Shown: positions 1 through 64,000 of the stretch, in pieces | How positions within the stretch are numbered: position 1 is the stretch's first letter | Layout of the letters: each line of letters starts with the position of its first letter | DNA from: a virus | Taxonomy: Duplodnaviria; Heunggongvirae; Uroviricota; Caudoviricetes | Length of the DNA stretch: 64,000 nucleotides | Reading direction: 5' to 3' (one strand) | Virus record (IMG/VR): IMGVR_UViG_3300033463_000001 | Coordinates: 211,298 to 275,297 of that record | The notes under the pieces: generated by a model | Databases searched by the model: none | Told to the model about the DNA's origin: nothing | What the model saw: only the letters and a program-made list of their open reading frames with translations | Program-made: the position numbers and the translations under genes

Positions 1-2475
1 GTTAGTGTTGTTTATGACACAAAACTCGGTAAATATGTTTGGTATTACAAAAACAACCATAGTAACGTACTGAATTTCAACCTGTTTGAGGTTAAGTATA
101 AAAGCGTGAAGGTTTCCGGTGGTGATTGTGGTCTTGAATTGGATAGTTATGGCCACAGTACAACGGAGGCTGGCGGTAATGTAACTGTTAACGTAAGTGG
201 TATACAAGGCACACAGGGAGTAACCGGAACAACTGATTCTTCATGGCTACATGTAACGAAAAATAGTAATAGCCGTTTCACTGTATCGTTTGATGCAATG
301 ACTGGCTTTAACAAGTGGGCGGACGATGAAACGTTAAAGCTTAGCCGCACTGGAACTGTAACAATCGGAGAGGTCGACAGTAAGTATAGCGACTGTACGT
401 GTGAATTCAATGTAACGCAGACACTTACCAACTACATATTTGTTAGCCGGCCGTATCATAAAGAGAATGGTGTTAAAATATACGAACCAGGAACTACATC
501 GTTCACACTTAACTCTGGAATCCGTGATTATTTCATGGATGTATTAACCGATGCGACGACTTTCACTAAGAGTACACAATCAGGAGACTCAGGAAACTTT
601 ACTGTTGTGCCGAATGGTGTATCGAAACCGATTACAGTCACGTGTAATCCGAACTACGGCGTTAAGCGGCAAACAACATATGCATTCAGTATCGGGCGTT
701 CAGGGGTACATAATCAGGCGACGGTAACGCTTGTACAGGAAGCACAAACAAACTTATTCCATATTGAACCAGACGGTCCTAACGCATTCAGATTTGGTAA
801 TAGAGCTGGAACGAGTACGTATCACATCTCGTCATCAACTCCTGTTGCGCGGCCTACGTTGGTCACTGGTGTTAACTGGGGTACTATCTCAAGCTACACA
901 GATGTAACGCAGCCTGGCCAGGTTGATGACACAATCTATGAATACGACATGGCAATTTCATATACGGATAACGGAGACGGCGTTCACGACATTGATGGAC
1001 GTACCGGCACGTTGACGTTCATTGTTAACAGCAAAGAGGTGAAATACAATGTCGTTCAAGATGGGTTCCGTGAACCGAGGTTTGACATGGACTATACAAC
1101 ACCTGAGTTCTTTGTTGATGAGGCACTGACACGCCAGGACACATCCAAACATGAGTTTGAAAATGTCACACTTCATACGTTAGGACGAGGTGCGGATATT
1201 ACATTACCGCTTGATGATGAGTATTGGATTACATTGACTGCTCTTACGTCGTTTGATACAGTTGGTATTACTACTGATAGAAATGTAGACGGTATTAGCA
1301 TAGATGTTCGGACTACACAAATGGGTAATGGCAACTATCGATTAGAAGCCATAATTCACGTTGAGCCGCTTCCATTTAGCCACGAGTTACGTCCTGCGCA
1401 CGGTATATGGGAACATATCACTACTGGTGGTGCAATTGGCAAAGACGTTTATCTCAAACCTGGAGAGTGGGCTGATGTATATGGAGCATTCTATGTTGCA
1501 CGTTTCTATGACGGTCTTGAATACGAATATGTACCAATGACTAAGGATACAACGAGTGGTTTGTATCATGCTGCATATAGTGGAGATTTGTTTACTTCAT
1601 GCTGTTTTATGGTGTGCGCTGGCCAATTCAATGCACGGTTCCCTGAGACGAATGTATTGGAAAAGACTGGAGAACAGACTGTATTCGCAGGTGGCAACAC
1701 ATTCAAAATTACATCAGGATATAGGAACGTTACATACACTCTGTATAATACACTTGACGAAGAGAACGAGACAACGTACGAGACGATTAAACTGATGCAA
1801 CCGAACAGGAGATACTTGTCAATTGACCCTGCTCTTGATGACATCATATTTACGTCTCGTGGAGGTAAACAAACATATACAATGCATGCGGCACCTGTCG
1901 GGTATTACCTTGAGTTGGAATGCATGGATGATTGTGGATTAACTACAATGTATGGTGGAACATCTGGAACTAAAACATCAGTAAAGGTTCCAGCTAACGG
2001 TGAGGTAAAAGTTACTGTTGAAGCCATGGAGAACTTTGTAGGGTACGAGGTAGTTGGTGAGGCAGAAATTCAGTTTAAGCGTCATACGAGTGACATGGAT
2101 GTAATAACAAGCGCAGAGTTTGAGGTTACAATTCCGGAAGCACAACACTTGTGTACGTTGGATTATTTAGGTACGTCAGGTGTTACACTTAACCTAGCCA
2201 ATAGACACGTAACGAATATCCACTCACAGCGAGTACGCTCAAGCGATGACACATTCTCATCAACAAGTGATGTTCATTGTGTTGACTACACGCTAGATAC
2301 ATCGAAACAAGAAGTGACATTATTCCTGCTTCCAGGCACAAGAGACTTATTCGTAACAACCCTGAAATCAGGACAGACGGAACGTACATTTGACGTATCA
2401 TATTCGTATTACGCCACATTTGAAGAGGAAGAAACGTATTTCTCAGACAAAATACAATTAAGAGTAAAAACGTAA
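1..2475 (+). CDS. large virion surface/tail-associated protein, 5' end outside window
   Basis: Frame of ORF 106..2475 has no stop back to nt 1, so the gene starts upstream. 789+ aa, Thr/Ser/Gly/Val-rich. It heads a co-directional block of giant ORFs. Confidence 0.55.
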   Translation, partial: VSVVYDTKLGKYVWYYKNNHSNVLNFNLFEVKYKSVKVSGGDCGLELDSYGHSTTEAGGNVTVNVSGIQGTQGVTGTTDSSWLHVTKNSNSRFTVSFDAMTGFNKWADDETLKLSRTGTVTIGEVDSKYSDCTCEFNVTQTLTNYIFVSRPYHKENGVKIYEPGTTSFTLNSGIRDYFMDVLTDATTFTKSTQSGDSGNFTVVPNGVSKPITVTCNPNYGVKRQTTYAFSIGRSGVHNQATVTLVQEAQTNLFHIEPDGPNAFRFGNRAGTSTYHISSSTPVARPTLVTGVNWGTISSYTDVTQPGQVDDTIYEYDMAISYTDNGDGVHDIDGRTGTLTFIVNSKEVKYNVVQDGFREPRFDMDYTTPEFFVDEALTRQDTSKHEFENVTLHTLGRGADITLPLDDEYWITLTALTSFDTVGITTDRNVDGISIDVRTTQMGNGNYRLEAIIHVEPLPFSHELRPAHGIWEHITTGGAIGKDVYLKPGEWADVYGAFYVARFYDGLEYEYVPMTKDTTSGLYHAAYSGDLFTSCCFMVCAGQFNARFPETNVLEKTGEQTVFAGGNTFKITSGYRNVTYTLYNTLDEENETTYETIKLMQPNRRYLSIDPALDDIIFTSRGGKQTYTMHAAPVGYYLELECMDDCGLTTMYGGTSGTKTSVKVPANGEVKVTVEAMENFVGYEVVGEAEIQFKRHTSDMDVITSAEFEVTIPEAQHLCTLDYLGTSGVTLNLANRHVTNIHSQRVRSSDDTFSSTSDVHCVDYTLDTSKQEVTLFLLPGTRDLFVTTLKSGQTERTFDVSYSYYATFEEEETYFSDKIQLRVKT

Positions 2476-2479
2476 ATCA

Positions 2480-4642
2480 ATGGAAGATAGAATTGTCAAG
2501 AAAATATCTTTAGAACCGCTTAAATCAAGGGTTCCAGGTTCTCTTTGGTATATAGGCCAGGAGGACGCGATTGGTACGTTATGCGCTACAACTGTGGCAA
2601 AATCCGGCAATTACAATAAGATAATCAGCGATATTGAGATTCCGGAGGAGTTCGTCGACATCATACGAGACTTTACAGATATAGATATCCTTCTTCCTAA
2701 TCCTGATGAAGATGGTAAGTACTATAGTATTCAGCCGTACACACCGGAATACATGGAAGAACACAAAGATGACCAGATTGTTTATTACACGAAGGCTGTT
2801 GATGTGCTTTATCCTGCAAGTGTTCTGGAAGACGGAGGAAGTGGTGATGTTACCGTTCAGCAAATGCACATTTTCAGCAAAGAAAGCGGTTCCGGTGAAC
2901 AAATACACAAATATCTACGTTACTATACATTGCGTAAGTGGTATCAATTCTTTCTTGAGTACTACAAAATGCTCGACGTTGAAATCTGTAAGGACGGAAC
3001 GCGCAAAAAATACGATTCTTTTGCGACGCTGCGCGAGGAATACCCGGAGTTGACACGTGATTACACCTATGTTTTTATGAACAGGATGGACGACCTGTGT
3101 GAGATACGTGGCGGTCGCGACTTCTTTGAGTGGATGTGCGAGAAGTGTTTCAAGATGTATCGCATGCCTGACGGTACAAATTATCCAACGTATATGTACT
3201 ACTCCGAGATATCCGCAGAGATTGACTGGTTCGAGAAATACAATAAGAAATTCAGTGGTGTTACAACCATTGATGAATGTATAGCCAGCGATGATTGCTG
3301 TGTATGCCAGGCGTATCTTCGAAAAGGTGGATATGATACCTATTTGTGGATGATTAACCTTCCGGAACCTACACACGATATCGAAACAAAGGAGGCTGAG
3401 ATTACCATACCGTTCCTGCTACCAGTTCGCACAGAGAATCTAGGTAGCCTATCAATGTTTGCGAAGGAATGGGATGCAAACGAGGTTTATAATGTCAATG
3501 CGGACGGAGTGAAGAGTACTGGTAGACTTGTTCTTTTCCAAGGGATGAGTTATGCATTGTCTGCACTCGGTAAAACGAACGGAGGTTTCAATTATAGCGA
3601 AATATACAGGGAACGTATCTTTGGTAATTTGGATGCAACGAACTACAACGATGTAGAACGCAAATACGAGGAATTACCAGATAGTAAGAAACAATGGGAA
3701 GATGCTACAGACCTTGAGGGATATGCTTATGACCAAGATATTTTTGTCAGCGGTGTATGCGATAGCTCATCAAGCATGTTGGAGGACCCTATTTTCCCAA
3801 CTGACGATAGAGGACAGCAACTGCCTGGGTCTCTCAAGAAGAGATTGAATCCAGACGGTACTTTTAACGGTTTTATCAACCCAGGTTCATATGACACACT
3901 TGATATCACGTACCATGCAGGCAATGTGGCTTGCTTGGATGAACTATGTGTCCTTACAGGGGACAATTTTAAGAACTCCGGTCTACCCGTTTCGGACAGT
4001 GGTAAAACGCTTTACACGGGGCATATCATCGTAGGCATGCTTTTTGAAGTGGTTGCTTCGGATGGTACTGTTGTAGTCAGCGCAGCAACAACTCCTGATA
4101 ACTCATTCTTCGATATTGAGTCGTTCAGTAGTTACATGACCGGCAATTCGCTGCAATGTCAAATCTACTACCTTAAAAACGCACGCATATTGCGCTATGA
4201 TAATGGCGGATATTATAGCCCTGATGTAGTTTATAATGCAAATAACACAGTTAGTATTGAAAATTTACCAATTCACAATACATTGTATGTAGATACATTT
4301 GGTGTGTCGTTGTCGAAGTGGGTTTATAACCTTGCTGGTGGTATGAGTTATCCTATTTACTACTACAAGTTAACAGGTGATTCATCGTCAAATTGCATAT
4401 TTTATATGCATTCAACGTTTATGAGCCCGGACAATCACTACGGTGGGGTGATATTTATCCCTACTGTAAGAAACGAGGTTTATTTAGGTATTAGCAACCA
4501 GGAAAAACGAGACGTTGATATTTATATAGATAGAGGGCTTCATACTCTGTATGAGAAACAATTGAAGCTTGGCGAAGTGGCATCATTGGACGATTTGGTG
4601 CAGTACGGTAATGGATTTTATAATATATTGAGTGACAAGTAA
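2480..4642 (+). CDS. hypothetical structural protein (720 aa)
   Basis: Long ORF starting 5 nt after the upstream stop, same strand as the tail-fibre block. No recognisable catalytic motif. Confidence 0.55.
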   Translation: MEDRIVKKISLEPLKSRVPGSLWYIGQEDAIGTLCATTVAKSGNYNKIISDIEIPEEFVDIIRDFTDIDILLPNPDEDGKYYSIQPYTPEYMEEHKDDQIVYYTKAVDVLYPASVLEDGGSGDVTVQQMHIFSKESGSGEQIHKYLRYYTLRKWYQFFLEYYKMLDVEICKDGTRKKYDSFATLREEYPELTRDYTYVFMNRMDDLCEIRGGRDFFEWMCEKCFKMYRMPDGTNYPTYMYYSEISAEIDWFEKYNKKFSGVTTIDECIASDDCCVCQAYLRKGGYDTYLWMINLPEPTHDIETKEAEITIPFLLPVRTENLGSLSMFAKEWDANEVYNVNADGVKSTGRLVLFQGMSYALSALGKTNGGFNYSEIYRERIFGNLDATNYNDVERKYEELPDSKKQWEDATDLEGYAYDQDIFVSGVCDSSSSMLEDPIFPTDDRGQQLPGSLKKRLNPDGTFNGFINPGSYDTLDITYHAGNVACLDELCVLTGDNFKNSGLPVSDSGKTLYTGHIIVGMLFEVVASDGTVVVSAATTPDNSFFDIESFSSYMTGNSLQCQIYYLKNARILRYDNGGYYSPDVVYNANNTVSIENLPIHNTLYVDTFGVSLSKWVYNLAGGMSYPIYYYKLTGDSSSNCIFYMHSTFMSPDNHYGGVIFIPTVRNEVYLGISNQEKRDVDIYIDRGLHTLYEKQLKLGEVASLDDLVQYGNGFYNILSDK

Positions 4643-5544
4643 TGGCAAACGGACTTTACGGACAGACAATTCCGGCGAACATAACATCCAGAGATGTTGA
4701 GATATGGTACACGTACAGTGAAAACCATAATACTGTTAGTAGCGAATCGGGTATATGGAAACAGCTTGATTCGAATATTTTGCGTCAACAGACACGAGAT
4801 GTAAGCAACGGTGCGCCGGATGAGTTCCTTGAGGGTATGTATAAAATTAACCTTCCGGCAAGCGTGTTTAATAAGCCTGGATTCTACAGTGTCTACATTA
4901 AACCGCGCGAGATTCGTGCAACAATTGTTGACGTATCTGCATTGCGTGATTTCCCGGATGTACGTGGAATCGTTGTCAACGCAGAAGCCGTAGATGGTGA
5001 GTTCCGTTCGCTTTTCAACACAAATGATGGACTTGTTGGGTACCGCGTGTGCTATCTTGACACATCAACCGGAACAAGGCAGGATTATGTAAGGCTTGTA
5101 ACTAGTAACACAAAATGTGAACCAGTTATTAAGCAAGCCAGGAACAGCTCTGACCGTTCACGTATGTACGTTTACAACTCATCGTCCACGCTTACATTCA
5201 TTACACTTACTCCGTCTATGACAACGTCGTATTCGGCAGCGAATATTGTCCCGTACATTGGTGTTAAAGACCAGGAGGTTTTATTCATCAACACAAAGTT
5301 CACGCCGATACACTTCGATATACACATTGTTGAGAATGACGCAGATACTCTGACAACTCTCATCAAGGGTGACCAAGTTCTCAATATGGAGAATGGTCTC
5401 ACAACCATCTTCACAGATAATGGTGAACCGTTTACACAGTATCGCACTGTTACAATCAAGGATGAGTACACCGGTCAACCCGTTAAGCGTCAGCGTGTCA
5501 ATATGGGTGGCAACATCGATACAAGAGAGACAATTGATATGTAA
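4642..5544 (+). CDS. hypothetical structural protein (300 aa)
   Basis: ORF with start overlapping the upstream stop (ATGG/TAATGG coupling); long and gap-free. Confidence 0.5.
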   Translation: MANGLYGQTIPANITSRDVEIWYTYSENHNTVSSESGIWKQLDSNILRQQTRDVSNGAPDEFLEGMYKINLPASVFNKPGFYSVYIKPREIRATIVDVSALRDFPDVRGIVVNAEAVDGEFRSLFNTNDGLVGYRVCYLDTSTGTRQDYVRLVTSNTKCEPVIKQARNSSDRSRMYVYNSSSTLTFITLTPSMTTSYSAANIVPYIGVKDQEVLFINTKFTPIHFDIHIVENDADTLTTLIKGDQVLNMENGLTTIFTDNGEPFTQYRTVTIKDEYTGQPVKRQRVNMGGNIDTRETIDM

Positions 5545-8500
5545 TGGCTACAAAGAGTTATACACAATATAGCAAACGGACGAAACACCAAGTTGCTGGT
5601 AAATCTGTCATTTTCGAAACAGACCTGACCACATTGCAGGACATGTCGAGTGTAGAGAATGACAGTGTTCCTGTGTACTCTAGCGGTAATATTGTCATTA
5701 CAAAATCAAACGAACAACACTACCAGCGCTCACACAAGACGGCCGGATACCTAGAAAACCAGCATGGTGGCACAATATGGAACGGAGAGATACTTAATGA
5801 GCTTCCGGTTGACGCAAATAGTTGCTCTGCGACACAGATTCTCAAGCGTGACTATAATAAGTTACAGTCATTTGCATATTACGGTTCATGCATGGAGTTG
5901 TTCCGTGCGTCTCTGAACCACATTGTAGAGGCATTTCCGGGTGAAATTTTCGTTGAGGCGTTTCCATCAGGTAGCGGCATTGGTATCCCTCATAGAGATT
6001 CAACGGCAAACGGTACTCCGTTGAGTGGTACCACTTCGGATGGTCTTGTTGCCGACTGTATGTGCAGTAATCCATTCAACATTGATATATTCGCAACTTC
6101 GGTTAGCAAGGACTTGACGTTAAGTAATAAACTCAAATACTTTGCCAACGGAGGATGCCGCAATTATAATGTGATAAGGCCGGATGGTAGCAAATATGCT
6201 ATTGAAGAATGGAACGTTATCAACCGCAGCGACAAAGACTGTTTCATTCCTGGAGATATTGTATGTGAAGTTGAAATAGGCGCAGCCGTTAACGACTTGG
6301 GTATCAGCACAATGGAAATCAATAAGGATTTCGAGGTTGGCTTGGGTCACCAGGATGGCAACTTCATGCGTGTGCTTATTATCAAGACAGATAGCGGCTA
6401 TGGTATTTTTACCAATGAGAAATACCTTGGCTACCACATCCGTCCGAATGACGCGTGCATCAACGAAGCCTACTCAAAACTGTCTATATTTGAACAATAT
6501 CTTTTAAATAGAGAGACACTGCCGATGTATAAGGCAACGTTCGAGGTTATCTACGAGACTTCGACAGGATACGAGCGTGGCCTCGAATATTTCATTTTCC
6601 CGACAGACATTAGCGGTTACAACTTGGATATCACCGGCAACCAATACGACGTATATGCCGGTTCGCTCGCTAATCTTGGTGTTCTGTACGATGAGTTATA
6701 CTCTGACAACCTGTATCGTTCAATGACACATGAGGCCATCAGCAACATGGACTTCACAAAGATTGACGAAAACAGTGAGACAGAGTACACACTTGGTGTG
6801 GAGAAAATGAAGAAAGTTATCCGTGTCCTTGGTAGGTGCTTCGACGAGATAAAGGTCTATATTGACGGTATTGAGAATGTTCACACCATCTCTTACTCTA
6901 ATGCGGCCGGAACCAGTGACTATTCTCTTTCTGACGAGTTGGAGAATGACGGTTGGGATATCGCAAGCGTTGTTGCGTTACAAAAGAAAAACTACTACGA
7001 ACATACCGGAGAAACGTTCACTGAGGAAAGCACGATGCCTATCAATGACACAGATTTCATTGATAAGATAATTTACTACATCGGTGCAGACAATCACCAG
7101 TTTGAACACGGTAAGTTCTATAGGTGCACACAGGATACATCACGTATTCAAATAACAAACACGCGTAGTGGTTCTATCGACTTTGTTGACGGTGGAATCA
7201 TGAAGACATTGCGTACATGTTTGTCTAAACTTACTCCTGCTTGGAAACAATATCTGCCGCTTACATTGAAAAGAAGCAGTGGAAAGTGGCGCCTCACCAT
7301 GAGCAACGGTACTGAGTTGATGAATGCCGATACAATCGACGAGTTCAAGTTCGGTATCACACAAGACATGATTGTTGACACGCCTATTACTAGGTACGTC
7401 TTCAATATCACCATGTTCTTATGGGAGGAGAGTGTTCCGTATGCTGCCGGTGAAAAGGTTTACACTGATAAGGAGCCTTTTGATGTATGTACCAACCTTA
7501 TTGTTGACAGCAAGGGTGAAACACATACACTATACCGTGAGTTTTCTGAGGTTGACGCAGAATATAAGCCGTATGGCAATGAGAGTGATGCGAAGTTCCT
7601 GACTTGCTGTGGTGGAGAAGTTCCGGCTAACGGGCAACAACTCATGACTGAGATTGTGAAGTTTATCCACTACAATGGAAAGAAGTACATCCTTGACTGC
7701 AACGATGAACTGCGTGAACTTGTTAATGGTGAGGTTGTAACACATCCTATTGTAAACGGATGTATTGAGTTGCGCGGTGAGACTATTCCAGTTCAAAGCG
7801 AGAAACGCATCCTGCACACTGTAACGAGTTATTTCGACAATAAGACTTGGACGGCCAGTGAGATAAACTACGAGTTCCAGAAAAGGTTGAAGCTCAACTC
7901 TCGCGCCATTTTACGCAAGAAAGGTACGGCAAACGCAATTGAGTCGTTGCTTGCTCTGTGGGGAATGAAATCGGATAGGTTCGTTAGCAATAGTTCTAAC
8001 ACCGACCTTGTTTCTGACTACAGCATACGCGAGACATCCATCTATACAGATGCCATTAAAGACACGTACGAGCCTACCAGAGAGCTTCCGACGATGGATT
8101 GGTATAACTATATCAAAACATACACATACGACACTCCAAACGCAAGAATGAATATCTACGATGCATATCGTGGATTGCCGGTTACGTATGTACAATACTA
8201 CATCGACCCGACGGACGTAAGCGGCGAAGCCTACACAACCAACGCATACGACTACAAGAACACAAAGCGCAAGGAGGCGTTCCGTATGGTATATCCGTAT
8301 TTTGACAACACAGCAGAATACGACGGTGGTATGTACTACCAGATGTACGGTGGGTGGTTAAAGAAGACTCCGTACTGTTTCGGTGATAAGAACTTGATTC
8401 TTTGCGGTGAGACATTCACTGAGACACTGCGCAACATTCACTTAGTTGACAATATAGAAGCATTGAAAGGACTGCGCTATAACTCCTTGTACGATGGATT

Positions 8501-9878
8501 CGTTTGTGAGGTACGGGATAACAGCATTCCTTACATGAATATTAGCGGTGAGTTGCTTCCGGTGAAGACTGAGAGTGTGAAATTTGTCAATAACGGTGGC
8601 ATCCTGAATGAACGTACCATATTGTCTTATGTTGAGGTACCGATGTACTTTGACGGATTCACTGTTGGTAACGTAACATATAGCGGTGATGTAAAAATAT
8701 CCAATCCTTGCTTCGAAGACTTCGAGGAGATTATTGACCTCTACGACCTGCCTAGTGAGCGCCCGACAACGAAGAAGATATACCTATATTACACAAAGGA
8801 TGGTGAGAAATACCCTGTTGACATTTACAACCTTGAATCCGGCGTTACTGCTGATATGATTCACGTGGATATCGAGATGGATACGGATATGGGCGGCGAT
8901 GACCCGTCTGTTCTCATGTACGCTGTTAGCGAATACTTGGAACCAGGACAAAACTATTCAAACTACTGGGTACTGGACGACGTTGACAACTACCAGTCTT
9001 TCGCCATGTCTAATAACCCATACTACCAAATAGGTTGGACTAGACTCAAGGAAAACGACCCGCGCGCATTGACGCTTAACTCGATTAAGACCATCATAAC
9101 AGGTAATAACCCACACAGTGCACGTATTCCTTATGATGATGGTTCCGAGTACTTATATCGCTTCGTGAAACTGTTTAAATACCCGTACATGCATCGTGAC
9201 TTCGATGAGCGTTGTTTCCAGGATGTAGAGGCGGCGTATGATGAGATATACATGTATGGATTTGAGAATATCTTTACTGATAAGTACTCAACGTACATCA
9301 ATCCGACTCCGATTGCAGAATATCGTTACGAGGACATGTCCGGCGCAACTCCGGATGATGACGGGAAACTTGTGCGCTATATCGGCGAGACGCGTACGCA
9401 AGAACCTAAATATATCAAAGGTGCATTCTATCGCTATGCCAAGAGTAGTGATACGTGGAATTTCGAGGAACAGGAGAAGGTTTATATCAACGGCATCTAC
9501 GACACAAAGTGCCATGCCTTTGCAAATGTTAAACTGAGTGACGGTTCCGTATTAAAGTGGGGTGATGTTGGTAACCAGTTAACTGATATCGCAGCGTACG
9601 GAGACACTCCGTTCCCGAAACTGTATGACGACGACACAGATTCTAACCCGAACCGTATCATCAACACGAAGTATGTTGATATTGAGTTCCACAACGACAG
9701 TGCTGACATAGAATTGGTGAAGTACTATGATGTTGCATTGGTACACTATATTCAACAGTTGCTCCCGTCAACTATTATTGCGTCGATACGTTTCGGTCGT
9801 TACCGTGATTGTGGTATCGGATGTATGATGGTACCGTACATTGTTCCTATACATGAGGACGATTTCTTGGTGCGCTAA
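5544..9878 (+). CDS. giant virion/tail protein (1444 aa)
   Basis: 4.3 kb uninterrupted ORF, start coupled to the upstream stop (TAATGG). Size and position immediately before the fibre modules suggest a tail/baseplate component. Confidence 0.6.
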   Translation: MATKSYTQYSKRTKHQVAGKSVIFETDLTTLQDMSSVENDSVPVYSSGNIVITKSNEQHYQRSHKTAGYLENQHGGTIWNGEILNELPVDANSCSATQILKRDYNKLQSFAYYGSCMELFRASLNHIVEAFPGEIFVEAFPSGSGIGIPHRDSTANGTPLSGTTSDGLVADCMCSNPFNIDIFATSVSKDLTLSNKLKYFANGGCRNYNVIRPDGSKYAIEEWNVINRSDKDCFIPGDIVCEVEIGAAVNDLGISTMEINKDFEVGLGHQDGNFMRVLIIKTDSGYGIFTNEKYLGYHIRPNDACINEAYSKLSIFEQYLLNRETLPMYKATFEVIYETSTGYERGLEYFIFPTDISGYNLDITGNQYDVYAGSLANLGVLYDELYSDNLYRSMTHEAISNMDFTKIDENSETEYTLGVEKMKKVIRVLGRCFDEIKVYIDGIENVHTISYSNAAGTSDYSLSDELENDGWDIASVVALQKKNYYEHTGETFTEESTMPINDTDFIDKIIYYIGADNHQFEHGKFYRCTQDTSRIQITNTRSGSIDFVDGGIMKTLRTCLSKLTPAWKQYLPLTLKRSSGKWRLTMSNGTELMNADTIDEFKFGITQDMIVDTPITRYVFNITMFLWEESVPYAAGEKVYTDKEPFDVCTNLIVDSKGETHTLYREFSEVDAEYKPYGNESDAKFLTCCGGEVPANGQQLMTEIVKFIHYNGKKYILDCNDELRELVNGEVVTHPIVNGCIELRGETIPVQSEKRILHTVTSYFDNKTWTASEINYEFQKRLKLNSRAILRKKGTANAIESLLALWGMKSDRFVSNSSNTDLVSDYSIRETSIYTDAIKDTYEPTRELPTMDWYNYIKTYTYDTPNARMNIYDAYRGLPVTYVQYYIDPTDVSGEAYTTNAYDYKNTKRKEAFRMVYPYFDNTAEYDGGMYYQMYGGWLKKTPYCFGDKNLILCGETFTETLRNIHLVDNIEALKGLRYNSLYDGFVCEVRDNSIPYMNISGELLPVKTESVKFVNNGGILNERTILSYVEVPMYFDGFTVGNVTYSGDVKISNPCFEDFEEIIDLYDLPSERPTTKKIYLYYTKDGEKYPVDIYNLESGVTADMIHVDIEMDTDMGGDDPSVLMYAVSEYLEPGQNYSNYWVLDDVDNYQSFAMSNNPYYQIGWTRLKENDPRALTLNSIKTIITGNNPHSARIPYDDGSEYLYRFVKLFKYPYMHRDFDERCFQDVEAAYDEIYMYGFENIFTDKYSTYINPTPIAEYRYEDMSGATPDDDGKLVRYIGETRTQEPKYIKGAFYRYAKSSDTWNFEEQEKVYINGIYDTKCHAFANVKLSDGSVLKWGDVGNQLTDIAAYGDTPFPKLYDDDTDSNPNRIINTKYVDIEFHNDSADIELVKYYDVALVHYIQQLLPSTIIASIRFGRYRDCGIGCMMVPYIVPIHEDDFLVR

Positions 9879-9892
9879 TTATGTTGTGAAAG

Positions 9893-9901
9893 TATTTATT
9901 G
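9893..9901 (+). promoter_or_regulatory. TATTTATTG motif 13 nt upstream of ATG (recurring, 5 copies)
   Basis: Exact 9-mer shared with 14456, 32838, 33409 and 52065, always 13-19 nt upstream of a + strand structural gene start; consensus (G/A)TATTTATTGnTAG. Confidence 0.4.
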
Positions 9902-9914
9902 ATAAACGTTAGAA

Positions 9915-10631
9915 ATGGATACAATAGCGGATACACTACGTGGAACGATTTTGTCACTCAAGCAAATTAGTGATAGGCTGAAAAAGCTCGCTAATGCGCT
10001 TGGTGATATGCCATCTGGTACCACAATATACACATCAATCGAAGAGATAAATAATACAGTTTATGAAAGTGCCGCCTCTATTATCGAGTACCTTCAAGGC
10101 GAAGATAGTGGCGCTACAAACACTGCCATTTTGGAGGCTATTGGTGCAATTGAATTTGATAAGTCGGGATTAGCTACAGATATTCAAGCCAATGAAATAA
10201 TTAGCGACGTCAGTGGCCTACCAAGTGAATTACACACAGTATTGGAAACCGTGTCCGGTATAACTGGTTATGCCATACAGGGTAGTGGTACTCCTGAAGA
10301 TGTGAACCTCACTGTTGTAGATGACAAAATAGGAGACATTGCAGAAATTGTAAGTGCGATTACTGGTGGTGAGATTGATTGTACAATACCAGGTAACTAC
10401 GCTCTCGAAACAACACTTGTTAATGCTCGCGATTCAATCCTAAATGAAGTTAGTGGCGTAAGTCGCGAAATAGGTACAGACACAGACCAGGTTACAGTGC
10501 ATGAAAAACTAGATTGGCTCGTCGACTCAACGGGGGAATGCACATTTGTAAGAAACAACGATGGAACCGATACATGGACGCTTATTCTAGATAGGAGTGC
10601 GTCGATTAACAATAACACACTAAACGTATAG
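9915..10631 (+). CDS. fibre-like module protein, paralog family (copy 1 of 3)
   Basis: 238 aa. Shares block FDKxGLATDxQANEIIxDVSGLPxEL...VLExVSGITGYAxQGSGxxEDVNLTVVDxKIGD with ORFs 14483..15277 and 17871..18548, each preceding a DGR target gene. Confidence 0.6.
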   Translation: MDTIADTLRGTILSLKQISDRLKKLANALGDMPSGTTIYTSIEEINNTVYESAASIIEYLQGEDSGATNTAILEAIGAIEFDKSGLATDIQANEIISDVSGLPSELHTVLETVSGITGYAIQGSGTPEDVNLTVVDDKIGDIAEIVSAITGGEIDCTIPGNYALETTLVNARDSILNEVSGVSREIGTDTDQVTVHEKLDWLVDSTGECTFVRNNDGTDTWTLILDRSASINNNTLNV

Positions 10632-10639
10632 TCTAAGAT

Positions 10640-11944
10640 ATGGATGTAACAAAAATACAAAAAGGTAATACAACGTACAATATTTCTGTACAAGGTGTTG
10701 CAACACAAGTAGAACGTGCTGAGGCTGCTGCAAATCAAGCTACAGTTGCTGCCGTTGCTGCTCAACAGGCCGTGACATCAACACACGAGCTTGTCGGTGG
10801 TGAATATGTTCCTAGCTTCGACGCTACAGTAACTTATCATGTTGGTAATTTAGTATTCCATCGTAATAACGACGATGGTCATGTGTTCAGGTGTATTGCA
10901 GAGAGAGCTCCAGGGCCTTGGGTTGGTTCAACGGATGCTTCTTTCGTTCAGACATCTTGCTACGGTGAGATAATGGATATGCGTGGCCACGATATAAATA
11001 TTGAGAGTGTAACTGTTAAACTAAAACCGGACATGGTTAAAGAGTCTCTTGGTGGAGCACCTGCGCTTTCTGGTATCACTGTATTCTTAAAAACAGGAGT
11101 CGGTGATGAAGGCTCGACTTATTCCGGAGTAACAGATGAGAATGCAGAATATACTTTCTCAAACATCCCTTGGGGAACTCAGTATACAATTTTCACAGAA
11201 ACTGAAGCCGTATCTGGTTATGCAGACCCACGGCCGAAGTCTGTTCAATCTGCGAACATGTACCACCGAAACGTAACGCTTTTCTATAGGTTGCAAATGA
11301 CGGGATGGTATGTGATTACAAAGAGTAGTGTTGAACACATTGATATCGCAGACTGGGATACATCAAACAACGACCAGGCAGAGTTACTTGGTTATCAAAA
11401 TAGTCAGTTTAGGTTTGCTATTAAGATTAAAGGACGCGCAACTCAACAGGGCGCATGGTCTAATCCAGGAAACGTAGAAATTAATATTCCGAGCTTATAC
11501 TATGCAAGTACTAACTCTGCCACGTTCATGACAGATGCCTACCTTGCAGATGTTGAGTATCCGGCAGGTGGTGAAGTTTATAGCCGTCTCGCTTTCAACA
11601 CAAAGGCGATTCTTGATAATAAAGGTACACAAGGTGTTCAAGCTGCTACGTTCTGCCATAACGCTACAGTAGAAATCGGAGGTGAAACATATCATGGATG
11701 CTTGCCGCTGCTTGCTATGCTCAACCTGTTTACTAATGGTAGTGCGGAGCGTACTGAGTTCTATAACACCATGAACGAATACCTGACGTGGCTTGGTGGT
11801 ACGCCACTGTTTCTTCGCAGTGGCACCTGGTGGTCCAGCGAGCAGTACAATAACGAGCAAGCTTGGTACATCTACCATGGTAGTCTGAGCAACCACAACA
11901 AGACTAACACGAACAACGTTGCGGTGCCGTTTTACGACCTTTAA
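10640..11944 (+). CDS. DGR target protein 1 (putative receptor-binding protein) with C-terminal variable region
   Basis: 434 aa. The last ~42 codons (...TWWSSEQYNNEQAWYIYHGSLSNHNKTNTNNVAVPFYDL) match TR1 except at TR adenines. N-terminus is paralogous to the other two targets. Confidence 0.8.
   Translation: MDVTKIQKGNTTYNISVQGVATQVERAEAAANQATVAAVAAQQAVTSTHELVGGEYVPSFDATVTYHVGNLVFHRNNDDGHVFRCIAERAPGPWVGSTDASFVQTSCYGEIMDMRGHDINIESVTVKLKPDMVKESLGGAPALSGITVFLKTGVGDEGSTYSGVTDENAEYTFSNIPWGTQYTIFTETEAVSGYADPRPKSVQSANMYHRNVTLFYRLQMTGWYVITKSSVEHIDIADWDTSNNDQAELLGYQNSQFRFAIKIKGRATQQGAWSNPGNVEINIPSLYYASTNSATFMTDAYLADVEYPAGGEVYSRLAFNTKAILDNKGTQGVQAATFCHNATVEIGGETYHGCLPLLAMLNLFTNGSAERTEFYNTMNEYLTWLGGTPLFLRSGTWWSSEQYNNEQAWYIYHGSLSNHNKTNTNNVAVPFYDL
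11818..11943 (+). repeat. DGR variable region VR1
   Basis: ~126 nt nearly identical to 12513-12638. There are 6 mismatches, all A in the TR copy (A->C,G,T,C,G,C in VR), plus one G/C at the extreme 3' end. Confidence 0.85.
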
Positions 11945-11979
11945 TTTTTAGTTTAAAGCTGCTTGCAAGGCATATTGTA

Positions 11980-12450
11980 ATGCCGCCGCACAGCTATACA
12001 AAGAAATACAAAAAAAGACAATTCATAAAAACATCACACGCAGTGGCGCGGATAACTAAAGTTCAGATTTTTAACTCCGTTCTTGGCCTATTAAAGTACC
12101 TAGAACGTACAAAAGACCAGTTTCCGAAAGGCGCAGGACGCGAATATAAGGAACGGATATCACATATCGTGCTATACGAGCTGATTCCGTTTTTGAAAGA
12201 CGCGTACGAAAGCAAAGGAGACCAGAAACGGAGGTTGGATGCCCTGAAGTCGTTTAAGAACAGTTTGGATATTCTGAGCTATGTTTTGAAACTATGTTCG
12301 GATTTCCACTGGATTTCAGTTACACACATGGCGAAAATATCTCTTATGATAGATGATATTGAAACACAATGTAATAGCTGGATTAAACGAACGAAGGCAT
12401 CCGGGTCAGAGTCCGAAGACTTACTGGTCGACGGAGAGTGCCCTAAATAA
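11980..12450 (+). CDS. avd: accessory variability determinant-like small basic helical protein
   Basis: 156 aa ORF between target and TR/RT, the canonical Avd position. Basic and helix-rich, with an FPKGAGREYKERI segment resembling four-helix-bundle Avd family proteins. Confidence 0.55.
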   Translation: MPPHSYTKKYKKRQFIKTSHAVARITKVQIFNSVLGLLKYLERTKDQFPKGAGREYKERISHIVLYELIPFLKDAYESKGDQKRRLDALKSFKNSLDILSYVLKLCSDFHWISVTHMAKISLMIDDIETQCNSWIKRTKASGSESEDLLVDGECPK

Positions 12451-12512
12451 AGGTGGCAACATACTCACCCCCAGCAATGGAAGAGTTATATCGATAATTG
12501 TTGCAAAAACGA
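12451..12512 (+). other. conserved TR leader element (copy 1)
   Basis: AGGTGGCAACATACTCACCCCCAGCAATGG...AGTTATATCGATA immediately 5' of TR1. Homologous leaders precede TR3 (16988-17059) and TR2 (20588-20651). Confidence 0.5.
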
Positions 12513-12638
12513 CAGTGGCAACTGGTGGTCCAGCGAGCAGTACAATAACGAACAAGCTTGGTACATCAACAATGGTAGTCTGAACAACAACAACAAGACT
12601 AACACGAACAACGTTGCGGTGCCGTTTTACGAGCTTTA
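12513..12638 (+). repeat. DGR template region TR1
   Basis: Non-coding copy of VR1, rich in AAC (Asn) codons in the VR frame. It ends 3 nt before the RT start codon. Confidence 0.85.
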
Positions 12639-12641
12639 TTC

Positions 12642-13877
12642 ATGGAAAATAACGTAGTGGATATTGAAGAACTTTGGCTGGCAGAACAAGACTGTGCCAA
12701 GAGAAAAAGGAGTAGCACTGCGTGTGATGAATTTATGATAAACGAAGCCGCCAATGTGGCTAAGCTTTGGAAGGAACTAAACGACGGAACGTATGAGATA
12801 GGTTATAGCACAGCGTTTGTTGTAACAAGGCCTAAATTGCGAGAGGTGTTTGCGGCTGATTTTAGGGATAGGATTGCGCACCACTATATAATCAATAGGA
12901 CAATAAACCTGTTTGAAGCCCACTTTATTGAAGACAGCTACAATTGTCGTAAAGGAAAGGGCACGACATACGCAATTAAACGCATAGACGAACAGATACG
13001 CCAGATTTCCAATAACTTCACAACTGATTGTTGGATTCTGAAGTGTGATATCAAGAATTTTTTTATGAGCATCAACAAGAATATCCTTTGGAGAATGCTC
13101 GAAAAGTTCTTGATTGAAAACTACCAAGGAGACGATAAAGCATTTGTAATTAGCCTGACAAAGCAGATTGTAATGCATCGTCCGGAATTGAAATGTATCA
13201 GGCACGGTACGAATGACTTATGGGATGCGCTTGACACAGGGAAAAGTCTGTTTAACAGTCTACCGTACAAAGGTCTTGCAATAGGCAACCTGACCAGTCA
13301 GATATTTGCAAACTTCTACCTCTCGTATTTCGATAAGTGGATAATCAGCAAACCAGGACTTGGGTACGGAAGATATGTGGACGACTTCATCGTATTAGCA
13401 AAGACAAAAGAGGAGTTGTTATCTCTAATACACGAAATTAGAGCATACCTCAAGGATAATCTTGAACTCCAACTACACCCGAAGAAGTTCTACCTGCAGC
13501 ACTACACGAAGGGTGTGAAGTTCACAGGGTACGTCTGGAAGATGAATCGCATCTACACAAGCAACCGGACTGTAAACAATGCTATTATGATGGTTAGAGA
13601 ATGGAACATGCATCCAGGATTGCCTGGTATAGAGCGATACATACAGAGATATAACTCATTTATGGGTTTCTTGCTATACACGTGTTCGTATAATATACGC
13701 AAGCGAATATGGGAGATGCTTGATGCAAAAATAAAGGAATTGATATATATTGATAAAGATTACAAAGCCGTCCATATCAAGGACAGATTCAACCGAATAA
13801 ACCTAAGAGCAAATGCAATACGGAATCATAAACATAGAAAGCGAAAACTTCGCTCAGTCAAAAAAAATAGCCGATAA
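12642..13877 (+). CDS. DGR-type reverse transcriptase 1
   Basis: 411 aa; RT motifs including IGNLTSQIFANFYL (DGR-specific I/LGxxxSQ instead of QGxxxSP) and YGRYVDDFIV (YxDD catalytic box). Confidence 0.9.
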   Translation: MENNVVDIEELWLAEQDCAKRKRSSTACDEFMINEAANVAKLWKELNDGTYEIGYSTAFVVTRPKLREVFAADFRDRIAHHYIINRTINLFEAHFIEDSYNCRKGKGTTYAIKRIDEQIRQISNNFTTDCWILKCDIKNFFMSINKNILWRMLEKFLIENYQGDDKAFVISLTKQIVMHRPELKCIRHGTNDLWDALDTGKSLFNSLPYKGLAIGNLTSQIFANFYLSYFDKWIISKPGLGYGRYVDDFIVLAKTKEELLSLIHEIRAYLKDNLELQLHPKKFYLQHYTKGVKFTGYVWKMNRIYTSNRTVNNAIMMVREWNMHPGLPGIERYIQRYNSFMGFLLYTCSYNIRKRIWEMLDAKIKELIYIDKDYKAVHIKDRFNRINLRANAIRNHKHRKRKLRSVKKNSR

Positions 13878-14376
13878 CCTATATTTTATCCGCGTAAAAT
13901 TAGGCGAAGACGGTAGTGGTTTTACACAAGCAATTGAGGCCGTCGTAACGCACGAACCAACAGAAGAAGATTTTGCCGGCTTACTGAATAGCTATACCGA
14001 TGGTGTTAAGCGTCATAAGATTGACGACGTGGATACATACGATAAGTCAGATAATGTGAACGGTTTCATTATAAATGGCGAGCATGCTTGGTTTGATAAG
14101 ACGACGCGCATGGGAATTATCAATTTGTTAGAATGTCAACAAAAGACCGGTGAGACATTCACAACTATAGACATCAACGATAAGCTATATGAACTAACAA
14201 TCAGTAGAGGGCTTGAGATGATGCAACAATTGGAGGTGTACGCCGGACAGTGTTTCTTGCGCACGGCGATACACAAGAAGAATATACAAGCACTTGATTC
14301 CGTTAGTGACATTGTAGCATATGACATAACGGATGGCTATCCGGAGCAACTGGAGTTCACACTGGCAGCACTCTAA
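13813..14376 (+). CDS. DGR-module-associated ~187 aa protein, paralog family (copy 1 of 3)
   Basis: Shares NxFxINGxxAWxDKxTRxGxxNLL...LEVYAGQC...TxGYPExLEF with 17302..17868 and 21941..22501, each located at the 3' end of a module. Overlaps the RT 3' end by 65 nt in another frame. Confidence 0.55.
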   Translation: MQYGIINIESENFAQSKKIADNLYFIRVKLGEDGSGFTQAIEAVVTHEPTEEDFAGLLNSYTDGVKRHKIDDVDTYDKSDNVNGFIINGEHAWFDKTTRMGIINLLECQQKTGETFTTIDINDKLYELTISRGLEMMQQLEVYAGQCFLRTAIHKKNIQALDSVSDIVAYDITDGYPEQLEFTLAAL

Positions 14377-14390
14377 CTGACTGGATTTGG

Positions 14391-14424
14391 GCGAGAACAC
14401 GATGCGTTGTTCTCGCTTTCTTTG
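14391..14424. terminator. Rho-independent terminator
   Basis: GCGAGAACA-cgatgcg-TGTTCTCGC hairpin followed by TTTCTTTG. Confidence 0.6.
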
Positions 14425-14455
14425 TCTATGTCCGTGGACAAACGCAGCAATTTGA

Positions 14456-14464
14456 TATTTATTG
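14456..14464 (+). promoter_or_regulatory. TATTTATTG motif (copy 2)
   Basis: GATATTTATTGTTAG, 19 nt upstream of ATG 14483. Confidence 0.4.
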
Positions 14465-14482
14465 TTAGATGTAGATACAATT

Positions 14483-15277
14483 ATGACAATAACAGAGTTA
14501 TTTAGAAAAGCAATCATGAGTCTCTCCGGGATTTCTCAAGTCCTCAAAGAGCTCTATAACTGGTCACACGAGAGTGTTGCCACAAAGGAGTCTGTTCAAC
14601 AGGAGCTTACCAACAAGGCCACCAAGCAGAATGTGACGGATGCACAATCCGCTATTATTGGTGCAATCAACAGCAAACCTGTTACACCGGCTACTGACCT
14701 AACACCGGTTACACAGGTCTTGGGTAGCTATAACTCCAGCAAAGGTACTATTCAAGACCAAATCGGCAATATTGTATTCGATAAGAATGGACTCGCTACT
14801 GATGCGCAGGCTAATGAAATTATCGGAGATGTCAGTGGGCTACCTGGTGAGTTGAATGCCGTTTTGGAAAGTGTTTCTGGTATTACCGGATATGCTTACC
14901 AAGGAAGTGGGTCTTCAGAGGATGTTAATCTCACAGTAGTAGACAATAAGATTGGTGACGTACAGGAGGTAATCGACACAATTAACGGCGGAACGATGGA
15001 TATTAATATTCCATCGGATTACGTTCGCGACACAACGGTTACAAGTGCCAAAACTGAGATTCTTAGCGCTATTACTGCTGTTAGTGGCTCGGTTGGTGTT
15101 GACAATAGCGGCGTGACTGTACACGAAAAAGTTGATACAATAGAAGCAATGGTGCGATACCTGTTCAATGGGTGTAGCATTGTAGAGAATAGTGACGATG
15201 TCGGAACAGGAAATCAAGGATATACAGTAATACTTGACCAGACAGCATCGATTAACGACGGAATACTTACATTATAA
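14483..15277 (+). CDS. fibre-like module protein, paralog family (copy 2 of 3)
   Basis: ORF track begins at TTG 14462; first ATG is 14483 (MTITELFRK). Strong identity to 9915..10631 over FDKNGLATDAQANEIIGDVSGLPGEL...VHEKVD. Confidence 0.6.
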   Translation: MTITELFRKAIMSLSGISQVLKELYNWSHESVATKESVQQELTNKATKQNVTDAQSAIIGAINSKPVTPATDLTPVTQVLGSYNSSKGTIQDQIGNIVFDKNGLATDAQANEIIGDVSGLPGELNAVLESVSGITGYAYQGSGSSEDVNLTVVDNKIGDVQEVIDTINGGTMDINIPSDYVRDTTVTSAKTEILSAITAVSGSVGVDNSGVTVHEKVDTIEAMVRYLFNGCSIVENSDDVGTGNQGYTVILDQTASINDGILTL

Positions 15278-15278
15278 C

Positions 15279-16841
15279 ATGAGCGCGAATAAAATTACAA
15301 AATTTCAGAAGGGTAACGTTATATACGACCTGTTTGCTCCCGGATTGGATGAAGCAGTAGCAAGTGCTGCTACCGCACAGAATAACGCCGAGTATGCTGC
15401 CAACACGGCTTCGTACGCTGCGGCTATGACATACCATATGCTTGGACTTGAGAATGTTCCTTTGTGGAACCAGTCCGATGCCTATGCAAAGAATGACATT
15501 GTTCGTAAGACGGTTGTTTCTGGGGGCGTGTCCAGTGACCATATCTTCCGTGCCAACAACGAAATTGCTGCAGGAACGGCGTGGAATGATGACCTATGGA
15601 CGGATACATCTGTGTGGGGTGAGATTCAAAACATGAAGGTTGGTGCTTTGTCTGTTGAGACGGTGCGTGTTACAGGATATATGTTCCAGGATGGCTCACT
15701 TATACCGGTTCCGGAAGGAGAGGCATTGAATGTTGTCTATAACGAGACCAACCACTTTTATTCCTTTAAGGCAGGCCTATGTGAGTTCTCAGTACCGCGT
15801 GGTACGGAATATGGCATCATTTATAGCCCGATTAATGGTTACAATACTCCGTCTGCTGCCTACTATAACGCTAATATGTCAACGCGTAGTATCACAGCTA
15901 CATATCACTATCGTCAAAGTGGTTGGTTTGGTGTTAAGACTGTAACTACAACGGTTAACAACACATCAAGTGTAAGCATCGAAGAAGTTCCAATGTCAGA
16001 GTGGAACCAGGCTGATAATGATGCATCAATAGGTATTAAGTTCTACGGACCTCTTGGTCACTACTTCCTGCCGAAAAACTGGAAAGACTATAGAACAACA
16101 GGTGTTCAATTCTCTTCTCTAAATATTGAGTTCTCTACCACTACTGCGGCAAACATGGAAGCATTGGTTATTGACCGGTATTTCCGCATTGGAACAGAGC
16201 TAACCTATCAAAAGAGTGGTGGTGTTGCAACGTGCATCATTACAAAGGCACAGGCAGACACTTGGTATCAAGGCAACGACGTTACCGATACCGACGGTGA
16301 CTTAATTGTCAGCGGACTTTCTTCTGAGGATAAAACAGCGTATCAAGCAGTTATCACGGCTCGTTATGACTATGGATTGAGTCCTGCGGTTGGTGGACAT
16401 ACGTTAAGTTCTAACAATGCAACACTGACGAATGACTGGGATGCCTTTGATGCAACGCAACAACTTGTTGAGATGTGGCAGGCATTTGCCAGCTTTAACC
16501 TTCAATCATTAACTGCGTGCGCTGCAGTGTGGGCACGTGGTAAATCGCTAACCATTGGAGAGTCAACGTATTACGGAAACTTACCTACTGCCGGTATGGT
16601 TCTCAGCCTTAGTGGAAACAGAAGCCAAATTCAACAGCATCTCAAGACAATCGGCGTCGACGCAGCCTATGCTGAAGCGTTTACCATCGGTACGGCGTCG
16701 TGGGGTTCCGGCAGCGCCGGTAACACCTGGTCGTCCTCACAGTTTAATGCTAGCATCGCGTGGTGCTTGAATACGTCTGGGGCGTTGCTCAGCCACAACA
16801 AGAGCTACAGTTACTCGGCGGTGGCCGTGTTCGACCTATAA
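15279..16841 (+). CDS. DGR target protein 3 with C-terminal variable region
   Basis: ATG at 15279 (MSANKITKFQKGN), directly after the upstream stop; N-terminus paralogous to 10640 (MDVTKIQKGN). The last ~43 codons match the orphan TR3 except at TR adenines. Confidence 0.8.
   Translation: MSANKITKFQKGNVIYDLFAPGLDEAVASAATAQNNAEYAANTASYAAAMTYHMLGLENVPLWNQSDAYAKNDIVRKTVVSGGVSSDHIFRANNEIAAGTAWNDDLWTDTSVWGEIQNMKVGALSVETVRVTGYMFQDGSLIPVPEGEALNVVYNETNHFYSFKAGLCEFSVPRGTEYGIIYSPINGYNTPSAAYYNANMSTRSITATYHYRQSGWFGVKTVTTTVNNTSSVSIEEVPMSEWNQADNDASIGIKFYGPLGHYFLPKNWKDYRTTGVQFSSLNIEFSTTTAANMEALVIDRYFRIGTELTYQKSGGVATCIITKAQADTWYQGNDVTDTDGDLIVSGLSSEDKTAYQAVITARYDYGLSPAVGGHTLSSNNATLTNDWDAFDATQQLVEMWQAFASFNLQSLTACAAVWARGKSLTIGESTYYGNLPTAGMVLSLSGNRSQIQQHLKTIGVDAAYAEAFTIGTASWGSGSAGNTWSSSQFNASIAWCLNTSGALLSHNKSYSYSAVAVFDL
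16709..16838 (+). repeat. DGR variable region VR3
   Basis: 130 nt versus 17060-17189 at a constant offset of 351 nt. About 20 mismatches, all at TR adenines, plus one terminal G/C. Confidence 0.85.
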
Positions 16842-16987
16842 ATTTAGGTTCGCAAGTTACAGCATTGGGTCATTGCAGACACAATGCGCTATATAATACA
16901 TAAGTGAACATTGACATATACAGCAAGAGGTTAAATTCTCGACGCAATGTAAGCCAGCATGCTGATACTTACGGGTTAGGCAGCGCG

Positions 16988-17059
16988 CATTAATCATAGG
17001 TGGCCTACCACTTTCCCCCTGCTTGCAGGATAAGTTATATCGATAGAGTAGGCGTATAA
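16988..17059 (+). other. conserved TR leader element (copy for orphan TR3)
   Basis: AGGTGGCCTACCACTTTCCCCCTGCTTGCAGG...AGTTATATCGATAGAG, homologous to the leader 5' of TR1. Confidence 0.5.
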
Positions 17060-17189
17060 CGGCAACGCCGGTAACACCTGGTCGTCCTCACAGTATAATG
17101 CTAACAACGCGTGGTACTTGAATACGTCTGGGGCGTTGAACAACAACAACAAGAACAACAGTTACTCGGCGGTGGCCGTGTTCGAGCTA
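17060..17189 (+). repeat. DGR template region TR3 (orphan: no adjacent avd or RT)
   Basis: Intergenic, AAC-rich (aacaacaacaacaagaacaac) copy of VR3. Confidence 0.8.
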
Positions 17190-17192
17190 GGA

Positions 17193-17204
17193 ATGAAATG
17201 CTAA
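17193..17204 (+). pseudogene. vestigial RT start (ATG AAA TGC TAA) at the position where RT genes begin after TR1 and TR2
   Basis: In modules 1 and 3 an RT ATG lies 3-5 nt after the TR end. Here an ATG at the same offset is followed by a stop after 3 codons. Confidence 0.4.
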
Positions 17205-17301
17205 TAGCAGATTTAATTACATTGGCGTGCCGGAGACGGCTCGTTTAGGAAGGTCGAGAATACCTCTTTGCTGTATTTATTGTAAGACAAAAACATGTTA
17301 T

Positions 17302-17868
17302 ATGGAATATATAATTGAGAGATATGCGTCGGACGATTTCCGTACGTCAGAAAAGATTGGAAATAGGTACATCATACGCACAAAAATTGAAGACTTGCCG
17401 GAAAGTGAGTCTGTTCGCTGCGTCGAAAGTATCATTGACCATAGTCCGGCACAAGCAGATTATGATGCACAGGTAGCAAGCTACATAGGAGATGTGCAAC
17501 AGGAGAAACTGTCATGCATACGGCGCTATGATGTGTCGGATAACGTCAATATCTTCTACATTGATGAGCACGCAACATGGCTTGACAAAGATACTCGCGT
17601 CGGTCTGGACAACCTCATTAAGAAACAAAAGGAGGCCGGTGCTACAGAAACGACCTTGTGGTTAGCTGGTGTCAGCTTTGTTATCGAGATTGACCATGCA
17701 ATAGACCTTCTCAGACAACTTGAGATTTACGCAGGTCAATGCTACAACAAGACAGAGGAACATAAGGCAGCAGTTCTTGCAACTACAACAATAGCTGGCG
17801 TTGAGAACTACGACTACACAACAGGTTATCCGGAGCCACTGCACTTTACGATTAGTAATAATGAATAA
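17302..17868 (+). CDS. DGR-module-associated ~188 aa protein, paralog (copy 2 of 3)
   Basis: ORF track starts at 17227. Paralog alignment and ATG 17302 (MEYIIERYASDDF) give 188 aa. Conserved NIFYIDEHATWLDKDTRVGLDNL...LEIYAGQCYN...TTGYPEPLHF. Confidence 0.55.
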   Translation: MEYIIERYASDDFRTSEKIGNRYIIRTKIEDLPESESVRCVESIIDHSPAQADYDAQVASYIGDVQQEKLSCIRRYDVSDNVNIFYIDEHATWLDKDTRVGLDNLIKKQKEAGATETTLWLAGVSFVIEIDHAIDLLRQLEIYAGQCYNKTEEHKAAVLATTTIAGVENYDYTTGYPEPLHFTISNNE

Positions 17869-17870
17869 CC

Positions 17871-18548
17871 ATGCCAGAGTCTATTAGCCAATTGTTTAAC
17901 AAGACCATACTCAGTCTAACAGGGATATCTACATTCCTGAGTAATATCTACGCCTGGCTTACAAGCAACGTTGCTACGAAGAGTGACGTTTCTACAGCCA
18001 CGCAGAATGGTGCTACAAAGACAGACCTTAGCACATCAACCAATACCATTGTAACTGCTATCACGAATAAGCCAGTGACACAGATTGGACCTATAATGGA
18101 TGTGCTGGGTGACTTCAATGCAGGTAATGGTACAATACAAGACCAGATTGCAGACCTTGGAACTGCTGTTGGGCAGATTGAGTTTGATAAGACCGGGTTG
18201 GCAACAGAGAGTGGAACAACGAGCGCCGTTACGGCAGCGGCCGGGAGTGTTATCAATGCGCTACCAAAAGACTACGCACAGAGAGGGGAGAATAGTGGTG
18301 CAACTAATAGTGCAATTCTAAACGCTTTGAGCGATGATAGTGGAAATACTGTTGTTGATATTCTTACCGACGAAACAAGTGGCCTATCAGCCATAAGTAA
18401 TGCAGTTTCAGGACTGCCTGAAGTAATGAAAAATATGTATGCGGCACACTTTGAACAAAACGAAGATGGTGAGGATACGTATACAATGGTAATGCCGTTA
18501 ACAGCCATAGTTAGTGAAACCGGCGAAGCAATCACAATAAACATTTAA
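17871..18548 (+). CDS. fibre-like module protein, paralog family (copy 3 of 3, diverged)
   Basis: 225 aa; retains the IQDQI...FDKTGLATE block and the same position in the module. Confidence 0.5.
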   Translation: MPESISQLFNKTILSLTGISTFLSNIYAWLTSNVATKSDVSTATQNGATKTDLSTSTNTIVTAITNKPVTQIGPIMDVLGDFNAGNGTIQDQIADLGTAVGQIEFDKTGLATESGTTSAVTAAAGSVINALPKDYAQRGENSGATNSAILNALSDDSGNTVVDILTDETSGLSAISNAVSGLPEVMKNMYAAHFEQNEDGEDTYTMVMPLTAIVSETGEAITINI

Positions 18549-18556
18549 TACAATAT

Positions 18557-20128
18557 ATGTCAACACCTACAAAAATAGCTACTAGATTAAAATCAGCAAT
18601 AACCGGTGAAGAGTTCTTTATTGGAACTGTTGGTACTCAAGAAAAGGTTTCTGTATTATTGTCTGCACCTTCCAGTGTGGATTGGACACAATATTCCGTA
18701 GTAGTACAAAATATATCACAAACTGGTTCCCAGACTCTCAATTTAACATCTGAGGCATCTGGTGCAACAACCGTCGGTGTATGTGCTTTCAATATGCCAA
18801 TGGGCGTTATATACGAAGTGCAATTACCGACAATTACGGGATACGTATCTCCAATTAACCAGCGATTCTCAGCAACATCAGCAATGAGACAACTTATTCA
18901 TGAATACACAGCTGAAGGTGAGAAATTCGAACAAGTAACAATACTTGCATCCTTTGCATCTGCAGGAGGTACTGTTGCGTTATTGGAAAATATGACTGTT
19001 ACAGCGCTGTGCACCGATGGAACATCTTATTCAGGTATGTTTAATGCTAGTGGAATGTGTACTATTACCAATATCCCATATGGTAAAACATACACAATTC
19101 AATACCCGGATGTAATTAGTAGTGACGGGTCTATTCCATTTCATCATGACCGCAATAATGAACAGTTTACCGCCGGAGAACCATCAAGGATGCTTAATGT
19201 TACCTATTATGAGGGTATCATTGGTATTCATGGTGTTGACAGGTACGGAAACCTATTAAGTCTAGAAGAAATTGAATCTGGCATCACAAACGGAACGATA
19301 GTTGCTTCCGACATTATAGCAGGATATTACAATGATTCAAGGCTATCTCAGTCAACACGTGGTGATGGTTCAGGTATAGGTAATGCTGTTGTATGGAGTG
19401 TGTGGGATAATAAAATGCAAGGTTCCTGGATGAACCCGAATGGAAGCACTGTTAATGGCGTACCATTGAATAGCTCAGAAGGATATCACCTTGATAAATC
19501 GCGCTGTGCTGGAAAATATTATACGTTGCTAATCTCAGACTACGCAACAAGTAATAGCTATGCTTCAATCATTAAAGACTGTACCGCGCGAACTATAAGA
19601 GCACAAAAACTTTATGCTGTATATAACGATATTGTATATCGCCAAGTAGAATATAGTGACAATCAATGGAAATCTGTAACAGAGACCCCTGTTATTGTTT
19701 ATACTCATGATTCTATTACAAACCTTAACGGTGTAACAGGCGTGACTTTCTATAGCACTGCGCAAGGCGCAACTGATGAAGATAGTAGCGATATCGCATT
19801 TACTGCTGATGTTTTGAACTCTGCCGCAACAAAGAATGGTTTTACGGGTTCATACGCACAGATGAAAGGAATGGCAGACAACTGGGCTAATAACACAACC
19901 AATCCAGGTGCTTATACGGCGTACAGACTCTACAAAGCTTTAGGCATTGAGACTAAGATTACATCTGCTTCCAGCAACGCGACGTCTCACAACATCCGTA
20001 ACGGCTACTGGTGGACGTCTTGTCAGGCCAGTTCGACTTATGGAGTCTTACTGCTTAGTGGCTCCTTCGACATCGGCAACAAGTACTACGGTAGCTCTGT
20101 GTTGGTTTTGTTCGACCCTTTTGAATAA
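18557..20128 (+). CDS. DGR target protein 2 with C-terminal variable region
   Basis: 523 aa. C-terminus ...GYWWTSCQASSTYGVLLLSGSFDIGNKYYGSSVLVLFDPFE corresponds to TR2 (GNWWTSCQNSSTNGVKLNSGSFNNNNKNNSNSVLVLFEP). Confidence 0.8.
   Translation: MSTPTKIATRLKSAITGEEFFIGTVGTQEKVSVLLSAPSSVDWTQYSVVVQNISQTGSQTLNLTSEASGATTVGVCAFNMPMGVIYEVQLPTITGYVSPINQRFSATSAMRQLIHEYTAEGEKFEQVTILASFASAGGTVALLENMTVTALCTDGTSYSGMFNASGMCTITNIPYGKTYTIQYPDVISSDGSIPFHHDRNNEQFTAGEPSRMLNVTYYEGIIGIHGVDRYGNLLSLEEIESGITNGTIVASDIIAGYYNDSRLSQSTRGDGSGIGNAVVWSVWDNKMQGSWMNPNGSTVNGVPLNSSEGYHLDKSRCAGKYYTLLISDYATSNSYASIIKDCTARTIRAQKLYAVYNDIVYRQVEYSDNQWKSVTETPVIVYTHDSITNLNGVTGVTFYSTAQGATDEDSSDIAFTADVLNSAATKNGFTGSYAQMKGMADNWANNTTNPGAYTAYRLYKALGIETKITSASSNATSHNIRNGYWWTSCQASSTYGVLLLSGSFDIGNKYYGSSVLVLFDPFE
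20003..20119 (+). repeat. DGR variable region VR2
   Basis: 117 nt versus 20652-20768. About 20 mismatches, all at TR adenines, plus a terminal G/C. Confidence 0.85.
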
Positions 20129-20169
20129 TTAAAAGCGCTAGGACATTCCTGTCCAGCGCATAAACAGCA

Positions 20170-20583
20170 ATGGGAAAAATTGTAGATAAATACACAGACG
20201 GTAGGGAGATACCTCTATATAAAGCAACGGAAACATTGCTTTATGACGTTGATAATTTGATTAATTTTTTACAGAAAGATAGGAAGCATACTCTTGGACA
20301 ACACATGCTTCTCCTTGTTTTGGATATGCTGGATTGCGTGGCGGTAGCATACGATTTTCCAGAAAGAAAAGTTGAACAATTAAAGTTGTATATTTCGAAG
20401 TATAACAACTTGGCAACAATTCTTAAAATGTGTGAAATAAAGGGTTATCTAATGAACAATAATAAGAACTATTATGTTGAGATGATTAAACCTTTAGGAA
20501 ACGCATATAAACAAGCTAAAGGTTGGTTAGTATCCGCAAACAAAGAAGCCGGAGTCTGTATGGATAATACAGAGAGCGCGTAA
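20170..20583 (+). CDS. avd: accessory variability determinant-like protein
   Basis: 137 aa helical ORF between target 2 and TR2. The segment KDRKHTLGQHMLLLVLDML resembles the PRKHG region of known Avd proteins. Confidence 0.55.
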   Translation: MGKIVDKYTDGREIPLYKATETLLYDVDNLINFLQKDRKHTLGQHMLLLVLDMLDCVAVAYDFPERKVEQLKLYISKYNNLATILKMCEIKGYLMNNNKNYYVEMIKPLGNAYKQAKGWLVSANKEAGVCMDNTESA

Positions 20584-20587
20584 AATT

Positions 20588-20651
20588 TAGGGTGGCTATC
20601 TACTTTCTCCAGAAATGGGAAGTTAAGAATAAGATAATGATAGCGACATAC
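20588..20651 (+). other. conserved TR leader element (copy 3)
   Basis: AGGGTGGCTATCTACTTTCTCCAGAAATGGGAAGTTAAGAATAAGATAATGATAG; same architecture as the TR1 and TR3 leaders. Confidence 0.45.
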
Positions 20652-20768
20652 GGCAACTGGTGGACGTCTTGTCAGAACAGTTCGACTAATGGAGTCAAAC
20701 TGAATAGTGGCTCCTTCAACAACAACAACAAGAACAACAGTAACTCTGTGTTGGTTTTGTTCGAGCCT
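20652..20768 (+). repeat. DGR template region TR2
   Basis: AAC-rich copy of VR2 ending 4 nt before the RT2 ATG. The ORF-track 'protein' 20592..20780 is just its translation. Confidence 0.85.
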
Positions 20769-20772
20769 AAAT

Positions 20773-21996
20773 ATGAGTGAGTGGTGTACAATAGAAGAAG
20801 TATATGCTGCCTATCTTGACTGTAAAAAGCACAAAACAAGGTCTAGTTCATACGCAGAATTTGCTGCTAACGAAGCAATAAATTTGTATGAATTATGGCT
20901 TGATTTGAATAATCATACCTATAAAATTGGTTTAAGTGACGCATTTTGTGTTACACGGCCAAAAGTTAGGGAAGTATTCGCTGCTAGGTTTCGCGACCGT
21001 ATAGTTCACCATTTGGTGATTATGCGATTGTTGCCTATATTTGAACAACATTTTATTGAAGATACGTATAATTGCCGAAAAGGGAAGGGTACGGATTACG
21101 GAATTAATCGTGTATTGAATTTTACTAAAAACCACCCAAATGGTTGGATATTAAAGTATGATATAAGTTGTTTTTTCATGAGTATTAACAAAACTTTGTT
21201 AAACTCAATGCTGAAAACATTTATTTGCGATAATTATAGTAGGGATGACAAAGACGAGATTTTATCTTTGGTAGAAATGATTGTCATGCATCGCCCTGAA
21301 TTGCTTTGTATAAGGAAAGGTGATTTAAGCTTATGGAATCAATTACAAAAAGGAAAATCTTTATTTCGCAGCGACGGAAATCACGGCCTTGCAATTGGCA
21401 ACCTTACAAGCCAGATATTTGCGAATTTCTACATGTCGCAAATAGATAAATGGCTAGCAAGTATTGATGGTGTAGAATATGGAAGGTATGTTGATGATGC
21501 AATTTTAGTATCTGACGATAAAAATTTATTACTATCTATACTCCCCAAACTGCGTGAGCGATTAAGCGTTGAGCTTGATTTAGAACTACATAAAAAGAAA
21601 ATATACATACAACCAGTCAGGCATGGCGTTTCGTTTTTAGGGAGCGTAATTAAGAATGGGCGTTTATATGCAGGAAATCATACAGTTACAAATGCATTTA
21701 ATATAACGAAAGAGTTTGCGTGTAGGTTAGATAAGGAGAGTTGCGTTGAAAAATTTGCACAGCGATACAATTCTTATATGGGATATCTAATACATCGTAA
21801 AACATACGCAATCCGATGGAATCTATGGAATAATGTAGATGAAGAAACAAAAAAGTTTGTATACTTAACAAAACGCATGGGTTTAATGCGTGTAAGGGAT
21901 GTGTACAAAGAGAAAACTAAGCTAAAAAGTCAATATAAACATGATAAAAGAAACATTAGCAATAAACGACTGGGAGGAGTTGTCAAAGGCTTTTAA
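20773..21996 (+). CDS. DGR-type reverse transcriptase 2
   Basis: Start moved to ATG 20773 (MSEWCTIEEV), downstream of TR2. Motifs IGNLTSQIFANFYM and YGRYVDDAILV. About 50% identical to RT1 by eye. Confidence 0.9.
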   Translation: MSEWCTIEEVYAAYLDCKKHKTRSSSYAEFAANEAINLYELWLDLNNHTYKIGLSDAFCVTRPKVREVFAARFRDRIVHHLVIMRLLPIFEQHFIEDTYNCRKGKGTDYGINRVLNFTKNHPNGWILKYDISCFFMSINKTLLNSMLKTFICDNYSRDDKDEILSLVEMIVMHRPELLCIRKGDLSLWNQLQKGKSLFRSDGNHGLAIGNLTSQIFANFYMSQIDKWLASIDGVEYGRYVDDAILVSDDKNLLLSILPKLRERLSVELDLELHKKKIYIQPVRHGVSFLGSVIKNGRLYAGNHTVTNAFNITKEFACRLDKESCVEKFAQRYNSYMGYLIHRKTYAIRWNLWNNVDEETKKFVYLTKRMGLMRVRDVYKEKTKLKSQYKHDKRNISNKRLGGVVKGF

Positions 21997-22501
21997 GGTT
22001 GGTAATAAGCAATTCTATTACTTACGCATGTTCAAAAAAGACCTGCCTGGTGATTTGTGTGTTTGCTACACCGAATTAGTTGACCACCAACCAACACAAG
22101 AAGAAAAGGATGAGTTGTATGCAGCTTATCTTGCCGGAATGAAAAATATGGTAATAGACGAGATTGTCGCATATGATTCTTCTAGTGCCGTAAACAAATT
22201 CTATATCAACGGTATTGAAGCGTGGCTGGATAAACAGACTCGTGTTGGATTAGTGAACCTTCTGGAATCGCAAAAGAAAACAGAACACACTCGCACAACA
22301 CTTTGGTTTAATGGAACACCAATCGAGTTAGATATTGAAACAGCGCTCAATATGTTGTATGAGCTTGAGGTATACGCTGGCTTATGTTATAACCAAACGG
22401 AATTACATAAAGCCAATGTGTTAGCTTTAGTAAATATTGATGACGTCGAAAACTATGGCTACACAACAGGATATCCTGAATACCTCGAATTTGAGGTGTG
22501 A
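21941..22501 (+). CDS. DGR-module-associated ~186 aa protein, paralog (copy 3 of 3)
   Basis: KFYINGIEAWLDKQTRVGLVNLL...LEVYAGLCYN...TTGYPEYLEF. Confidence 0.55.
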   Translation: MIKETLAINDWEELSKAFKVGNKQFYYLRMFKKDLPGDLCVCYTELVDHQPTQEEKDELYAAYLAGMKNMVIDEIVAYDSSSAVNKFYINGIEAWLDKQTRVGLVNLLESQKKTEHTRTTLWFNGTPIELDIETALNMLYELEVYAGLCYNQTELHKANVLALVNIDDVENYGYTTGYPEYLEFEV

Positions 22502-22583
22502 GTATTATAGAAACGGCCTTGTTATTAAATTCATAGGCGGAACGCTAGTAGCAGAATGGAATCGAAATGATTCGGAATAATAA

Positions 22584-22618
22584 AAACCGGTACCTCAATC
22601 GAGATGCCGGTTTTCTTG
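22584..22618. terminator. bidirectional Rho-independent terminator between convergent genes
   Basis: AACCGGTA-cctcaatcgaga-TGCCGGTT hairpin, A-run on the 5' side and TTTTCTTGTTG on the 3' side. Confidence 0.6.
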
Positions 22619-22621
22619 TTG

Positions 22622-23008
22622 TTAGTACACAACCTCTTCGCAGTTGTATCCCTGTTTCCTAATCCAGTCAGCAACGAGATGCCTATGACAGAAGTCGCCT
22701 GGTTTCTCGTAGCACAAGAGCGTTAATTCATCAAGCGCTACGCCATCGGAACCGTAGAATTCATTCAAATCGAACAGGACGTTGAGTATATCCAATTTCG
22801 ATAACACCTCATTGTTAAACCTGCGTGTATACAGTTCCGTGTCTCCTTTTTCAACTCCACCATTTTTGTAAGCATTCAAGATGCTATATGTCGGTGCTAG
22901 CTTCTTATATTCAGGTTTTCCTAGTGCTGTGTACCACACAGGTGCTTTCGCTGCGATAGAGACGGGATATTTGATTTGTTTTAACTTTGCAAAATAACTG
23001 GTTTTCAT
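22622..23008 (-). CDS. DUF488-family protein
   Basis: 128 aa with the conserved ...EKPGDFCHRHLVADWI... block typical of DUF488. Last gene of the NAD operon. Confidence 0.5.
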   Translation of the reverse strand: MKTSYFAKLKQIKYPVSIAAKAPVWYTALGKPEYKKLAPTYSILNAYKNGGVEKGDTELYTRRFNNEVLSKLDILNVLFDLNEFYGSDGVALDELTLLCYEKPGDFCHRHLVADWIRKQGYNCEEVVY

Positions 23009-23754
23009 AGTCCATAGAGTTTATGTTCATGCATGTACCTGAGCGACTCCTTGTAGTTTGGCAACCACTGTTGTAAATTTTTCTTATTTACATCAAACTG
23101 TATGCTTGCGTTAGGAATGCTTCCGATACATCTCCTCAGTTCTGTTGACGATATCTCCTGGATGTTGATATTCTCAGCGTAGATGCAGTTGTCATTCAGC
23201 AAGCGCCTATCAACCTCGTATCCTTTGCGTGGGATGATGATTATCTTAACAATGCCGGAGTTCAATAACCAGTTGTAGTCCTTGAACTTTTCTATACTAT
23301 TAAAGCTATCAACACCCATCACAAAGTAATACTGGTTCTCATTGAAGACGTTCTCACAGACGATGCGCTTCAATGTATCAACAGTATATGCACATTGCGC
23401 GGTGCCGAAGTGAACAATCTCGTAAGGACTTATAACAATTTTATCCTTGAACCAGTCACGAATGAACTGAGGGTACTCCGGATTTAATGTCATTTGTTTT
23501 AGTGCAATGTCACACAACTTGCACCGGTGGTATGCATCAACAGTTTCTGAGTTACCTGTCTTGAACGGACTACACGGAGAAGGGAGGACATAAACCTTTT
23601 GCACAAGGACAGGATTCTCACGTTGCCCATCCCCAAGCAATGCCATTACCGTCTGTACGTGCCCAGCATGGATAGGATTGAATGAACCACCGTATATGGC
23701 GATTTTCGTACACCTATCCACACCTGGATGCATTAAGCCGTCAACTTCCAACAT
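23005..23754 (-). CDS. nadD: nicotinate/nicotinamide-mononucleotide adenylyltransferase
   Basis: GGSFNPIHAGH (HxGH nucleotidyltransferase motif), ...SPYEI..., FVMGVDSF and ISSTELR blocks match the NadD pattern. Confidence 0.8.
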   Translation of the reverse strand: MLEVDGLMHPGVDRCTKIAIYGGSFNPIHAGHVQTVMALLGDGQRENPVLVQKVYVLPSPCSPFKTGNSETVDAYHRCKLCDIALKQMTLNPEYPQFIRDWFKDKIVISPYEIVHFGTAQCAYTVDTLKRIVCENVFNENQYYFVMGVDSFNSIEKFKDYNWLLNSGIVKIIIIPRKGYEVDRRLLNDNCIYAENINIQEISSTELRRCIGSIPNASIQFDVNKKNLQQWLPNYKESLRYMHEHKLYGL

Positions 23755-23756
23755 AG

Positions 23757-24287
23757 TTAGTCAATATGTAGTTGGCGTGCCATGAACGGAACATGTTTGT
23801 AGAACATCTCCGGAATCAACTCTTCGTGGCCGAAAGCCCAGTCGTATGAATCTCTATCACCGAACGGAACCCATTTAATGCCTGCAATCTCGTCCACCTC
23901 AGAGTTCGTGTCGTTGAAGGTGAAATCACTTGTTACCTTATCGTTGATAACGGTTACATAACGCAGTGTGACATTCTGGTCTTTCTTCTTACTGAAGGAT
24001 ATCGAGTCAAATACCATCTGTTCTGGCTTCAACCCAACGCCTGTCTCCTCGAAGATTTCGCGAACAACTGCCTCGTTGCCATTCTCATCGAAGTCCAGGA
24101 ATCCGCACGGTGCGTTCCACTTGAAGTTCTCATCGGGACAACCGGCACCACGCTGATTAGCAAGCACGCACCATGTACCATCTTTGTCACGACAGAAAAC
24201 GAATCCTACAACTGCTACTGAACGACTACGCCAGTATGTCTGCCCGTCCACTTCGAACGGGAAATTTTTCATTATTCTCTCACCCAT
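23757..24287 (-). CDS. Nudix hydrolase (candidate ADP-ribose/NAD(H) pyrophosphatase)
   Basis: Perfect Nudix box GFLDFDENGNEAVVREIFEETGV (Gx5Ex7REUxEExGU). Confidence 0.8.
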   Translation of the reverse strand: MGERIMKNFPFEVDGQTYWRSRSVAVVGFVFCRDKDGTWCVLANQRGAGCPDENFKWNAPCGFLDFDENGNEAVVREIFEETGVGLKPEQMVFDSISFSKKKDQNVTLRYVTVINDKVTSDFTFNDTNSEVDEIAGIKWVPFGDRDSYDWAFGHEELIPEMFYKHVPFMARQLHID

Positions 24288-24288
24288 A

Positions 24289-25446
24289 CTATTGCTTAAT
24301 ATCTAATTCTTTCATCGCAACCTCCAACTCCTCAGGAAGACCCATCATCTTTCCCTTATCGTCGGAAATCTTCACACAATAGTTCCACTTCCAACCTCTG
24401 AACTGGCAGCGATTTAACTTCATAACGATGTTCATAGGCTTGTAACCGGTATCGTTTGTTAAATTTGTTCCGATGCCGGCGCTACACATGATTTTTCCAC
24501 TGCAGTACTCAGCAATCTCCTTGTACTTTGGGAAATCCAGCGCATTCGAGAAAACAATCGTCTTCGTTGTCGGGTCAATGCCATAGCTCTTGTAGAAGGC
24601 AACAACCTTATCAACGAATTCATACTCGTCACCGCTATCCTGGCGCACACCGTCGAACAGCTTTGCCTGCTTCAGCGTGAAGTTATTCAGGAAAGCATCC
24701 AATCCCCACGTATCGGTCAGTGCGATGCCAAGGTCACCGTCATAGGTGCGTACCCAGTTCTCGTATGCCTCGAAGTTGGCGTTGCGATAGCCGTACAGTG
24801 CACCGTGCATCATTATCCATTCGTGAGCAACAGTACCGATTGGCTTCATATCATATTTCCATGCCAGATGTACATTTGATGTACCAACACAATAGGCTGC
24901 GTAGTCTTTCAAGTACTCAACCACCATATCCTGTACCTCGTAACTGAAGCGACGGCGTGTTCCAAACTCAGAGAAGAGGAGGTTGTTGGTATTGGAGAGC
25001 ATAACCTTTGCCTCCAGGCGGCTCATCACTTCTTGCTTGTCAAGCTTGTTGTGATGGTTGCATGCCTCAGAAACGATTGCGAGGATGGGAACTTCGTACA
25101 GCGTGGCCTTGTACATGAGGTCTGTAACGGAGATATGAAGATGGCGCTGCTCGTCAACCCACAGGTCGATTTTATCTGACTCGAAACGGAATCCGGATAG
25201 CCACTCCCAGTAGAAAGCAGGGATGTACGGCATTTTCTCGATTGCCCATTCCTTCATATCCGGGGACATGGAAACCTTTTCCAGGTCGAACATCGCCATT
25301 TTAATGCGTGCAACCGTAGCGGCGTCGTACTCAGTATTATTGCGGTCGTTAAACACAAACTCACCCACCACATTAGGGAAGAGTTTCATATAAGCGTAGC
25401 CCATGCTAAACTTATACAAGTCATTATCAAGAAGGCTTTGAATCAT
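24289..25446 (-). CDS. pncB: nicotinate phosphoribosyltransferase family enzyme (PncB-like; NadV/Namat-like not excluded)
   Basis: N-terminal LLDNDLYKFSMGYAY (compare PncB LLDTDAYKLHM) and FGTRRR motif. Start moved to the MIQSLL Met (ORF track 25554 gives an N-extension). Confidence 0.75.
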   Translation of the reverse strand: MIQSLLDNDLYKFSMGYAYMKLFPNVVGEFVFNDRNNTEYDAATVARIKMAMFDLEKVSMSPDMKEWAIEKMPYIPAFYWEWLSGFRFESDKIDLWVDEQRHLHISVTDLMYKATLYEVPILAIVSEACNHHNKLDKQEVMSRLEAKVMLSNTNNLLFSEFGTRRRFSYEVQDMVVEYLKDYAAYCVGTSNVHLAWKYDMKPIGTVAHEWIMMHGALYGYRNANFEAYENWVRTYDGDLGIALTDTWGLDAFLNNFTLKQAKLFDGVRQDSGDEYEFVDKVVAFYKSYGIDPTTKTIVFSNALDFPKYKEIAEYCSGKIMCSAGIGTNLTNDTGYKPMNIVMKLNRCQFRGWKWNYCVKISDDKGKMMGLPEELEVAMKELDIKQ

Positions 25447-25711
25447 GTAAATAAAGTTGTTTAAAGTTTTCGTTATATTCTGCAATCTCCTTTTCGAGAC
25501 GTGCAATGCGTTCATCGCTGTATCCGGATATATCGTATACCTGACGGTCACCAATCACTTCGTCAACTGGCATGTAGAGCACTTTAACGGTATCATCAAA
25601 CTCAGAAGATATATGCTTGATGACATGTTCTACAAACTCAGGAACGTCGCCACGGTTAACGCCACCGATGTAAATCTGGATAACGATAATGCGTTTTTCT
25701 TTATCAGTCAT
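25427..25711 (-). CDS. hypothetical protein (94 aa)
   Basis: Compact ORF coupled to neighbours inside the operon; acidic C-terminus; no motif recognised. Confidence 0.45.
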   Translation of the reverse strand: MTDKEKRIIVIQIYIGGVNRGDVPEFVEHVIKHISSEFDDTVKVLYMPVDEVIGDRQVYDISGYSDERIARLEKEIAEYNENFKQLYLHDSKPS

Positions 25712-26540
25712 CGTTACAAATGATTAATGAATCAACAAAGGCACGGCCAGCACCGGTAAGGATAGGCATTTCAGTATCTACATACCATTGCGTGCGGACA
25801 GTCTCCTCACCGTGCTGGTTAGTAAACGATACACCCCTCTTGATGCATGCAGAACCACGCTTCTGCGGAATTGGTAGGTCATTCCAGTTAATACCTTTCT
25901 CCGTGAAGAGCTTATCTTGCAGCTTATTGCAGTTCAAGCCGAACATCTCCTTGTGTGAGAAATGTGCCTGTGCCAATGCCTGAATAGAGTTGCGTGTTGC
26001 ATCTTGCTGGCGCCAGAGGATATTATTGGTTACATCCTCTTTCGGAACATTGAACGCGCGACAGTCGAAGATGGCACCATCCAGTGTTACACGGTCATAT
26101 GCGTTATATACCTTGCGGAAATTATCCGTAGTAACGGTCAGGTCAACCACTTCTTTGGAACAGATGGCCATATTTGCTACGAAGTACGAGTTAAAGGCCT
26201 TGGTTGCCATGGATGCAGCAACGGAGCACATTTTCTGTACTTCATTATCGAACCATGCAGATGAGTTGAGTTTCTTGTAGTCTACAAGGATAAGCGTTAT
26301 CTCATCCGACTGTGTATAGCCGAATACACAACCTTGTATATGCTCACAGAGATACTTCATGGTATCCTGCATGGTTTTCATCATGACCGGGTCAAACGGT
26401 TTGATAAAGCCACGGGTTGTCGTGTGGAAGTGACACCCGTCGAGACGCAGAATAACCGGCATACGAGGAACAAGAGACGTCTTGCTGACCGCCTCGTACT
26501 TCTTCATTCTATCGCCGAGTGAATCGTTTTTGTTTGCCAT
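25704..26540 (-). CDS. tRNA-His guanylyltransferase (Thg1)-like 3'-5' nucleotidyltransferase
   Basis: VILRLDGCHFH...KPFD...GYTQSDEITLIL and ...LWRQQD... align with Thg1 family signatures (RLDGRNFH, AYGQSDE, SWRQAD). Confidence 0.75.
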   Translation of the reverse strand: MANKNDSLGDRMKKYEAVSKTSLVPRMPVILRLDGCHFHTTTRGFIKPFDPVMMKTMQDTMKYLCEHIQGCVFGYTQSDEITLILVDYKKLNSSAWFDNEVQKMCSVAASMATKAFNSYFVANMAICSKEVVDLTVTTDNFRKVYNAYDRVTLDGAIFDCRAFNVPKEDVTNNILWRQQDATRNSIQALAQAHFSHKEMFGLNCNKLQDKLFTEKGINWNDLPIPQKRGSACIKRGVSFTNQHGEETVRTQWYVDTEMPILTGAGRAFVDSLIICNDD

Positions 26541-26566
26541 AGTTGTAATAGTTTTTCAAATTCGCC

Positions 26567-26617
26567 CACAAAGATATGTAAAATTTTTGATATATACAAA
26601 TCCTGTGGACGAATTTT
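26567..26617 (-). promoter_or_regulatory. Bacteroidota-type promoter (TTTG-N20-TATCTTTG) within a 50 nt conserved repeat, copy 1 of 3
   Basis: Minus-strand read: AAAATTCGTCCACAGGATTTG-tatatatcaaaaattttaca-TATCTTTG, 22 nt before the Thg1 start. Near-identical copies at 44485-44535 and 51899-51949. Confidence 0.6.
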
Positions 26618-26619
26618 CA

Positions 26620-27198
26620 TTACTCTGCAGCAGCTGCGGCGCGTTTTGCCTTCTTTTCGGCAATCTTCGCCAGCTGTGCTGCCTTACGTTCTGCGCGCTC
26701 TTTCTCTTTTGCTTCGCGACGAGTTTTGAGGTAGGCTTGTTTCTTCTCGCGCTTTTCTGCACGAGCCTTCTCGTCGGCTTCCTCCTGTTTTTTCTTCTGC
26801 TCCTCTGCTTTCTCAATTCGCTCTTTGCGCTTTGCAGCGAAGTCCTTGAAGTTCTGAATTTGCTCGTCAACAATCTCACGCAGGAAGACCTTGCCTTCAT
26901 CCGTTCCGTTGAGGAATGTAATGAATCCGCGTACTGCAGAACTGAGCGTGCTGGTCTTGTTCTCACATGCAGCAACCTCTTGTTCGAGAGAGCTCTTGGA
27001 ATTCATAATTCGTTCAACAAGAAGAGAAACTTCTTTGCGGAAACTGTAGGTAAGCGTCATCTTGGTATAGTAATGACTATACTCTTCCGGCGTCATTCCG
27101 TTGTGTTCTTTCTTGAAACGCTCCAGCGCCTCTTGGGATAACTGTTGAACATCGTCCAACGTCTCCATGGTGTTACCGTTTACACTTTTAATTGCCAT
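26620..27198 (-). CDS. hypothetical protein with Lys/Glu/Ala-rich coiled-coil tail
   Basis: 192 aa; C-terminal 70 aa low-complexity KEKRAE repeats. Confidence 0.5.
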   Translation of the reverse strand: MAIKSVNGNTMETLDDVQQLSQEALERFKKEHNGMTPEEYSHYYTKMTLTYSFRKEVSLLVERIMNSKSSLEQEVAACENKTSTLSSAVRGFITFLNGTDEGKVFLREIVDEQIQNFKDFAAKRKERIEKAEEQKKKQEEADEKARAEKREKKQAYLKTRREAKEKERAERKAAQLAKIAEKKAKRAAAAAE

Positions 27199-27211
27199 GT
27201 GTTCTCATTTG

Positions 27212-27400
27212 TTAATCGTCAATTACCTGCCAATCCTCGCGGTTAACGAACTTGTCAAACCACGGGCTGTTATCAATGGTACCTTCTTTTGTGCGTACGT
27301 AGAACAGATTATCATCGCCTACGAACCACCAGCCTTCCCACTCTGGGAGCTTAATCTTTTTGCCACTATATGCTGCGGCCAGCGCTAATCTAAAGTTCAT
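27212..27400 (-). CDS. small hypothetical protein (62 aa)
   Basis: Compact ORF between the coiled-coil gene and prs on the same strand. Confidence 0.4.
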   Translation of the reverse strand: MNFRLALAAAYSGKKIKLPEWEGWWFVGDDNLFYVRTKEGTIDNSPWFDKFVNREDWQVIDD

Positions 27401-27412
27401 ATCCTTTATTGT

Positions 27413-28309
27413 TTATACATTTGCGATTACATGTACCTTCGGATTCTTACCTGTGTAGATGCTATCCGTTGTGTAGATACCGGACAGTTCACCAACCAAC
27501 AGAGCGTCGAGAAGTTTTGTGTTCTCTGGGTGTGCATCTTTGTCTATGTAGCTGTTCTCAAGGTGTGTGCAGTATGCGAAGATATTCTTGAAACCACACT
27601 CACGCAGTTCCGATGCGCTCAGCACAACTGTTTCTCCCGTAGAGATAATATCATCGATGATGAGAGCTACCTTGTTTGCGAAGTACTCCGGCGTTGTGAT
27701 ACCTTCTGTGCCACGATGCTGGTGTAACCCGAACTCAACAATCTCCCTGGTATCGAAGTTTCGCAGTTTCTTACCGTAGAATACCGTAGATGCCAACTCA
27801 GTATCATTTGCGATATCCTTGTAGCGCTCCATGGCACCCATATCCGGGAAACAGAGTACGACGTCTCGATTGATGTAGGTCTTAATACCTTCAATTACCT
27901 TGCGGATGTATGTGTCAGGCGACATGACCTGAACGTTGTTAATCAACTCGCATGCCTTTGCAGAGTGAGGGTCAAGGAAATAAACCTTGGTGAAATGTAG
28001 TGAGTTAATGACATCAGCGAAATGCTTCAGTGTAAATACCTGCTTCTCATCCTCAACACGGTCGAGTCGTGCGTTCGGCATGTACGGCACTGTAAGCGTG
28101 ATTTGCGGGCAGCGCTTATCCATGTTTTTAAACGTGTCACGGATGTGTTTAACGAGATAGATGATTGTGATTAGTTCACCTTCGTTTTCGTACGTCCAGT
28201 GAATATCCTGAACACCATGGTAGCGCACTGCAACGTTGAACATCTTCAGTGTTCCGTCGGCAAAGTGTTCGTTGCCGACAACTAATTCTCCATTATAAAG
28301 TGTTATCAT
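27413..28309 (-). CDS. prs: ribose-phosphate pyrophosphokinase family enzyme (PRPP synthetase or ADPR-PP synthetase-like)
   Basis: VPYMPNARLDR (compare IPYFGYARQDR), FLDPHS (DLH), VALIIDDIISTGETV (PRPP-binding loop), NIFAYCTHL. Divergent from housekeeping Prs. Confidence 0.75.
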   Translation of the reverse strand: MITLYNGELVVGNEHFADGTLKMFNVAVRYHGVQDIHWTYENEGELITIIYLVKHIRDTFKNMDKRCPQITLTVPYMPNARLDRVEDEKQVFTLKHFADVINSLHFTKVYFLDPHSAKACELINNVQVMSPDTYIRKVIEGIKTYINRDVVLCFPDMGAMERYKDIANDTELASTVFYGKKLRNFDTREIVEFGLHQHRGTEGITTPEYFANKVALIIDDIISTGETVVLSASELRECGFKNIFAYCTHLENSYIDKDAHPENTKLLDALLVGELSGIYTTDSIYTGKNPKVHVIANV

Positions 28310-29061
28310 ACTGTTTGTGTTGTGTACATTGTGTTAGGTTGTAACGAATTTGGTTCGCTTACAGGCTCTTTGTATTTCTCTGCCTTTTTGAAGTCTTCGT
28401 TGAACTCGATGTAAGCTGCTTTCCATTTGTCGAACTCTTCTTGAGTGATAGGGTAGATAGCGTACTTGTCAGCCATGTACATGAATCCTGCCTCGCCGGC
28501 CATGCACTTATCGTCACCTTCTTTCAACGGGTGTCCGATGAAGATGTGGCCAAGGTGTGCTTCGTGGAAGCTTGCAATACAATTAATTTCCTCATCCGGA
28601 CGGAACGAACGTGTGAATACAAATCTGTTTACAGTTCCGGCGTATTGTTTATTGAGTCCGAATGCAACCAAGTAAGCCTCGTTTTCTTCTTTGTATGCGT
28701 GGCCACCAATCTTGACGAGCTTCTTCGCATCTTCGTTTCCGATGATATATTCAACGAAATATTCAGCCTCTACCGTAGAAACAGTAGCCGTTGGAATGTC
28801 GATACCGTTCACCTCAGTGATTGTTTCAATCTTGAGTTTATAGATATCGTTTTCTACATCGTGCTCCACTTCAAGAACCTTATCGAACAAGCGCATGCAC
28901 GCGCCGTTTTGGAACTTGTTGGTGTGGAATACCGTACCAGGCACAACTGCCTCACAGAATTTCTGAACGAGCTTACCCTGCTTGTAGAGTGCAATTAACT
29001 CACGTGCCATGAATATCAACATGATAACAATGGCTACAATAAAGACAATCTTTACAGTCAT
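28306..29061 (-). CDS. hypothetical membrane-anchored protein
   Basis: 251 aa; N-terminal hydrophobic helix (IVFIVAIVIMLIFMA); start overlaps the pncA stop. Confidence 0.5.
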   Translation of the reverse strand: MTVKIVFIVAIVIMLIFMARELIALYKQGKLVQKFCEAVVPGTVFHTNKFQNGACMRLFDKVLEVEHDVENDIYKLKIETITEVNGIDIPTATVSTVEAEYFVEYIIGNEDAKKLVKIGGHAYKEENEAYLVAFGLNKQYAGTVNRFVFTRSFRPDEEINCIASFHEAHLGHIFIGHPLKEGDDKCMAGEAGFMYMADKYAIYPITQEEFDKWKAAYIEFNEDFKKAEKYKEPVSEPNSLQPNTMYTTQTV

Positions 29062-29657
29062 ACAGCATCTGATTTAATGACTTTAATCTGGCAACTTTTC
29101 ATCACGTCCAGCGCCTCTGCGTGTTTCTCCGGTGTTGTTCCAGCACTCAGGTCTTCAATGACACGAATAACAGCGTCAGGATAGGTTGCGCGCAGGATAA
29201 GTGCATTGCTTACAACACAAATATCGGTACATACACCCATTATATCAATCACGTATCCTTCTCCGGCGAAATCATCATTGTTTTTCCTGATAGGGATAAT
29301 GTCGAGCAGGTCATACATCCAGTGTATGTTGCCGAAGGTGTTTTTCTCAATACGACGGCATGACAGTTCGCTGAACTTATCTGCTACCTCGTTAATCTGA
29401 TGATTTAACGCATGACCCCACGAACCCTTGATGCAGTGCTCAACCGGCAGGTTTATACCTTCCAACGTCTCAAGATAGTTTTTCTCGTGCGTATCGAGAG
29501 TGAAAACGGTCATCTCGTAGTCCTTGTGTGTGCGTTCCAGGAAATCAGCCATCTTCTCTACAATGGCAACCGTATCCTTATTTGCGAGTGTTCCGGTCTG
29601 TGAACAGAAGTCGTTTTGCATGTCAACGACAACCAGTAAATGTTTTGATTTAGACAT
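29058..29657 (-). CDS. pncA: nicotinamidase (isochorismatase family)
   Basis: LLVVVDMQNDFC, DTH, PVEHCIKGSWGHAL, IEK, MGVCTDICV match the PncA catalytic Asp/Lys/Cys and metal-binding positions. Confidence 0.8.
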   Translation of the reverse strand: MSKSKHLLVVVDMQNDFCSQTGTLANKDTVAIVEKMADFLERTHKDYEMTVFTLDTHEKNYLETLEGINLPVEHCIKGSWGHALNHQINEVADKFSELSCRRIEKNTFGNIHWMYDLLDIIPIRKNNDDFAGEGYVIDIMGVCTDICVVSNALILRATYPDAVIRVIEDLSAGTTPEKHAEALDVMKSCQIKVIKSDAV

Positions 29658-29669
29658 ATGCGTGCTGTG

Positions 29670-30542
29670 TTATCCGATGTTATACGAAGGAGCCAGTTCT
29701 GGTACCAATGAATCATTTACAGAGAAAAGGTAACGACCGTCACATAAAGTCGGCGTATCCTCTGTTTCAAATACAGTGTTATCCATGTCATACAAGAGTC
29801 CGGGAGCCGGTTGGAACATTGGAACAGGCATCAGCTTGAACAGGTTCTTGTTGTGACGATTGGTGATATTTTCAAGGTCTGTCTGCGATGCGCATTCGCC
29901 TGTACGGATATACTTATCAAGTGTTGCGTAGGTAAAACCGAACTTCTCTTCATCCGTAGCGCCAACGAGTCCATCAGCTGGAGCTTTCTCGATAAAGCGC
30001 TTATCAAGGCCGAGTTCATAGCCGATTTCCTTCACCTCACTTGCTGTTAGGAGTGCGAACGGCATTACGTCACCAACGGAGTCTCCCCAACGGGTCATCC
30101 ATCCAACCCAATCCTCAGAGTAGTTACTGGTGTTCACAACGCGGCCATTGCAAGACTGAGCCACTGCATATAGTACAGACATACGCAATCTCGGAGGCAA
30201 GTTCCACTTTGTCTGGTCAGTGATAGAGATGCCTGCGTCATCAATTCCTGCGAGGATGGCGTCGTATGCGCAACGTATATTAACCGTTACGTTCTGTATT
30301 CCAAGCGTTTTACACAGGTCTTGCGATACGTTAATGTCAGATTGTACACCATTCGGAATGAGAACACCGAGAACATTCTCCTTACCGATAGCAGCACAGC
30401 ACAACGCGGCCATGATACTTGAATCCTTGCCACCAGAGATACCGATGACGAGTTTACAACCTTTTGCGTTGGCCTCGTACCATGTAATCAGGAACCTCTT
30501 GAGTGATTCACATGTTTCTTTTCGATTGAAATTATAATTCAT
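29670..30542 (-). CDS. nadE: NH3-dependent NAD+ synthetase
   Basis: PP-loop VIGISGGKDSS plus LIPNGVQ, TVNI and C-terminal KAP.DGL...DE..FGFTY blocks align with NadE. Confidence 0.85.
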   Translation of the reverse strand: MNYNFNRKETCESLKRFLITWYEANAKGCKLVIGISGGKDSSIMAALCCAAIGKENVLGVLIPNGVQSDINVSQDLCKTLGIQNVTVNIRCAYDAILAGIDDAGISITDQTKWNLPPRLRMSVLYAVAQSCNGRVVNTSNYSEDWVGWMTRWGDSVGDVMPFALLTASEVKEIGYELGLDKRFIEKAPADGLVGATDEEKFGFTYATLDKYIRTGECASQTDLENITNRHNKNLFKLMPVPMFQPAPGLLYDMDNTVFETEDTPTLCDGRYLFSVNDSLVPELAPSYNIG

Positions 30543-30585
30543 ACAACGTGTATTTTCTTAAACTCAATACTAATATAGTCCTTTT

Positions 30586-31167
30586 TTAGGAATCTTGACT
30601 CTTTTCTACGTACAATTTGCAACAACAACGGTTCTTTGTACGATATCCCTCACATGGACAATGTAAATCTCCGTCATTCTCCGGGTGTTTGCACGGACAG
30701 TTGCCATCACAGCGTTGGATTCCCTTATAGATACCCTTTCGAACTGCTATATTGTCAGTCAGCTTAAATCCGTCCAACTCAGTGACAGGAACTAGGTACG
30801 TCGGTGCCTGTAGTTCAACGCGCTCTCCGTTTGGCTTATAGATGATGAACGCGAATGAGTAGCCATCCGTCTCGAAACCACGTATATCTCCGTACTCACC
30901 ATCCGGAAGTAGGTAGTCGCGACGTGTGTCTGCTTCATTTATGACGGTGTCAATCCACTCTTGCGCTCCTGCCGGAAGGTACTTGTTGTCGTTGATGAAT
31001 AAACCTTGTGCGTATGCCAGTTCCATCTGGTAGAAGAGCCTGCGCTCAGTGATATACTCTCCGCGAAGATACGGTTGCTCAATACGCAGGATAACCTTGT
31101 TGCCTTTACCGTATTTGCGCATCAGTTTCTTGAATATGCGTGCGTCTTTAGTAATATATGTTTTCAT
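30586..31167 (-). CDS. hypothetical protein with Cys-rich C-terminus
   Basis: 193 aa; C-terminal CDGNCPCKHPENDGDLHCPCEGYRTKNRCCC cluster suggests metal binding. Confidence 0.5.
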   Translation of the reverse strand: MKTYITKDARIFKKLMRKYGKGNKVILRIEQPYLRGEYITERRLFYQMELAYAQGLFINDNKYLPAGAQEWIDTVINEADTRRDYLLPDGEYGDIRGFETDGYSFAFIIYKPNGERVELQAPTYLVPVTELDGFKLTDNIAVRKGIYKGIQRCDGNCPCKHPENDGDLHCPCEGYRTKNRCCCKLYVEKSQDS

Positions 31168-31174
31168 GCGTGTG

Positions 31175-31226
31175 TTAAAAAATAGGAGGAATGTAGCCAG
31201 GACATTCCGTCAGCATACATTCCTCC
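31175..31226 (-). terminator. Rho-independent terminator downstream of the flotillin-like gene
   Basis: Perfect 10 bp inverted repeat GGAGGAATGT...ACATTCCTCC. On the minus strand it is followed by TATTTTTTAA. Confidence 0.6.
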
Positions 31227-31243
31227 ACCAATGATAGTAGTGA

Positions 31244-32752
31244 TTACTTACCCTGTTGTCCCAGGTCAACACTTGCCGTTGCAACAGTAGAGTTGTCTTG
31301 CATGATTCGACTCAGGTCAACGCCGGTAGCTTCTTTAACGACGTCCATGGTCTGTTTCATCAGCACTGGGACGTTCCCAGAAAGTCCGGAAACCTCATTA
31401 CCGGTTGTTCCATAGACACGTACATCACCAATCTGACTCAGCGGGCTTGCAACCTTCTCGGCAACCTCAGGAAGAACGTGTACCATCATCTCTGCAAGTG
31501 CTGCAGGACCGTATTTCTTGAATGCCTCAGCCTTCTTGTCCATTGCGGCTGCTTCTGCCTCACCTTTAGCCTTGATGGCTGCGGCTTCTGCCTTACCGAC
31601 AGCCTCGATACCGGCTGCTTTCTGTTGTTGAGCGAAGAGGTCTGCCTCTGCCTTTGCCTTGATGGCGCGTGCTTGTTGCTCTGCCTCGTATGCTTCGGCC
31701 TCGGCTTTACGCTTGCGTTGCTCCAGTTCAGCTGCTGCGGCTTGCTCTTTCTGATACTTCTCAGCATCGGCTTGCTTGTTAACCTTTGCAGCGAGGGTCT
31801 TCTCCTGGATGGCAATCTCTTGCTCTTTGAGCTGTTGCTGTTGTTTTGCCTTCTCAACCTCTGCCTCAACGGCCTTGCGGTTAATAAGGAGTTGCTGCTC
31901 CTGAATACGAATCTCCTTTGCGGTAGAAGCCTCAACCGTCTTGACGTTAATGTCCTTTGCTTGCTCTTGTTTCTGAATCTCATAAGCTGCGTCAGCGATA
32001 GCCTTTTGTTTATCGGCCTTGCTTTTCAACTCAGACTGTTTGATGGACAGTTCAGTGTTCTTCTCGGCAATCTGCGTCTCTGCCTCAACGCGTGCATCGT
32101 TAGCCTCTTTCTGTGCAAGTGCTTTTGCAATAGCAACGTCGCGCTCTGCGTTAGCCTTGTTGATGGATGCATCTTTTGTAATCCTGCATGTGTTGTCAGC
32201 ACCGAGGGCGTAGATGAGACCGTCGTTGTCCTTAATGGTTTGAATGTTGCAAGAGATAATCTTGATACCCAGTTCTGTCATGTCCGGAGCTGCCTTTGCC
32301 TGAATCTGGTTAGAGAATCCGTCACGGTCAGTGTTCAACGAGCGTAGGTCTTGCGTACCGATAATCTCACGCATGTTACCTTGCAAGGAGTCACGAATTT
32401 CCTCTGCGATTTCCTCACGCGACTTATTAAGGAAGTTTGCAGCGGCAATGTCAATACAGTCACGGTCAATACTTACTTTGGCAACTGCGTCGACGTCAAC
32501 ATTGATAAAGTCGGATGTCGGAACGGGTGTACCTGTTTTGATGTCAACAGACAATTGTCCGAGATAGAGGGTATCAACACGATGCAATCCAGGGATACGG
32601 AATCCACCGGTACCAGTTAAATACCTCGGCTTTTTCAACGGCCAACCAGATACAACCAACGCTTTGTTTGGTCCAACTTTCACATAGCAGACTGCGAAGA
32701 ATAGCATCGCCAGTCCAAGCACTACAAGTGCAATAATTAATCCAGTACTCAT
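31244..32752 (-). CDS. flotillin-like SPFH/band-7 membrane protein
   Basis: 502 aa. N-terminal TM helix, SPFH-like core, then a >150 aa Ala/Glu/Lys/Gln coiled coil (EAEVEKAKQQQQLKEQE...), the classic flotillin (FloT/YqiK) architecture. Confidence 0.7.
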   Translation of the reverse strand: MSTGLIIALVVLGLAMLFFAVCYVKVGPNKALVVSGWPLKKPRYLTGTGGFRIPGLHRVDTLYLGQLSVDIKTGTPVPTSDFINVDVDAVAKVSIDRDCIDIAAANFLNKSREEIAEEIRDSLQGNMREIIGTQDLRSLNTDRDGFSNQIQAKAAPDMTELGIKIISCNIQTIKDNDGLIYALGADNTCRITKDASINKANAERDVAIAKALAQKEANDARVEAETQIAEKNTELSIKQSELKSKADKQKAIADAAYEIQKQEQAKDINVKTVEASTAKEIRIQEQQLLINRKAVEAEVEKAKQQQQLKEQEIAIQEKTLAAKVNKQADAEKYQKEQAAAAELEQRKRKAEAEAYEAEQQARAIKAKAEADLFAQQQKAAGIEAVGKAEAAAIKAKGEAEAAAMDKKAEAFKKYGPAALAEMMVHVLPEVAEKVASPLSQIGDVRVYGTTGNEVSGLSGNVPVLMKQTMDVVKEATGVDLSRIMQDNSTVATASVDLGQQGK

Positions 32753-32837
32753 AATTTAATTTAGTGTGTTTTGTGAATTTCGTATCTAATATAGTCCGGA
32801 TAATCCGATTCTTGTAACGAATACTTGATTATTTTAG

Positions 32838-32846
32838 TATTTATTG
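32838..32846 (+). promoter_or_regulatory. TATTTATTG motif (copy 3)
   Basis: AGTATTTATTGTCAG, 19 nt upstream of ATG 32866. Confidence 0.4.
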
Positions 32847-32865
32847 TCAGATAATATATTATAAC

Positions 32866-33354
32866 ATGACGAAGTTGAATGAGAAAAATAAAGCTGTACG
32901 CGTAACGGAGGCTCAGCTGAATGAGATTACACGTATGACTGTCAGTCGCATGCTCAAGGAGGAAATTGCAAGTCAGAAGCACTCGATGGAGGAGCAACTG
33001 CAGGAAGCTATTGATACAATTGTATTCGGTCTCCTGGATGAAGCATGTGGTAAGAAAAAGGCAAACCTTGAGGAATACGGACCTGAGAATCTTTTCGCAA
33101 AGGACAGCCGCATTGCCGCTAATGGTTATGTAAACAAATCCGTTAACATGCCGAACCCTCACCAGCAATCCTACTACAGTGGTAACCCGTATCTTGGAGA
33201 CACAGACTCCAACCGTATGCAACAGGATATCGAGGACTTCAACCAAAAGATTAAGCGTAGCGCTCACAACAACTTGATGCGTGCATTGAAAGCCGCAGAC
33301 AAGCGTCCTCTTTATGGCAAAGATGCATTGAATAACGTCGGTGCACAGGCTTAA
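32866..33354 (+). CDS. hypothetical protein (162 aa)
   Basis: ORF with upstream TATTTATTG motif; helical N-terminus, Asn/Gln-rich C-terminus. Confidence 0.5.
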   Translation: MTKLNEKNKAVRVTEAQLNEITRMTVSRMLKEEIASQKHSMEEQLQEAIDTIVFGLLDEACGKKKANLEEYGPENLFAKDSRIAANGYVNKSVNMPNPHQQSYYSGNPYLGDTDSNRMQQDIEDFNQKIKRSAHNNLMRALKAADKRPLYGKDALNNVGAQA

Positions 33355-33408
33355 TTTGGATAAATTCCTAATTCTTGTTTGAGAACTGCCAAGAATTAAA
33401 AACTTGGC

Positions 33409-33417
33409 TATTTATTG
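33409..33417 (+). promoter_or_regulatory. TATTTATTG motif (copy 4)
   Basis: GCTATTTATTGGTAG, 16 nt upstream of ATG 33434; identical TATTTATTGGTAG at 52065. Confidence 0.4.
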
Positions 33418-33433
33418 GTAGAAAGAACTGTAC

Positions 33434-34798
33434 ATGGCACGCGTATCAAAAGAAGACTTGTGGGAGTTGTTCCGAAACGGAGATAAACCGAATGAGGAAG
33501 ATTTCTTAACCCTATTAAACGAATGTTATAACGATGGGATTGACCCTATCGCTATGATTACGTCTTTTGGTACCCCTCCGGAGAATCCGGTTGAGGGTGA
33601 CATGTATATTGCTCTTGGTGTTGGCGGTGCACGCGACAGACTCTATCAATGGGATATTGTTGACGGTGTTTGGCAATGGGTTGAAGTTGCGATAGAGCAG
33701 GATAAGTTCTACAAGGTTGTTGGTACTTCCGAGGTATATATCTACGATGGTAGGTATTTTGATGTTATCGCCGGTTGCCCTGATAATGGTGTTAAGCGAT
33801 GGCTTGATGGTGACGTAGAAGAGATTCTCGGTGCTAGCGACGAGATGACCTCCGGTGAGACTCTCGTACAAAAACAGAATTTCCGTGACTTCTGGAATGG
33901 TGCTTTGTGGGTTGTTGGTGACCGCATGAAGATAAAAAACAGGGGAAAAACGTATATTATCTCCAATGTTCATGAGTCCATTACCCCTGCAGACCCTGTA
34001 TTCTCACCAAGTGGCACAACAGACAGCGTTTACAACCAATTGGTTTATATGTCCAGTTCGCCTGCCGGATATAACATCTACTACACAACGGACGGTTCTA
34101 CACCTACCACTGCAAGCACGAAATATACAAGCGCTGGTGTTACGTTAAGCCAGGATAAGAATGTTTCCGGCAAAACATACACTGTTAAGGCTATTGCTGA
34201 GTTGAACGGTGAATTGTCGGATAGTGCAACGACTGGTACGTATACGATACTTAGGCGCTTAGATGCTCCTGGTATTAGTTTTAACGGTAATGAGTATAGC
34301 TCTGCGCGTACGTGTACCTTAACCAGTAGTGACTCAGCAGACAAAATCTACTACACAACAGACGGCACAGACCCGACCAGTGGAAGCTCTGTATACCCAA
34401 GCGGTGGATTCGTTGTCTATTCATCATGTACGGTTAAGGCGATGTGCGTTAAGAGTGGCTGGGTGGACTCTTTGGTATCATCTACAGCTGTTACTCTTAA
34501 TACTAAGACGATGTACTACGGTATCGTTGATAACGCACCGACTGCAGAATCTGGTATTACCGCATTGCATAGGCTGGAAGCTAAGACTTTGCCACAGACA
34601 ATTGAAATCCTGGATAGTGGTATTAAGAAGGTATGTTTTGCATACGCTAAGACGATTAAGGACGTTACCTCAATCAAGGATGCAAGCGGACAGCAGTACT
34701 GGCCGGTTAACTTTACCAAGACAACGGTTGGTGATTACAAGGTATATACCATGAATAGTCCGGCTGACCAATATCAGATGAAATATACATTCTCATAA
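33434..34798 (+). CDS. virion fibre/structural protein with repeated IYYTTDGSxPT (chitobiase-C/CHB_HEX_C-like) modules
   Basis: 454 aa. Two copies of the motif (NIYYTTDGSTPTTAS and KIYYTTDGTDPTSGS). N-terminus resembles ORF 52093. Confidence 0.55.
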   Translation: MARVSKEDLWELFRNGDKPNEEDFLTLLNECYNDGIDPIAMITSFGTPPENPVEGDMYIALGVGGARDRLYQWDIVDGVWQWVEVAIEQDKFYKVVGTSEVYIYDGRYFDVIAGCPDNGVKRWLDGDVEEILGASDEMTSGETLVQKQNFRDFWNGALWVVGDRMKIKNRGKTYIISNVHESITPADPVFSPSGTTDSVYNQLVYMSSSPAGYNIYYTTDGSTPTTASTKYTSAGVTLSQDKNVSGKTYTVKAIAELNGELSDSATTGTYTILRRLDAPGISFNGNEYSSARTCTLTSSDSADKIYYTTDGTDPTSGSSVYPSGGFVVYSSCTVKAMCVKSGWVDSLVSSTAVTLNTKTMYYGIVDNAPTAESGITALHRLEAKTLPQTIEILDSGIKKVCFAYAKTIKDVTSIKDASGQQYWPVNFTKTTVGDYKVYTMNSPADQYQMKYTFS

Positions 34799-34811
34799 AC
34801 ACAGTTGAGAT

Positions 34812-35114
34812 ATGCCAAAGATAGGTGCCAATTTTACATACACAGCCTACGAGCCGAACTTCACGCGCGACCAATATGCAACGCTTGAAGACATGAGTGG
34901 TGTGACCATTATGGATGAAGGCCACCTTGCTTATTGTAAAGAAACGAAGAAAACCTACCGATTCCAACCATATAGCGAATTCGTTGCTCCGGTCGGGTAC
35001 TGGCGAGAATGGGAAGCGGAGAATATTATCGATGATAACTCGCGAAGTACAAATAAGACATGGAGTGCGCATAAGCTAAGTGCGATGGAACTAATGATTT
35101 ACGCTGCGATGTAA
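34812..35114 (+). CDS. hypothetical protein (100 aa)
   Basis: Compact ORF 13 nt after the upstream stop. Confidence 0.45.
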   Translation: MPKIGANFTYTAYEPNFTRDQYATLEDMSGVTIMDEGHLAYCKETKKTYRFQPYSEFVAPVGYWREWEAENIIDDNSRSTNKTWSAHKLSAMELMIYAAM

Positions 35115-35115
35115 C

Positions 35116-35550
35116 ATGAGGTATAGAATAAACACATATGATGTCAACAAGACGGAAGATAGCGTTCGGTTGTTGATTAAAGCTCCGGAAGATGCCACCA
35201 TTGAGGGCATCCGACTGGTTATTGACGAATCGAAAACCTTACCTCTTGTTAGCTCGATGCAGAAGGGTAATGCAACGCTGGAGTCTGGTGTCACTGGCGG
35301 AGATTTTACACATGCCATTATTATACAAAGTGGTGTTGTTGACGAGGTTGGATTAAAGCTTGGCATAGCCAGCGCCTTTACTTTTGTAGAGGAGAGTGAT
35401 GAGTTTACCATTGAGGTAGACTGGGGAGATAAACTAGAAGATGTCATTGATTTAATAGGAGACCTAAACGAAATCTTGGAGGCTATTAATGGAGACACAG
35501 TTGACGGAATAGTTGCGGATTATCTAGAAGAACATCCAATAACTCCGTAA
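35116..35550 (+). CDS. hypothetical protein (144 aa)
   Basis: ORF 1 nt after the upstream stop; acidic. Confidence 0.45.
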   Translation: MRYRINTYDVNKTEDSVRLLIKAPEDATIEGIRLVIDESKTLPLVSSMQKGNATLESGVTGGDFTHAIIIQSGVVDEVGLKLGIASAFTFVEESDEFTIEVDWGDKLEDVIDLIGDLNEILEAINGDTVDGIVADYLEEHPITP

Positions 35551-35561
35551 TAAACAAAAAA

Positions 35562-35592
35562 CCGATGCCATTCACGGACATCGGTTTTCTTT
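35562..35592. terminator. bidirectional Rho-independent terminator
   Basis: AAAAAA-CCGATGcc-attcacgga-CATCGG-TTTTCTTTTT between convergent genes. Confidence 0.65.
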
Positions 35593-36090
35593 TTAGTTGA
35601 CATTAATAAACATTTTATGTGGCGCGCGAGATTTACCACCGAAGTAGAAGCCAAGCGTTGTTAGGAAACATGCGCTAGACCTCATATCAGAGAACAAAGA
35701 TACCTCATTTCCGTCAATCAGAAATCTAAATGTATAGTCTCCAAGAACTTCACTTATGCGATTTACTTCGATTCTATACGTATGCTGTTCACCAACATTT
35801 AAAGAAGCAATTTTGTTCTTTGTGAGTACTCCATTTTTGTATATGTAGCTCCAAATATAGATACTATTCATATACTCATTGTACGTCCATCCGAATCGTA
35901 TCGAGTTCTTATGCACACCGAAACCAAAACAGAATCCAAATAGTTTATTCACACAGCTCGGCTCGTCAATACTATATTTGCATGACTCATCGAATGCAAT
36001 AGTGCGCTCCATATAGAAGTATGAACTTGGTCTTTTGAACCACGGAATGAAGGTTGAATAGTGACAACCTTTAAATATTGTTTGCCTCAT
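35593..36090 (-). CDS. hypothetical protein (165 aa)
   Basis: ORF at the start of a minus-strand block; aromatic-rich; no motif. Confidence 0.45.
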   Translation of the reverse strand: MRQTIFKGCHYSTFIPWFKRPSSYFYMERTIAFDESCKYSIDEPSCVNKLFGFCFGFGVHKNSIRFGWTYNEYMNSIYIWSYIYKNGVLTKNKIASLNVGEQHTYRIEVNRISEVLGDYTFRFLIDGNEVSLFSDMRSSACFLTTLGFYFGGKSRAPHKMFINVN

Positions 36091-36091
36091 A

Positions 36092-37210
36092 TTATATCTC
36101 GTTTAATACAACAACCACACTCATAATGATGCACGTTATAATGGAAGATAGGACGACAAAAAACCATCCTGTTGATGTGACTGGTGTCTCGATGTAGTCG
36201 AAGTCTGCAAACTCCTTGCGTTTCCATTGTTTCGGAACGTTCTCAAGCAGATATCGCTCCAATACCATTAAATCCAGCGTCTCACCTTCTTCGTAGATGT
36301 GATTACACCCAACACTCATGTACGGTGTATCCTCCCAACTAAAAGAGTTGACCCATTGCACGTTATCAGTTTCGTCGATTGATATACATACAATCAACTC
36401 ATTCTTGTTGCCACCGATAAGGAAGTTCTTTTGTTCCTCCACAATACTCATTGGTTTATTCCTGTATACAAAGACAAAACACCTGAACTGATATGGCGCA
36501 CCGTAATAGGCATTAACATATTTGAATGAGTCAATTACGCTTTCACCAGGATTATAGCCAACGATTGGGTTCTGGTCGCGCACAACCGGCGGGTAATCGT
36601 ATAATCCGAGTGAATCAGCTTTATCCTCTCCAACCTCTGAGAAATTGAAGATAGACATACTGTTCTTAACCTTGTTCTTATACCTGTGCGTCAGTGTGAC
36701 TGTGTACATATGGTTCCTGTCACCGTTGAATGAGCACGTGTATTTGTCGCCATCCTTGGTGTAGTAATGCCGGTGCATATCAACGAAGACCTTTGGTGTT
36801 CCGAACCTGCACACAATCTCATCATATTCGCGCTGTGATATTTCCAATGTCCTGCCGTTGCTAAGTATCATCTCCCAGTACTCACGGTGCTCCTTTACAT
36901 ATGAACAGTCATAGGTCTCGGTGTGATACTTTGCATTTCCATCTTCATCTCTTCCGTCATACACCTCCCTTGTGCAGGTCTTATGGATATACTCATTCCA
37001 AGGCTCGTAGTAGGCAACCTGTGTTGTGTAGTAGCCAAGATACTCAGTATCTGATGATACGTACGATTTGATTGAGATATACACAATCACCGGAACTAAT
37101 ATACCTGGTATCAATACCAATAGATATTCAAGCGGGCGTACCCATTCCCGAAAGAAAACGAGAAGGAGCGCACACGCAAGAATAGGTATGAGGAAGACAA
37201 GTGCTATCAT
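36092..37210 (-). CDS. hypothetical membrane protein (N- and C-terminal TM helices)
   Basis: 372 aa; hydrophobic helices at both ends. Confidence 0.5.
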   Translation of the reverse strand: MIALVFLIPILACALLLVFFREWVRPLEYLLVLIPGILVPVIVYISIKSYVSSDTEYLGYYTTQVAYYEPWNEYIHKTCTREVYDGRDEDGNAKYHTETYDCSYVKEHREYWEMILSNGRTLEISQREYDEIVCRFGTPKVFVDMHRHYYTKDGDKYTCSFNGDRNHMYTVTLTHRYKNKVKNSMSIFNFSEVGEDKADSLGLYDYPPVVRDQNPIVGYNPGESVIDSFKYVNAYYGAPYQFRCFVFVYRNKPMSIVEEQKNFLIGGNKNELIVCISIDETDNVQWVNSFSWEDTPYMSVGCNHIYEEGETLDLMVLERYLLENVPKQWKRKEFADFDYIETPVTSTGWFFVVLSSIITCIIMSVVVVLNEI

Positions 37211-37215
37211 AGCTT

Positions 37216-37833
37216 TTAGTGATTAAACAGTTCAACCGAGTCGTCGATTCCTGTTGTGATGGTGGATTTTGTTTTTGTTGATGAGATGACTGTGTATTCA
37301 ATCGGTTCCTTGTTCTGAATGAACCACTTCGCCGGCATAGATTCACAGAGTGTTGTGTGTTGCCTAATGATGTCCAGCATGCGATACTGTGCATTAGCAA
37401 ATGAGAGACGCTGTGCCTCAATGCTCTGCATCAAGTGTTTGTAAAGCGACGTGTCGAAGTTTGGGTTTTGCTCTTGAATCCACTTCATGAGAGAACCATC
37501 TCCTTGAGAGTAGCGACCTTCGATAATAGCCGGATAGATTTCTTTGAAGGCGTTCTTGTACTCGTCAGCAACCTGTGCTTCCTGGTTGATGATTTTCCAC
37601 ATTGCGTCGAAGTTGGTTTCGATTTTACCACGTTGTGCCTCTGCTTGATTGCGCAGTGATACTTCTGTGTTGTTGTACGAGAAGTACATGATGCCGGCCG
37701 TTGCGCCAAAGAGAACTCCTAGGCCGAGAATGATTGCCGCGATGATTGCGACGATAAATGATGAATTGTTTTCCATTGTTGTTATTGTTGTTTTAGTTAG
37801 TGACCGTAGTCGTATGATATTTCTTTTCCACAT
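37216..37833 (-). CDS. LemA-family-like membrane protein
   Basis: N-terminal TM helix followed by ...SLRNQAEAQRGKIETNFDAMWKIINQEAQVADEYKNAFKEI..., reminiscent of the LemA topology and conserved core. Confidence 0.45.
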   Translation of the reverse strand: MWKRNIIRLRSLTKTTITTMENNSSFIVAIIAAIILGLGVLFGATAGIMYFSYNNTEVSLRNQAEAQRGKIETNFDAMWKIINQEAQVADEYKNAFKEIYPAIIEGRYSQGDGSLMKWIQEQNPNFDTSLYKHLMQSIEAQRLSFANAQYRMLDIIRQHTTLCESMPAKWFIQNKEPIEYTVISSTKTKSTITTGIDDSVELFNH

Positions 37834-38015
37834 TCAACCGTAATGATTACGTTTCTTGCGATGCCACGGATGCCTTGTTTTGTTGAGTAGTGTTTTCCGT
37901 CAAGGTAGCGTGTGAAGACGTAACCTGAGTGCTCGCCATAATATGCTCCGTCAGGCAGTTCTGTGATTTTTGATGTTATTTCAGGATTCATATTCCGTAT
38001 TTGATTAGTTCCCAT
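37797..38015 (-). CDS. small hypothetical protein (72 aa)
   Basis: ORF coupled to neighbours on the same strand. Confidence 0.35.
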   Translation of the reverse strand: MGTNQIRNMNPEITSKITELPDGAYYGEHSGYVFTRYLDGKHYSTKQGIRGIARNVIITVECGKEISYDYGH

Positions 38016-38275
38016 ATGTTATAACGGAAGAATTGAACAAGTCCTTTGAGAGACCGCCATATTACTTTCAGCAATGATATCAACAAACAGATAGTCATTG
38101 CTACCACATATGCGGCAATAGTTACAGGCCAGAAGAGCACTTTTGCCATTGATATTTCATCATTCCTGTCATCCGCAAACCACCCAAATAGTCCGCCGAG
38201 ACACCAGAATGCAAATCCAGCGATGCCATATATGATAAGTGCTGCGACAACGCATCCAATTGTTTCAAGCGTCAT
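37988..38275 (-). CDS. small membrane protein (95 aa, two TM helices)
   Basis: Two hydrophobic helices (IGCVVAALIIYGIAGFAFWCLGGLFGWF and FWPVTIAAYVVAMTICLLISLL). Confidence 0.45.
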   Translation of the reverse strand: MTLETIGCVVAALIIYGIAGFAFWCLGGLFGWFADDRNDEISMAKVLFWPVTIAAYVVAMTICLLISLLKVIWRSLKGLVQFFRYNIWELIKYGI

Positions 38276-38792
38276 TGTCTTCAGTGATTTTAGAGAAGTC
38301 CAACTCAGATATAATGTGTAACAGTCGTTCCAGCTCGAAGTTTCGGTAAGCCGTCATTGCGTAGGTGCGAGGATTGGAGTGGTTGTAACCAAATCGCTCG
38401 ATGTATTCTTTGCAAGCGCGTTTTGTGAGGAAAGCACCGGTGTTCATGCTAATGAAATCCTCTTGGCGAGTTGAGATGAGCCGTGCCTCGTCTACGCCAC
38501 ACATGTCGTTATAGAAATCGATAACACTCTCAATATCTGATTTATCAACATCACACCAAGCAATCCCCTCTTCTTGACCGTCAACGTACTCGTCCACGTG
38601 TTCTACAAACTCGTCACATGTGTATGTTCTATCGTCGCAGACGACCATTTCGTCATCTCCGCAGCCTTCCGGAACGCCGACTGTTTTTGTTTCAAGAACT
38701 CCCCAGTATACAGGTGATGCGTTACCGTCATTCGTCTGAGTGTTGAGTTCGTGCTGTAAATCCTTCAGGAATTCAATATCTTCTTTTTTCAT
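38265..38792 (-). CDS. hypothetical acidic protein (175 aa)
   Basis: ORF, Cys/Asp-rich. Confidence 0.45.
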   Translation of the reverse strand: MKKEDIEFLKDLQHELNTQTNDGNASPVYWGVLETKTVGVPEGCGDDEMVVCDDRTYTCDEFVEHVDEYVDGQEEGIAWCDVDKSDIESVIDFYNDMCGVDEARLISTRQEDFISMNTGAFLTKRACKEYIERFGYNHSNPRTYAMTAYRNFELERLLHIISELDFSKITEDNDA

Positions 38793-38802
38793 AATGTTAG
38801 TT

Positions 38803-39294
38803 TTATTGGATTGGCATCCAGTGAGTGATTAAACCTTGCAATATCTTCGCAGGACACCAAGTCTTTGTCGCATGGTCATACCTGGCTGATGTTCCGTCAC
38901 CTTTGTATGTCTTTACGAAAACTGTTTTTGATAATAATGTTTTATGACTATCATCTATTTCCGGAAGACGGTCATCTACACTAATCCATCTGTCGCGCAG
39001 TATAGCATTTTCAACTGACGCCATATCTACAGCTGTTGAGTAGGCAGCTATTCGCTTATCGCGCAGTGCCACGGAATCTTCCAAACGTCTGTTTGCAACG
39101 GATAGTTTTTCACACATATCTTGGAGCCTTTTGATTTCTGCATCACGACTGTGTGCTCCTGCAATAAAGGCCTTTTCACTAACAGCATGACACATGTTAC
39201 TGCCAGAATGGTCAGTATAATCGTGTTTATCATACTCACCATAATTATCTATTGCGTACTCTAATGCATTTTGTTTAATTTGTTCTTCTGCCAT
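38803..39294 (-). CDS. DUF551-like protein fused to shared N-terminal 'MTDEQIRQNA...AGAHSRD' module
   Basis: C-terminal RWISVDDRLPE...THWMPIQ. N-terminus MAEEQIKQNALEY...FIAGAHSRDAEI matches standalone ORFs 40663 and 41600. Confidence 0.55.
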   Translation of the reverse strand: MAEEQIKQNALEYAIDNYGEYDKHDYTDHSGSNMCHAVSEKAFIAGAHSRDAEIKRLQDMCEKLSVANRRLEDSVALRDKRIAAYSTAVDMASVENAILRDRWISVDDRLPEIDDSHKTLLSKTVFVKTYKGDGTSARYDHATKTWCPAKILQGLITHWMPIQ

Positions 39295-39578
39295 AGTTCT
39301 TTTAGGTAATTAACGTATCGTTGCTGCTCATCAAGCACCTTCTCCTCGCGTTCAATGACTTTCTCAATTGATATTAACGCAACATTGTTTGCAGCGCACT
39401 CATAATGCAGCTCCTTGGGTAGTCGGCAACCGTTATATCCAGCAAAAGCACAGTGTCGGCAGTGCGAGTAATCTGGATTCTGCTCCTCACACAGATATTT
39501 CTTATCATTAATAATAACGACGTCGCCGTGGTTGAGGTATTTTTCCCCTGTTAATTCGTCCGTATCCATATTGTTCAA
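39261..39578 (-). CDS. hypothetical protein (105 aa) with CxxC pairs
   Basis: ORF containing ...CEEQNPDYSHCRHCAFAGYNGC... Confidence 0.4.
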   Translation of the reverse strand: MNNMDTDELTGEKYLNHGDVVIINDKKYLCEEQNPDYSHCRHCAFAGYNGCRLPKELHYECAANNVALISIEKVIEREEKVLDEQQRYVNYLKELWQKNKLNKMH

Positions 39579-39931
39579 TGCTTCTTTTGGTTAGGCCGTT
39601 TTCCGTTATGTGTCTCGCGGTAGTCCATGTCAATGTAGTCAAGGAGCCTTATAAGGAATGGGATTTCGTTTTCTACATCTGTTAACTCGTTCGCTTCAAA
39701 TCCAATGACTGTCCTGTAGTCTTGCGCTTTGAGATAAAGCTTGAGTCCGAATTCGTTACCACTGATTATGTCAAAACAAGCGTTAAACGTTCCGAACGGC
39801 TGGAGGTAGTGTATTATCGTTTCACCAGTCAGTTCAAACTTACCATTCTCGAAATACTCTGCGATATTACGCATAAGGCGCTGCTTAATTGGTAGCAGTT
39901 GGTTTTGGTATTTTTTACTTGGTAAACTCAT
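39575..39931 (-). CDS. hypothetical protein (118 aa)
   Basis: ORF; start overlaps the upstream stop. Confidence 0.45.
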   Translation of the reverse strand: MSLPSKKYQNQLLPIKQRLMRNIAEYFENGKFELTGETIIHYLQPFGTFNACFDIISGNEFGLKLYLKAQDYRTVIGFEANELTDVENEIPFLIRLLDYIDMDYRETHNGKRPNQKKH

Positions 39932-39941
39932 AGTGTTTTAT

Positions 39942-40232
39942 TTAAAAATTCACCCAAATTACTTTATATATCATGCGATACCTATTGCGCCTTGTTAAGA
40001 CGGTGTACCGCCAATGTTTCTTAGACGAATCAAAATACTCATCGCGAATATATCTTGAATCGCCATCAGAGATGACGCTTGTTTCGCCGTTGTTTTTGCG
40101 TATCATTTCTCCGGGGAGTGGAACGCGCTCTGCGTAGGAATACCAACGTTGTTTTCCGTTAAGGAACTTAGCAATCTCTTTACTGTTCATCACGTACTTC
40201 TCCACTGTGACAGGAATAACTTCGTATGCCAT
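39942..40232 (-). CDS. hypothetical protein (96 aa)
   Basis: ORF, basic. Confidence 0.4.
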   Translation of the reverse strand: MAYEVIPVTVEKYVMNSKEIAKFLNGKQRWYSYAERVPLPGEMIRKNNGETSVISDGDSRYIRDEYFDSSKKHWRYTVLTRRNRYRMIYKVIWVNF

Positions 40233-40250
40233 AATTAACTGTTTTTATTT

Positions 40251-40658
40251 TTAATAACCAAGCAAAAGAGCTAAACATTTCCTAATTCCTTCCTCTAGTG
40301 CATACTCATACGTAAGGAAATTACCTTCTGAATAGGCGAAGTTAGCCATATTGATTACACCTTGTATACTGTATTCGTATTCTCTGTTTTCAAATGAGGC
40401 GATTTTACCATTACTCAGGATTACATGCCATTTTACAATGACTTCAATCCCCTTAACTTCTCTTAACCATCGTTGTGCTACAGCAAGCGTTGGTGCTGAT
40501 TTCAGAAGGTCTTCCTCGTTGAGATTGCATGCGTCGTACTCTTCGTTCGATAGCGTTGGTTGGTTATTGAAATAAGCATATTCACAATCCCAGTTGAAAC
40601 CAATTTCTTTCAGTAGGGATGCAGTTGCTAATGATACGTAACTTTCGTGTTTAGTCAT
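40251..40658 (-). CDS. paralog family A protein (HESYVS...SAPTLAVAQRWL), copy 1 of 4
   Basis: MTKHESYVSLATASLLKEIGFNW...SAPTLAVAQRWLREV...YEYALEEGIRKCL shared with 41182, 42396 and 45754. Confidence 0.55.
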   Translation of the reverse strand: MTKHESYVSLATASLLKEIGFNWDCEYAYFNNQPTLSNEEYDACNLNEEDLLKSAPTLAVAQRWLREVKGIEVIVKWHVILSNGKIASFENREYEYSIQGVINMANFAYSEGNFLTYEYALEEGIRKCLALLLGY

Positions 40659-40662
40659 GTTA

Positions 40663-40914
40663 TTAGTTGTTTAAGAATTTACGTGGAAGCATCATCCTGT
40701 CGCTAGCATAATCTTTCAACTCTTCGTAACGTTTGCGCAATGCGTCCAGTTCTTCGTTGCGACTGTTTGCTCCGGCAATAAATGCCCTTACTAACGGTTC
40801 CTCGTGGAATCCATCCAACGGTTCCTCACCATCCAGAAGCCGCTGCAGCTCGTATTTGTCATATCCGACTCCGATATAACTGATGGCATTGTCTCTTATT
40901 TCCTTATCTGTCAT
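40663..40914 (-). CDS. paralog family C small protein (MTD.EIR.NA...AGA.SR), standalone copy
   Basis: MTDKEIRDNAISY...AFIAGANSRNEELDAL; same module as the N-termini of 38803 and 44545. Confidence 0.5.
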   Translation of the reverse strand: MTDKEIRDNAISYIGVGYDKYELQRLLDGEEPLDGFHEEPLVRAFIAGANSRNEELDALRKRYEELKDYASDRMMLPRKFLNN

Positions 40915-41195
40915 TTCTTATCCTCCTTATCTTTCCACTTGAGTTTGTAGGTGTGCGTTGTGTCGCCATTGAGAATATGTGTCGTTTCAATGTAGACGGC
41001 GCGACCTTCGATAACGTCGGTGTCGTTAGGCGTTTCTGTTAACTCGATGATTGCCGGAATGGTCAGGAAGAACAAGAAAATTGAAAAGATACATCTTGGG
41101 TCTTCTTTAGCAAAGCCAACGCAAACGAGTACAACAAATAAAGCACAAATTGTGCAGATTAACGTAATTGCTGATGCCATATTATTTTTGTTCAA
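40911..41195 (-). CDS. small membrane protein (94 aa)
   Basis: Single long hydrophobic helix (AITLICTICALFVVLVCVGF...). Confidence 0.4.
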   Translation of the reverse strand: MNKNNMASAITLICTICALFVVLVCVGFAKEDPRCIFSIFLFFLTIPAIIELTETPNDTDVIEGRAVYIETTHILNGDTTHTYKLKWKDKEDKK

Positions 41196-41598
41196 TTAAC
41201 ATCGTTAAACATTTTTGAATGCCTTCCTCCAAAGCGTCTTCATATGTATTTGCTCTACCCATGTGGTAAAACACTTTAATGAATTCATTCTTAGCATTTG
41301 CAATCTCAGCTTCTTCTTTGGACGGAATGTAATCACATATATATTGAAAGAATCCAATGAAAGGTTCTACAAAAACGTGTAATTTGAATGTTTCTCTTAA
41401 CCACCGTTGAGCAACTGCAAGAGTTGGTGCCGATAGGCCATATTTTTTACTATTATGATTTCTTCCATCTGGGAAAAAAGACATTAAAAACGTTTTTTCA
41501 TCCCATAACTCATAGCAGTAGTTTGTATTCCAATCGAATCCGGCGTCTTTTAAGAGTTTAGCTGTTTCCTCACTAACATATGATTCGTGTGTTGTCAT
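41182..41598 (-). CDS. paralog family A protein, copy 2 of 4
   Basis: MTTHESYVSEETAKLLKDAGFDW...SAPTLAVAQRWLRE...YEDALEEGIQKCL. Confidence 0.55.
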   Translation of the reverse strand: MTTHESYVSEETAKLLKDAGFDWNTNYCYELWDEKTFLMSFFPDGRNHNSKKYGLSAPTLAVAQRWLRETFKLHVFVEPFIGFFQYICDYIPSKEEAEIANAKNEFIKVFYHMGRANTYEDALEEGIQKCLTMLIEQK

Positions 41599-41599
41599 T

Positions 41600-41809
41600 T
41601 TAATATTCCAATTCGGTAATTCTTAATTGAAGTTTTTGAACCAAAGCCCTATACTTTGCGATTTCCTCATCGCGGCTATGAGCACCCTTGATATAGGCGA
41701 CCTCAGCAGCCGTATGTATCGCTAAAGGGATACCATTATTTTGTTCCGTAATAGGAGCAGCTTTGTTAGCGTACTCCTCTGCGTTTTGTCTAATTTGTTC
41801 GTCTGTCAT
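41600..41809 (-). CDS. paralog family C small protein, standalone copy
   Basis: MTDEQIRQNAEEYA...AYIKGAHSRDEEIAKY. Confidence 0.5.
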   Translation of the reverse strand: MTDEQIRQNAEEYANKAAPITEQNNGIPLAIHTAAEVAYIKGAHSRDEEIAKYRALVQKLQLRITELEY

Positions 41810-41811
41810 AG

Positions 41812-42393
41812 TTATTTACCCTTCCAATTTTCCTGTATATACCAATTTGCCGCTTCGAGCGCCTCTTCTTTTGTATTCCATTTTTGATTGCCATCTTTAT
41901 CTACGACGTCCAGACTTCCTATTTTTGCATAGTAATGAACTCCACCAGGCCAAACAAGCACCCTAATATCAGAAGCAGAAGGTTTTTCTTCATCCGGGAA
42001 AGTTAGTGTTTCTTTTTCCACTTCGGCAATTACCTCGGATACTCTCTCATCGAAAAGCATTACTTGCATTCCATGGGTTAGGTAAATTTCTTTATCGCCA
42101 CATGATTTGATTCGAGATTGAAACGCTTCGTTTTCGACGCAAACAAGTGCTGTACGCAAATCTGTGCCTGTAGCAGCCATATATACTTCAACTGCTCGTT
42201 CAAAGTCGTTATTACAATGCCCGATAACACTTTTCAATACTTTCCTTACAAGGTGATGCGTGCCTTCTTTGATTACCGACGCAGGATATTTATACCAGTG
42301 TTCAACGACCTGTGCAACATCTTTTGGTTTAAACAACCAATATTCGTTGTTGCCATTAATTTTTTGTTTTATTTTAACAAACGTGTAAGACAT
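41812..42393 (-). CDS. hypothetical protein (193 aa)
   Basis: ORF 2 nt after the upstream stop. Confidence 0.45.
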   Translation of the reverse strand: MSYTFVKIKQKINGNNEYWLFKPKDVAQVVEHWYKYPASVIKEGTHHLVRKVLKSVIGHCNNDFERAVEVYMAATGTDLRTALVCVENEAFQSRIKSCGDKEIYLTHGMQVMLFDERVSEVIAEVEKETLTFPDEEKPSASDIRVLVWPGGVHYYAKIGSLDVVDKDGNQKWNTKEEALEAANWYIQENWKGK

Positions 42394-42395
42394 AC

Positions 42396-42806
42396 TTATT
42401 TCTCAAGTAAAATGGTTAAACATTTCTTGATACCTGCTTCAAGAGCCAATTCATAAGTATCAAAATTTTCAGGTGTAAGTGCAATGCCACCAACGTCTTC
42501 ATGCAAAAGCCAAAAGTCTTTAGCAATTAAAGGTGTCCATTTTTTACTGCCTGATAATGGTGATGCTATTATTTGAATATTCTTCACTTCTATCAACCAC
42601 CTCTGAGCAACTGCGAGGGTCGGCGCGGAGAAAAATTCATAAGGTGTATTTACCTCGTAGCTTTTTGCGTTAAAATTGTCCTGGAGGCCATCTGTTTTGT
42701 GCACAAGCTCACCATCTCTATACGCTGAGTCTATAAACCACTTAAAACCTGCTTGTTTTAGAAGTTTAGATGTTTCAAGACTTACATATGTTTCGTGTTG
42801 GTTCAT
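42396..42806 (-). CDS. paralog family A protein, copy 3 of 4
   Basis: MNQHETYVSLETSKLLKQAGFKW...SAPTLAVAQRWLIEV...YELALEAGIKKCL. Confidence 0.55.
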   Translation of the reverse strand: MNQHETYVSLETSKLLKQAGFKWFIDSAYRDGELVHKTDGLQDNFNAKSYEVNTPYEFFSAPTLAVAQRWLIEVKNIQIIASPLSGSKKWTPLIAKDFWLLHEDVGGIALTPENFDTYELALEAGIKKCLTILLEK

Positions 42807-42809
42807 AAT

Positions 42810-43535
42810 TTATTCAGGATTATTAGTTGTACCTACCAAGCGTTCATTGCCTTCGTATGGAATACAATATTTATAATCATTTGCGCAGCAACGATATGGA
42901 TAGTCCTTTGGATAGTTGCCGTCATAATAGCGAAATATATCTGGCACCCATTTTCCTTCACTATTATCCCTCACTAACACCTTATCAAACGGCTTAAACT
43001 CATATTTCTCTTTATAGTGTTTTAATTTTCTGAGTTCTACTTTAGAACATCCACATGTCCCATCTGCGAATATCAAGGCTTTATCGTTTTTAATTTCTTT
43101 TATAGTCCATATAATCTCACTACCACTTTTTGTAACTTTATCCCCAACCTTGAAATTATGTGTCCATACATCATATTTACGTTCTGTGCAATCATTAGTA
43201 CATGAATGACATTGCCCGTCACAACCTGCCAAGCCATTCAACTGCTCTGATGGCTCTTCTGGGAGTTCAATGAATAAATCAGTAGGATGCTCATCAATAA
43301 CTGCATTAAAACCATTTCTTCCATCTTTTGTAAAATTATATATAACATCCTGTTTTTCTTCAGGTAATACAATAATACCAACTATCGGATGAAATGGGTG
43401 TTTAAAATCAAAACATAGTATTTTGACGTTATATCCGCTTCTTGTTACAATTCTACCTTCAACCTCTCCTGATTGAATCTTCTTTGCTAGTTCAATAGTG
43501 AATGGCAGTTGTTTCAATTGTTTATTTTCTTCCAT
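42810..43535 (-). CDS. hypothetical Cys-rich protein (241 aa)
   Basis: ORF with CDGQCHSCTNDC and CGCS clusters. Confidence 0.45.
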   Translation of the reverse strand: MEENKQLKQLPFTIELAKKIQSGEVEGRIVTRSGYNVKILCFDFKHPFHPIVGIIVLPEEKQDVIYNFTKDGRNGFNAVIDEHPTDLFIELPEEPSEQLNGLAGCDGQCHSCTNDCTERKYDVWTHNFKVGDKVTKSGSEIIWTIKEIKNDKALIFADGTCGCSKVELRKLKHYKEKYEFKPFDKVLVRDNSEGKWVPDIFRYYDGNYPKDYPYRCCANDYKYCIPYEGNERLVGTTNNPE

Positions 43536-43554
43536 TTTTTTTTCTCGTAGTGTT

Positions 43555-43872
43555 TTAGTTTTTGTTTATATAACTTTCCATTGCTTTGTTGATGCCACCG
43601 AAATTTTCTACGATATTATCACACCAATCAATATTAAGTTCGTCAATATAGTCAGGAGCATCTTCGATACTGTAATACGTATGGATTAGAGGTATCATTT
43701 GTGTAGTGGTAAAACTGTATACACCTCCGACTTTTGTTGCGTGGAAACACCATGCTTCTTTGTTGTTGTATGCGCAAAGAAGTTTTGTTGCCATAACGGG
43801 TTCACCTTTGAGTGTATGTTCTTCGTACAATGGCGCGTTTTTTAATGCTCGTAGAATATCTTCTTTTGTCAT
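43555..43872 (-). CDS. hypothetical protein (105 aa)
   Basis: ORF, no motif. Confidence 0.4.
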   Translation of the reverse strand: MTKEDILRALKNAPLYEEHTLKGEPVMATKLLCAYNNKEAWCFHATKVGGVYSFTTTQMIPLIHTYYSIEDAPDYIDELNIDWCDNIVENFGGINKAMESYINKN

Positions 43873-43910
43873 ATTCCTAATGGTTCTTCAGCAAAGATAA
43901 TATATTGATT

Positions 43911-44261
43911 TTACTTATCAAGGAATTCTTGTATTTGTTTTACTGTCTCATCGTGCGTTTCTTTTGTGTATGGGAACACTCTCATAACTTTACTCGCTGG
44001 TGATGTGTTGCAAGCGTATGTTAGTGTGTACAGGTATTCGTTCAGGTATGCACCTTGTAGCCCTGTAGAGTCAAACACAACGAGTATTCTGTATGGTGCG
44101 CCTTTTCCCTCTGCGATGATGCGCGTAGTTCTAGCGTAAGAGCCTAGTGTGTTTCTATTATTGACATTGATACGGTGGGCTTCTTTGAAACTTGTAATGT
44201 TGAGTGATTTGATAAATGCATCACCAGTTTCAGCTCTGTCCGTTACGATGTAGAGGTTCAT
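43911..44261 (-). CDS. hypothetical protein (116 aa)
   Basis: ORF, no motif. Confidence 0.4.
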   Translation of the reverse strand: MNLYIVTDRAETGDAFIKSLNITSFKEAHRINVNNRNTLGSYARTTRIIAEGKGAPYRILVVFDSTGLQGAYLNEYLYTLTYACNTSPASKVMRVFPYTKETHDETVKQIQEFLDK

Positions 44262-44460
44262 AGTGCTCCTTTCTCTTTAAGTTTGTTTGCGAGTCGATTT
44301 GTTTTGACAATTTTATACCATATTCCATCAAATGTTGTATTTTCTCTCGTTCCTCTTTTGAAAACTGTTTCGGAGGCTTTCCACAGACCATTGGTGGGTA
44401 GTCAACAATTATAAGACCAGTCTTTTCGTACGCCCAGACGTTATTTCCTAAACTAAACAT
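44230..44460 (-). CDS. small hypothetical protein (76 aa; start moved)
   Basis: ORF-track start 44487 would fall inside the -7 box of promoter 44485-44535. The next ATG (44460, MFSLGNN) leaves a ~20 nt leader. Confidence 0.4.
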   Translation of the reverse strand: MFSLGNNVWAYEKTGLIIVDYPPMVCGKPPKQFSKEEREKIQHLMEYGIKLSKQIDSQTNLKRKEHYEPLHRNGQS

Positions 44461-44484
44461 AATACATAGTTCGTTAAAATCCGA

Positions 44485-44535
44485 CACAAAGGTAAGTAAA
44501 ATTTTTCAATTTTGCAAATCCTTTAGATGAATTTT
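44485..44535 (-). promoter_or_regulatory. Bacteroidota-type promoter within a 50 nt conserved repeat, copy 2 of 3
   Basis: Minus-strand read: AAAATTCATCTAAAGGATTTG-caaaattgaaaaattttac-TTACCTTTG (TTTG ... TAccTTTG). Confidence 0.55.
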
Positions 44536-44544
44536 ACAAACTTA

Positions 44545-44988
44545 TCACTTATTCATTGTAAATCTTGGTATTGGCATCCAGTGTGTGAACCCATCAAAAT
44601 CAACTTCACCATGTATGGTGTGCCAGCAATGGTTTTCGTTTAAATCACCAATGTTATACTCACCTTCATCTGGTTTATGAAAATCGCCTAAAATAACAGT
44701 GTCACTACATTTACCGTCACTACATGTACACTCTAGCATCGGTGTTTGTTCTTGTACAGAAATCCACCTACCTAACGCGAGTTGGTTATATCTTGACTCT
44801 AGCTCACTAATGTATGTGCGTAACGCTTCGATTTCTTTATCTCTGCTTCTGTACCCATCAACATATCCTCTGGCTGCTTGGTAATTCAGAGCGTGTTGGA
44901 AATGGTTTCCAATTTGAGTAACAGGAGAAACTTTATCCGCATACTCTTCAGAAGCGGTTACGACTTTTTCAAATTCTTCTTCCGTCAT
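44545..44988 (-). CDS. DUF551-like protein fused to family C N-terminal module
   Basis: MTEEEFEKVVTASEEYA...GYRSRDKEIEAL N-terminus. C-terminus RWISVQEQTPM...FTHWMPIPRF. Confidence 0.55.
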   Translation of the reverse strand: MTEEEFEKVVTASEEYADKVSPVTQIGNHFQHALNYQAARGYVDGYRSRDKEIEALRTYISELESRYNQLALGRWISVQEQTPMLECTCSDGKCSDTVILGDFHKPDEGEYNIGDLNENHCWHTIHGEVDFDGFTHWMPIPRFTMNK

Positions 44989-45010
44989 AATATGGCAATT
45001 GTTATTCAGA

Positions 45011-45253
45011 TTAATCCCACGAAATCATCCACTCGTTGTAGTCGCATTCTTCAACCTTGAAGCCGTCTTCTTTCAAACGGTTCTTAGTTTGCCATGTGCA
45101 TATCCAATCCGGTTTGAAACCGTCGAATCCCTCTATACCAACTATGATATTGCTTTCTCCATTCTGCATAGCCTCTTTGATGTGCTCCTGGATGATATCA
45201 TAGTTGTTTTCGTTGGTAATTGCGTACTTACGCAACATTTCGTCTTTTGTCAT
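45011..45253 (-). CDS. hypothetical protein (80 aa)
   Basis: ORF; ATGA overlap with the small ORF upstream. Confidence 0.4.
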   Translation of the reverse strand: MTKDEMLRKYAITNENNYDIIQEHIKEAMQNGESNIIVGIEGFDGFKPDWICTWQTKNRLKEDGFKVEECDYNEWMISWD

Positions 45254-45402
45254 GCTTTAGCTTGTTTTTCGTTCCACTGTTTATCACTTCCGTATTCGTG
45301 AAGCCGATTGGCTAATTCACATATTTGTGAACCGCTCAATCTTTGAGATACGACATAGTTGTATAACTCCTCAGTTATTTTCGAACTAAAACCCTTACTC
45401 AT
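45250..45402 (-). CDS. small ORF (50 aa) not in the ORF track
   Basis: ATG 4 nt after the upstream stop. MSKGFSSKITEELYNYVVSQRLSGSQICELANRLHEYGSDKQWNEKQAKA; its TGA overlaps the ATG of 45253 (ATGA coupling). It fills an otherwise empty 140 nt gap. Confidence 0.35.
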   Translation of the reverse strand: MSKGFSSKITEELYNYVVSQRLSGSQICELANRLHEYGSDKQWNEKQAKA

Positions 45403-45757
45403 AATCTTTCAATTTTGAAAAATCCATGTCACACGTACCGATAATCGTAATCAACTGTTCTATTAAAGGCTTATCGCTATAGAATAAATCCCAACTTCTG
45501 CTCTTACGAACTCTGCATGTTTTAATGATTTCAATCAGTCTTCCTGCAGACCATGCTGGTGTGTATAAACTAGAAGTTCTAAAATAATCCAGTATTACCT
45601 GTCTGTGTTCATCATCTGGCATGAGCTGTAATGTGTCGTTATTACGCCCCCAACCAACTCCTGAATAATAACAATCTACACTATATAATGGTACGCCAAT
45701 ATCCACTAGACGTTGTGATTGTTCCATAGTGGTAAATCCGTTTTGAATTGATTTCAT
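45395..45757 (-). CDS. paralog family D protein (TPEQSKRLLDLGVP...PCWSAGRLIEIYEIC), copy 1 of 3
   Basis: Start moved to MKSIQNGFTTMEQSQRLVDIGVP by paralog alignment with 48278 and 49166. This gives an ATGA-type 4 nt overlap with the upstream gene. Confidence 0.5.
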   Translation of the reverse strand: MKSIQNGFTTMEQSQRLVDIGVPLYSVDCYYSGVGWGRNNDTLQLMPDDEHRQVILDYFRTSSLYTPAWSAGRLIEIIKTCRVRKSRSWDLFYSDKPLIEQLITIIGTCDMDFSKLKDYE

Positions 45758-46191
45758 TGTTTCGTCATTACGTATATTAAACATTGTTGTAAGCCAACTT
45801 CGAGCGCCTCTTCGTACGAAGGAAAAGTCCACTTATCTGGTTCGCCTAATGGTACATCATCAGCTTCGATATCAGTATCAGTAGCAGCGGATTGCCACAT
45901 CATGCGCCATGTATCCTCACCTTTATCTACCAGCTCAAATCCTGGACATGTGTACACTGCGATGTGTTTAGACTCAAGAAGCCATTTTTGTGCAACCGCC
46001 AAGGTCGGTGCAGAATAGTATTCTACGTCCGGATTAACAGACGCAGTTGCGTTTGCGTTCCAGTCTGATTCATATCCACGGAGGATAAACTTGCCATCTT
46101 TATTGTAATGCGCTGGGCATTCCCAGTCAAAACCAACGGCTTTTAATTGTTTCGCGGTATCGAAACTAACGTATGATTCATGTTTACTCAT
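45754..46191 (-). CDS. paralog family A protein, copy 4 of 4
   Basis: Start moved to MSKHESYVSFDTAKQLKAVGFDW by paralog alignment. ...SAPTLAVAQKWLLE...YEEALEVGLQQCL. Confidence 0.55.
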   Translation of the reverse strand: MSKHESYVSFDTAKQLKAVGFDWECPAHYNKDGKFILRGYESDWNANATASVNPDVEYYSAPTLAVAQKWLLESKHIAVYTCPGFELVDKGEDTWRMMWQSAATDTDIEADDVPLGEPDKWTFPSYEEALEVGLQQCLIYVMTKQ

Positions 46192-46269
46192 ATCACTCTG
46201 TATTTTATATTGCTGTACGCATGAAATCGACAGCATTCTCTAACAATTCTGTTGGTGTCATCCTTTACA

Positions 46270-46569
46270 TCATTTTGGTAATTCTGGGATAGGCATCCAA
46301 TGCGTACATTTATATCCTGAATACCCAAGAAATCTTTTCTCTTTGTTGAGGTCAGTAACGTGCATCGCAGTATATCCAACTAACCCAATAAAGCGCACAA
46401 ATACAAAGTCTCCCTTTTCAGGAAGTTTATCTTCTACACTTATCCACGGGTTCTGCGGATGAGCATCTGCCCATTTGGCACCTTCCGTAAAGTACTCCAT
46501 AGGGTACTTATGGTACATTTCTCCATAGTACGCCTTTGCAACTTGTTTTATTTCTTCTTCGCGTGTCAT
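46270..46569 (-). CDS. DUF551-like protein (99 aa)
   Basis: MTREEEIKQ...NPWISVEDKLPEKGD...CTHWMPIPELPK. Confidence 0.55.
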   Translation of the reverse strand: MTREEEIKQVAKAYYGEMYHKYPMEYFTEGAKWADAHPQNPWISVEDKLPEKGDFVFVRFIGLVGYTAMHVTDLNKEKRFLGYSGYKCTHWMPIPELPK

Positions 46570-46585
46570 AATTCAGTTATCCTTT

Positions 46586-46909
46586 CTATAATTGGGGTAT
46601 CGGCATCCAGTGGGTTACAAATTCTCCATCTTCAAAATCAAGTGTTTCTGGTTCTTCAGAGAAAAACCAATCTTTATTGTTATAATCATATTGCCCCTTA
46701 AACCAATATCCAATATTTGTAAGGGCAATGACTGCTTTCGAAATATTGTCTTTATCCTTTATTGGTAGTTCTTTGCTTGCATCACGCCACGGATTAACCG
46801 GGTGCTCGTCTGCCCATTTGCACGCATCTTGCCATGTAGTACGTTCAGAACAGTCTAAGTCATCCCTCCATTGTTCGTATGCTTTATTTATTTCTTCTTC
46901 GCGCGTCAT
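46586..46909 (-). CDS. DUF551-like protein (107 aa)
   Basis: MTREEEINKAYEQW...NPWRDASKELPIKD...VTHWMPIPQL; adjacent tandem paralog of 46270. Confidence 0.55.
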   Translation of the reverse strand: MTREEEINKAYEQWRDDLDCSERTTWQDACKWADEHPVNPWRDASKELPIKDKDNISKAVIALTNIGYWFKGQYDYNNKDWFFSEEPETLDFEDGEFVTHWMPIPQL

Positions 46910-46923
46910 AATCAGCCATTTCT

Positions 46924-47196
46924 TTAGTCAATCGGTTTTCCGTGCTTCAACTTCTCGGATGCCTCGTTAATCCACTTGATAATCTCGTCGCTCTTCATAA
47001 TGCGTATAGCATACTCATGGATTCGGGCAGACGGTTTCATAAGGTAGTCGTCATAATAATCTAGCACCTCCTCTGTGAAGCCATGTGCCCATTCTGTCGT
47101 CTTGCTAATGATTATCAACAGGATGGCGATTGGGAACAGAATTGCCATTAGGATATAATGGCACAGCATAATTGGTACCACCAATAACTTTTTCAT
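46924..47196 (-). CDS. small membrane protein (90 aa)
   Basis: MKKLLVVPIMLCHYILMAILFPIAILLIIIS hydrophobic N-terminus; first ATG is at 47196 (the ORF track used GTG 47202). Confidence 0.45.
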   Translation of the reverse strand: MKKLLVVPIMLCHYILMAILFPIAILLIIISKTTEWAHGFTEEVLDYYDDYLMKPSARIHEYAIRIMKSDEIIKWINEASEKLKHGKPID

Positions 47197-47198
47197 TT

Positions 47199-47375
47199 TC
47201 ACTCCTCCAATTTTAGTTTTTTAAGATTAAGTAACATAATTTTATCTTCTCCGCATGTTGCAATATCCAATCTCGCATCAGTTACTTCACAATCGCAATA
47301 ATCATGATTGAAATATAATGGGATGTTCTCTACATTATATTTTTGCGCAAATTCATATAATTCTTTTGCTGTCAT
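47199..47375 (-). CDS. small ORF (58 aa) not in the ORF track
   Basis: MTAKELYEFAQKYNVENIPLYFNHDYCDCEVTDARLDIATCGEDKIMLLNLKKLKLEE. ATG 2 nt after the upstream stop; its stop abuts the next start. It fills a 175 nt gap. Confidence 0.35.
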   Translation of the reverse strand: MTAKELYEFAQKYNVENIPLYFNHDYCDCEVTDARLDIATCGEDKIMLLNLKKLKLEE

Positions 47376-47377
47376 AA

Positions 47378-47797
47378 TTACTCCCTCGATATTTCTATTG
47401 CCAGTCCTTTTTCAATTAAACCTCTGTAATCAAAATGGTGTTCATTAAGCCAATCTATTGCTTCGTATGGTATGTACCATGTTTCGTTGTTAAAGTTATG
47501 GTAAACAGTTACGTATCCATATTCCTCTGTATGTCTTCCATTATCCTCTTCTCTAACGTCTATACAGAACTCTTGTTTAAGTTCTTCTTTTTCTTCATCA
47601 GTCATACTTGACAATGGCCGAAGATATGGTTTAATTTCCATACCTGCACACCGATTATACAATACACTCAGGTTTAACTCAGTATCATAAGGCTCACGTT
47701 CATCATAGAATACGTCATGTTCAATATGCACTGTTGGTTTATATGGTAATCTTGCACATAAATCTTTGTATAATATGGTCAAATCTTCCTTTGTCAT
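47378..47797 (-). CDS. hypothetical protein (139 aa)
   Basis: ORF, acidic. Confidence 0.45.
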   Translation of the reverse strand: MTKEDLTILYKDLCARLPYKPTVHIEHDVFYDEREPYDTELNLSVLYNRCAGMEIKPYLRPLSSMTDEEKEELKQEFCIDVREEDNGRHTEEYGYVTVYHNFNNETWYIPYEAIDWLNEHHFDYRGLIEKGLAIEISRE

Positions 47798-48069
47798 AAT
47801 TTTTGACTTACAATTACAAATTTAATATGGTCTGATGGGAATCCAATTGTTTTTTCGTTTTCGATATATGGCTTACGTTCACAGTATCCATACAATCCGC
47901 TTTTTTCAACGGTTACTACCATCTTTAATGTCTTTGGTTTTTCAATAAATTCTTTAACAATTCCAGTCATTACAAAAGAATTACCGGTTGTCCATCCATC
48001 AGACATTACAATTCTATCACCAATTTTTGGTGTCTTTCCGTTTAAATCATATATATCATTAATTGTCAT
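47794..48069 (-). CDS. hypothetical protein (91 aa)
   Basis: ORF; start overlaps the upstream stop. Confidence 0.4.
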   Translation of the reverse strand: MTINDIYDLNGKTPKIGDRIVMSDGWTTGNSFVMTGIVKEFIEKPKTLKMVVTVEKSGLYGYCERKPYIENEKTIGFPSDHIKFVIVSQKL

Positions 48070-48080
48070 AATTGAGCTAT

Positions 48081-48248
48081 TTAATTTCCTAATGCAATTT
48101 CTATTGCTCTTTCAGCAGCACTAAGACTAACTACATATGAACATTCTGTATATTCTCGACAATCTGGTCCATATGATTTTTCTATGTGATGCATTTTGAA
48201 CATATTAAGATAATCCAATGCTTTCTTTTTTCTGTCTTCCTTTTTCAT
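48081..48248 (-). CDS. small ORF (55 aa) not in the ORF track
   Basis: MKKEDRKKKALDYLNMFKMHHIEKSYGPDCREYTECSYVVSLSAAERAIEIALGN; occupies the 48070-48277 gap on the coding strand of the block. Confidence 0.3.
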   Translation of the reverse strand: MKKEDRKKKALDYLNMFKMHHIEKSYGPDCREYTECSYVVSLSAAERAIEIALGN

Positions 48249-48277
48249 ATTTTATTTGTTTTCATTGTTTGTCATAT

Positions 48278-48613
48278 TCACTCATCCAATTTTAAAAAGT
48301 CAAACCTATATTTTTTCTCCACATCTTCAAAATCTTCGAGTAGCATATCAATTTTTGAATAATTTTCAATAATTTCGTTTTGCCACACTTGTCCGGTACA
48401 GATTTCATACACCTCAATCAGTTGGCCAACCGACCAACAAGGAGTAAATCTGGTGTATGTGTCAAAGAATGAACTTTCTAACTTACCGTATACTCGAACT
48501 TCTAAATTCTTGTAATGGTCATAATAGCAATCCGCACTATCAGCCGGAACGCCTAAATCCAACAGCCGTTTTGACTGCTCTGGTGTTGTGAAATTACTTC
48601 GTAGCTTCTTCAT
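48278..48613 (-). CDS. paralog family D protein, copy 2 of 3
   Basis: MKKLRSNFTTPEQSKRLLDLGVPADSADCYY...PCWSVGQLIEVYEIC. Confidence 0.5.
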   Translation of the reverse strand: MKKLRSNFTTPEQSKRLLDLGVPADSADCYYDHYKNLEVRVYGKLESSFFDTYTRFTPCWSVGQLIEVYEICTGQVWQNEIIENYSKIDMLLEDFEDVEKKYRFDFLKLDE

Positions 48614-49169
48614 GTTTCAAATTTCTTCTAAATTCAATTTCATCACGATATTGTGGTGGGATAATAGCTGTTACCAACGCTTCACCAAATTCAATTTGGT
48701 TGTAAGGTTTAATATCTTTCCCATCTTTATGGCCACATCCGAGACTGAATCCCATGCTGAAATAGTATTCCAGCATGCTTGCAAGTCTACGTTGAGCTGC
48801 GAAGACGAAATCGCCAGGAATACGATGGTTATGCCTAGCTATACTGGGGAAAACTTCCTCAACATCTTTGTCACGTGCAATTTGAAAATCGGGATGATTC
48901 TCGTATTTTTTTGCGTGGTCGAAATGCATTTCATATTCCCTTTGTATACGTGCAGCTATTTCACGGTACGCATCCTCTTTTCCCATGAAATATGAGATTT
49001 GGTCTGCTTCATTGTGCCTATCGTAATGCTCCAGAACCAGTTTCCATTGTGCATTTTTGCAGTTATCAGCGATGTTATCGAGAGCTGTCATCAATTCACT
49101 ATAAAACTTCGCATAAAGCTCAAGTGCGTACGGCAATGCTATATCAAATTCTTCTTTTGTCATGGTCAT
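48594..49169 (-). CDS. hypothetical protein (191 aa)
   Basis: ORF coupled on both sides; His-rich segments. Confidence 0.45.
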   Translation of the reverse strand: MTMTKEEFDIALPYALELYAKFYSELMTALDNIADNCKNAQWKLVLEHYDRHNEADQISYFMGKEDAYREIAARIQREYEMHFDHAKKYENHPDFQIARDKDVEEVFPSIARHNHRIPGDFVFAAQRRLASMLEYYFSMGFSLGCGHKDGKDIKPYNQIEFGEALVTAIIPPQYRDEIEFRRNLKHEEATK

Positions 49170-49525
49170 TCCTCTAGTTTTGAAAGGTCGAGTCTATGAT
49201 TCAGGAATGCAGATTCCATTGTCGTGTAGATGTCTGCGAAAACGCCATATACGTCAAGTCGAGTGAAAATCTTTCCAGAACAGATTTCGTAGATTTCAAT
49301 GAGTCGCCCGGCAGACCAACAAGGTCGCATGTTAGGCGCTATCTCATATGTAAATGCTGTTGTGAGTTGTTCCGAATAGGTTTGGTCGCCACAGTGGAAT
49401 ATTCTTGACAGTTCCTTGCGCCTATTCTCGTGGAAATAGCAATCAGCAGTATCTTCCGGGAGGCCTAACTCTAAGAGCCGTTTCGCTTGCTCCGGTGTTG
49501 TGTAGTTATTTTGTAATTTTCTCAT
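49166..49525 (-). CDS. paralog family D protein, copy 3 of 3
   Basis: MRKLQNNYTTPEQAKRLLELGLPEDTADCYF...PCWSAGRLIEIYEIC. Confidence 0.5.
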   Translation of the reverse strand: MRKLQNNYTTPEQAKRLLELGLPEDTADCYFHENRRKELSRIFHCGDQTYSEQLTTAFTYEIAPNMRPCWSAGRLIEIYEICSGKIFTRLDVYGVFADIYTTMESAFLNHRLDLSKLEE

Positions 49526-49527
49526 AA

Positions 49528-50175
49528 TCAGTCAACTAGTTCGAATTCGTAAACAAATACAATTGGGTTATACGGTTCGCACGGAAGATTCCGATACGCT
49601 TTCTTTGGTTTTTTCCGGATTTTATCCATGAGTAATAGAAATGCCTCGCGGGCGGTCGGCTTCCACTCTTCGATTGTTCCATGGCTAAATATATACGCGA
49701 CCTTGGAACCGTTTTCGCAGTAGTTTACCTCATGAATACCTTCCCTAAGAGCATCCTCTTCGCTGATATCTTGTAACTCTTGTGCTGTGATGCTTGTGAT
49801 GCGGATATGGTGTGGCATGTATTTTGCCTTAGCAAAGAGTTTATTGTTCCAACCTGTGAGAATACCTTCTCCACTGCATACAGCTTCTCTGTAACACATA
49901 CACGGAACGTCTTTGTACTTTTGTGCAACAGCTACAATCTCACCAACATGGTACTGCGAGCGGATGTACTGCTCCGGCTCATATGAGAACTCGTCCGGGT
50001 CGAGCACTTCGATGAACAGGTACTGTCCATCGCCTACGACCTTTCCTGCTGGCCATCGATAGAAGCCGATTTCCTTTTTGCCACGATAGCGAGCCACACG
50101 GCGCGTCATTGTTTTCTTTCCTTTCAGTACAGCATCTGTTAGTCTGTACTTATCGTTGAACATTATCTTTTTCAT
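49528..50175 (-). CDS. ASCH (PUA-like) domain protein
   Basis: N-terminal FNDKYRLTDAVLKGKKTMTRR resembles the ASCH GxKxxExR beta-barrel start; later ISEEDALREG. Confidence 0.45.
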   Translation of the reverse strand: MKKIMFNDKYRLTDAVLKGKKTMTRRVARYRGKKEIGFYRWPAGKVVGDGQYLFIEVLDPDEFSYEPEQYIRSQYHVGEIVAVAQKYKDVPCMCYREAVCSGEGILTGWNNKLFAKAKYMPHHIRITSITAQELQDISEEDALREGIHEVNYCENGSKVAYIFSHGTIEEWKPTAREAFLLLMDKIRKKPKKAYRNLPCEPYNPIVFVYEFELVD

Positions 50176-50178
50176 AAT

Positions 50179-50742
50179 TTACCTCCATTCGTGATGACAG
50201 TCGAGACATTCGAACCGGTCTGCAAACATGCCAGGATAACAGTGTATATTTGTCGAACCGCACTTTGGGCAGCATTCCAAGTTGTTAACTTCTATTTTTC
50301 CATAATCTCGCAGCTGTTTCAATCTTGAACAAAACTCAGTTTGCGTTAGTACGGTTTTTGTTTTATCATTTTTTCCGATTGAGTGTGTAAGCGTACACCC
50401 TTTTGTTGCTTCTAGTGCATTCCTGAACCCAGCATTCTCGTATAATGCATTGTATGCTCTATCTAGTAATACTTGATATTCTTTAGATTGACGAGCAATC
50501 GCTTTACCCTGCCAATACAAAGTTTGTGTTTTCCACCACTTTTTATTTTTACCCTTAAATTTGGCGGCTTTTCCAACAAGCGTACATACATATTTCTGCA
50601 TATCTACCGATTCAAACTTGAGAGACTGTAAAAAGCCTTCCATTGAATTGCACTGGACTCCATCTATTACAAACGGGTGCGGTGCAAAATTCGATAGAGC
50701 AGAACTTGGATAACTATTTCCACTTCCTATATCCATTACCAA
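50179..50742 (-). CDS. NADAR (YbiA/DUF1768) domain protein with C-terminal zinc ribbon
   Basis: ...SALSNFAPHPFVIDGVQCNSMEGFLQSLKF... aligns with E. coli YbiA FSNFAAWPIKVDGKTWPTSEHYFQAQKF. C-terminal CCPKCGS...CLDCHH. Confidence 0.7.
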   Translation of the reverse strand: MVMDIGSGNSYPSSALSNFAPHPFVIDGVQCNSMEGFLQSLKFESVDMQKYVCTLVGKAAKFKGKNKKWWKTQTLYWQGKAIARQSKEYQVLLDRAYNALYENAGFRNALEATKGCTLTHSIGKNDKTKTVLTQTEFCSRLKQLRDYGKIEVNNLECCPKCGSTNIHCYPGMFADRFECLDCHHEWR

Positions 50743-51149
50743 TTATATTTTAATACTCGCTCAATTTTTCTATTTCCGTACGTTCCAAAGATGCGCCCAA
50801 CCACTATACGAGCTCCTTCCTTCTGCGTGTGTATATCATATAAGGTGACTGCCAAAGTGTTGTCCTGTACATCTGAAACGATTCCGTAGTGATATCTTGG
50901 AGAATTGGCCGAGTCGTTCATAATGTAGAGAACGTGGTCTCCTCGATGCAGCTTATACGACTTGATATCAGTCCAATCTGTTTCCTTAACTTCGTCATCA
51001 GTGTCTTCCGGTGGAAACAGGTCTACAACAGCGAAGTCATTATCAACCATTACGTCACCTACGAGCGCACTCTCTTCGTTTATCGTCATCTGAACCGAGT
51101 AGTTATTCGGAACAGAGTCGAGACGTTGTATAAGTTCTTGTTTTGTCAT
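50736..51149 (-). CDS. hypothetical protein (137 aa)
   Basis: ORF; start overlaps the upstream stop. Confidence 0.45.
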   Translation of the reverse strand: MTKQELIQRLDSVPNNYSVQMTINEESALVGDVMVDNDFAVVDLFPPEDTDDEVKETDWTDIKSYKLHRGDHVLYIMNDSANSPRYHYGIVSDVQDNTLAVTLYDIHTQKEGARIVVGRIFGTYGNRKIERVLKYNW

Positions 51150-51544
51150 TCTTCTGTGTATTTGTGGAAATATTCGTTTACGAACGGCGACCCGTCTTCC
51201 TTTTGTATCTCCTCACACCTGTGAGCCCATGCTACGAATCTATGAATAGGCCAAATATCGGAATACATTCCTATAGGACAATCAATATCATTGTAGTGCA
51301 TGTGGTAGTGATGTACACAGCCGCCAATGAGCTGCATCCATTCACCTTCACTATCCTCCTCAATTTTACCACCAGAGAGTACGTAGTCAATCATTTCTTG
51401 AGCCGTGTGAAAATAACCACACAATTCCATGCGTTCATACTTTTCCTGCTTACGCTCTTCCTCACGTCTTTTCATTTCAGCATCATATTGAGCTGCAAGT
51501 TCCTCAAGAGTCTTACCACTCTTTTTTCCGTACTTGACTTCCAT
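51146..51544 (-). CDS. hypothetical protein (132 aa)
   Basis: ORF; charged N-terminus; His/Cys cluster (CVHHYHMHYNDIDC). Confidence 0.45.
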   Translation of the reverse strand: MEVKYGKKSGKTLEELAAQYDAEMKRREEERKQEKYERMELCGYFHTAQEMIDYVLSGGKIEEDSEGEWMQLIGGCVHHYHMHYNDIDCPIGMYSDIWPIHRFVAWAHRCEEIQKEDGSPFVNEYFHKYTEE

Positions 51545-51548
51545 ATTA

Positions 51549-51881
51549 TTATTCTTCTAGTTGGTCAATAATTTCTAATCCGTTATTTGTGCTGGCCTCA
51601 CAAAAGTTCCGCAAGCCTTGTTCAAACTCGTCCATATCGAACTTGCTGCCAGTACTAGTGTGACATCTGAATTTGTAGTGGCATTCCGGGCATTCAAACA
51701 CAGCCATCAATCCCCAACTTGTTTCACACCAGCCGATGATGTTTGCTTTGATGTATCTACCCTCTTTATCCCACGCCGCATATGCCAAGTCGCAACGTCC
51801 ACATTTACAGTTTAATCCTGCGGAATATGGAATAGTTTCCCATTGGGTGATTTTCGGTAAAATATCAGTAATTCTTTTCAT
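51549..51881 (-). CDS. hypothetical Cys-rich (zinc-finger-like) protein (110 aa)
   Basis: CKCGRC...CPECHYKFRC pairs. First gene after promoter 51899-51949. Confidence 0.45.
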   Translation of the reverse strand: MKRITDILPKITQWETIPYSAGLNCKCGRCDLAYAAWDKEGRYIKANIIGWCETSWGLMAVFECPECHYKFRCHTSTGSKFDMDEFEQGLRNFCEASTNNGLEIIDQLEE

Positions 51882-51898
51882 GCGCTTTCAAATTTCGG

Positions 51899-51949
51899 TG
51901 CAAAGATATGTAAAAATTTTGAATTTTGCAAATCCTTTGGACGATTTTT
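51899..51949 (-). promoter_or_regulatory. Bacteroidota-type promoter within a 50 nt conserved repeat, copy 3 of 3
   Basis: Minus-strand read: AAAATCGTCCAAAGGATTTG-caaaattcaaaatttttaca-TATCTTTG, 13 nt before ATG 51881. Divergent from the + strand fibre genes. Confidence 0.6.
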
Positions 51950-52064
51950 GGCTATTATCCATGGATTTGCATGTCTCGCTACTAATATAGTCCCGGTGAA
52001 CGGTACTTTGTACCACAATCGTTGATTTTTATCTGGCATAAGGTATGAAACCGTTGAAATACGT

Positions 52065-52073
52065 ATTTATTGG
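52065..52073 (+). promoter_or_regulatory. TATTTATTG motif (copy 5)
   Basis: ACGTATTTATTGGTAGTAG, 19 nt upstream of ATG 52093. Confidence 0.4.
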
Positions 52074-52092
52074 TAGTAGATTGCTATAGCAA

Positions 52093-53238
52093 ATGTTTGA
52101 GCACGAATATACAATAGAACAACTTAAAAGCTACTTCCTAACCGGTTTAAAACCAACTGAGGAACAGTTTGCCAGATTCATCAAAGAGTGTTACAATAAC
52201 GACGAAGAGGTTATTGCCGCACTTCAGTCATGGACAACGGATGAACTAAATGCGTTAAAGAGTTACGTCGATGAGGCCGACCAGGAAATCATCGATATGA
52301 TTAACCGCATCGCCGCACGTATTGACCATGATTTCGATGTTTCGTACAATATCGGTGGGTATAACCAAGGTGATATCATCACAAGCGGCACCACTGTTCA
52401 AGATGTAGTAGAGCATCTATTGCATACAGTATTCCAAGCAGAGGCTGCAATCGAACCGTCTGCTGTTGTAAGCATTAACGGAACCAGTGGCGACACATAC
52501 TATGTTGAGGTTGGTACAACATTTACACCGACGATTGAGTCTATCTATAATGACGGAAAATTGCTGACGTGGAATCACTATACAAGCGGCTACACAGACA
52601 GTCTTAACTCGGTTTCTACACATTATCCACAATTCTACATTGACGGTGAGTTACAAACCGGAACTGGTATGCAATGCCGCGTGCCAATTACTGTTCCTAA
52701 ACCGTCCAGTGTCACACAAGAGTCTATTGTTCCTGTTTATACAGTGCAAGAGTACGACACGTCTACAGGTGTTGCTAAAAACTCTGACGATACTGTAGGT
52801 ACTGCTGCGGTATTCCCTGCTTCTGAGTGCACTGCTCAAACAATGAATATCGTTGGTCGCTTCATGTATTTCGGCGGGTACACCACGAAGGCAGGATATG
52901 ATGCGATTATCGACTCGGATAGTGTTCGTGCATTAACCACATTCAGCGGATTCATTGATAGGAATGGTGTTGAAGTTACACGTTTCAATGAGCGCCAGTA
53001 CACCAGAACAGATGGTAGTGAGTTCTACCTTGTTGTGGCAGTTCCTGACGGATATGGTGTTAGTGTTGATAACGAAGCAAGTATGGAAACACCGATGTCA
53101 TACAGTGCAGGAACAATTGCTGTGTATACAGGTGGTGGTATGGATAAATCAAATCCTTCACTGCAACAGCAGTATCGCCTATTCTTCACACCGCAGAATG
53201 GTGCAACATTTAGAAATCTATATATCTACAAAGAATAA
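52093..53238 (+). CDS. tail fibre-associated protein (381 aa)
   Basis: N-terminus (...LKSYFLTGLKPTEEQFARFIKECYNND) resembles that of ORF 33434 (...LWELFRNGDKPNEEDFLTLLNECYNDG). Precedes the giant fibre. Confidence 0.5.
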   Translation: MFEHEYTIEQLKSYFLTGLKPTEEQFARFIKECYNNDEEVIAALQSWTTDELNALKSYVDEADQEIIDMINRIAARIDHDFDVSYNIGGYNQGDIITSGTTVQDVVEHLLHTVFQAEAAIEPSAVVSINGTSGDTYYVEVGTTFTPTIESIYNDGKLLTWNHYTSGYTDSLNSVSTHYPQFYIDGELQTGTGMQCRVPITVPKPSSVTQESIVPVYTVQEYDTSTGVAKNSDDTVGTAAVFPASECTAQTMNIVGRFMYFGGYTTKAGYDAIIDSDSVRALTTFSGFIDRNGVEVTRFNERQYTRTDGSEFYLVVAVPDGYGVSVDNEASMETPMSYSAGTIAVYTGGGMDKSNPSLQQQYRLFFTPQNGATFRNLYIYKE

Positions 53239-53246
53239 TACAATCC

Positions 53247-56200
53247 ATGGCTGATAGCAAATATTCATTACTTCGCGGTTACGAATTTTGTGACCAAACG
53301 ACATTAGATGTTGCTCAAACGGTGAGAATGACCGTGCGGGCTCCTCATGTTGCGAATCGAATCTTCCAGACACTTGCACAGGCACAGGCATATGTGAATA
53401 TCTACGACGATACAGCTACCGCCGTACGTGGCCTCGTTCTATCGGTTTATGACGATGATATTTCTGCAGACAACAATGGACTGTACCTCGTAAAGAAAGT
53501 TAAAACCAACGCAAGTGATTCAGATGGTATCTTGCAGCCAATCGGTCGTAATGACTGCTGCCTGCCAACCATCGTGATTGCCGACTACAACACAGACCTT
53601 GACGACTATCATAACGACGACATCTATTTCTGTATCTTGTCTGGTTCTCCTGAGGTCGCCACAACAACGTATATCTTTATTGTAGACAATATGGAAAACC
53701 AACTACTTTGGTATAACAAAGGCTACGGTACGCGTTGGTATAATAGCGTTGATGGCGTGTGGAGCGCATGGAAATGGGTCACATACCTTGACAGCACACA
53801 CAAGCACGTTTCTGCTGATATCATCGACTCTTTGTCATCGCTTCCGTATCAGATTGGCGATGAGGAGAAATTAGTACAAGCACAGGCTATTCAATCCTAC
53901 CTTGACGGAATAGGTGCACAGGAGGTTCCTACAGTTGACCACATGTTGATTTACTGTGAGGATAACAAGACACTTATTGCGAAGGAGTTCATGCTTCCAT
54001 ATGTGTACGTTGTTGACAACATGGAAGATGAGCTGGCTTGTTTATCACCTGCCGGCGTCAGGACGGATACAGACCGTATATTGAAAGAATGGCGCGCGTA
54101 CTCCAACTCTCAGAACATGCCGGAATTCGGTGGAGGTGTATCATGGGATGCTGATGCATATACTCCTGTTGGTTACTGTCAGGGTTATGGCAATTGGACG
54201 GTTGAACCTCGTACGAAGGCCTTGATGAGCGGTGGGCAAATGGTTGAGACGAACGGTTACATGTCTCCTTCTCCATTTGCTGAGTTAAAACTGGAGGCTT
54301 ACGTTGGTTGCAGTGATAACACATCATCCAATATACAAAACGACCACTCTAGAGGCATCTGGGTTCTCAATATGAAGGACGCAACACCTGCTAGTGTTTC
54401 TGACGGCACGATTACCTATTACCGCAACACAATGTACGATAAGGAGAACAAGACAGTTAGTTCTCCATGGAAGGCGTGGGCGTCACTTCCGGATGCAAGC
54501 GGTATCACTCGTGTTATCTACGGTGGGCAAAGCAGCACAAATACAGTGAACGAGCATGGTACTAGTGGTCCTATCACGGCTATTAGTAACGCTTTCTATC
54601 AAGATGTGTTCCCGTCCGGTAATACATACTCGTTGTTTAGTGGTAGTTCGTATGAGGATAGGCATACGCCGATTTGTACCATAACAGGGACGGATATCAA
54701 CACATCTCTCAACATGGGCGCTAGCGGTACGATTAGTGCTATTGAGGTTGACATTGACAACTTCGCTATTTCGCGTAACTCAAAAACAATTACCGTTAAG
54801 AGCCATGTGTTTGATTTAGACTCGAAATTCGTTGGCCGTATCTATTGCGATGCAGAGGATAATAGGGGTTCACAAACAGTAGTTTCAACTGACGATGAGA
54901 ATGAGGACATGTCATTCGCACACACCATCATCAATGAGACAGAGGGTAAGACGGTTGTTCCGTTCAATGTAGACGCATTTACGAACGGACAGACATCTCT
55001 CGTAAAGAGCCTTGTTGAATACAAGAATGGTGTACTGAAATTGTCATTCAGTGACGTACAAACAGACCTGACGGCGAACCTTATCCCGCAACTTAACAAC
55101 AGCAGCAACGTTGAATACAACGGTGCCAGCATTACCATTGACTTTAACACAGAAAGTGTACGCATTGTTGATACTGACGGAAATATAACAACGAAAGCGC
55201 TCCCGGCTGATGGTAGTCTGTGGGACGACTTTAAGACTGGTGAAGAAGTGAATGTGATGTACGAGAACCGTGGTTGCAAGACCAGCGTGTTTAAGTCGAC
55301 AAACAGTTCAATTCCTCACAATATCATTCTGAATGTCAACGAGACGTCACCGCATATCACGTGGTTCAATGAAGAAACGTGGATGTACGAGACAGTTGTG
55401 ACTCCGAGACCTATTGACTATATGCACGGTTCTCATATGGCATATAACGACATTACCGGTACTCTGTGGTATAGTAATGGTACGGAGATATTCCCAATTG
55501 TCATCATGCCGAAACATCACACACATGTGTCGGCTGACATCATTGACTCTGTAAGTGCTATTACTGATGAGAATAGTGCGTCAACTTGCCTTGTTGAGAC
55601 ACGTGCAGTTTATAACTACATCGACAATACCATTCCGAAGGAGTATCACGAGTTGATTTACACAGAGGATGTTGTACATGAGATTCCTGGTGGTGGACAG
55701 GTTACTAAGAAAGAGTTGGTTCCAAGAGGATTCATGTATGATGGTGGTATATATGCAAATAACGAGAAGATTTACGTTGTTAATACAAAGAAAGACCTCG
55801 ATGATTGTAAGGGTGAACAGGTTGATGAGCCAGATATCCTGCAAGAATGGAGGCAGTTCTCATATTCTCAATATTCTCCAGAATACAACACTGGTAAAAA
55901 ACCACTAGATACTGGGTCTGACGGATTTGGTTATGGACGATGGGGCGGAGTTGCAGGACATCCTGGTATTATTACAAATCCAGTAAATTCATATGATTAC
56001 ATGGGCTATATTGATGAGTCAAGAGTTAAAAACTTATCAGTAGAGTCTGTAATTGGCTGCTCGTATGCACAAACAACTGGTGACCTCCTAGGATGTGCAC
56101 TTATCAATACTGACAATGCACAACCACGTCGTGTAGTAACTACTGGAGGTGATACGTATAACCGCGATACGCTCTATGACATTACATCCGGATATACAGC

Positions 56201-58241
56201 TAGCGCAAATACAGGAACATACGAAGCAGCTTGGGTTTGTGAGAAAAACGGTATAGCTTACGTAGTGTATAGTAAAGGCGGGCAAGGATATCCAACGGAA
56301 ACATGGCCTGATTCGTCTTCTACAATCTATAGAGCTGCTGGCACACAGGATAGTGCAAAGAGAAAAAGTGTATCGCCGACAGAAAATACTCTAGGAACAA
56401 GAACGGAGGTAAATCCAAGTGGTTATATCACAACATTAAATATAATGACCGTTAACTCAACTGACATTAGTTGGGGAAGTATTGGCAGTGGGTATGGTAG
56501 TACAGGTACTGTTTATGTGTTTACACAGGTATATTCTCTTGATTCAAGAGACGGAACGTATTATGACATGAACCTGAATACGTATTATCCGTTTAGTAAA
56601 AACCAGACTCGTGCAATTATTAACGGTAACTCAGGTAGAACAGGTTCTGATTCTGGAGCTATTATGGTTCCTTACGTATCAAACCTTGACCAGACTACCA
56701 AAGGCACTAGATACTCATTTATTAAGTCAAATGTAGTATTCGATGGTGATGTTCTACAAGTCGCATTTAGTGATGTTACATCTGGAAAAACAAGTGGTGG
56801 TACACTAGAGTCATACGATTCATTCCTGGATAAACACAGCAACAGTACTGACATGCCATATAATGGGTCTGTATTAACTATCAACTTACCTGAAAGGAAG
56901 TACACTCTCATTGGACGCAAAAATGATGATAACACACAAGAGAAATATGAAGATGTAGCACTTGGTAATATGGACGTAAATGTGTATAATCCAAGTACTA
57001 ACTCATATGACACTATCAATGTGCTCGACACATTCAGTGGGAACACGAAAATCATGTATTTTGCTCAATCAGAAGCATATTTAGCCATCAAGAGTAGTGC
57101 TGTTAAATTCCAGGATAGACTTATCATTGACCTTGGTAATGAAGAGGAGTCTAGGCCGTACGCAGTATGGAGATACAACCCTTCTACTAAAACATATGAC
57201 AATATAACCGAAAGTGATAACGTTCAGCCGCTTGATGTATTCCTTGGCTCACACATGGCGTACAATGATGTCACCGGAATTCTGTGGTATAGCAACGGTA
57301 GTGAGATTTACCCGCTTACACAGAAGATGACCATCGGAATGAGTGGTTACACCGCAACAGATGTTGGTGTACTCGATGGAAACTCTCTCATTAAGGAAAG
57401 TGATACACTGAGTGAGATTTTACAGCGCATATTGTTTAAGACGTTTGAGGCAGAACTGATATCTACACCGAAGATTCAACTATCAACAGCTGCAGGTGCA
57501 AGCGCATTTGACACATACGAAGCATATTCAACTGTCAATACTACGTTGGCCATTGCGTATACTGACGCTAAATTCAAGTCATATATCAATGCGTCTACTC
57601 ATACTACAATCGATGGTGGATGCCCGCGTAAAAACACCACATTTACATATGGTTCAAACACGAATACAACGTCAGGCACAACGGCTTCAGTTAACATTAC
57701 ATTGGGAGACCATGCAACCACTGTTCTTTGTTCGGCACAGACACAATATGGTGCATCAACCGTATATCCGAAGAACTCTGATGGCCAGCAAAACACAGGA
57801 ATAACAGTTGCATCCGGCTCGTGCTCTGATTCAAGCGCGAACTATACATTCAAGGCTTCATACAAATACTTTATTGGTTATAAATCTGATGCTGACTTTG
57901 CTGGAGCAACTGACTGGTCTGCATTCGTAAGAGGACTCAGTGAGCATACTGGTTTCGTAACAAAAACAAAGGGTAGTTACGAAGGTGGTGAGTTACTTAC
58001 AACTAAAGATGCAATTTATACTGCAACTAAATATTGGTTGGTAATTGCTTTCCCGTATAATGGTAGTTATAAATATAAACCGCGCGTATGGGCAGACCTT
58101 GGAACTGAGTACTCGGAGGTGCGTAATTTCGGCGATAAGTCAGTGAAGTTGGGTGATGGTACAACAACCGCAACATACAGAATATACCGTATCGCAATCA
58201 ATAATGCGAAATACAAGAATATTACAATACAAGCAGATTAA
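53247..58241 (+). CDS. giant tail fibre protein (1664 aa) built from two duplicated ~450 aa units
   Basis: Internal repeats (HKHVSADIIDSLSS.../HHTHVSADIIDSVSA...; EWRAYSNSQNMPEFGGG/EWRQFSYSQYSPEYNTG; HMAYNDITGTLWYSNGTEIFPI/HMAYNDVTGILWYSNGSEIYPL). N-terminus paralogous to 58251. Confidence 0.65.
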   Translation: MADSKYSLLRGYEFCDQTTLDVAQTVRMTVRAPHVANRIFQTLAQAQAYVNIYDDTATAVRGLVLSVYDDDISADNNGLYLVKKVKTNASDSDGILQPIGRNDCCLPTIVIADYNTDLDDYHNDDIYFCILSGSPEVATTTYIFIVDNMENQLLWYNKGYGTRWYNSVDGVWSAWKWVTYLDSTHKHVSADIIDSLSSLPYQIGDEEKLVQAQAIQSYLDGIGAQEVPTVDHMLIYCEDNKTLIAKEFMLPYVYVVDNMEDELACLSPAGVRTDTDRILKEWRAYSNSQNMPEFGGGVSWDADAYTPVGYCQGYGNWTVEPRTKALMSGGQMVETNGYMSPSPFAELKLEAYVGCSDNTSSNIQNDHSRGIWVLNMKDATPASVSDGTITYYRNTMYDKENKTVSSPWKAWASLPDASGITRVIYGGQSSTNTVNEHGTSGPITAISNAFYQDVFPSGNTYSLFSGSSYEDRHTPICTITGTDINTSLNMGASGTISAIEVDIDNFAISRNSKTITVKSHVFDLDSKFVGRIYCDAEDNRGSQTVVSTDDENEDMSFAHTIINETEGKTVVPFNVDAFTNGQTSLVKSLVEYKNGVLKLSFSDVQTDLTANLIPQLNNSSNVEYNGASITIDFNTESVRIVDTDGNITTKALPADGSLWDDFKTGEEVNVMYENRGCKTSVFKSTNSSIPHNIILNVNETSPHITWFNEETWMYETVVTPRPIDYMHGSHMAYNDITGTLWYSNGTEIFPIVIMPKHHTHVSADIIDSVSAITDENSASTCLVETRAVYNYIDNTIPKEYHELIYTEDVVHEIPGGGQVTKKELVPRGFMYDGGIYANNEKIYVVNTKKDLDDCKGEQVDEPDILQEWRQFSYSQYSPEYNTGKKPLDTGSDGFGYGRWGGVAGHPGIITNPVNSYDYMGYIDESRVKNLSVESVIGCSYAQTTGDLLGCALINTDNAQPRRVVTTGGDTYNRDTLYDITSGYTASANTGTYEAAWVCEKNGIAYVVYSKGGQGYPTETWPDSSSTIYRAAGTQDSAKRKSVSPTENTLGTRTEVNPSGYITTLNIMTVNSTDISWGSIGSGYGSTGTVYVFTQVYSLDSRDGTYYDMNLNTYYPFSKNQTRAIINGNSGRTGSDSGAIMVPYVSNLDQTTKGTRYSFIKSNVVFDGDVLQVAFSDVTSGKTSGGTLESYDSFLDKHSNSTDMPYNGSVLTINLPERKYTLIGRKNDDNTQEKYEDVALGNMDVNVYNPSTNSYDTINVLDTFSGNTKIMYFAQSEAYLAIKSSAVKFQDRLIIDLGNEEESRPYAVWRYNPSTKTYDNITESDNVQPLDVFLGSHMAYNDVTGILWYSNGSEIYPLTQKMTIGMSGYTATDVGVLDGNSLIKESDTLSEILQRILFKTFEAELISTPKIQLSTAAGASAFDTYEAYSTVNTTLAIAYTDAKFKSYINASTHTTIDGGCPRKNTTFTYGSNTNTTSGTTASVNITLGDHATTVLCSAQTQYGASTVYPKNSDGQQNTGITVASGSCSDSSANYTFKASYKYFIGYKSDADFAGATDWSAFVRGLSEHTGFVTKTKGSYEGGELLTTKDAIYTATKYWLVIAFPYNGSYKYKPRVWADLGTEYSEVRNFGDKSVKLGDGTTTATYRIYRIAINNAKYKNITIQAD

Positions 58242-58250
58242 TAGCAAGTT

Positions 58251-60221
58251 ATGGCAGTAGATAATTCATATGGAGTTTATAGTGGTGTTACTGAAGGTTA
58301 TATCATTCAAAACCAAGGTAATACACCATGGGCGCAGACGTTTAGGATGACTATCCAGGCACCGGCTATTGCGAACCGTATCTTTGATACCAAGGCACAC
58401 GCAGAGGCTTTTATTAACGATAGTGCGACAACGGCAAGTGCTGTCGTTGGCCTTGTGTTGTCTGTGATTGGTGATTCAGACGAGGGAAATAACTGCATTT
58501 GGCGTGTTAAATCTGTCTATAATCCAACAACACATGCACTTGGTGAATTGGAGAAGGTAGGAACATCATTGCCTGCTGTACAACATGAGCTGATTTACTC
58601 TGACGACAATAAAACGCACACAACAAAACAGTTGATGTATGAGGAAGGTATTGTTGTTGATAACCCAACCGATTTAGCATTTTGTAAAGGACAAAATGAT
58701 TTCTCATTCCTTGAAGTTAAAGACACCTGGCCAACCGAGGTTATTTCCGATACTACTTCTGATATTTCAAGCGAAGGAATGCTAGAGCCAGGTGGAATTA
58801 CAGTACCATCCAACGCATTTTGGTATTACAATGAAACAGAACACACGTTAGATGCAAAATTTAACGATGATTCATATTCAAGGTTAGCTTTTTTACACGA
58901 CCCAAGTGGTGTTACTGATATGTATCACGATGCTCTCTATGGTTTTTACGACAATATAAGCACAAATGATACTATAGGGTGTAGTTTTATTGGTTTTGGC
59001 ACAACACCAATCCAAAGAGAGGGAGATGCAACACCATGGCTACCAACAGTAACACTAACCTTTAATATTGACCCGAAATATAAAAACAATACGTTTACTG
59101 CATGTAATATGGGATTTGGTGTGCGAAAACGCAAGGTAATATGGACTGATAAACGTAGCAAATATGTAGACAGGACTGCTCCATACGGGTTTGGAATTAT
59201 TGGAAGTTCTGGGTCTGAAGTTGTATCTGGAACTAGTGTAGAATATGGAAAATGCGTCGTTAAAAACACATCACTTATTAACCAACCATGGCATAGCTCA
59301 TACTACGGACCTTCCTATGTACGCGTTGTAACAGAAAAAAAAGGTGGCGTAATCACATGGACTTTTTCACAAATTGTCACATCACCAACAACAATACCAG
59401 ACTTAATTAATGGTACAAAAGTACAAATTGACCTGGTAAATTATAAAGTACGGTATATTCAAGCCTCTTTGTCTGGATGGAAAGAATTTACTGTTGGCGA
59501 CGAATATCATCAATTTTTTGATATTCTTCGTAATGATGCTCATTTTGCGTTTCACCAATCATCAACAGAATATGGACGTGTGTATAATGTTTCGTTGATT
59601 GACCATAGATTAATTCTTGATATTGATACTGAACAAGTATGGAAAAATACAGATGGCACTTGGTCTATTGAGACTGGAAAATATCCTAGGGAATTATTTA
59701 CTGGTTCTAGGCTTAATTATAATGACAAGACAAAAAAGCTATGGTATTCTAGTGGGCGACAGATATATGAGATAGGTAGTTCTGGAGCAACACCTGTTGA
59801 TGTTAGTGGTTATTTACCATTGTCAGGTGGAACAATGACAGGAACCATCCTAGCAGATGACACTGGTACGGCTCCAGACATTGGTAGTAGTACTGCTCCA
59901 TTCGGTAATATGTATGCCGGCGCATTCTATCAAACGTCAGATAGAAATAAAAAGGATATTATTTCACCGATATCGCTTGAGAAGGCATACGATGCTATTT
60001 GTGGATGTAATGCTGTACTATACACACTCAAAGATGATATAACAAAGCGAGAGCAAATCGGTCTTATTGCACAGGAAGTAGAGAAGTTCTTCCCGGAGCT
60101 TGTTATGACTGATGAAAATGGTGTTAAATCACTTGATTATGCTCGCCTGACCGTGTTGACGTTTAGTGTGTTGAAAGATTTGATTGGGCGCGTAAATGCA
60201 CTAGAAAATAAAACTGTGTAA
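58251..60221 (+). CDS. tail fibre/tailspike with C-terminal intramolecular chaperone (peptidase S74-like) domain
   Basis: N-terminus RMTIQAPAIANRIFDT...GLVLSV matches 53247 (RMTVRAPHVANRIFQT...GLVLSV). C-terminus LPLSGGTMTGT...SDRNKKDI...IGLIAQEVEKFFPELV...DYARLTVLTFSVLKDLIGRVNALE is the autoproteolytic chaperone signature. Confidence 0.75.
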   Translation: MAVDNSYGVYSGVTEGYIIQNQGNTPWAQTFRMTIQAPAIANRIFDTKAHAEAFINDSATTASAVVGLVLSVIGDSDEGNNCIWRVKSVYNPTTHALGELEKVGTSLPAVQHELIYSDDNKTHTTKQLMYEEGIVVDNPTDLAFCKGQNDFSFLEVKDTWPTEVISDTTSDISSEGMLEPGGITVPSNAFWYYNETEHTLDAKFNDDSYSRLAFLHDPSGVTDMYHDALYGFYDNISTNDTIGCSFIGFGTTPIQREGDATPWLPTVTLTFNIDPKYKNNTFTACNMGFGVRKRKVIWTDKRSKYVDRTAPYGFGIIGSSGSEVVSGTSVEYGKCVVKNTSLINQPWHSSYYGPSYVRVVTEKKGGVITWTFSQIVTSPTTIPDLINGTKVQIDLVNYKVRYIQASLSGWKEFTVGDEYHQFFDILRNDAHFAFHQSSTEYGRVYNVSLIDHRLILDIDTEQVWKNTDGTWSIETGKYPRELFTGSRLNYNDKTKKLWYSSGRQIYEIGSSGATPVDVSGYLPLSGGTMTGTILADDTGTAPDIGSSTAPFGNMYAGAFYQTSDRNKKDIISPISLEKAYDAICGCNAVLYTLKDDITKREQIGLIAQEVEKFFPELVMTDENGVKSLDYARLTVLTFSVLKDLIGRVNALENKTV

Positions 60222-61375
60222 TGTCAAGAGCTTCTAGTGGAATATCAACAATTGAGGATGCCTGGAAATATGCGGCAGAGGAAGAGGAACGTCCTTCCGG
60301 GTTAACCACAGACTATCCAGACAATCGATGCTTACCAAACGTGGCAAGCATCCTTTCCTTGTGTAATGTTTCCATTCGCACAGGTGTAACATATGAAACA
60401 AACCAACTTGTTAAGTATGAAGATTTGTTAGTCGCGCCGCGAGATTTGAAGTTTAAGATTATCGGACAAACAAACCAACTTGGTACAACTGTGGATGTTC
60501 TACCGTCGTTTATCACTTCAATGGAAATTAATGATGGCGCAATCACGCCAAGTAATATCTACAACTCTGCAACTAAAGAATATACTTTAACGAATTTCCA
60601 AAATACACGTATACATCTTGAGATAGAGGCAGAATATGCAACGCAGTCGATAACATATAGGAAAGAAGACAACGAATATACATTCAAGGCGTTGAATGGT
60701 AGTACAATTTATCTAATGAATGTGGATAGCCCTCCGTGTACACAATTGAAATACACATGGAAAGTTGCAAGTCGTGATATTGACTTGAATTTCTTTGTTA
60801 TCAAAAAAAGTGGAGATACGTATACAACACTAGGCATGTTTGGATATGACGAAAATGCTAGTAGTCATGCTGATTATTGGCCAGTTAGGTCAAATGGGAC
60901 ATTGGCTCCTGGTGTCGATACAATTCCATCTGGTGACACATATGATTTGTGTTTATCACTGGATGTGGATGACACCGGAAGTGGAAACTGGGTAGAAGTT
61001 TTAACAATTTATCCTATTGGAAAAACATGGGCGCAATTAATGCAAGAATATAATTTTGTATATGCTGCAATTGATTATCGTGGCGAACATGGAATGTCTG
61101 GTATGACTGCAACTGCACGTAGTGACGCAGACCCAAGTATTCAAGAAGAATTTCAAATAGAACCACCTGATGGTGTTACATTTGACAATATTAATGCTTG
61201 GTTAATTTGTCGTTTTGGTGTATCCACAAATGGCCGTGTTGTTGAATACAGAGGTGATGATAATAAAAGTATTGTTTATAGTGGTAACAATAACATCACA
61301 GTTGATGCGGACGTAAGTAAAGTTGGCACATCACTACTACTTAAAAAGGGTTCTTCATGGACACCATCATCATAA
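60221..61375 (+). CDS. hypothetical virion/fibre-associated protein (384 aa)
   Basis: ORF; start overlaps the upstream stop (TAATG). Last gene of the + strand fibre block. Confidence 0.5.
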   Translation: MSRASSGISTIEDAWKYAAEEEERPSGLTTDYPDNRCLPNVASILSLCNVSIRTGVTYETNQLVKYEDLLVAPRDLKFKIIGQTNQLGTTVDVLPSFITSMEINDGAITPSNIYNSATKEYTLTNFQNTRIHLEIEAEYATQSITYRKEDNEYTFKALNGSTIYLMNVDSPPCTQLKYTWKVASRDIDLNFFVIKKSGDTYTTLGMFGYDENASSHADYWPVRSNGTLAPGVDTIPSGDTYDLCLSLDVDDTGSGNWVEVLTIYPIGKTWAQLMQEYNFVYAAIDYRGEHGMSGMTATARSDADPSIQEEFQIEPPDGVTFDNINAWLICRFGVSTNGRVVEYRGDDNKSIVYSGNNNITVDADVSKVGTSLLLKKGSSWTPSS

Positions 61376-61382
61376 ACAAAAA

Positions 61383-61414
61383 AAGCGGGCTACAATAGCT
61401 CGCTTTCTTTTTCT
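61383..61414. terminator. bidirectional Rho-independent terminator
   Basis: AAAAAA-AGCGGGCT-acaat-AGCTCGCT-TTCTTTTTCTC (one G-U wobble) between convergent genes. Confidence 0.6.
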
Positions 61415-61416
61415 CA

Positions 61417-61716
61417 TTATCGCGTTGGATAGATAATCACCACACTATCATTTGTCGTTACGGTTTGAACTGTACTGTCTTTGCGAAGTAAATGGAATGT
61501 TCCACCGCGCACGCCGGTTATCTTAACACTATCGGCCTTAAACACTGTATCATTCCCATGAATAATGTACATACTAACCAAATCGGTCTGTTCTCTACGC
61601 GAAATGTGATTGTGCTGACAGTTGAGTGTTAAAAGCCCAACTACAATCGCAAAAATCGTCGCAAAGCATGCAAACACCGAGATGGCAACCGTGGTTGATA
61701 CAGTACGTCTTATCAT
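61417..61716 (-). CDS. small membrane protein (99 aa)
   Basis: N-terminal helix VAISVFACFATIFAIVVGLLTL. Confidence 0.45.
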   Translation of the reverse strand: MIRRTVSTTVAISVFACFATIFAIVVGLLTLNCQHNHISRREQTDLVSMYIIHGNDTVFKADSVKITGVRGGTFHLLRKDSTVQTVTTNDSVVIIYPTR

Positions 61717-62693
61717 AATGTGACAGGTTTTACTTCGATACCATCAACATGGAATGCGGAACCATATTTCTCCAGGTCAACCTTAGCAGCCAACTTGTGC
61801 CCACCTAGTCCAAATTGAGTGGCTATTTTCGATAGGTCTAATTCATCACCAATCGCACGCAGTGAACCTCCGTCAGGCTCTGAAATCAAGATGAAATCTT
61901 CTTCCGGATGCGTTTCTCTCAATATCTGTGCAATCAACGACTGGTAATAGTTTCCATCCTCGCAGTAGATAAAGGATAAACGTCCATATGCCTCTGTATC
62001 AACCCAGCCTGTTTTCTTTCCGCGAATAACATTAACGATAGTCATGAGTTGTTTATCGTTGTATTTGCGAATACGGTTCATATCCGTCTTTGAGAACATA
62101 TGCGGCTCAGAACCGGATAGATAAGCCATAATATTACTTTCAAATCTGCTCGTAGATAGCATTCCATTTGCATTTGAAAGCAGTAACGGTTTGTTTTTGT
62201 ACAAATACGTTCTATCGTACTTATCCGGGTTCGTCCATGTCCACAAATCCCACTGGTTTACCAAATCCAAATATGATTTAACACGGCGATGAACATAGTG
62301 ACGTTCGTAGTAATCGGTAGGTGCGTTTTTCAAAAGCATTTCAAAGAGAAGAACAGCGCCACACTTATCACCATCAGCAACGCAGTTACAGTGGTGACCC
62401 TTCCACGGTAAGAAGATGTCATTCATCCATGTTGACGTCATATGGTGGTCTGCGATGAATACCTCGTGCTTTGACAAAAGCTCAATAGTAATATCAGAGC
62501 ATTCCTGTGAGTATGATATATCAGATATCAGCACACGAGCGGAGTGGTGATGTTTAGCCAACTCCTCTCGCATGATATCGTTAACCTCGTGATAGTTGCA
62601 GTAGAACACCTTTACGTTTGGGTAAAAGAGTTTTGCGACAATCGCGCACGATATACCATCAAGGTCTGTGTGTGTAAATAATAGTGTTTTCAT
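61713..62693 (-). CDS. DHH-DHHA1 family phosphoesterase (NrnA/oligoribonuclease-like)
   Basis: Motifs HTDLDGISCA (DxD), LISDIS, FIADHHM (DHH) and C-terminal FGLGGHKLAAK (GGGH-like DHHA1). Likely start MKTLLFTHTDLDG; the ORF track's 62792 start adds a 33 aa extension. Confidence 0.7.
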   Translation of the reverse strand: MKTLLFTHTDLDGISCAIVAKLFYPNVKVFYCNYHEVNDIMREELAKHHHSARVLISDISYSQECSDITIELLSKHEVFIADHHMTSTWMNDIFLPWKGHHCNCVADGDKCGAVLLFEMLLKNAPTDYYERHYVHRRVKSYLDLVNQWDLWTWTNPDKYDRTYLYKNKPLLLSNANGMLSTSRFESNIMAYLSGSEPHMFSKTDMNRIRKYNDKQLMTIVNVIRGKKTGWVDTEAYGRLSFIYCEDGNYYQSLIAQILRETHPEEDFILISEPDGGSLRAIGDELDLSKIATQFGLGGHKLAAKVDLEKYGSAFHVDGIEVKPVTL

Positions 62694-62833
62694 ATTAAAT
62701 TGGTTCGGCTGTACCGCAATCTCTATCGCATCCTTCGTTCCATGCGTCTTTGATGACGTGTCTATCCCAGAAGCATTGGAGCTCGCGGCCAACCAACATT
62801 GTATCAGGACATATACGACAGTGGCTTTTCATA

Positions 62834-63931
62834 TTACTCCTGTGCGAATAAACTAATAAGCGTGTCTTTCTCCGGTGCTGTCAAGTCAACTGCAACATCC
62901 TCACCTTCCTCTGCCTGGTGCATTCCGCATTCCTTCAGCAAAGTTTCCATGTCGATGACATGTTTCAGACGGTATGCAAGCGACAGTGTCAGCTCCGCAC
63001 GGTACTTCGACGGGATGCGCGTGTTACCAGATGCGATATTGGTAATATACAGGATGCTGTCCTTGATAATACCAATATTCATGGTGCGTTCATCCGCAGT
63101 CAACTCCGCGTCGATGATGATGTGGTTCGGATTGCAGGTATAGTTGCGCGAAAGAGTATCAACTTCCTCGTTCGTGAAGAACACCCTAAACATAGAGTTC
63201 GGGCGACCATGGTACATACTTACTGAAAGTACAGAATCCGGCATTTCTACCTTATTGCAGTAGATGAGTTCTGTAGCCTCAGGGTCTGCATTAGTCATAT
63301 CACCTGAATAGATATACCCAGGATTGTTCATATCATACTTGTGGTAGTAACCAGCGTTCCAACCGATATGATTACCCTTAGTGTCATGGAGGTGTAAGTC
63401 AAAGTCATGTGCTCCCCACTCGTTGCGCCAGTATATACCGATGATGTTAGCTCCGGCACCGTTAATGCTGGTTCCAATCGGGTAGTTACCGATGAAATTT
63501 TTCTCCGACGTAGGAGCTGCTACCTTCACAAGTGGATTGACGCGATAAGCCTTAGACGGAAGTTTCTCAATGTTCTTAGTGAGAACTGTCTTAATATAGC
63601 CTATCAAGAAGGCCTCAAGACTTTCATACCACAAGTCGTTAAACTCTTCCGGTTGGTAGTTGGTATCCACAAATAACTTACCGTTACGAATGAGATAGGA
63701 TTTCGTAGTATTCTCGTCCTCTACACGGTGCATAGATGCGCGCAACTCATTCAAGAGTGCAATTGCCTTGTACACAGTAAGAGAAGGAAGGTGTGCCTCC
63801 ATATCCTCGTAGCTTGCCGGGAATGCAATGATGTTCTGCCAGAATCCTGGCTTCATCGGCTTGTGCATAGTCTTTGCATAGCGGCGAATAACGTTCACAG
63901 GGTGTACGTTAGCCTTCGATGCGCGTCTCAT
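62834..63931 (-). CDS. hypothetical protein (365 aa)
   Basis: Long ORF at the window end; no motif recognised. Confidence 0.45.
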   Translation of the reverse strand: MRRASKANVHPVNVIRRYAKTMHKPMKPGFWQNIIAFPASYEDMEAHLPSLTVYKAIALLNELRASMHRVEDENTTKSYLIRNGKLFVDTNYQPEEFNDLWYESLEAFLIGYIKTVLTKNIEKLPSKAYRVNPLVKVAAPTSEKNFIGNYPIGTSINGAGANIIGIYWRNEWGAHDFDLHLHDTKGNHIGWNAGYYHKYDMNNPGYIYSGDMTNADPEATELIYCNKVEMPDSVLSVSMYHGRPNSMFRVFFTNEEVDTLSRNYTCNPNHIIIDAELTADERTMNIGIIKDSILYITNIASGNTRIPSKYRAELTLSLAYRLKHVIDMETLLKECGMHQAEEGEDVAVDLTAPEKDTLISLFAQE

Positions 63932-64000
63932 GGCAAGGAACAGTGGCTTGTACCTGTAAAAGATACAGGCAAGCGTGCGCAGGTGTTTGTCTTCGAGGCA

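Follow-up and report, generated by a model that had tools for sequence, protein, structure and literature searches.

A DGR module with a private TR and no RT of its own, mutagenised in trans, in the tail-fibre locus of a huge Caudoviricetes phage

DGRs are normally catalogued and detected via their RT. With detection anchored in this way, TR-only cassettes are invisible, and hypermutated targets may be under-counted. In the prototype DGR of BPP-1 (mtd-avd-TR-brt), information flows adenine-specifically from TR to VR, into the 3′ end of a tail-fibre receptor-binding gene. In Bordetella, the RNA flanking TR on both sides is what bRT-Avd binds to, and it also sets where priming occurs (10.1101/2023.10.23.563531); BPP-1 function needs this TR-flanking RNA (10.1101/2023.10.23.563531; PMC6182149). 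Avd, TR and RT are functional when supplied in trans (PMC5758913). DGRs with multiple TRs and trans action on remote VRs are known already; what the locus described here adds is a private, RT-less template with evidence of activity.

We analysed 64,000 nt of a Caudoviricetes genome (positions 211,298 to 275,297 of IMG/VR record IMGVR_UViG_3300033463_000001), hereafter the window. Three paralogous tail-fibre modules occupy 9.9-22.5 kb of it, each consisting of a target gene with a 3′ VR, and a TR (Table 1). Modules 1 and 2 have the order avd-TR-RT, and module 3, the middle one, has a 460-nt non-coding cassette with TR3, followed by a 188-aa gene. The locus shares with BPP-1 the adenine-specific flow into the 3′ end of a tail-fibre gene, the pairing of Avd with RT (modules 1 and 2) and an IMH-like asymmetry. 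Unlike in BPP-1, TR3 and its flanks stand alone, without avd or RT; RT1 and RT2 begin so close to their TRs (3 nt past TR1, at 12642, and 4 nt past TR2, at 20773) that the 'spacer' RNA elements overlap RT coding sequence; and the conserved leader stem-loop upstream of TR is not among the described BPP-1 elements.

In the two complete modules, RT1, RT2, Avd1 and Avd2 are all intact. Both RTs have the YVDD and IGNLTSQ motifs, and RT1 matches RVT_1. A homologue search with RT1, run to see whether a third RT lies on the same contig, was uninformative, the family numbering more than 4,600 members at E<=1e-40. Both avd1 and avd2 match PHROG 3206 (E=2e-10 for avd1) and bAvd. As for the coding sequences of module 3, the 264-aa gene is 43-44% identical to its paralogues by blastp, and the target 3 protein is 28% identical to that of target 1. 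In looking for a C-type lectin or Ig fold that would display the variable residues, we obtained no Pfam match for target 3, even at E<=10, and PHROG has none either; an AlphaFold model of its C-terminal 190 aa was discarded (pLDDT 39). The downstream module gene has been kept, as the original prediction had it: the 188-aa product is 36% identical to that of the gene after RT1 and 44% to that of the gene after RT2, with a weak PHROG tail-fibre match.

Table 1. Features of module 3 and of the flanking modules 1 and 2 (window coordinates).
Feature	Position	Strand	Remarks
Module 3 N-terminal fibre-like gene, 264 aa	14483..15277	+	paralogues at 9915-10631 and 17871-18548
Target gene 3, 520 aa, probable receptor-binding tail-fibre protein	15279..16841	+	ORF
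VR3	16709..16838	+	ends 3 nt before stop codon of target 3 ORF
IMH-like homing end of VR3	16810..16838	+	invariant, GC-rich, VR-specific C at 16835
Non-coding spacer, target 3 to TR3 leader	16842..16984	+	contains hairpin 16862-16887 and possible avd-start remnant 16914-16942
TR3 leader RNA motif	16995..17046	+	covariance model R1
TR3, AAC-rich	17060..17189	+	38 adenines across 17060-17194
ATG AAA TGC TAA mini-ORF	17193..17204	+	read directly; lies where RT1 and RT2 start in their own modules
Post-TR3 non-coding flank, 112 nt	17190..17301	+	includes hairpin 17224-17245
188-aa module gene, DUF4376-like, tail-fibre associated	17302..17868	+	paralogue of genes overlapping the RT1 and RT2 3′ ends
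Module 1 DGR core	11980..13877	+	avd1 11980-12450, leader 12448-12497, TR1 12513-12638, RT1 12642-13877
VR1	11818-11943		module 1
Module 2 DGR core	20170..21996	+	avd2 20170-20583, leader 20587-20634, TR2 20650-20768, RT2 20773-21996
VR2	20001-20119		module 2

TR3 lies 351 nt downstream of VR3 and is 91% identical to it across 130 nt. Eleven of the 12 mismatches fall at TR adenines, and the remaining one sets G in TR (17186) against C in VR (16835). This asymmetry, CGAG in TR versus CGAC in VR following an invariant GC-rich stretch, occurs in 3/3 TR/VR pairs and is invariant in all strains; by analogy with the IMH/IMH* paradigm of BPP-1, it may act as an IMH-like directional marker. Since VR3 matches TR1 and TR2 at just 57-60%, TR3 is the template of VR3. 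The original prediction considered VR3 to be as diverged from TR3 as VR2 is from TR2. Divergence is indeed seen, but not equality: VR3/TR3, with 11 adenine mismatches, is intermediate between VR1/TR1 with 6 and VR2/TR2 with 16. The A-to-N substitution spectra of VR1, VR2 and VR3 are similar, their counts are few, and they assign no RT.

To follow VR3 in populations, we compared four strains: the window, L001 (ENA ERZ27257207, a 327-kb contig from an independent assembly), L004 (96.9% identical) and L085 (about 97% identical). Across 20,567 nt the window and L001 differ at 25 positions, 14 in VR3 and 11 in VR1, with none in VR2 or elsewhere, and all 25 (14/14 in VR3) lie opposite TR adenines. 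TR3 is identical between the two. VR3 is thus not invariant: VR1 and VR3 vary between otherwise identical genomes, while VR2 does not. L004 and L085, about 3% diverged from the window, carry the same RT-less module with a different VR3, so that the four strains have four distinct VR3 sequences, the differences lying at adenine positions. The VR3 of L085 has a 12-nt insertion with the codons TAC TAC GGC GTC, each derivable from AAC. TR3 itself differs between strains exclusively at adenines or in the AAC run (one substitution and an extra AAC in L004, five substitutions in L085).

Because the RT-less module is common to strains about 3% diverged, the absence of RT is older than their divergence; and because VR3 has changed while the module was already RT-less, the RT acts in trans. 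The population data hence confirm that VR3 was mutagenised by an RT acting in trans after the module became RT-less, which had previously been proposed from the divergence between TR and VR. It is possible that a single sample underlies both the window and L001; their VR differences would then represent within-population heterogeneity, which is still DGR activity, and the timing argument would be carried by L004 and L085. Four further samples (ENA, JGI and two from Logan) yielded assemblies that reproduce the RT-less layout wholly or partly, and the architecture is therefore no assembly artefact. Besides the window's own sample, those carrying the phage are the source of ERZ27257207, SRR10393135, SRR24912566 and JGI 3300041717.

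One of these strains shows the system in decay. In L085, RT1, TR1 and the 3′ end of avd1 are deleted, RT2 is frameshifted, an IS200/IS605 element is inserted after 17220, 31 nt past TR3, and VR3 disagrees with its own TR3 at 3/5 mutated template positions.

We considered two explanations in which TR3 is not an active template. The first takes TR3 for a decayed duplicate of VR3, and we give it practically no credence. The absence of an adjacent RT is all that speaks for it, and the differences refute it by their direction and adenine specificity: TR3 has A at every variable position, mostly within AAC codons, while the VR base differs by strain; the window and L001 have exactly the same TR3; and the TR-specific G and the structured leader are kept as in TR1 and TR2. 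The second explanation, which we regard as very improbable, takes the cassette for dead and the VR3 differences for standing variation from before RT loss, reshuffled by recombination or assembly consensus. The decay of L085 shows that such modules do die, and the inconsistency of its VR3 with its TR3 is in line with this. However, the window equals L001 across 20.3 kb of non-VR sequence and yet differs at 14 VR3 positions, all of them TR-adenine sites; recombination would need two patches of ~100 nt confined to VR1 and VR3; the RT-less state, shared with the 3%-diverged strains, predates the VR3 changes; and the flanks of TR3 are more constrained than the adjacent coding sequence.

This constraint is evident in both diverged strains. 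Against an expectation of 9.8, the TR3 flanks (330 nt) carry one substitution relative to L004 (P=6e-4); relative to L085 they carry three, with 8.0 expected (P=0.04). Leader and 3′ flank together have 0/187 substitutions (P=0.004). The leader has 0/75 relative to L004, and the post-TR3 flank 0/112 relative to each of L004 and L085; the spacer has 1/143 and 2/143 in comparison with strains that differ by 2.4-3% elsewhere. In the coding sequences around the cassette, codon differences from L004 number 19 synonymous and one nonsynonymous for the 264-aa gene, 17 and five for target 3 outside VR, and 15 and three for the 188-aa gene. The flanks of TR3 are under purifying selection, with stronger constraint than neighbouring coding sequence. 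Conservation of the 3′ flank could alternatively reflect expression signals of the 188-aa gene.

What is conserved includes RNA structure. The TR3 leader consists, in order, of a GGUGG box, an ACUU...AAGU outer stem, an inner stem CCUG/CAGG with a CUUG tetraloop, and a AGUUAUAUCGAUA box. In a covariation alignment of 8-10 related cassettes, TR3 included, 100% of cells in the stem-loop are paired and 4-5 pairs show compensatory changes; 0/500 shuffles reach the observed value, and slid controls give 26-56% pairing. The covariance model of this leader, R1, matches the window only upstream of TR1, TR2 and TR3, and finds no further leader in it. Rfam has no family in the window, and an IMG/VR scan with the exact leader pattern returned 0 matches. 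On the other side, 35 nt past TR3, a hairpin (GGCGUGCCG-GAGA-CGGCUCGUU) with a GNRA tetraloop and a 9-position stem with one U-U mismatch is present in both the MFE and centroid folds. Handa et al. (10.1101/2023.10.23.563531) describe an Avd-binding stem-loop of ~9 bp, capped by a tetraloop, just downstream of TR, and this hairpin is its candidate equivalent in module 3. We found no alignable counterpart of it in modules 1 and 2, nor any significant shared similarity or structure between the post-TR flank of module 3 and those of its two neighbours. Neither RNAalifold on all three 3′ flanks (-3.8 kcal/mol) nor whole-cassette RNA folds (z between -1.2 and +0.7) were informative. As elements for protein recognition we propose the leader stem-loop and the hairpin after TR3.

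How did module 3 come to lack its enzymes? The stretch 16842-17301 contains neither avd nor RT: tblastn with RT1, RT2, Avd1 and Avd2 is empty at E<=1, and the only frames are riddled with stops, in agreement with the original prediction. The mini-ORF ATG AAA TGC TAA, too, is where it was reported, 3 nt past the end of TR/VR homology (3 nt for RT1, 4 nt for RT2), and it is conserved in all four strains. Its interpretation as a vestigial RT start codon left by deletion of the RT body is not supported: the sequence is real, but no remnant of RT or Avd is statistically detectable. Local DNA alignment of the 112 nt after TR3 with RT coding sequence gives z about 0, and an HMM profile of the RT N-terminus gives E=0.15 with a search space of one sequence; an RT remnant in this flank was dropped as undemonstrable. 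Alternatively, ATGAAATGC may form half of an RNA duplex that closes the TR. Related cassettes show this duplex, but in module 3 it is not beyond chance. Modules 1 and 2 have perfect 7-bp versions of it with three compensatory pairs, and in the MFE fold of module 3 the mini-ORF can pair with 16987-16997 (GCAUU/AAUGC and UCAU/AUGA). The pairing-score test gives a family-wide Fisher p of 0.005 and p=0.56 for module 3 alone, and the RNAduplex energy test is not significant, which amounts to modest support at the family level only.

Module 3 may be what is left of a complete avd-TR-RT cassette that lost its avd and RT. Since no RT similarity is detectable, the case for deletion consists of the paralogy of the modules and of ~17 nt in the TR3 leader that resemble an avd 3′ end; the similarity of 16914-16942 to the start region of avd2 is marginal (z=2.6, 15/500 shuffles). 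The intact ancestral module was not found in any relative retrieved, and on no contig among those from five samples, the window's own counted, is target 3 separated from the 188-aa gene by an RT. A near-identity DNA search of a phage collection with 9900-22600 and an IMG/VR search with target 3 gave no match, and scans of JGI metagenome contigs (by an exact 25-mer of the post-TR3 flank and by target-3 alignment) likewise gave none and added no strains. Target 3 has one distant homologue only (P0002, 47% identical; pig gut, L003), and its 9.6-kb contig, which lacks TR, VR repeat and RT, is uninformative on ancestry. Of 80 IMG/VR loci where the 188-aa gene has homologues, about a dozen contain a DGR, each with an RT, and no RT-less TR was found.

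Module 3 is thus part of a DGR system and incomplete as a DGR. It has an adenine-specific TR/VR pair, a VR at the 3′ end of the target, an IMH-like marker and diversification of VR with an invariant TR (window versus L001); an adjacent RT of its own and an adjacent Avd are absent. We are fairly confident that it is a stand-alone DGR template cassette served in trans by an RT and Avd encoded elsewhere in the same phage. The cassette would comprise ~460 nt of non-coding DNA (spacer, structured leader, TR3 and 112-nt 3′ flank) between the target gene and the 188-aa gene. TR3 would be transcribed, probably within a long plus-strand tail-fibre transcript; an RT/Avd complex from elsewhere in the phage would recognise the TR3 RNA via its flanking elements and copy it with adenine-specific errors; and the cDNA would replace VR3, guided by the invariant GC-rich 3′ end.

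Which enzyme serves TR3? An RT from beyond the window (from the rest of the 327-kb genome, the host or a co-infecting element), or a coexisting full-length allele of module 3, seems rather improbable to us. The 64 kb examined are part of a genome of ~327 kb, and two 'incomplete' DGR loci of Thiohalocapsa PB-PSB1 had structural variants with an intact RT in long reads (PMC10907252). Here, though, two intact RT/Avd pairs with homologous leaders flank module 3 at 3-4 kb on either side, the five samples yielded no RT-bearing module 3 contig, and R1 finds no fourth leader in the window.

Between the two linked pairs, and against both together or an RT from outside, we lean towards RT1/Avd1 as the donor. 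The original prediction preferred RT1 on account of AGTTATATCGATA, common to the TR1 and TR3 leaders, and the leader box AGTTATATCG strengthens this preference, short of proving RT1 to be the donor. Apart from module 3, the only cassettes with this box are of the RT1 type, namely module 1 and L091 (60% RT identity to RT1), and RT2-type cassettes and outgroups have AGTTAAG in its place; judged from these sequences, AGTTATATCG is the derived leader state. The derived box makes RT1/Avd1 the likelier donor together with two further observations, namely that VR1 and VR3 changed together with VR2 unchanged (in one genome pair, window versus L001) and that leader 3 is closer to leader 1 (z=7.8, 0/1000 shuffles) than to leader 2 (z=2.9).

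That TR3 is instead served by RT2/Avd2, or by either complex interchangeably, is in our view unlikely, though it has several points in its favour. The 3′ 59 nt of TR3, the presumed start region of reverse transcription, are 81% identical to TR2, the 188-aa gene is nearer to its module 2 copy, and these two observations point away from module 1; in addition, the same stem-loop core is found in all three leaders, and RT2 is intact in the window and L001. Against an RT2 donor, VR2 is without change while VR3 gained 14, the 3′ box of the module 3 leader has the RT1-type derived form and not AGTTAAG, and the resemblance of leader 3 to leader 2 is much the weaker.

If RT1/Avd1 is the donor, then the cassette could, as a tentative further step, be regarded as a free-standing, selectively maintained 'template RNA gene': RT1/Avd1 would be shared by two templates, module 2 would be largely orthogonal, and specificity would reside in the leader stem-loop and the 3′ box (AGUUAUAUCG versus AGUUAAG). 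The leader boxes AGUUAUAUCG and AGUUAAGAAU are candidate determinants of RT specificity. Were this so, hypermutation would have been extended to a third receptor-binding protein for only ~250-460 nt of RNA-coding DNA. The locus provides a natural, active private template without enzymes of its own, and with two candidate donor RT/Avd pairs in the same genome. It makes testable the long-open question of which RNA features pair a template with its RT/Avd, and it could be of use in engineering multiplexed or orthogonal DGR mutagenesis. It also illustrates how such modules break down in huge phages, namely by deletion, by insertion of an IS and by frameshift.

It was fair to call an RT-less TR serviced in trans rarely documented, although multi-TR DGRs (PMC6642488) and trans or incomplete loci (PMC5758913, PMC10907252) have been reported. 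As in the trans DGRs of Treponema denticola, Legionella and others (Wu et al. 2018, PMC5758913), one RT serves a non-adjacent sequence; unlike in those cases, where a single TR supplies several VRs, the remote unit here has a dedicated TR3, 57-60% identical to the other TRs, which is matched to a VR of its own. In the multi-TR DGRs that Yan et al. (2019, PMC6642488) list in a computational survey, for instance the one of Stenotrophomonas sp. SKA14 with its two TRs, TRs outnumber RTs at the locus, as they do here. Those entries are from a catalogue and list the extra TR without evidence of activity, whereas here two complete DGRs accompany a TR-only cassette for which population data show both activity and constraint. 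The incomplete loci that Dore et al. (2024, PMC10907252) describe in Thiohalocapsa PB-PSB1 resemble module 3 in being RT-less with targets diversified in nature, but there the diversification was attributed to VRs that match the TR of another locus, or to coexisting variants with intact RT and TR, whereas TR3 is private and 4/4 strains are RT-less.

Three tandem paralogous tail-fibre modules occupy the plus strand at 9.9–22.5 kb of the window, which comes from a 327,393-nt JGI contig and therefore from a huge phage; its structural genes have almost no matches in Pfam or PHROG. Modules 1 and 2, whose RTs are 48% identical, flank module 3. Every factual element of the original prediction about module 3 is confirmed: 16842–17301 shows no similarity to either RT or Avd, and the retained 188-aa gene downstream is truly paralogous to the genes following RT1 and RT2. 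The GC content of the module 2 DGR core (20001–22000) is 36%, clearly below that of modules 1 and 3 (41–46%), which suggests that this cassette has a different origin. Further along, a minus-strand cluster of NAD-related genes (22622–30542) is in keeping with the NAD+ synthesis systems described in gut jumbo phages (PMC11662467).

Features of the three modules and neighbouring genes, in window coordinates
Feature	Position	Strand	Remarks
Module 1, 238-aa gene	9915-10631	+	
Target 1	10640-11944	+	contains VR1 11818-11943
avd1	11980-12450	+	match to Avd profile
TR1	12513-12638	+	
RT1	12642-13877	+	YVDD + DGR signature IGNLTSQ
Module 1, 187-aa gene	13813-14376	+	
Module 3, 264-aa gene	14483-15277	+	
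Target 3	15279-16841	+	contains VR3 16709-16838
Module 3 non-coding DNA, 460 nt	16842-17301	+	contains TR3 17060-17189
Module 3, 188-aa gene	17302-17868	+	
Module 2, 225-aa gene	17871-18548	+	
Target 2	18557-20128	+	contains VR2 20001-20119
avd2	20170-20583	+	match to Avd profile
TR2	20650-20768	+	
RT2	20773-21996	+	YVDD + DGR signature IGNLTSQ
Module 2, 186-aa gene	21941-22501	+	
Strain-variable TR sites	TR3 17073, 17076, 17104, 17107, 17124; TR2 20655, 20689		
DUF488 gene	22622-23008	-	
CTP_transf-like (NMNAT-type) gene	23005-23754	-	
Nudix	23757-24287	-	
NAPRTase	24289-25554	-	
Thg1-like gene	25704-26540	-	
Phosphoribosyltransferase	27413-28309	-	
NAD synthase	29670-30542	-	
SPFH/Band-7 + flotillin-domain protein, 502 aa	31244-32752	-	phage-encoded

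TR3 and VR3 are 91% identical across 130 nt, while TR1 and TR2 match VR3 at only 57–60%. Eleven of the TR3/VR3 mismatches fall at TR adenines; the other one, G in the TR and C in the VR, is present in all three TR/VR pairs. We aligned a 327,291-nt ENA assembly (L001, ERZ27257207) to window 7302–27868 and found 25 mismatches in 20,567 nt, 14 in VR3, 11 in VR1 and none in VR2 or elsewhere, every one of them opposite an adenine of the cognate TR. VR3 is thus not the invariant repeat beside a varying VR1 and VR2; it changes together with VR1. If the two sequences are assemblies of one sample, the differences are within-population heterogeneity, which is equally diagnostic of activity. In the more distant strains L004 (Logan; 96.9% identical) and L085 (JGI; about 97%) module 3 likewise lacks RT and avd, and VR3 carries further differences at adenine positions. 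Since the RT-less state is common to strains some 3% apart and VR3 differs between otherwise identical genomes, it is strongly supported, as predicted, that VR3 was mutagenised after module 3 lost (or never had) an RT, by an RT acting in trans.

VR insertions relative to the TRs are of 3 or 12 nt and lie inside the AAC run: VR1 of L004 and L085 has one after window 11888, and L085 VR3 has TAC TAC GGC GTC after 16794, all four codons of which can arise from AAC through changes at its adenines. L004 TR3 carries one extra AAC, so the run is length-polymorphic, and the insertions suggest that the RT slipped while copying or that a TR of another length was the template. L085 TR2 has an extra CAA, its AAC-run length varying as in L004 TR3. 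Between the window and L085 or L004, TRs differ by seven substitutions, all of them at adenines (about 2e-4 by chance); either adenine sites alone are free to drift, or the TR is itself converted now and then by mutagenised cDNA. A pig gut contig (L003, ERZ940839) encodes at 1924–3390 a 47% identical target 3 homologue with a VR-like C-terminus that includes a longer YY-containing loop, as in L085; a 183-aa gene follows directly, and no TR or RT is found on this 9.6-kb contig.

The sequence around TR3 is conserved. Against a background divergence between the window and L004 of 2.98% outside VRs, the spacer, leader and 3' flank around TR3, 330 nt together, have one substitution where 9.8 are expected (P=6e-4), and the leader plus 3' flank have 0/187 (P=0.004); versus L085 the flanks have three where 8.0 are expected (P=0.04). 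Nearby coding differences are mostly synonymous, and so module 3 non-coding DNA is under more constraint than surrounding synonymous sites. Complete cassettes are conserved to a similar degree (leader 1 plus TR1, 0/188).

Aligning the three units for shared elements, as had been proposed, revealed homologous leaders upstream of the TRs (3 versus 1, z=7.8; 1 versus 2, z=6.9; 3 versus 2, z=2.9), the alignment also covering some 17 nt at the 3' end of avd, stop codon included. With leaders of five related DGRs added (L091, L087, L094, L093 and L095), a common stem-loop emerges. Its outer stem is ACUN/N'AGU, with the fourth pair in all four Watson-Crick forms; its inner stem of 3–5 bp differs in sequence in each cassette, and a tetraloop caps it in seven of eight (GCAA, CUUG, GAAA, GAAA, GUAA, GAAA, GCAA), the L095 loop being larger. 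On a MAFFT alignment 100% of cells are paired, with compensatory changes in four pairs; none of 500 shuffles scored as high, and slid controls gave 29–56% paired. Within the 64-kb window, all matches to a covariance model of the leader lie upstream of TR1, TR3 or TR2; the model also picks up three loci outside its training set (L119, L139 and L145) at the expected distance upstream of RT. Rfam holds no corresponding family. Paired alignment and model matches together show that TR3 retains the structured leader typical of complete cassettes.

Which RT serves TR3 is a matter of balance. RT2/Avd2 could be the donor, given that the 3' half of TR3 is 81% identical to TR2 and the 188-aa gene is nearer to its module 2 counterpart. 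However, in the one genome pair VR2 is unchanged while VR1 and VR3 changed together, leader similarity is on the side of module 1, and the module 3 leader has the 3' box AGUUAUAUCG, whereas RT2-type cassettes (module 2, L087, L094) have AGUUAAG. The latter is also found in the outgroups L093 and L095; AGUUAUAUCG is a derived state shared by module 1, module 3 and L091, whose RT is 60% identical to RT1. RT2/Avd2 is therefore less favoured, and an RT outside the window is possible. The original preference for RT1/Avd1 stands as the somewhat likelier choice, favoured by the joint VR change, the leader similarity and the box, but unproven.

The prediction also read ATG AAA TGC TAA as a vestigial RT start left by deletion. 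The sequence is present at 17193–17204, beginning 3 nt past the TR/VR homology (RT1 and RT2 begin 3 and 4 nt past their TRs); the deletion itself is unproven. Module 3 may plausibly have arisen from a complete cassette that lost avd and RT, as module paralogy, the avd-3'-end-like leader sequence and a marginal avd-start-like stretch (16914–16942, z=2.6) would suggest. Such loss is not demonstrable, since no RT remnant is detectable in module 3 and no intact ancestral module was found in relatives, and the data fit equally well with recombination having brought in a leader-TR fragment.

DGR decay clearly continues in this lineage. In L085 (JGI 3300041717, Ga0451997_0706502) a 1,359-nt deletion (window 12403–13761, microhomology at the junction) has removed leader 1 and TR1 together with the 3' end of avd1 and nearly the whole of RT1; RT2 is frameshifted at codon 18 by loss of one nucleotide from an A5 run (window 20824), possibly an assembly error; and a 1,691-nt IS200/IS605 element (Y1 TnpA and TnpB) sits 31 nt downstream of TR3, at 17220/17221, after TTAC. 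This strain looks DGR-dead. L087, a 365-kb contig of a related huge phage (ENA ERZ28573731), carries a module-2-like DGR with its target (6850–10038; avd 47% identical to Avd2; 17 adenine mismatches between TR and VR). An IS607-type element (serine recombinase and TnpB) interrupts the RT2-like gene there, the second case in this group of an IS element within a DGR cassette.

In modules 1 and 2 a perfect 7-bp duplex joins the avd end, just 5' of the GGUGG box, to the TR end/RT start: AAUAAAG/CUUUAUU (12446–12452 with 12634–12640) and AUUUAGG/CCUAAAU (20594–20600 with 20766–20772), with three compensatory pair differences (family-wide Fisher p 0.005). This candidate TR-closing duplex resembles the cPRT Stop duplex in the Bordetella DGR RNA. 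The module 3 equivalent, GCAUU/AAUGC plus UCAU/AUGA, uses ATGAAATGC of the putative vestigial start and is not above chance (p=0.56). The 112-nt flank downstream of TR3 is invariant in all strains, and has neither significant similarity to RT coding sequence nor a fold in common with modules 1 and 2. A hairpin predicted within it (17224–17245; 9-position stem, GAGA tetraloop) resembles the Avd-binding stem-loops described just downstream of TRs by Handa et al., and is here a candidate only.

That one TR can act in trans on remote VRs is established, and plasmid-borne avd-TR-brt is functional (PMC5758913). More than one TR is present in about a fifth of multi-VR DGRs surveyed (PMC6642488), and incomplete Thiohalocapsa loci are diversified via another locus's TR or coexisting intact variants (PMC10907252). 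None of the papers searched describes a phage TR cassette that is private, lacks an RT and has been shown to be active and under constraint; the module 3 locus makes template-RT specificity testable.

Follow-up and report, generated by a model that had tools for sequence, protein, structure and literature searches.

The window analysed here, a stretch of 64,000 nucleotides, carries on its minus strand a row of 12 ORFs (positions 22622-30542, Table 1) that includes six genes assigned to NAD+ metabolism. All 12 are present in the order given by the first-pass annotation, and the tight packing it described agrees with both the coordinates and the junction lengths; five of the 11 junctions are overlaps (-4, -20, -8, -4, and -4 nt), and the other six are gaps, one of 79 nt and the rest of 1-13 nt. 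Pfam-level family assignments stand for all eight named genes. The NAD genes are interrupted, or the row is ended, by six genes of unknown or unrelated function, and a search for promoter and terminator signals along the row found none above chance that would define one operon. An identical gene row is seen in a 327,292-bp JGI metagenome contig and in two independent Logan assemblies, so that an assembly accident is excluded, and the gene cluster is real and coherent. The window is identified as phage DNA from the genes it holds, among them a Peptidase_S74 tail fibre, two reverse transcriptases paired with DGR-like repeats, proteins with PHROG matches, and a majority of ORFans. The host-like PncB, the lack of a PHROG match for most window ORFs, and the lack of any match to the window DNA in INPHARED or IMG/VR searches might instead indicate an island of bacterial or plasmid origin, or chimerism in the assembly. 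Such an origin is very improbable, however, given that the arrangement recurs across three assemblies made independently, of which one spans 327 kb, and given the phage markers listed above together with phage-family Thg1 and Adps-like genes, the absence of tRNA genes from the window, and the homologous modules that adjoin phage replication genes in IMG/VR contigs.

Table 1. Features of the minus-strand gene row, in order of descending position.
Feature	Length (aa)	Position	Strand	Supporting matches or remarks
NadE, NH3-dependent NAD+ synthetase	290	29670..30542	-	PF02540 157 bits
PncA-like nicotinamidase	199	29058..29657	-	PF00857 65 bits
ORFan, one N-terminal hydrophobic segment	251	28306..29061	-	junctions -4/-4 nt
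Adps-family pyrophosphokinase	298	27413..28309	-	phrog_619 182 bits
ORF	62	27212..27400	-	no family match; conserved only on same-contig copies
Lys/Glu-rich ORF	192	26620..27198	-	no family match
Thg1-like 3'-5' nucleotidyltransferase	278	25704..26540	-	PF04446 103 bits; phrog_4717 288 bits
ORF	94	25427..25711	-	no family match
PncB, nicotinate phosphoribosyltransferase	385	24289..25446	-	NF003704, TIGR01514, 2IM5
Nudix hydrolase	176	23757..24287	-	intact Nudix box
NadD-like nicotinate-mononucleotide adenylyltransferase	249	23005..23754	-	PF01467 47 bits
DUF488 protein	128	22622..23008	-	PF22751 41 bits; phrog_2450 98 bits

Family matches and catalytic motifs bear out the earlier proposal that a complete PncA-PncB-NadD-NadE route is encoded. 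Although PncA, at 26.8 bits, falls short of the 174 bits set for the NCBIfam PncA equivalog, its closest PDB matches include the nicotinamidases 2H0R, 3PL1, and 1IM5, and alignment reveals that the nicotinamidase triad (D12/K105/C147) and metal ligands (D55/H57/H74) are conserved, in agreement with the initial assignment. NadE scores 158 bits against the TIGR00552 cut-off of 63.7, contains an SGGKDS P-loop, has 3FIU (109 bits) and 2E18 (108 bits) as its top PDB matches, and is 41-57% identical to the NadE of related phage cassettes. For NadD, 11 of the 13 NCBIfam matches, including all of the best, are to NadD or NMN adenylyltransferase models, but every match falls under its cut-off (the best being 85 vs 315 and 82.6 vs 112.5); the motifs GGSFNPIHAGH and ISSTELR are present, and the top PDB matches are the NadD structures 2H29, 8AIH, and 1KAM.

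PncB, for which the start is taken as ATG (the mechanical ORF extends to a TTG at 25554), lies above the NCBIfam cut-offs of both NF003704 (417 vs 379 bits) and TIGR01514 (393 vs 269.6 bits), and matches P. gingivalis NAPRTase (2IM5) with 356 bits. The histidine of its GTVAHEW motif is invariant. Identity to Phocaeicola PncB is 58-59%, and sequence comparison clearly points to descent from Bacteroidales. By contrast, the match to the phage Nampt/Namat family phrog_448 is only 56 bits. The possibility that this protein is a Namat was rejected on the basis of the equivalog cut-offs passed and the NAPRTase match, so that its first description as PncB-like stands; with 58% identity to cellular PncB and these cut-offs passed, PRPP is the expected substrate.

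The Nudix box is intact (G62-x5-E68-x7-R76-E77-x2-E80-E81-x-G83), and the protein falls far under NCBIfam equivalog cut-offs. A profile of its family matches best NrtR (2FML, 3GZ5/6/8) and the NadM-Nudix protein 2QJT, and a C-terminal AF(D/N)H motif is common to all three groups, even though the discrimination is modest (E 1e-10 vs 1e-8 for other clades). Proximity to the ADP-ribose-binding NrtR/NadM-Nudix clade is consistent with the earlier suggestion that the enzyme acts on ADP-ribose, and it is probably an ADP-ribose pyrophosphatase yielding AMP and ribose-5-P.

The first-pass annotation also proposed a Prs enzyme converting ribose-5-P to PRPP, and this claim has to be revised. The kinase fails the Prs cut-off TIGR01251 (88 vs 113 bits), and its best PDB Prs match is only 44 bits. 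It is 21% identical to E. coli Prs, 30% to classical Adps (32% to that of SPbetaL1), and about 40% to a gut-phage subclade; it has neither the N-terminal helix nor the C-terminal helices of Prs, and it contains the Adps-type motifs FTLK, K-x-R-N-F-x-T-x-x-I, DDIIS, TH-x-EN, and YTTDS. Assignment as a canonical PRPP synthetase is therefore rejected, the protein lying within the phage Adps-like family, the catalytic residues of which are intact. Depending on specificity, the kinase would pyrophosphorylate ribose-5-P to PRPP or ADP-ribose to ADPR-PP. The characterised SPbetaL1 Adps makes ADPR-PP and is inactive as a Prs (Osterman et al. 2024), which makes the step from ribose-5-P to PRPP uncertain. 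On the other hand, the PP loop (DDIISTGET) has the Thr of canonical Prs where Namat-partnered kinases have Y, F, K, R, or G, and no Thr-type kinase has a Namat-like gene beside it.

The Thg1-like protein is probably a tRNA-repair passenger outside the NAD pathway; such genes also adjoin related NAD modules in three other loci (L044, L068, and L256). A 4-nt overlap at its stop codon joins nadD to the DUF488 gene, and in L046, L083, and L084 a DUF488 gene is found at a distance of 6-7 kb from a related cassette. The 251-aa ORFan has no match in Pfam, NCBIfam, or PHROG and occurs only on copies of the same contig.

The gene set recurs in other viral contigs. Among 82 IMG/VR loci anchored on PncB, 77 contain PncA, 74 NadE, 67 NadD, and 66 the same Nudix subfamily; PncA, NadD, NadE, and Nudix are found together in 62, and this association persists after dereplication. 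Two of the 82 loci (L158 and L159), on viral contigs unrelated to the window, also include the kinase and so have the same six genes contiguously, a recurrence that chance co-location would not produce. Genes for phage DNA polymerase, thymidylate synthase, RtcB, and endonuclease VII flank the PncB loci. A sister cassette, PncA-Adps-like-Namat-like-NadE, is widespread in gut phages and is present in some bacteria, in one chromosome behind the NAD regulator NrtR. The nicotinamide-specificity Asp of its Namat-like protein is always Ser or Ala (D215S/A), whereas classical NARP1 loci keep this Asp and never contain PncA or NadE; the presence of these two genes matches the loss of this nicotinamide-binding residue exactly. 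In the related phage L094, a weak Acb2/Tad1-hairpin match comes after NadE, which hints at an anti-defence setting there.

It is unlikely, in light of these patterns, that at least one of the enzymes does something else and that the genes do not form one pathway. PncA might be an isochorismatase-fold protein acting on another amide or ester, the NadD-like enzyme might adenylylate a different substrate, and the Nudix protein might remove NAD caps from RNA or destroy an immune signal; the scores of PncA, NadD, and Nudix far under equivalog cut-offs, the modest Nudix discrimination, and the tRNA-repair genes mixed into the row are all compatible with this idea. The metal ligands and triad retained in PncA are nicotinamidase-specific, however, PncA and NadE track the loss of Asp exactly in the sister cassette, and the co-occurrence of five genes in 62 of 82 loci is hard to explain without a shared pathway.

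The sister cassette and the window are both built around PncA and NadE, which implies nicotinate intermediates. For PncA, kinase, and NadE, identity between the two is 38-57%, and the window kinase nests within the Adps-like clade of the sister cassette. The latter has a Nampt-fold transferase without NadD or Nudix, while the window carries PncB, NadD, and Nudix in its place: 79 Namat-like plus Adps-like modules in a scan for Prs-like proteins carry PncA and NadE but none has NadD or Nudix, as opposed to about 80% of PncB modules. This distribution fits the view that only a PRPP-dependent transferase would call for NadD and Nudix. The PncA-Adps-like-Namat-like (D215S/A)-NadE cassette was not located in the literature searched, and these comparisons point to an undescribed family of deamidated NAD+ reconstitution pathways of which the window would be the PncB-based form. 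In evolutionary terms, PncA, kinase, and NadE of the window are similar to those of the sister cassette, and a host-like PncB, along with NadD and Nudix, takes the place of the Namat-like transferase.

From the observed gene content, family membership, intact catalytic motifs, and recurrence in other phages, we infer a pathway, including the substrate of each enzyme and the succession of the steps. PncA would convert nicotinamide to nicotinate and NH3, while the Nudix enzyme and the kinase would jointly convert ADP-ribose to PRPP. PncB would join nicotinate and PRPP to give NaMN, NadD would use ATP to add AMP and form NaAD, and amidation by NadE would turn NaAD into NAD+ (or NaMN into NMN), possibly with NH3 from PncA. 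For the second step, either Nudix yields ribose-5-P from which the kinase makes PRPP, or the kinase makes ADPR-PP that Nudix trims to PRPP and AMP. We slightly favour the Nudix-first order, but it needs a change in specificity, SPbetaL1 Adps making no PRPP, and one loop residue is all that backs such a change. A true Adps in the window, with ADPR-PP either trimmed by Nudix or used directly by PncB with nicotinate to give NaAD (NadD and Nudix then being accessory), is a possible but less probable arrangement. It would account for the Adps-like character of the kinase, its nesting among Namat-like-partnered kinases, and its family-wide catalytic residues; moreover, NudC, which is also a Nudix enzyme, cleaves ADPR-PP to PRPP in vitro. 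Against it are the expected use of PRPP by PncB, the Prs-type Thr seen in no Namat-partnered kinase, and the presence of Nudix and NadD with PncB in about 80% of phage loci lacking the kinase, which implies no dependence on ADPR-PP.

We consider it reasonably probable that the row is a phage-borne, self-sufficient deamidated module that returns nicotinamide and ADP-ribose, the products of NAD+ glycohydrolysis, to NAD+. By analogy, the most likely benefit is that NAD+ is kept up during infection of a Bacteroidota host, and this benefit would be greatest once NADase defences of the TIR, SIR2, or a similar type are triggered, as for NARP1 and NARP2. A more tentative explanation is that the module boosts NAD+ in a jumbo phage, or complements a host without salvage, and has no special link to NADase immunity, the needs being those of NAD-dependent ligase, dehydrogenases, and the phage's own ADP-ribosyltransferases. 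NAD-jumbo phages do encode many NAD-consuming enzymes, and their pathways often complement those of the host (PMC11662467); the sister cassette behind NrtR resembles ordinary homeostasis, and PncB modules of related viral loci sit amid replication and nucleotide-metabolism genes. Yet no NAD-consuming enzymes were seen among the scanned window ORFs, de novo genes are absent from the module, and its substrates, nicotinamide and by inference ADP-ribose, are products of glycohydrolysis rather than of ligase turnover. The analogous two-gene pathways are proven counter-defences, and the weak Tad1/Acb2-like match adjoining NadE in the related phage also argues for the counter-defence reading.

The first-pass description of this route as a distinct third solution does not hold, because NARP3 is already defined as PnuC plus NadR, which imports nicotinamide riboside, and because Preiss-Handler clusters in jumbo phages were published in 2024. 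NARP2 (e.g. KVP40 NadV/NatV) and NARP3 likewise represent phage-encoded multi-step NAD+ synthesis; both lack PncA, PncB, and NadE, and NARP2 proceeds through the amidated intermediate NMN with host PRPP. In KVP40 NatV, too, an adenylyltransferase is coupled to a Nudix domain; the Nudix of the window resembles NadM-Nudix domains. NARP1 (Adps plus Namat) and NARP2 (Nampt plus Nmnat) are experimentally proven counter-defences (Osterman et al. 2024). NARP1 shares with the proposed pathway a start from ADP-ribose and nicotinamide and a kinase of the same phage Prs-like family, but the window contains no Namat-like ORF, having instead a cellular-type, nicotinate-specific PncB, a deamidated route that needs PncA, NadD, and NadE, and a kinase with the Prs-like Thr. 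Bacterial Preiss-Handler salvage, often controlled by NrtR as in nrtR-pncA-pncB-nadD-nadE operons (Rodionov et al. 2008), employs the same four enzymes and chemistry; in the window a phage carries them, in a single row that also includes a phage-type kinase and a Nudix resembling ADPR pyrophosphatases but not the regulator. The closest precedent is the catalogue of pncB-nadD-nadE clusters in gut NAD-jumbo phages, for which it was suggested that phage-made NAD+ offsets NAD+-depleting defence and, in addition, supplies phage NAD-dependent enzymes (Li et al., Microbiome 2024, PMC11662467). These phages resemble that of the window in genome size (>200 kb), animal-gut or rumen-type metagenomes, a Bacteroidota-type host signal, and clustered pncB, nadD, and nadE. 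The catalogue is at KEGG level, however, and PRPP and the ADP-ribose arm (Nudix and Prs/Adps-like) are absent from its discussion, whereas in the window the row is extended by PncA, Nudix, and an Adps-family kinase.

The twelve consecutive minus-strand ORFs between 22622 and 30542 occur in the order listed in the first-pass annotation, which had read them as a complete nicotinate-dependent route to NAD+ that also recycles ADP-ribose. This reading largely holds, in that the row is real and its enzymes can be assigned, but one of them had been placed in the wrong subfamily. Of the eleven junctions, five are overlaps (-4, -20, -8, -4 and -4 nt); the other six are gaps, 1-13 nt long in five cases and 79 nt in the remaining one. 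Counts from sigma-70 promoter and intrinsic terminator scans do not exceed shuffled expectation, Bacteroidota promoters being outside the coverage of the tool, so the transcription unit is not definable from such scans.

The PncB of the row passes two curated NCBIfam cut-offs (TIGR01514, 393 bits against 269.6; NF003704, 417 against 379), scores 356 bits against the P. gingivalis NAPRTase structure 2IM5, and carries the invariant catalytic-histidine position (H208 in GTVAHEW). Identity to Phocaeicola PncB is 58-59%, and the match to the phage Nampt/Namat family phrog_448 is weak (56 bits). These comparisons assign it as a genuine, host-derived nicotinate phosphoribosyltransferase (type I NAPRTase). 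The first-pass annotation had allowed that its PncB might be a Namat; this identity, like that of a Nampt, is ruled out by the NCBIfam cut-offs, the 2IM5 score, and the low score to phrog_448. NadE reaches 158 bits with TIGR00552 (cut-off 63.7) and has the SGGKDS loop, and its top PDB matches are NH3-dependent NadE structures from F. tularensis (3FIU, 109 bits) and P. horikoshii (108 bits). Because the best of these, 3FIU, is an NMN synthetase, NadE might amidate NaMN before adenylylation, with the NadD and NadE steps in reverse order. Nicotinamidases are among the best PDB matches of the isochorismatase-fold protein, PncA. Its triad (D12/K105/C147) and metal ligands (D55/H57/H74) align with those of P. 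horikoshii and M. tuberculosis PncA, the Asp/His/His metal site being the criterion that separates nicotinamidases from other isochorismatase-fold hydrolases, and it scores 26.8 bits with the NCBIfam PncA equivalog (cut-off 174). The NadD-like protein contains the HxGH and ISST motifs and finds NadD models and structures as its best NCBIfam and PDB matches, with scores below cut-off in every NCBIfam NadD model (best 85 against 315; 82.6 against 112.5); its preferred substrate may be NaMN or NMN. Finally, the Nudix box of the Nudix protein is intact. The best PDB matches of its phage-family profile are NrtR (2FML, 3GZ5/6/8) and the ADPR-pyrophosphatase domain of NadM-Nudix (2QJT), with E-values of 1e-10 to 2e-9 (other Nudix enzymes reach about 1e-8), and a C-terminal AF(D/N)H motif is common to the family, NrtR and NadM-Nudix. 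The protein lacks the Pro about 16 residues past the box that is a marker of ADPRases.

The misplaced enzyme is the one called 'Prs', referred to here as the kinase. It scores 88 bits with TIGR01251 (cut-off 113) and at best 44 bits with Prs structures in the PDB, against 182 bits with phrog_619; Adps structures are not among its PDB matches. Its relatives occur in 1,367 phage records, among them that of Bacillus phage SPbetaL1 (32% identity), whose homologue has been shown experimentally to pyrophosphorylate ADP-ribose and to have no Prs activity. Identity is 21% to E. coli Prs, about 30% to classical Adps, and 39-40% to a gut-phage subclade, inside which the kinase nests among Namat-partnered kinases in a tree with a single Prs outgroup. 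Alignment reveals derived traits common to the kinase and Adps, namely absence of the N-terminal helix and of the C-terminal helices, and the published Adps structure paper describes loss of the alpha11-alpha12 C-terminal region. The derived traits in common also include the motifs FTLK, DDxxS, TH-x-EN and YTTDS, and a K-x-R-N/D-F/W-x-T-x-x-I hairpin. The Prs class I features (DDxxDTGGT loop, KRR loop) are missing from the kinase, in which the PP loop reads DDIISTGET, where canonical Prs has DDMIDTGGT, and the hairpin reads K-L-R-N-F-D-T-R-E-I. On these alignments and profiles the 'Prs' of the row is classed as a probable Adps-family enzyme. The sixth PP-loop position is Tyr, Phe, Lys, Arg or Gly in all of the approximately 160 Namat-partnered kinases; it is Thr, Ser or Ala in the kinase subclade without a Namat-like neighbour, which comprises the window, the relatives P0019, P0044, P0014 and P0003, and the loci L158 and L007.

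The same row is present, identical, on a 327,292-bp JGI metagenome contig (3300028797, Ga0265301_10000011) and in two Logan assemblies. A megablast of the 7.9-kb region found nothing similar among INPHARED phages, and IMG/VR does not contain an exact 47-mer taken from the window. The remainder of the window is phage-like, with several PHROG families and otherwise ORFans; tRNA, capsid and terminase genes were not found within it. A tail fibre, the PHROG families, and two reverse transcriptases paired with DGR-like variable/template repeats support its assignment to a phage. Each repeat pair has one copy at the 3' end of a large ORF, and in two of the three pairs the second copy lies just upstream of, or overlaps, the start of a reverse transcriptase gene, amounting to two or three diversity-generating retroelements in a stretch of 10 kb. 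No Shine-Dalgarno-like motif was seen upstream of the 14 genes between 22622 and 32752, where upstream stretches are A/T-rich; this absence, together with the Phocaeicola-like PncB, points to a Bacteroidales host. Two of these 14 genes, co-directional with the rest of the row, lie upstream of NadE. The first encodes a protein that has no family match and whose C-terminus is rich in Cys (CDGNCPCKHPENDGDLHCPCEGYRTKNRCCCKLY), and the second a flotillin/SPFH protein, a homologue of which is also borne at the edge of L074. At the other end of the row stands a DUF488 gene; three loci with related cassettes (L046, L083, L084) have DUF488 genes 6-7 kb away, and a literature search on DUF488 function yielded nothing useful. 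Near the window end lies a DHH-family phosphoesterase, a family whose enzymes are frequent degraders of nucleotide signals or nanoRNA.

Positions of features in the window and in related loci (L-numbers, mostly IMG/VR viral)
Feature	Sequence	Positions	Remark
DUF488 gene	window	22622-23008	PF22751, 'active N3 subclade'; 4-nt overlap with nadD stop codon
PncB	window	24289-25446	
Kinase	window	27413-28309	
Nudix	window	23757-24287	
NadE	window	29670-30542	
193-aa protein	window	30586-31167	
Terminator-like hairpin	window	31208-31188	between 193-aa and flotillin/SPFH genes
Flotillin/SPFH protein	window	31244-32752	502 aa
DHH-family phosphoesterase	window	61713-62792	minus strand; phrog_4771, 87 bits
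Tail fibre	window	58251-60221	Peptidase_S74 chaperone domain
DGR-like repeat pair	window	11818-11943 / 12513-12638	94% identity
DGR-like repeat pair	window	16709-16843 / 17060-17194	90% identity
DGR-like repeat pair	window	20001-20119 / 20650-20768	86% identity
Large ORFs with repeat copy at 3' end	window	10640-11944, 15234-16841, 18557-20128	
Reverse transcriptases	window	12642-13877 and 20707-21996	
tRNA-repair-type gene	window	25704-26540	
tRNA-repair-type gene	L256	2488-3312	
tRNA-repair-type gene	L044, L068		
tRNA-repair-type gene	L158	3234-4469	
tRNA-repair-type gene	L094	6609-7169	
53-aa ORF	L094 (and L095)	13359-13520	directly after NadE
Calcineurin-like metallophosphoesterase gene	L099	8501-9193	Pfam-confirmed; directly upstream of PncA-like gene
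Namat-like transferase, Ser/Ala type	L093	10803-12278	
Namat-like transferase, Ser/Ala type	L003	13680-15158	
Metallophosphoesterase-like gene	L104	8535-9236	directly upstream of PncA-like gene

That the gene set might recur in other phages, a check proposed with the original reading, is borne out. A single-protein PncB query of IMG/VR found nothing and an alignment-based scan was needed; this gave 80 PncB loci, to which L094 and L095 were added from a protein look-up. Gene content, counted with iterated profiles, includes PncA in 77 of these 82 loci, NadE in 74, NadD in 67, the window's Nudix subfamily in 66, and the kinase in two. PncA, NadE, NadD and Nudix occur together in 62 of the 82, and one representative locus was confirmed by Pfam. 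All six window genes are found in L158 and L159, where NadE, PncA, kinase, PncB, Nudix, an unassigned gene and NadD are contiguous, without the window's inserted unknowns, and encode proteins 26-56% identical to those of the window. The window is thus a member of a widespread phage module, of which the kinase-bearing version is the rare one. Bacterial contamination as the source of the PncB-anchored IMG/VR loci is excluded by flanking genes for phage DNA polymerase, RtcB and endonuclease VII.

A leaner form (KptA-like, PncA, PncB, NadE) is seen in L094, a phage-like contig on which NadD, Nudix and kinase are not nearby. The small ORF that follows its NadE has a weak match to the Acb2/Tad1 hairpin family of anti-CBASS and anti-Thoeris sponges. 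Moreover, tRNA-repair-type genes (Thg1-like, RtcB ligase, KptA/Tpt1-like) recur beside NAD modules, and the two may form a broader repair or anti-defence island. In L256 a kinase of the Thr type is followed directly by a Thg1-like gene; two genes further along come an ADP-ribosylglycohydrolase and, next, an NT5C nucleotidase.

Relatives of the kinase mark a sister cassette of PncA-like protein, Adps-like kinase, Namat-like transferase and NadE. All four genes are present in 72 of 80 IMG/VR loci with kinase relatives, only NadE is missing in six more, and the cassette is kept in about 86 viral loci (L010-L089, L244-L255, L002, L003, L090-L093). On the Firmicutes-like chromosome L093 it lies directly behind an NrtR regulator, an arrangement reminiscent of the prs-nadV operons under NrtR control that were reported in 2008. 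In the SPbetaL1 Namat, Asp215 hydrogen-bonds nicotinamide, and its counterpart in human NAMPT, Asp219, has been described as the determinant of substrate specificity. In the cassette transferases, of which 58 are distinct, this position is invariably Ser or Ala, and Ala242 is replaced by Ser. As a control, the 80 IMG/VR loci closest to the SPbetaL1 Namat were pooled with the other loci. Neither PncA nor NadE occurs in any of the 74 loci with Asp at residue 215, against PncA in 86 and NadE in 82 of the 87 with Ser or Ala (both genes in 82, PncA alone in four, neither in one); the incomplete Ser/Ala loci may be truncated. When clustered at 70% identity, none of 40 Asp clusters has either gene and 12 of 13 Ser/Ala clusters have both; a small number of evolutionary events may lie behind this division. 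Since the presence of PncA and NadE follows the loss of Asp215, the Ser/Ala transferases probably use nicotinate, which PncA would supply, with NadE amidating the product.

NadD and Nudix occur in none of the 79 cassettes of the Prs-like scan, which speaks for a transferase product that requires no adenylylation and would be NaAD made from ADPR-PP. This step is one that we infer, because the Phass-1 protein retains the Namat adenine-clamp motif (GS-X-phi-X-phi-X-phi-TRD) but the other two cassette proteins aligned, those of L003 and L093, have an insertion that changes it. From sequence, the cassette is predicted to encode a nicotinate ADPR-transferase and to be a deamidated version of NARP1 (Adps + Namat). 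Within the literature searched, no paper ties Adps, Namat or NARP1 to nicotinamidase, NadE, NAD synthetase or deamido-NAD, and the Sorek-lab survey lists Macro-domain phosphatases as the only extra genes in NARP1 operons. Separately, L099 has a metallophosphoesterase gene beside its PncA-like gene, and L104 has a similar one, recognized by N-terminal sequence similarity to that of L099; this enzyme could provide another step in processing ADPR derivatives.

Namat-like proteins thus occur with the kinase and never with NadD or Nudix, whereas PncB occurs with NadD and Nudix and rarely with the kinase, a pattern that suggests two alternative uses of ADP-ribose. In one, ADP-ribose would be activated whole by Adps and passed to the transferase; in the other, Nudix would cut it to ribose-5-P, which would be rebuilt to PRPP, with NadD restoring the AMP moiety. 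The window holds both Nudix and kinase. We slightly favour the order in which ADP-ribose is converted to ribose-5-P and then to PRPP, because the Thr in the PP loop of the window's kinase resembles canonical Prs and differs from the Namat-partnered kinases. Formation of ADPR-PP by an Adps activity, followed by Nudix trimming, ranks below it as a rather less probable course, for which NudC trimming of ADPR-PP in vitro is a precedent. The net chemistry is identical for both orders, and all of these substrate assignments are ones that we infer.

Taken together, these patterns could reflect an undescribed family of deamidated NAD+ reconstitution pathways in gut phages with PncA and NadE as its constant core, a reading that we hold tentatively and at somewhat short of even confidence. 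In the common form, the Adps-like kinase would make ADPR-PP, the D215S/A Namat-like enzyme would join this to nicotinate to give NaAD, and NadE would complete the synthesis. In the window, the transferase would have been swapped for a host PncB, so that NadD and an ADPR-cleaving Nudix were recruited, and the Adps-family kinase would have shifted back towards PRPP.

NAD+ depletion is among the commonest effector strategies of bacterial immunity (Thoeris, DSR, SIR2-HerA, SEFIR, pAgo-SIR2), and by analogy a counter-defence role for the row is plausible; that it simply supplies NAD+ for the phage's own needs is a serious rival explanation. To our knowledge, three phage pathways for rebuilding NAD+ have been proven, every one proceeding via amidated intermediates, and a nicotinate route that also recycles ADP-ribose would, if true, be a fourth strategy. 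Such a route could escape defences or host enzymes acting on nicotinamide or NMN or, alternatively, match hosts that store their pyridine pool as nicotinate. It appears to be widespread among the gut phages of Bacteroidota and Firmicutes, a group with poor coverage in the E. coli and Bacillus collections behind NARP1-3, and it would bear on nicotinamide/nicotinate flux in the gut. In practical terms, Asp versus Ser/Ala at residue 215 would predict nicotinamide or nicotinate use, one kinase loop residue would predict ADP-ribose or ribose-5-P use, and the KEGG label 'ribose-phosphate pyrophosphokinase' in jumbo-phage catalogues needs re-reading.

Compared with known systems, the row agrees with the Preiss-Handler pathway in the family scores of PncB and NadE and the active-site residues of PncA; the NadD-like protein has the motifs and NadD best matches but scores below cut-off. 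In its defining features the window corresponds to none of NARP1, NARP2 (Nampt + Nmnat) and NARP3 (PnuC + NadR). Namat lies within about ten genes of the kinase in 97% of the Adps clade, but the 64-kb window has no Namat-like ORF (E<=0.01), its sole type II phosphoribosyltransferase being PncB; the kinase is nearer to Adps than to Prs, yet its PP-loop residue is unlike that of all Namat-partnered members. For NARP2, no Nampt- or Namat-like ORF is present in the window, and for NARP3, the PnuC and NadR families of Pfam and NCBIfam are unmatched by the row's 14 genes. The first-pass annotation had proposed a distinct third solution by phages, which overstates the novelty, as NARP3 was already named and the kind had been catalogued. 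Among the 174 gut 'NAD-jumbo phages' of Li et al. 2024 (PMC11662467), whose hosts are mostly Bacteroidota, a pncB-nadD-nadE cluster was described, and the authors suggested counter-defence as a role 'needing experimental verification'. The window is a member of this kind, defined by a genome above 200 kb and a full NAD+ salvage/Preiss-Handler route, with a contig of 327,292 bp and pncB, nadD, nadE and pncA. Three elements go unmentioned by Li et al. 2024 and are new here: the arm that starts from ADP-ribose, the family placement of the 'Prs', and the link to a PncA/NadE-bearing variant of NARP1 whose transferase has lost the nicotinamide-binding Asp.

Follow-up and report, generated by a model that had tools for sequence, protein, structure and literature searches.

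Why a large gut phage would carry a gene for a Thg1-like protein (TLP) in the middle of a set of genes for NAD+ synthesis, and whether that position reveals what the protein does, are the questions raised by a locus on the minus strand of a 64,000-nt stretch of phage DNA (hereafter, the window; Table 1). The kind of gene is already known and annotated in many phages. Homologs occur in 164 of 50,697 deposited phage genomes, all <60% identical to the TLP of the window and most of them labelled tRNA-His guanylyltransferase, including those of Bacillus, Caulobacter and Mycobacterium phages, the Prevotella Lak megaphages, and 201phi2-1, and at least 8000 relatives were recovered in a metagenomic protein search. 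Thg1 has been reported as a sporadic RNA-repair gene in a survey of jumbo phages (PMC7824862) and what prokaryotic TLPs act on in the cell is still unsettled (PMC6471195). Neither activity data for any phage TLP nor an experimental study of one was found in the literature searched, and phage genomes offer a natural experiment on the in vivo role of prokaryotic TLPs.

The 278-aa product matches the Thg1 profile PF04446 over almost its entire length in a Pfam search (102.9 bits; gathering cut-off, 29.2; E = 1.6e-29; profile positions 2–130 of 130) and PHROG 4717 ('tRNA-His guanylyltransferase') with an E-value of 1.6e-85. A preliminary description of this DNA had assigned the gene to the Thg1 family on the basis of three motifs and had proposed a profile search as a check; the motifs are found in the translation of the minus-strand ORF at residues 32–39 (RLDGCHFH), 74–80 (GYTQSDE), and 176–180 (WRQQD), and the assignment is borne out by the Pfam and PHROG matches as well as by the PDB and Foldseek comparisons. 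The best solved relative is the TLP of B. thuringiensis (BtTLP; PDB 4kgk, E = 2.3e-65), which aligns in two blocks, the first without internal gaps (query residues 6–119) and the second with small gaps (residues 156–276), with about half of the aligned residues identical (4KGK/4KGM; PMC3701042, PMC3061083). Matches to eukaryotic Thg1 are much weaker (human, 1.6e-5; yeast, 2.7e-7; Candida, 8e-4). The phage protein also possesses the TLP-type segment NNILWRQQDATRNS, which resembles NYFIWRQQDASKNS of BtTLP, and has WRQQDATRNS where eukaryotic Thg1 has HINNLYN. Based on these comparisons, the protein belongs to the TLP clade, nearer to the bacterial TLPs than to eukaryotic Thg1. A JGI contig (L001) carries a copy of the gene that is 98% identical, and because the two copies differ by 29 synonymous and only 5 non-synonymous codons, the phage TLP gene is under purifying selection.

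Table 1. Positions of the TLP gene, its predicted catalytic residues, the neighbouring genes and the repeated promoter-like element within the 64,000-nt window
Feature	Position	Strand	Basis or remark
DUF488-N3a protein, last gene of the unit	22622-23008	minus	Pfam
NadD-like nicotinate-nucleotide adenylyltransferase	23005-23754	minus	match under NCBIfam cut-offs
Nudix hydrolase	23757-24287	minus	profile searches
PncB, nicotinate phosphoribosyltransferase	24289-25404	minus	TIGR01514 393.5 bits, cut-off 269.55
orf94	25427-25711	minus	ORFan
Thg1-like protein (TLP) gene	25704-26540	minus	ATG start, 278 aa
E80, putative catalytic carboxylate	26301-26303	minus	aligned to BtTLP E76
D79, putative catalytic carboxylate	26304-26306	minus	aligned to BtTLP D75
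D34, putative catalytic carboxylate	26439-26441	minus	aligned to BtTLP D30
64-nt promoter-like repeat, copy 1	26554-26617	minus	direct repeat, 14 nt upstream of Thg1
Upstream half of cassette (NadE to orf192)	26620-30542	minus	
orf192	26620-27198	minus	
orf62	27212-27400	minus	
Prs-like phosphoribosyl-diphosphokinase	27413-28309	minus	profile searches
orf251	28306-29061	minus	
Isochorismatase/PncA-like	29058-29657	minus	profile searches
NadE	29670-30542	minus	profile searches
Promoter-like repeat, copy 2	44472-44535	minus	direct repeat
Promoter-like repeat, copy 3	51886-51949	minus	direct repeat

The active site of the phage TLP is intact. In BtTLP, the conserved carboxylates D30, D75, and E76 correspond to D29, D76, and E77 of human THG1, and E12, R28, R131, and R147 contact the incoming nucleotide (PMC3701042). 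The carboxylates align to D34, D79, and E80 of the phage protein and the nucleotide contacts to E16, R32, R161, and R177, while K47 and S78 sit at the aligned positions of the activation-step lysine and serine. When 44 non-redundant homologs from phages and metagenomes were aligned, D34, D79, E80, R32, R161, and R177 showed no variation and E16 was conserved to 90% or more, such that the carboxylates on which the preliminary description had let its reading hang are all in place. The same alignment was the input for an AlphaFold2 model (mean pLDDT, 83.5; pTM, 0.83), in which the protein is predicted to adopt a polymerase-like palm and fingers fold of the Thg1/TLP type, and the 32 Foldseek matches in the PDB with E ≤ 0.001 consist entirely of Thg1 or TLP structures, headed by BtTLP, with a target-normalised TM of up to 0.83.

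BtTLP and the phage TLP have in common the carboxylates, the nucleotide-binding residues, a WRQQDA(T/S)(R/K)NS segment, and the fold (predicted for the phage protein). BtTLP, capable of templated 3'-5' addition to 5'-truncated tRNAs, is the biochemical model for the putative activity of the phage protein. The phage-encoded protein differs from BtTLP by a variable helical insertion, confidently predicted at about residues 120–155, in which ~36 residues replace ~10 of BtTLP. The insertion is hypervariable in both length and sequence across the phage homologs (20–45 residues in the phage clade; absent from BtTLP) and could change the choice of substrate.

By analogy with BtTLP, the phage TLP is, on balance, probably a templated 3'-5' repair enzyme for 5'-truncated tRNAs. 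The enzyme would activate the 5'-monophosphate of a truncated tRNA with ATP or GTP and would then add the missing nucleotides singly, copying from the acceptor stem's 3' strand, and the added nucleotides would restore a chargeable tRNA. The standard database annotation implies a different activity, that of a true tRNA-His guanylyltransferase placing G-1 opposite C73 on a phage or host tRNA-His without G-1, and BtTLP has been found to add G-1 in a templated manner in vitro and, weakly, to complement yeast thg1 (PMC3061083). Such an activity is improbable for the phage protein, because none of the 91 tRNA genes detected beside phage Thg1 genes is a tRNA-His, and the protein itself is of the TLP type, both in its similarity (2e-65 to BtTLP vs. 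about 1e-5 to the human and yeast proteins) and in possessing WRQQDATRNS, not HINNLYN. Further, bacteria normally encode G-1 and retain it via RNase P processing, which also counts against a role in the maturation of tRNA-His.

The company kept by phage Thg1 genes was explored at 48 other IMG/VR loci (±10 kb; homologs 31–66% identical), at which the neighbours were clustered without prior assumptions and the cluster representatives annotated with Pfam. Two control sets were anchored on phage PncB (the closest 80 of 547 loci found by an alignment-based search) and on phage CCA-adding enzymes (80 loci). The p-values are indicative only, because the locus samples are redundant and kinship was ignored. 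tRNA genes occur within 10 kb at 22 of the 48 Thg1 loci (46%) and at 5 of the 80 PncB loci (Fisher p = 2e-7, redundant samples), and 15 of the 22 tRNA-bearing loci possess same-strand arrays of 2–12 tRNA genes. RNA-repair enzymes, comprising a trifunctional kinase-metallophosphatase-RNA-ligase (Pnkp-like), RlaP, CCA-adding enzyme, and kinase-HD (PNK-HD), are present at 16 of the 48 Thg1 loci compared to 7 of the 80 PncB loci (p = 7e-4, redundant samples). Approached from the other direction, Thg1 is enriched around the CCA-adding enzymes (13 of 80 loci, usually with RlaP; p = 0.005, redundant samples), where RlaP is present at 35 loci and tRNA genes at 21.

The same biochemistry could serve another purpose, namely the maturation or quality control of the phage's own tRNA set, for example where 5' processing is imprecise. 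The tRNA genes at 46% of the phage Thg1 loci, in same-strand arrays of up to 12, fit such servicing, as does the size of the carriers, which are large phages of 50–490 kb (the phage of the window is probably ~327 kb). However, no tRNA gene was found in the 64-kb window and several of the Thg1 loci are without a nearby tRNA, while the tRNAs beside phage Thg1 genes have normal acceptor stems, with a mismatch at pairs 1–3 in only 4 of 91, which leaves no encoded need for 5' editing. We regard the servicing of the phage's own tRNAs as an unlikely account of the gene. Encoded acceptor-stem mismatches in need of 5' editing, as in amoebal mitochondria, were considered as a candidate and rejected; because so few of the tRNAs are mismatched in the first three acceptor pairs, a 5'-editing role for the phage TLP is not supported.

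The repair of truncated tRNAs remains the preferred reading, and the position of the gene amongst NAD genes has to be weighed alongside it. The genes from 33.3 kb to 22.6 kb are all on the minus strand and closely packed, with a Band7/flotillin protein and two unknown ORFs upstream of NadE. The NAD operon named in the preliminary description is real, with NadE, PncA-like, Prs-like, PncB, Nudix, and NadD-like genes on the same strand, and based on the profile matches these form a Preiss-Handler NAD+ salvage set (PncA-PncB-NadD-NadE with Prs and Nudix). The domain of the PncB is NAPRTase_N, not NAMPT_N. Its start is ambiguous, with 371 or 385 aa proposed by other callers. Nudix is found alongside PncB in 65 of the 80 phage PncB loci, and in two IMG/VR loci (L119 and L120) NadE-PncA-Prs-PncB-Nudix-x-NadD are contiguous, in the same order and without Thg1. 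Judged against that layout, Thg1, orf94, orf192, orf62, and orf251 are extras inserted into a conserved cassette. The ATG of orf94 and the stop of Thg1 overlap by 8 nt (ATGACTGA) and, due to this overlap, orf94 is probably translationally coupled to Thg1. No match to orf94 was found in Pfam, PHROG, or NCBIfam, and amongst 5.8 billion proteins there was an identical cluster only and no other relatives. The possibility that orf94 is a conserved partner of the TLP was rejected, as it is an ORFan and shows no relationship to the ORF of 94 aa found after Thg1 in another locus (L142).

Like NARP1, NARP2, and NARP3 (PMC13464706) and the Preiss-Handler sets of the 'NAD-jumbo phages' (PMC11662467), the cassette of the window would rebuild NAD+, and by analogy it plausibly counters NAD-depleting immunity. 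Unlike the NARP pathways, it is not composed of Adps/Namat, Nampt/Nmnat, or PnuC/NadR; where NARP2 is recognised by NadV/Nampt, the phosphoribosyltransferase of the window is a PncB-type NAPRTase (TIGR01514, 393.5 bits). Neither Thg1 nor guanylyltransferase was found in the text of PMC13464706 and PMC11662467.

NAD synthesis genes are present at 10 of the 48 Thg1 loci (21%). Direct adjacency of Thg1 and NAD genes occurs in at least five gene orders (the window; L005, L007, L013, and L140; L038; L040; L043), and a neighbour-joining tree built from the Thg1 sequences spreads the NAD-linked cases over separate branches. An abundant ~170-kb gut phage has the arrangement PncA-Prs-NadV-NADAR-NadE-x-Thg1-x-PTH2, and SLOG-Macro and NADAR genes recur near phage Thg1. 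A chemical tie between the TLP and NAD would, if true, explain the repeated juxtaposition of Thg1 and NAD salvage in differing orders on dispersed branches of the tree. The enzyme might use NAD+ as an adenylyl donor, as NAD-dependent ligases do, or might rebuild RNA 5' ends after NAD-derived modification or damage (ADP-ribosyl or NAD-cap removal, NAD-consuming host effectors), in which case non-tRNA RNA would be a possible substrate. Operons of Tpt1/KptA and Thg1 in bacteria, with Tpt1 able to ADP-ribosylate the 5'-phosphate of RNA (PMC8120803), and the recurrent SLOG-Macro and NADAR genes would be in keeping with such a tie. However, NAD genes are as frequent beside the CCA-adding enzymes (15 of 80 loci, 19%) as beside Thg1 (p = 0.82), the closest 80 PncB cassettes are essentially without Thg1 (two loci, with fragments at the very edge), and E16, R32, D34, D79, E80, R161, and R177 are identical to residues of BtTLP, an enzyme that uses ATP and GTP. 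Due to these locus controls and the ATP/GTP-type active site, a tie to NAD is very improbable in either form.

The embedding in the NAD operon pointed out in the preliminary description is therefore not a specific functional coupling of Thg1 to NAD. Since NAD genes are equally common beside CCA-adding enzymes and the PncB sets are without Thg1, the association with NAD is a property of the tRNA-repair neighbourhood and not of the NAD pathway, which itself has no need of Thg1. Thg1 is part of the set of phage tools for tRNA-end repair, the whole of which tends to adjoin NAD/ADP-ribose genes, and its position in the NAD cassette is a recurring yet non-specific neighbourhood that gives too little specificity to point to new chemistry.

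Three conserved promoters of ~50 nt had been noted in the preliminary description, one of which was taken to be Thg1's own. They correspond to a 64-nt direct repeat present in three copies with 73–80% identity. Copy 1 lies inside the 79-nt gap upstream of Thg1 and its core, TTTG-N20-TATCTTTG (26569–26600), stops 29 nt short of the start codon of Thg1, while copy 3 heads a leftward block of small genes and lies in a divergent gap, with plus-strand genes starting at 52093. On the minus strand, all of the copies read TTTG, 20 nt, TA(T/C)CTTTG. The pattern TTTG-N18-22-TAnnTTTG has five matches in the window, three of which are the repeat copies, with 1.9 expected by chance. Because the copies also have flanking sequence in common (AAAATTCGTCCAAAGGATTTG...AAAATTTTAC), they appear to form a phage-specific promoter class. 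Copy 1 is nearly identical in L001, and a search of the region preceding Thg1 in six other phages did not reveal the element. The idea that Thg1 travels as a 'moron' and brings its promoter along was rejected on that ground; the element belongs to the resident phage and its putative promoter class, not to a mobile Thg1 cassette.

Scans for sigma-70 promoters and intrinsic terminators performed no better than shuffles. As the genes of the unit showed no terminator-like site between them in that scan, the candidate promoter would drive Thg1-orf94-PncB-Nudix-NadD-DUF488 as a unit. The promoter-like copy directly upstream of Thg1 is thus as previously described, but it would head the whole unit and not Thg1 alone. 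Thg1 would be the first cistron of a unit under a repeated promoter native to the phage and, with the TLP and NAD genes sharing one promoter-driven unit, tRNA 5'-end repair and NAD re-synthesis (PncB-Nudix-NadD) would be switched on together.

Taken with the signature of selection and the promoter-like element, the company of phage TLPs (tRNA arrays, CCA-adding enzymes, RlaP, Pnkp, and PTH2) points to the repair of acceptor-stem 5' ends in vivo during infection. We infer that the substrate is tRNA, as well as the timing and the purpose, which may be to preserve a functional tRNA pool during infection, possibly against host immunity that damages tRNA. The preliminary description had proposed tRNA repair within a counter-defence operon; the repair role is supported by the comparative context, while counter-defence goes beyond the evidence and is a purpose that we only infer. 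We know of no nuclease or defence system that produces 5'-truncated tRNAs. It is on the 3' strand that the acceptor-stem and tail nucleases so far described in bacterial immunity make their cuts (PMC12916289, PMC12851939). A role in 5'-end repair would imply that the 5' ends of tRNAs are damaged by a process of the host, which may be an immune nuclease not yet recognised.

T4 Pnk and Rnl1, deployed against PrrC, and the Pnkp/RlaP/CCA modules are likewise phage-encoded and restore damaged tRNA, and in other phages Thg1 co-localises with genes for Pnkp-like proteins, RlaP, CCA-adding enzymes, and PTH2. These toolkits mend 3' ends or breaks in the anticodon loop; the TLP, by contrast, would rebuild the 5' strand of the acceptor stem. 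Amongst the window genes scanned, the toolkit partners (Pnkp, RlaP, CCA, and PTH2) were not detected, and in the 30 minus-strand genes covered between 22.6 and 51.5 kb the scan turned up neither an RNA ligase nor a polynucleotide kinase nor a CCA-adding enzyme, beside Thg1 or elsewhere. The annotated phage genes of PHROG 4717 (Pseudomonas phage 201phi2-1; Bacillus phages BCP78, Bc431v3, and G; Fusobacterium phage Fnu1; Lak) are of the same family, and of the annotated Thg1 contexts that were inspected (Fnu1 and PMBT8) neither is an NAD cassette, unlike the window. The modest novelty lies in the comparison across phages, in which TLPs are found with tRNA and repair genes and, in roughly one case in five, beside NAD salvage, a pattern through which the physiological role of prokaryotic TLPs could be tested.

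A 327,292-bp contig, Ga0265301_10000011 of JGI 3300028797, carries an identical orf94 and the same operon, and the window is therefore probably derived from a jumbo phage of ~327 kb, of which about a fifth is visible here. A megablast search with the 9-kb operon returned no match amongst deposited phages, and the phage thus has no close cultured relative. A scan of genome contigs returned seven gut and rumen MAG contigs only, with no bacterial chromosomal context for the TLP. Primary-sigma promoters of Bacteroides have the consensus TTTG / TAnnTTTG with a spacing of 19–21 nt. The core of the repeated element fits this Bacteroidota consensus, which suggests a Bacteroidota host.

The Thg1-like protein (TLP) of the window (ORF at 25704-26540, minus strand) belongs to a phage/metagenome TLP clade that carries a hypervariable insertion, falling at residues ~120-155 of this protein. 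The insertion site falls after the last palm helix and before the FD(C/A)R strand, and members of the clade are 20-45 residues longer here than the Bacillus thuringiensis TLP. In the structure model, the insertion is predicted as helical with a pLDDT above 90, and it could be a determinant of substrate range or an anti-inhibitor determinant. In 48 IMG/VR loci (±10 kb around phage Thg1), 91 tRNA genes are found in the vicinity of Thg1, and none of them is a tRNA-His; tmRNA genes occur near Thg1 in two of these loci, L039 and L040.

Several other gene families recur in the vicinity of Thg1. A Band7/flotillin/prohibitin-family protein is encoded nearby in several phages (see table), a proximity that may be due to chance, and YspA-SLOG+Macro fusion proteins are recurrent near Thg1 (4-6 loci). 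In the window, a T4 gp30.3-like gene followed by an ORF of ~215 aa is located 24 kb from Thg1, and the same pair is found directly upstream of Thg1 in two megaphages of 380-490 kb (L016 and L142); Thg1 appears to have moved to another location between related phages. Where Thg1 is linked to a NadV-type cassette, a NADAR domain is present either as a fusion with NadE or as a separate gene just before NadE. The NAD/Thg1 transcription unit of the window ends with a gene of the ‘active DUF488-N3 subclade’ (DUF488-N3a), which overlaps the NadD stop by 4 nt and has no homolog in any other locus examined.

The Thg1/NAD operon of the window is also present on a contig of 327,292 bp (L144; Ga0265301_10000011 from JGI 3300028797), with the ORFan between Thg1 and PncB 100% identical, and the source of the window is probably a jumbo phage. 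By coordinate arithmetic, the end of this contig corresponds to window position ~11.7 kb, beside a repeat of a diversity-generating retroelement (DGR), and this repeat may be the cause of the contig break. Three DGR repeat pairs are present at 10640-21996 (plus strand), with all three variable repeats located at 3' ends of ORFs, and the template copy is A at 33 of the 38 mismatches (6/7, 11/14, and 16/17 for the three pairs). In the sister contig (L001, 98% identical), an IS605-type TnpB (OrfB_IS605/Cas12f1-like_TNB) and a Y1 transposase (L001 positions 19369-20837) adjoin the DGR region, and a counterpart of this pair was not seen at the corresponding place in the window.

Of the large plus-strand ORFs at 106-9878 and 52093-61375, which include ORFs of 1664 and 656 aa, the five scanned against PHROG (789, 720, 300, 1444, and 381 aa) had no match at E ≤ 1e-4. 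The scanned genes, presumed to be structural, have diverged strongly from the phage proteins in the catalogues.

Features of the window and of related phage loci (positions are those of the sequence named)
Feature	Sequence	Position	Strand	Remark
DGR pair 1	window	variable 11818-11943, template 12513-12638	+	
DGR pair 2	window	variable 16709-16843, template 17060-17194	+	
DGR pair 3	window	variable 20001-20119, template 20650-20768	+	
Reverse transcriptase 1	window	12642-13877	+	phrog_1423, 1e-79
Reverse transcriptase 2	window	20707-21996	+	phrog_1423, 9e-76
DUF488-N3a protein	window	22622-23008	-	last gene of unit
Band7/flotillin/prohibitin-family protein	window	31244-32752	-	4-6 kb from Thg1
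Band7-family protein	L003	10790-12313		adjoins Thg1 directly; 79% identity to window protein
Band7-family protein	L014	3948-5516		4-6 kb from Thg1
Band7-family protein	L138 (Fusobacterium phage Fnu1)	8389-9198		two genes from Thg1
T4 gp30.3-like protein	window	50179-50742	-	Pfam Phage_30_3, 1.7e-59
T4 gp30.3-like protein	L016	~8690		
T4 gp30.3-like protein	L142	6779-7225		
NADAR/NadE region	L013	8156-9337		NadV-type cassette
NADAR/NadE region	L140	6533-7707		NadV-type cassette
43-nt-repeat paralogous genes (examples)	window	40251-40658, 41182-41598, 42396-42806, 45754-46236	-	
DUF551 proteins (two)	window	38803-39294, 44545-44988		
Short-repeat copy	window	30548-30581		just upstream of NadE start
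Short-repeat copy	window	32764-32816		just upstream of Band7 start
Short-repeat copy	window	51982-52012		divergent region near 52.0 kb

Beyond the DGR, six members of a 43-nt repeat family (34790-58451) mark paralogous small genes on the minus strand, which have one common homolog in two phage loci (L119 and L120) where the NAD gene order of the window occurs without Thg1. Two further short repeats of 34 nt and 31 nt (71-74% identity) could constitute a second regulatory element.
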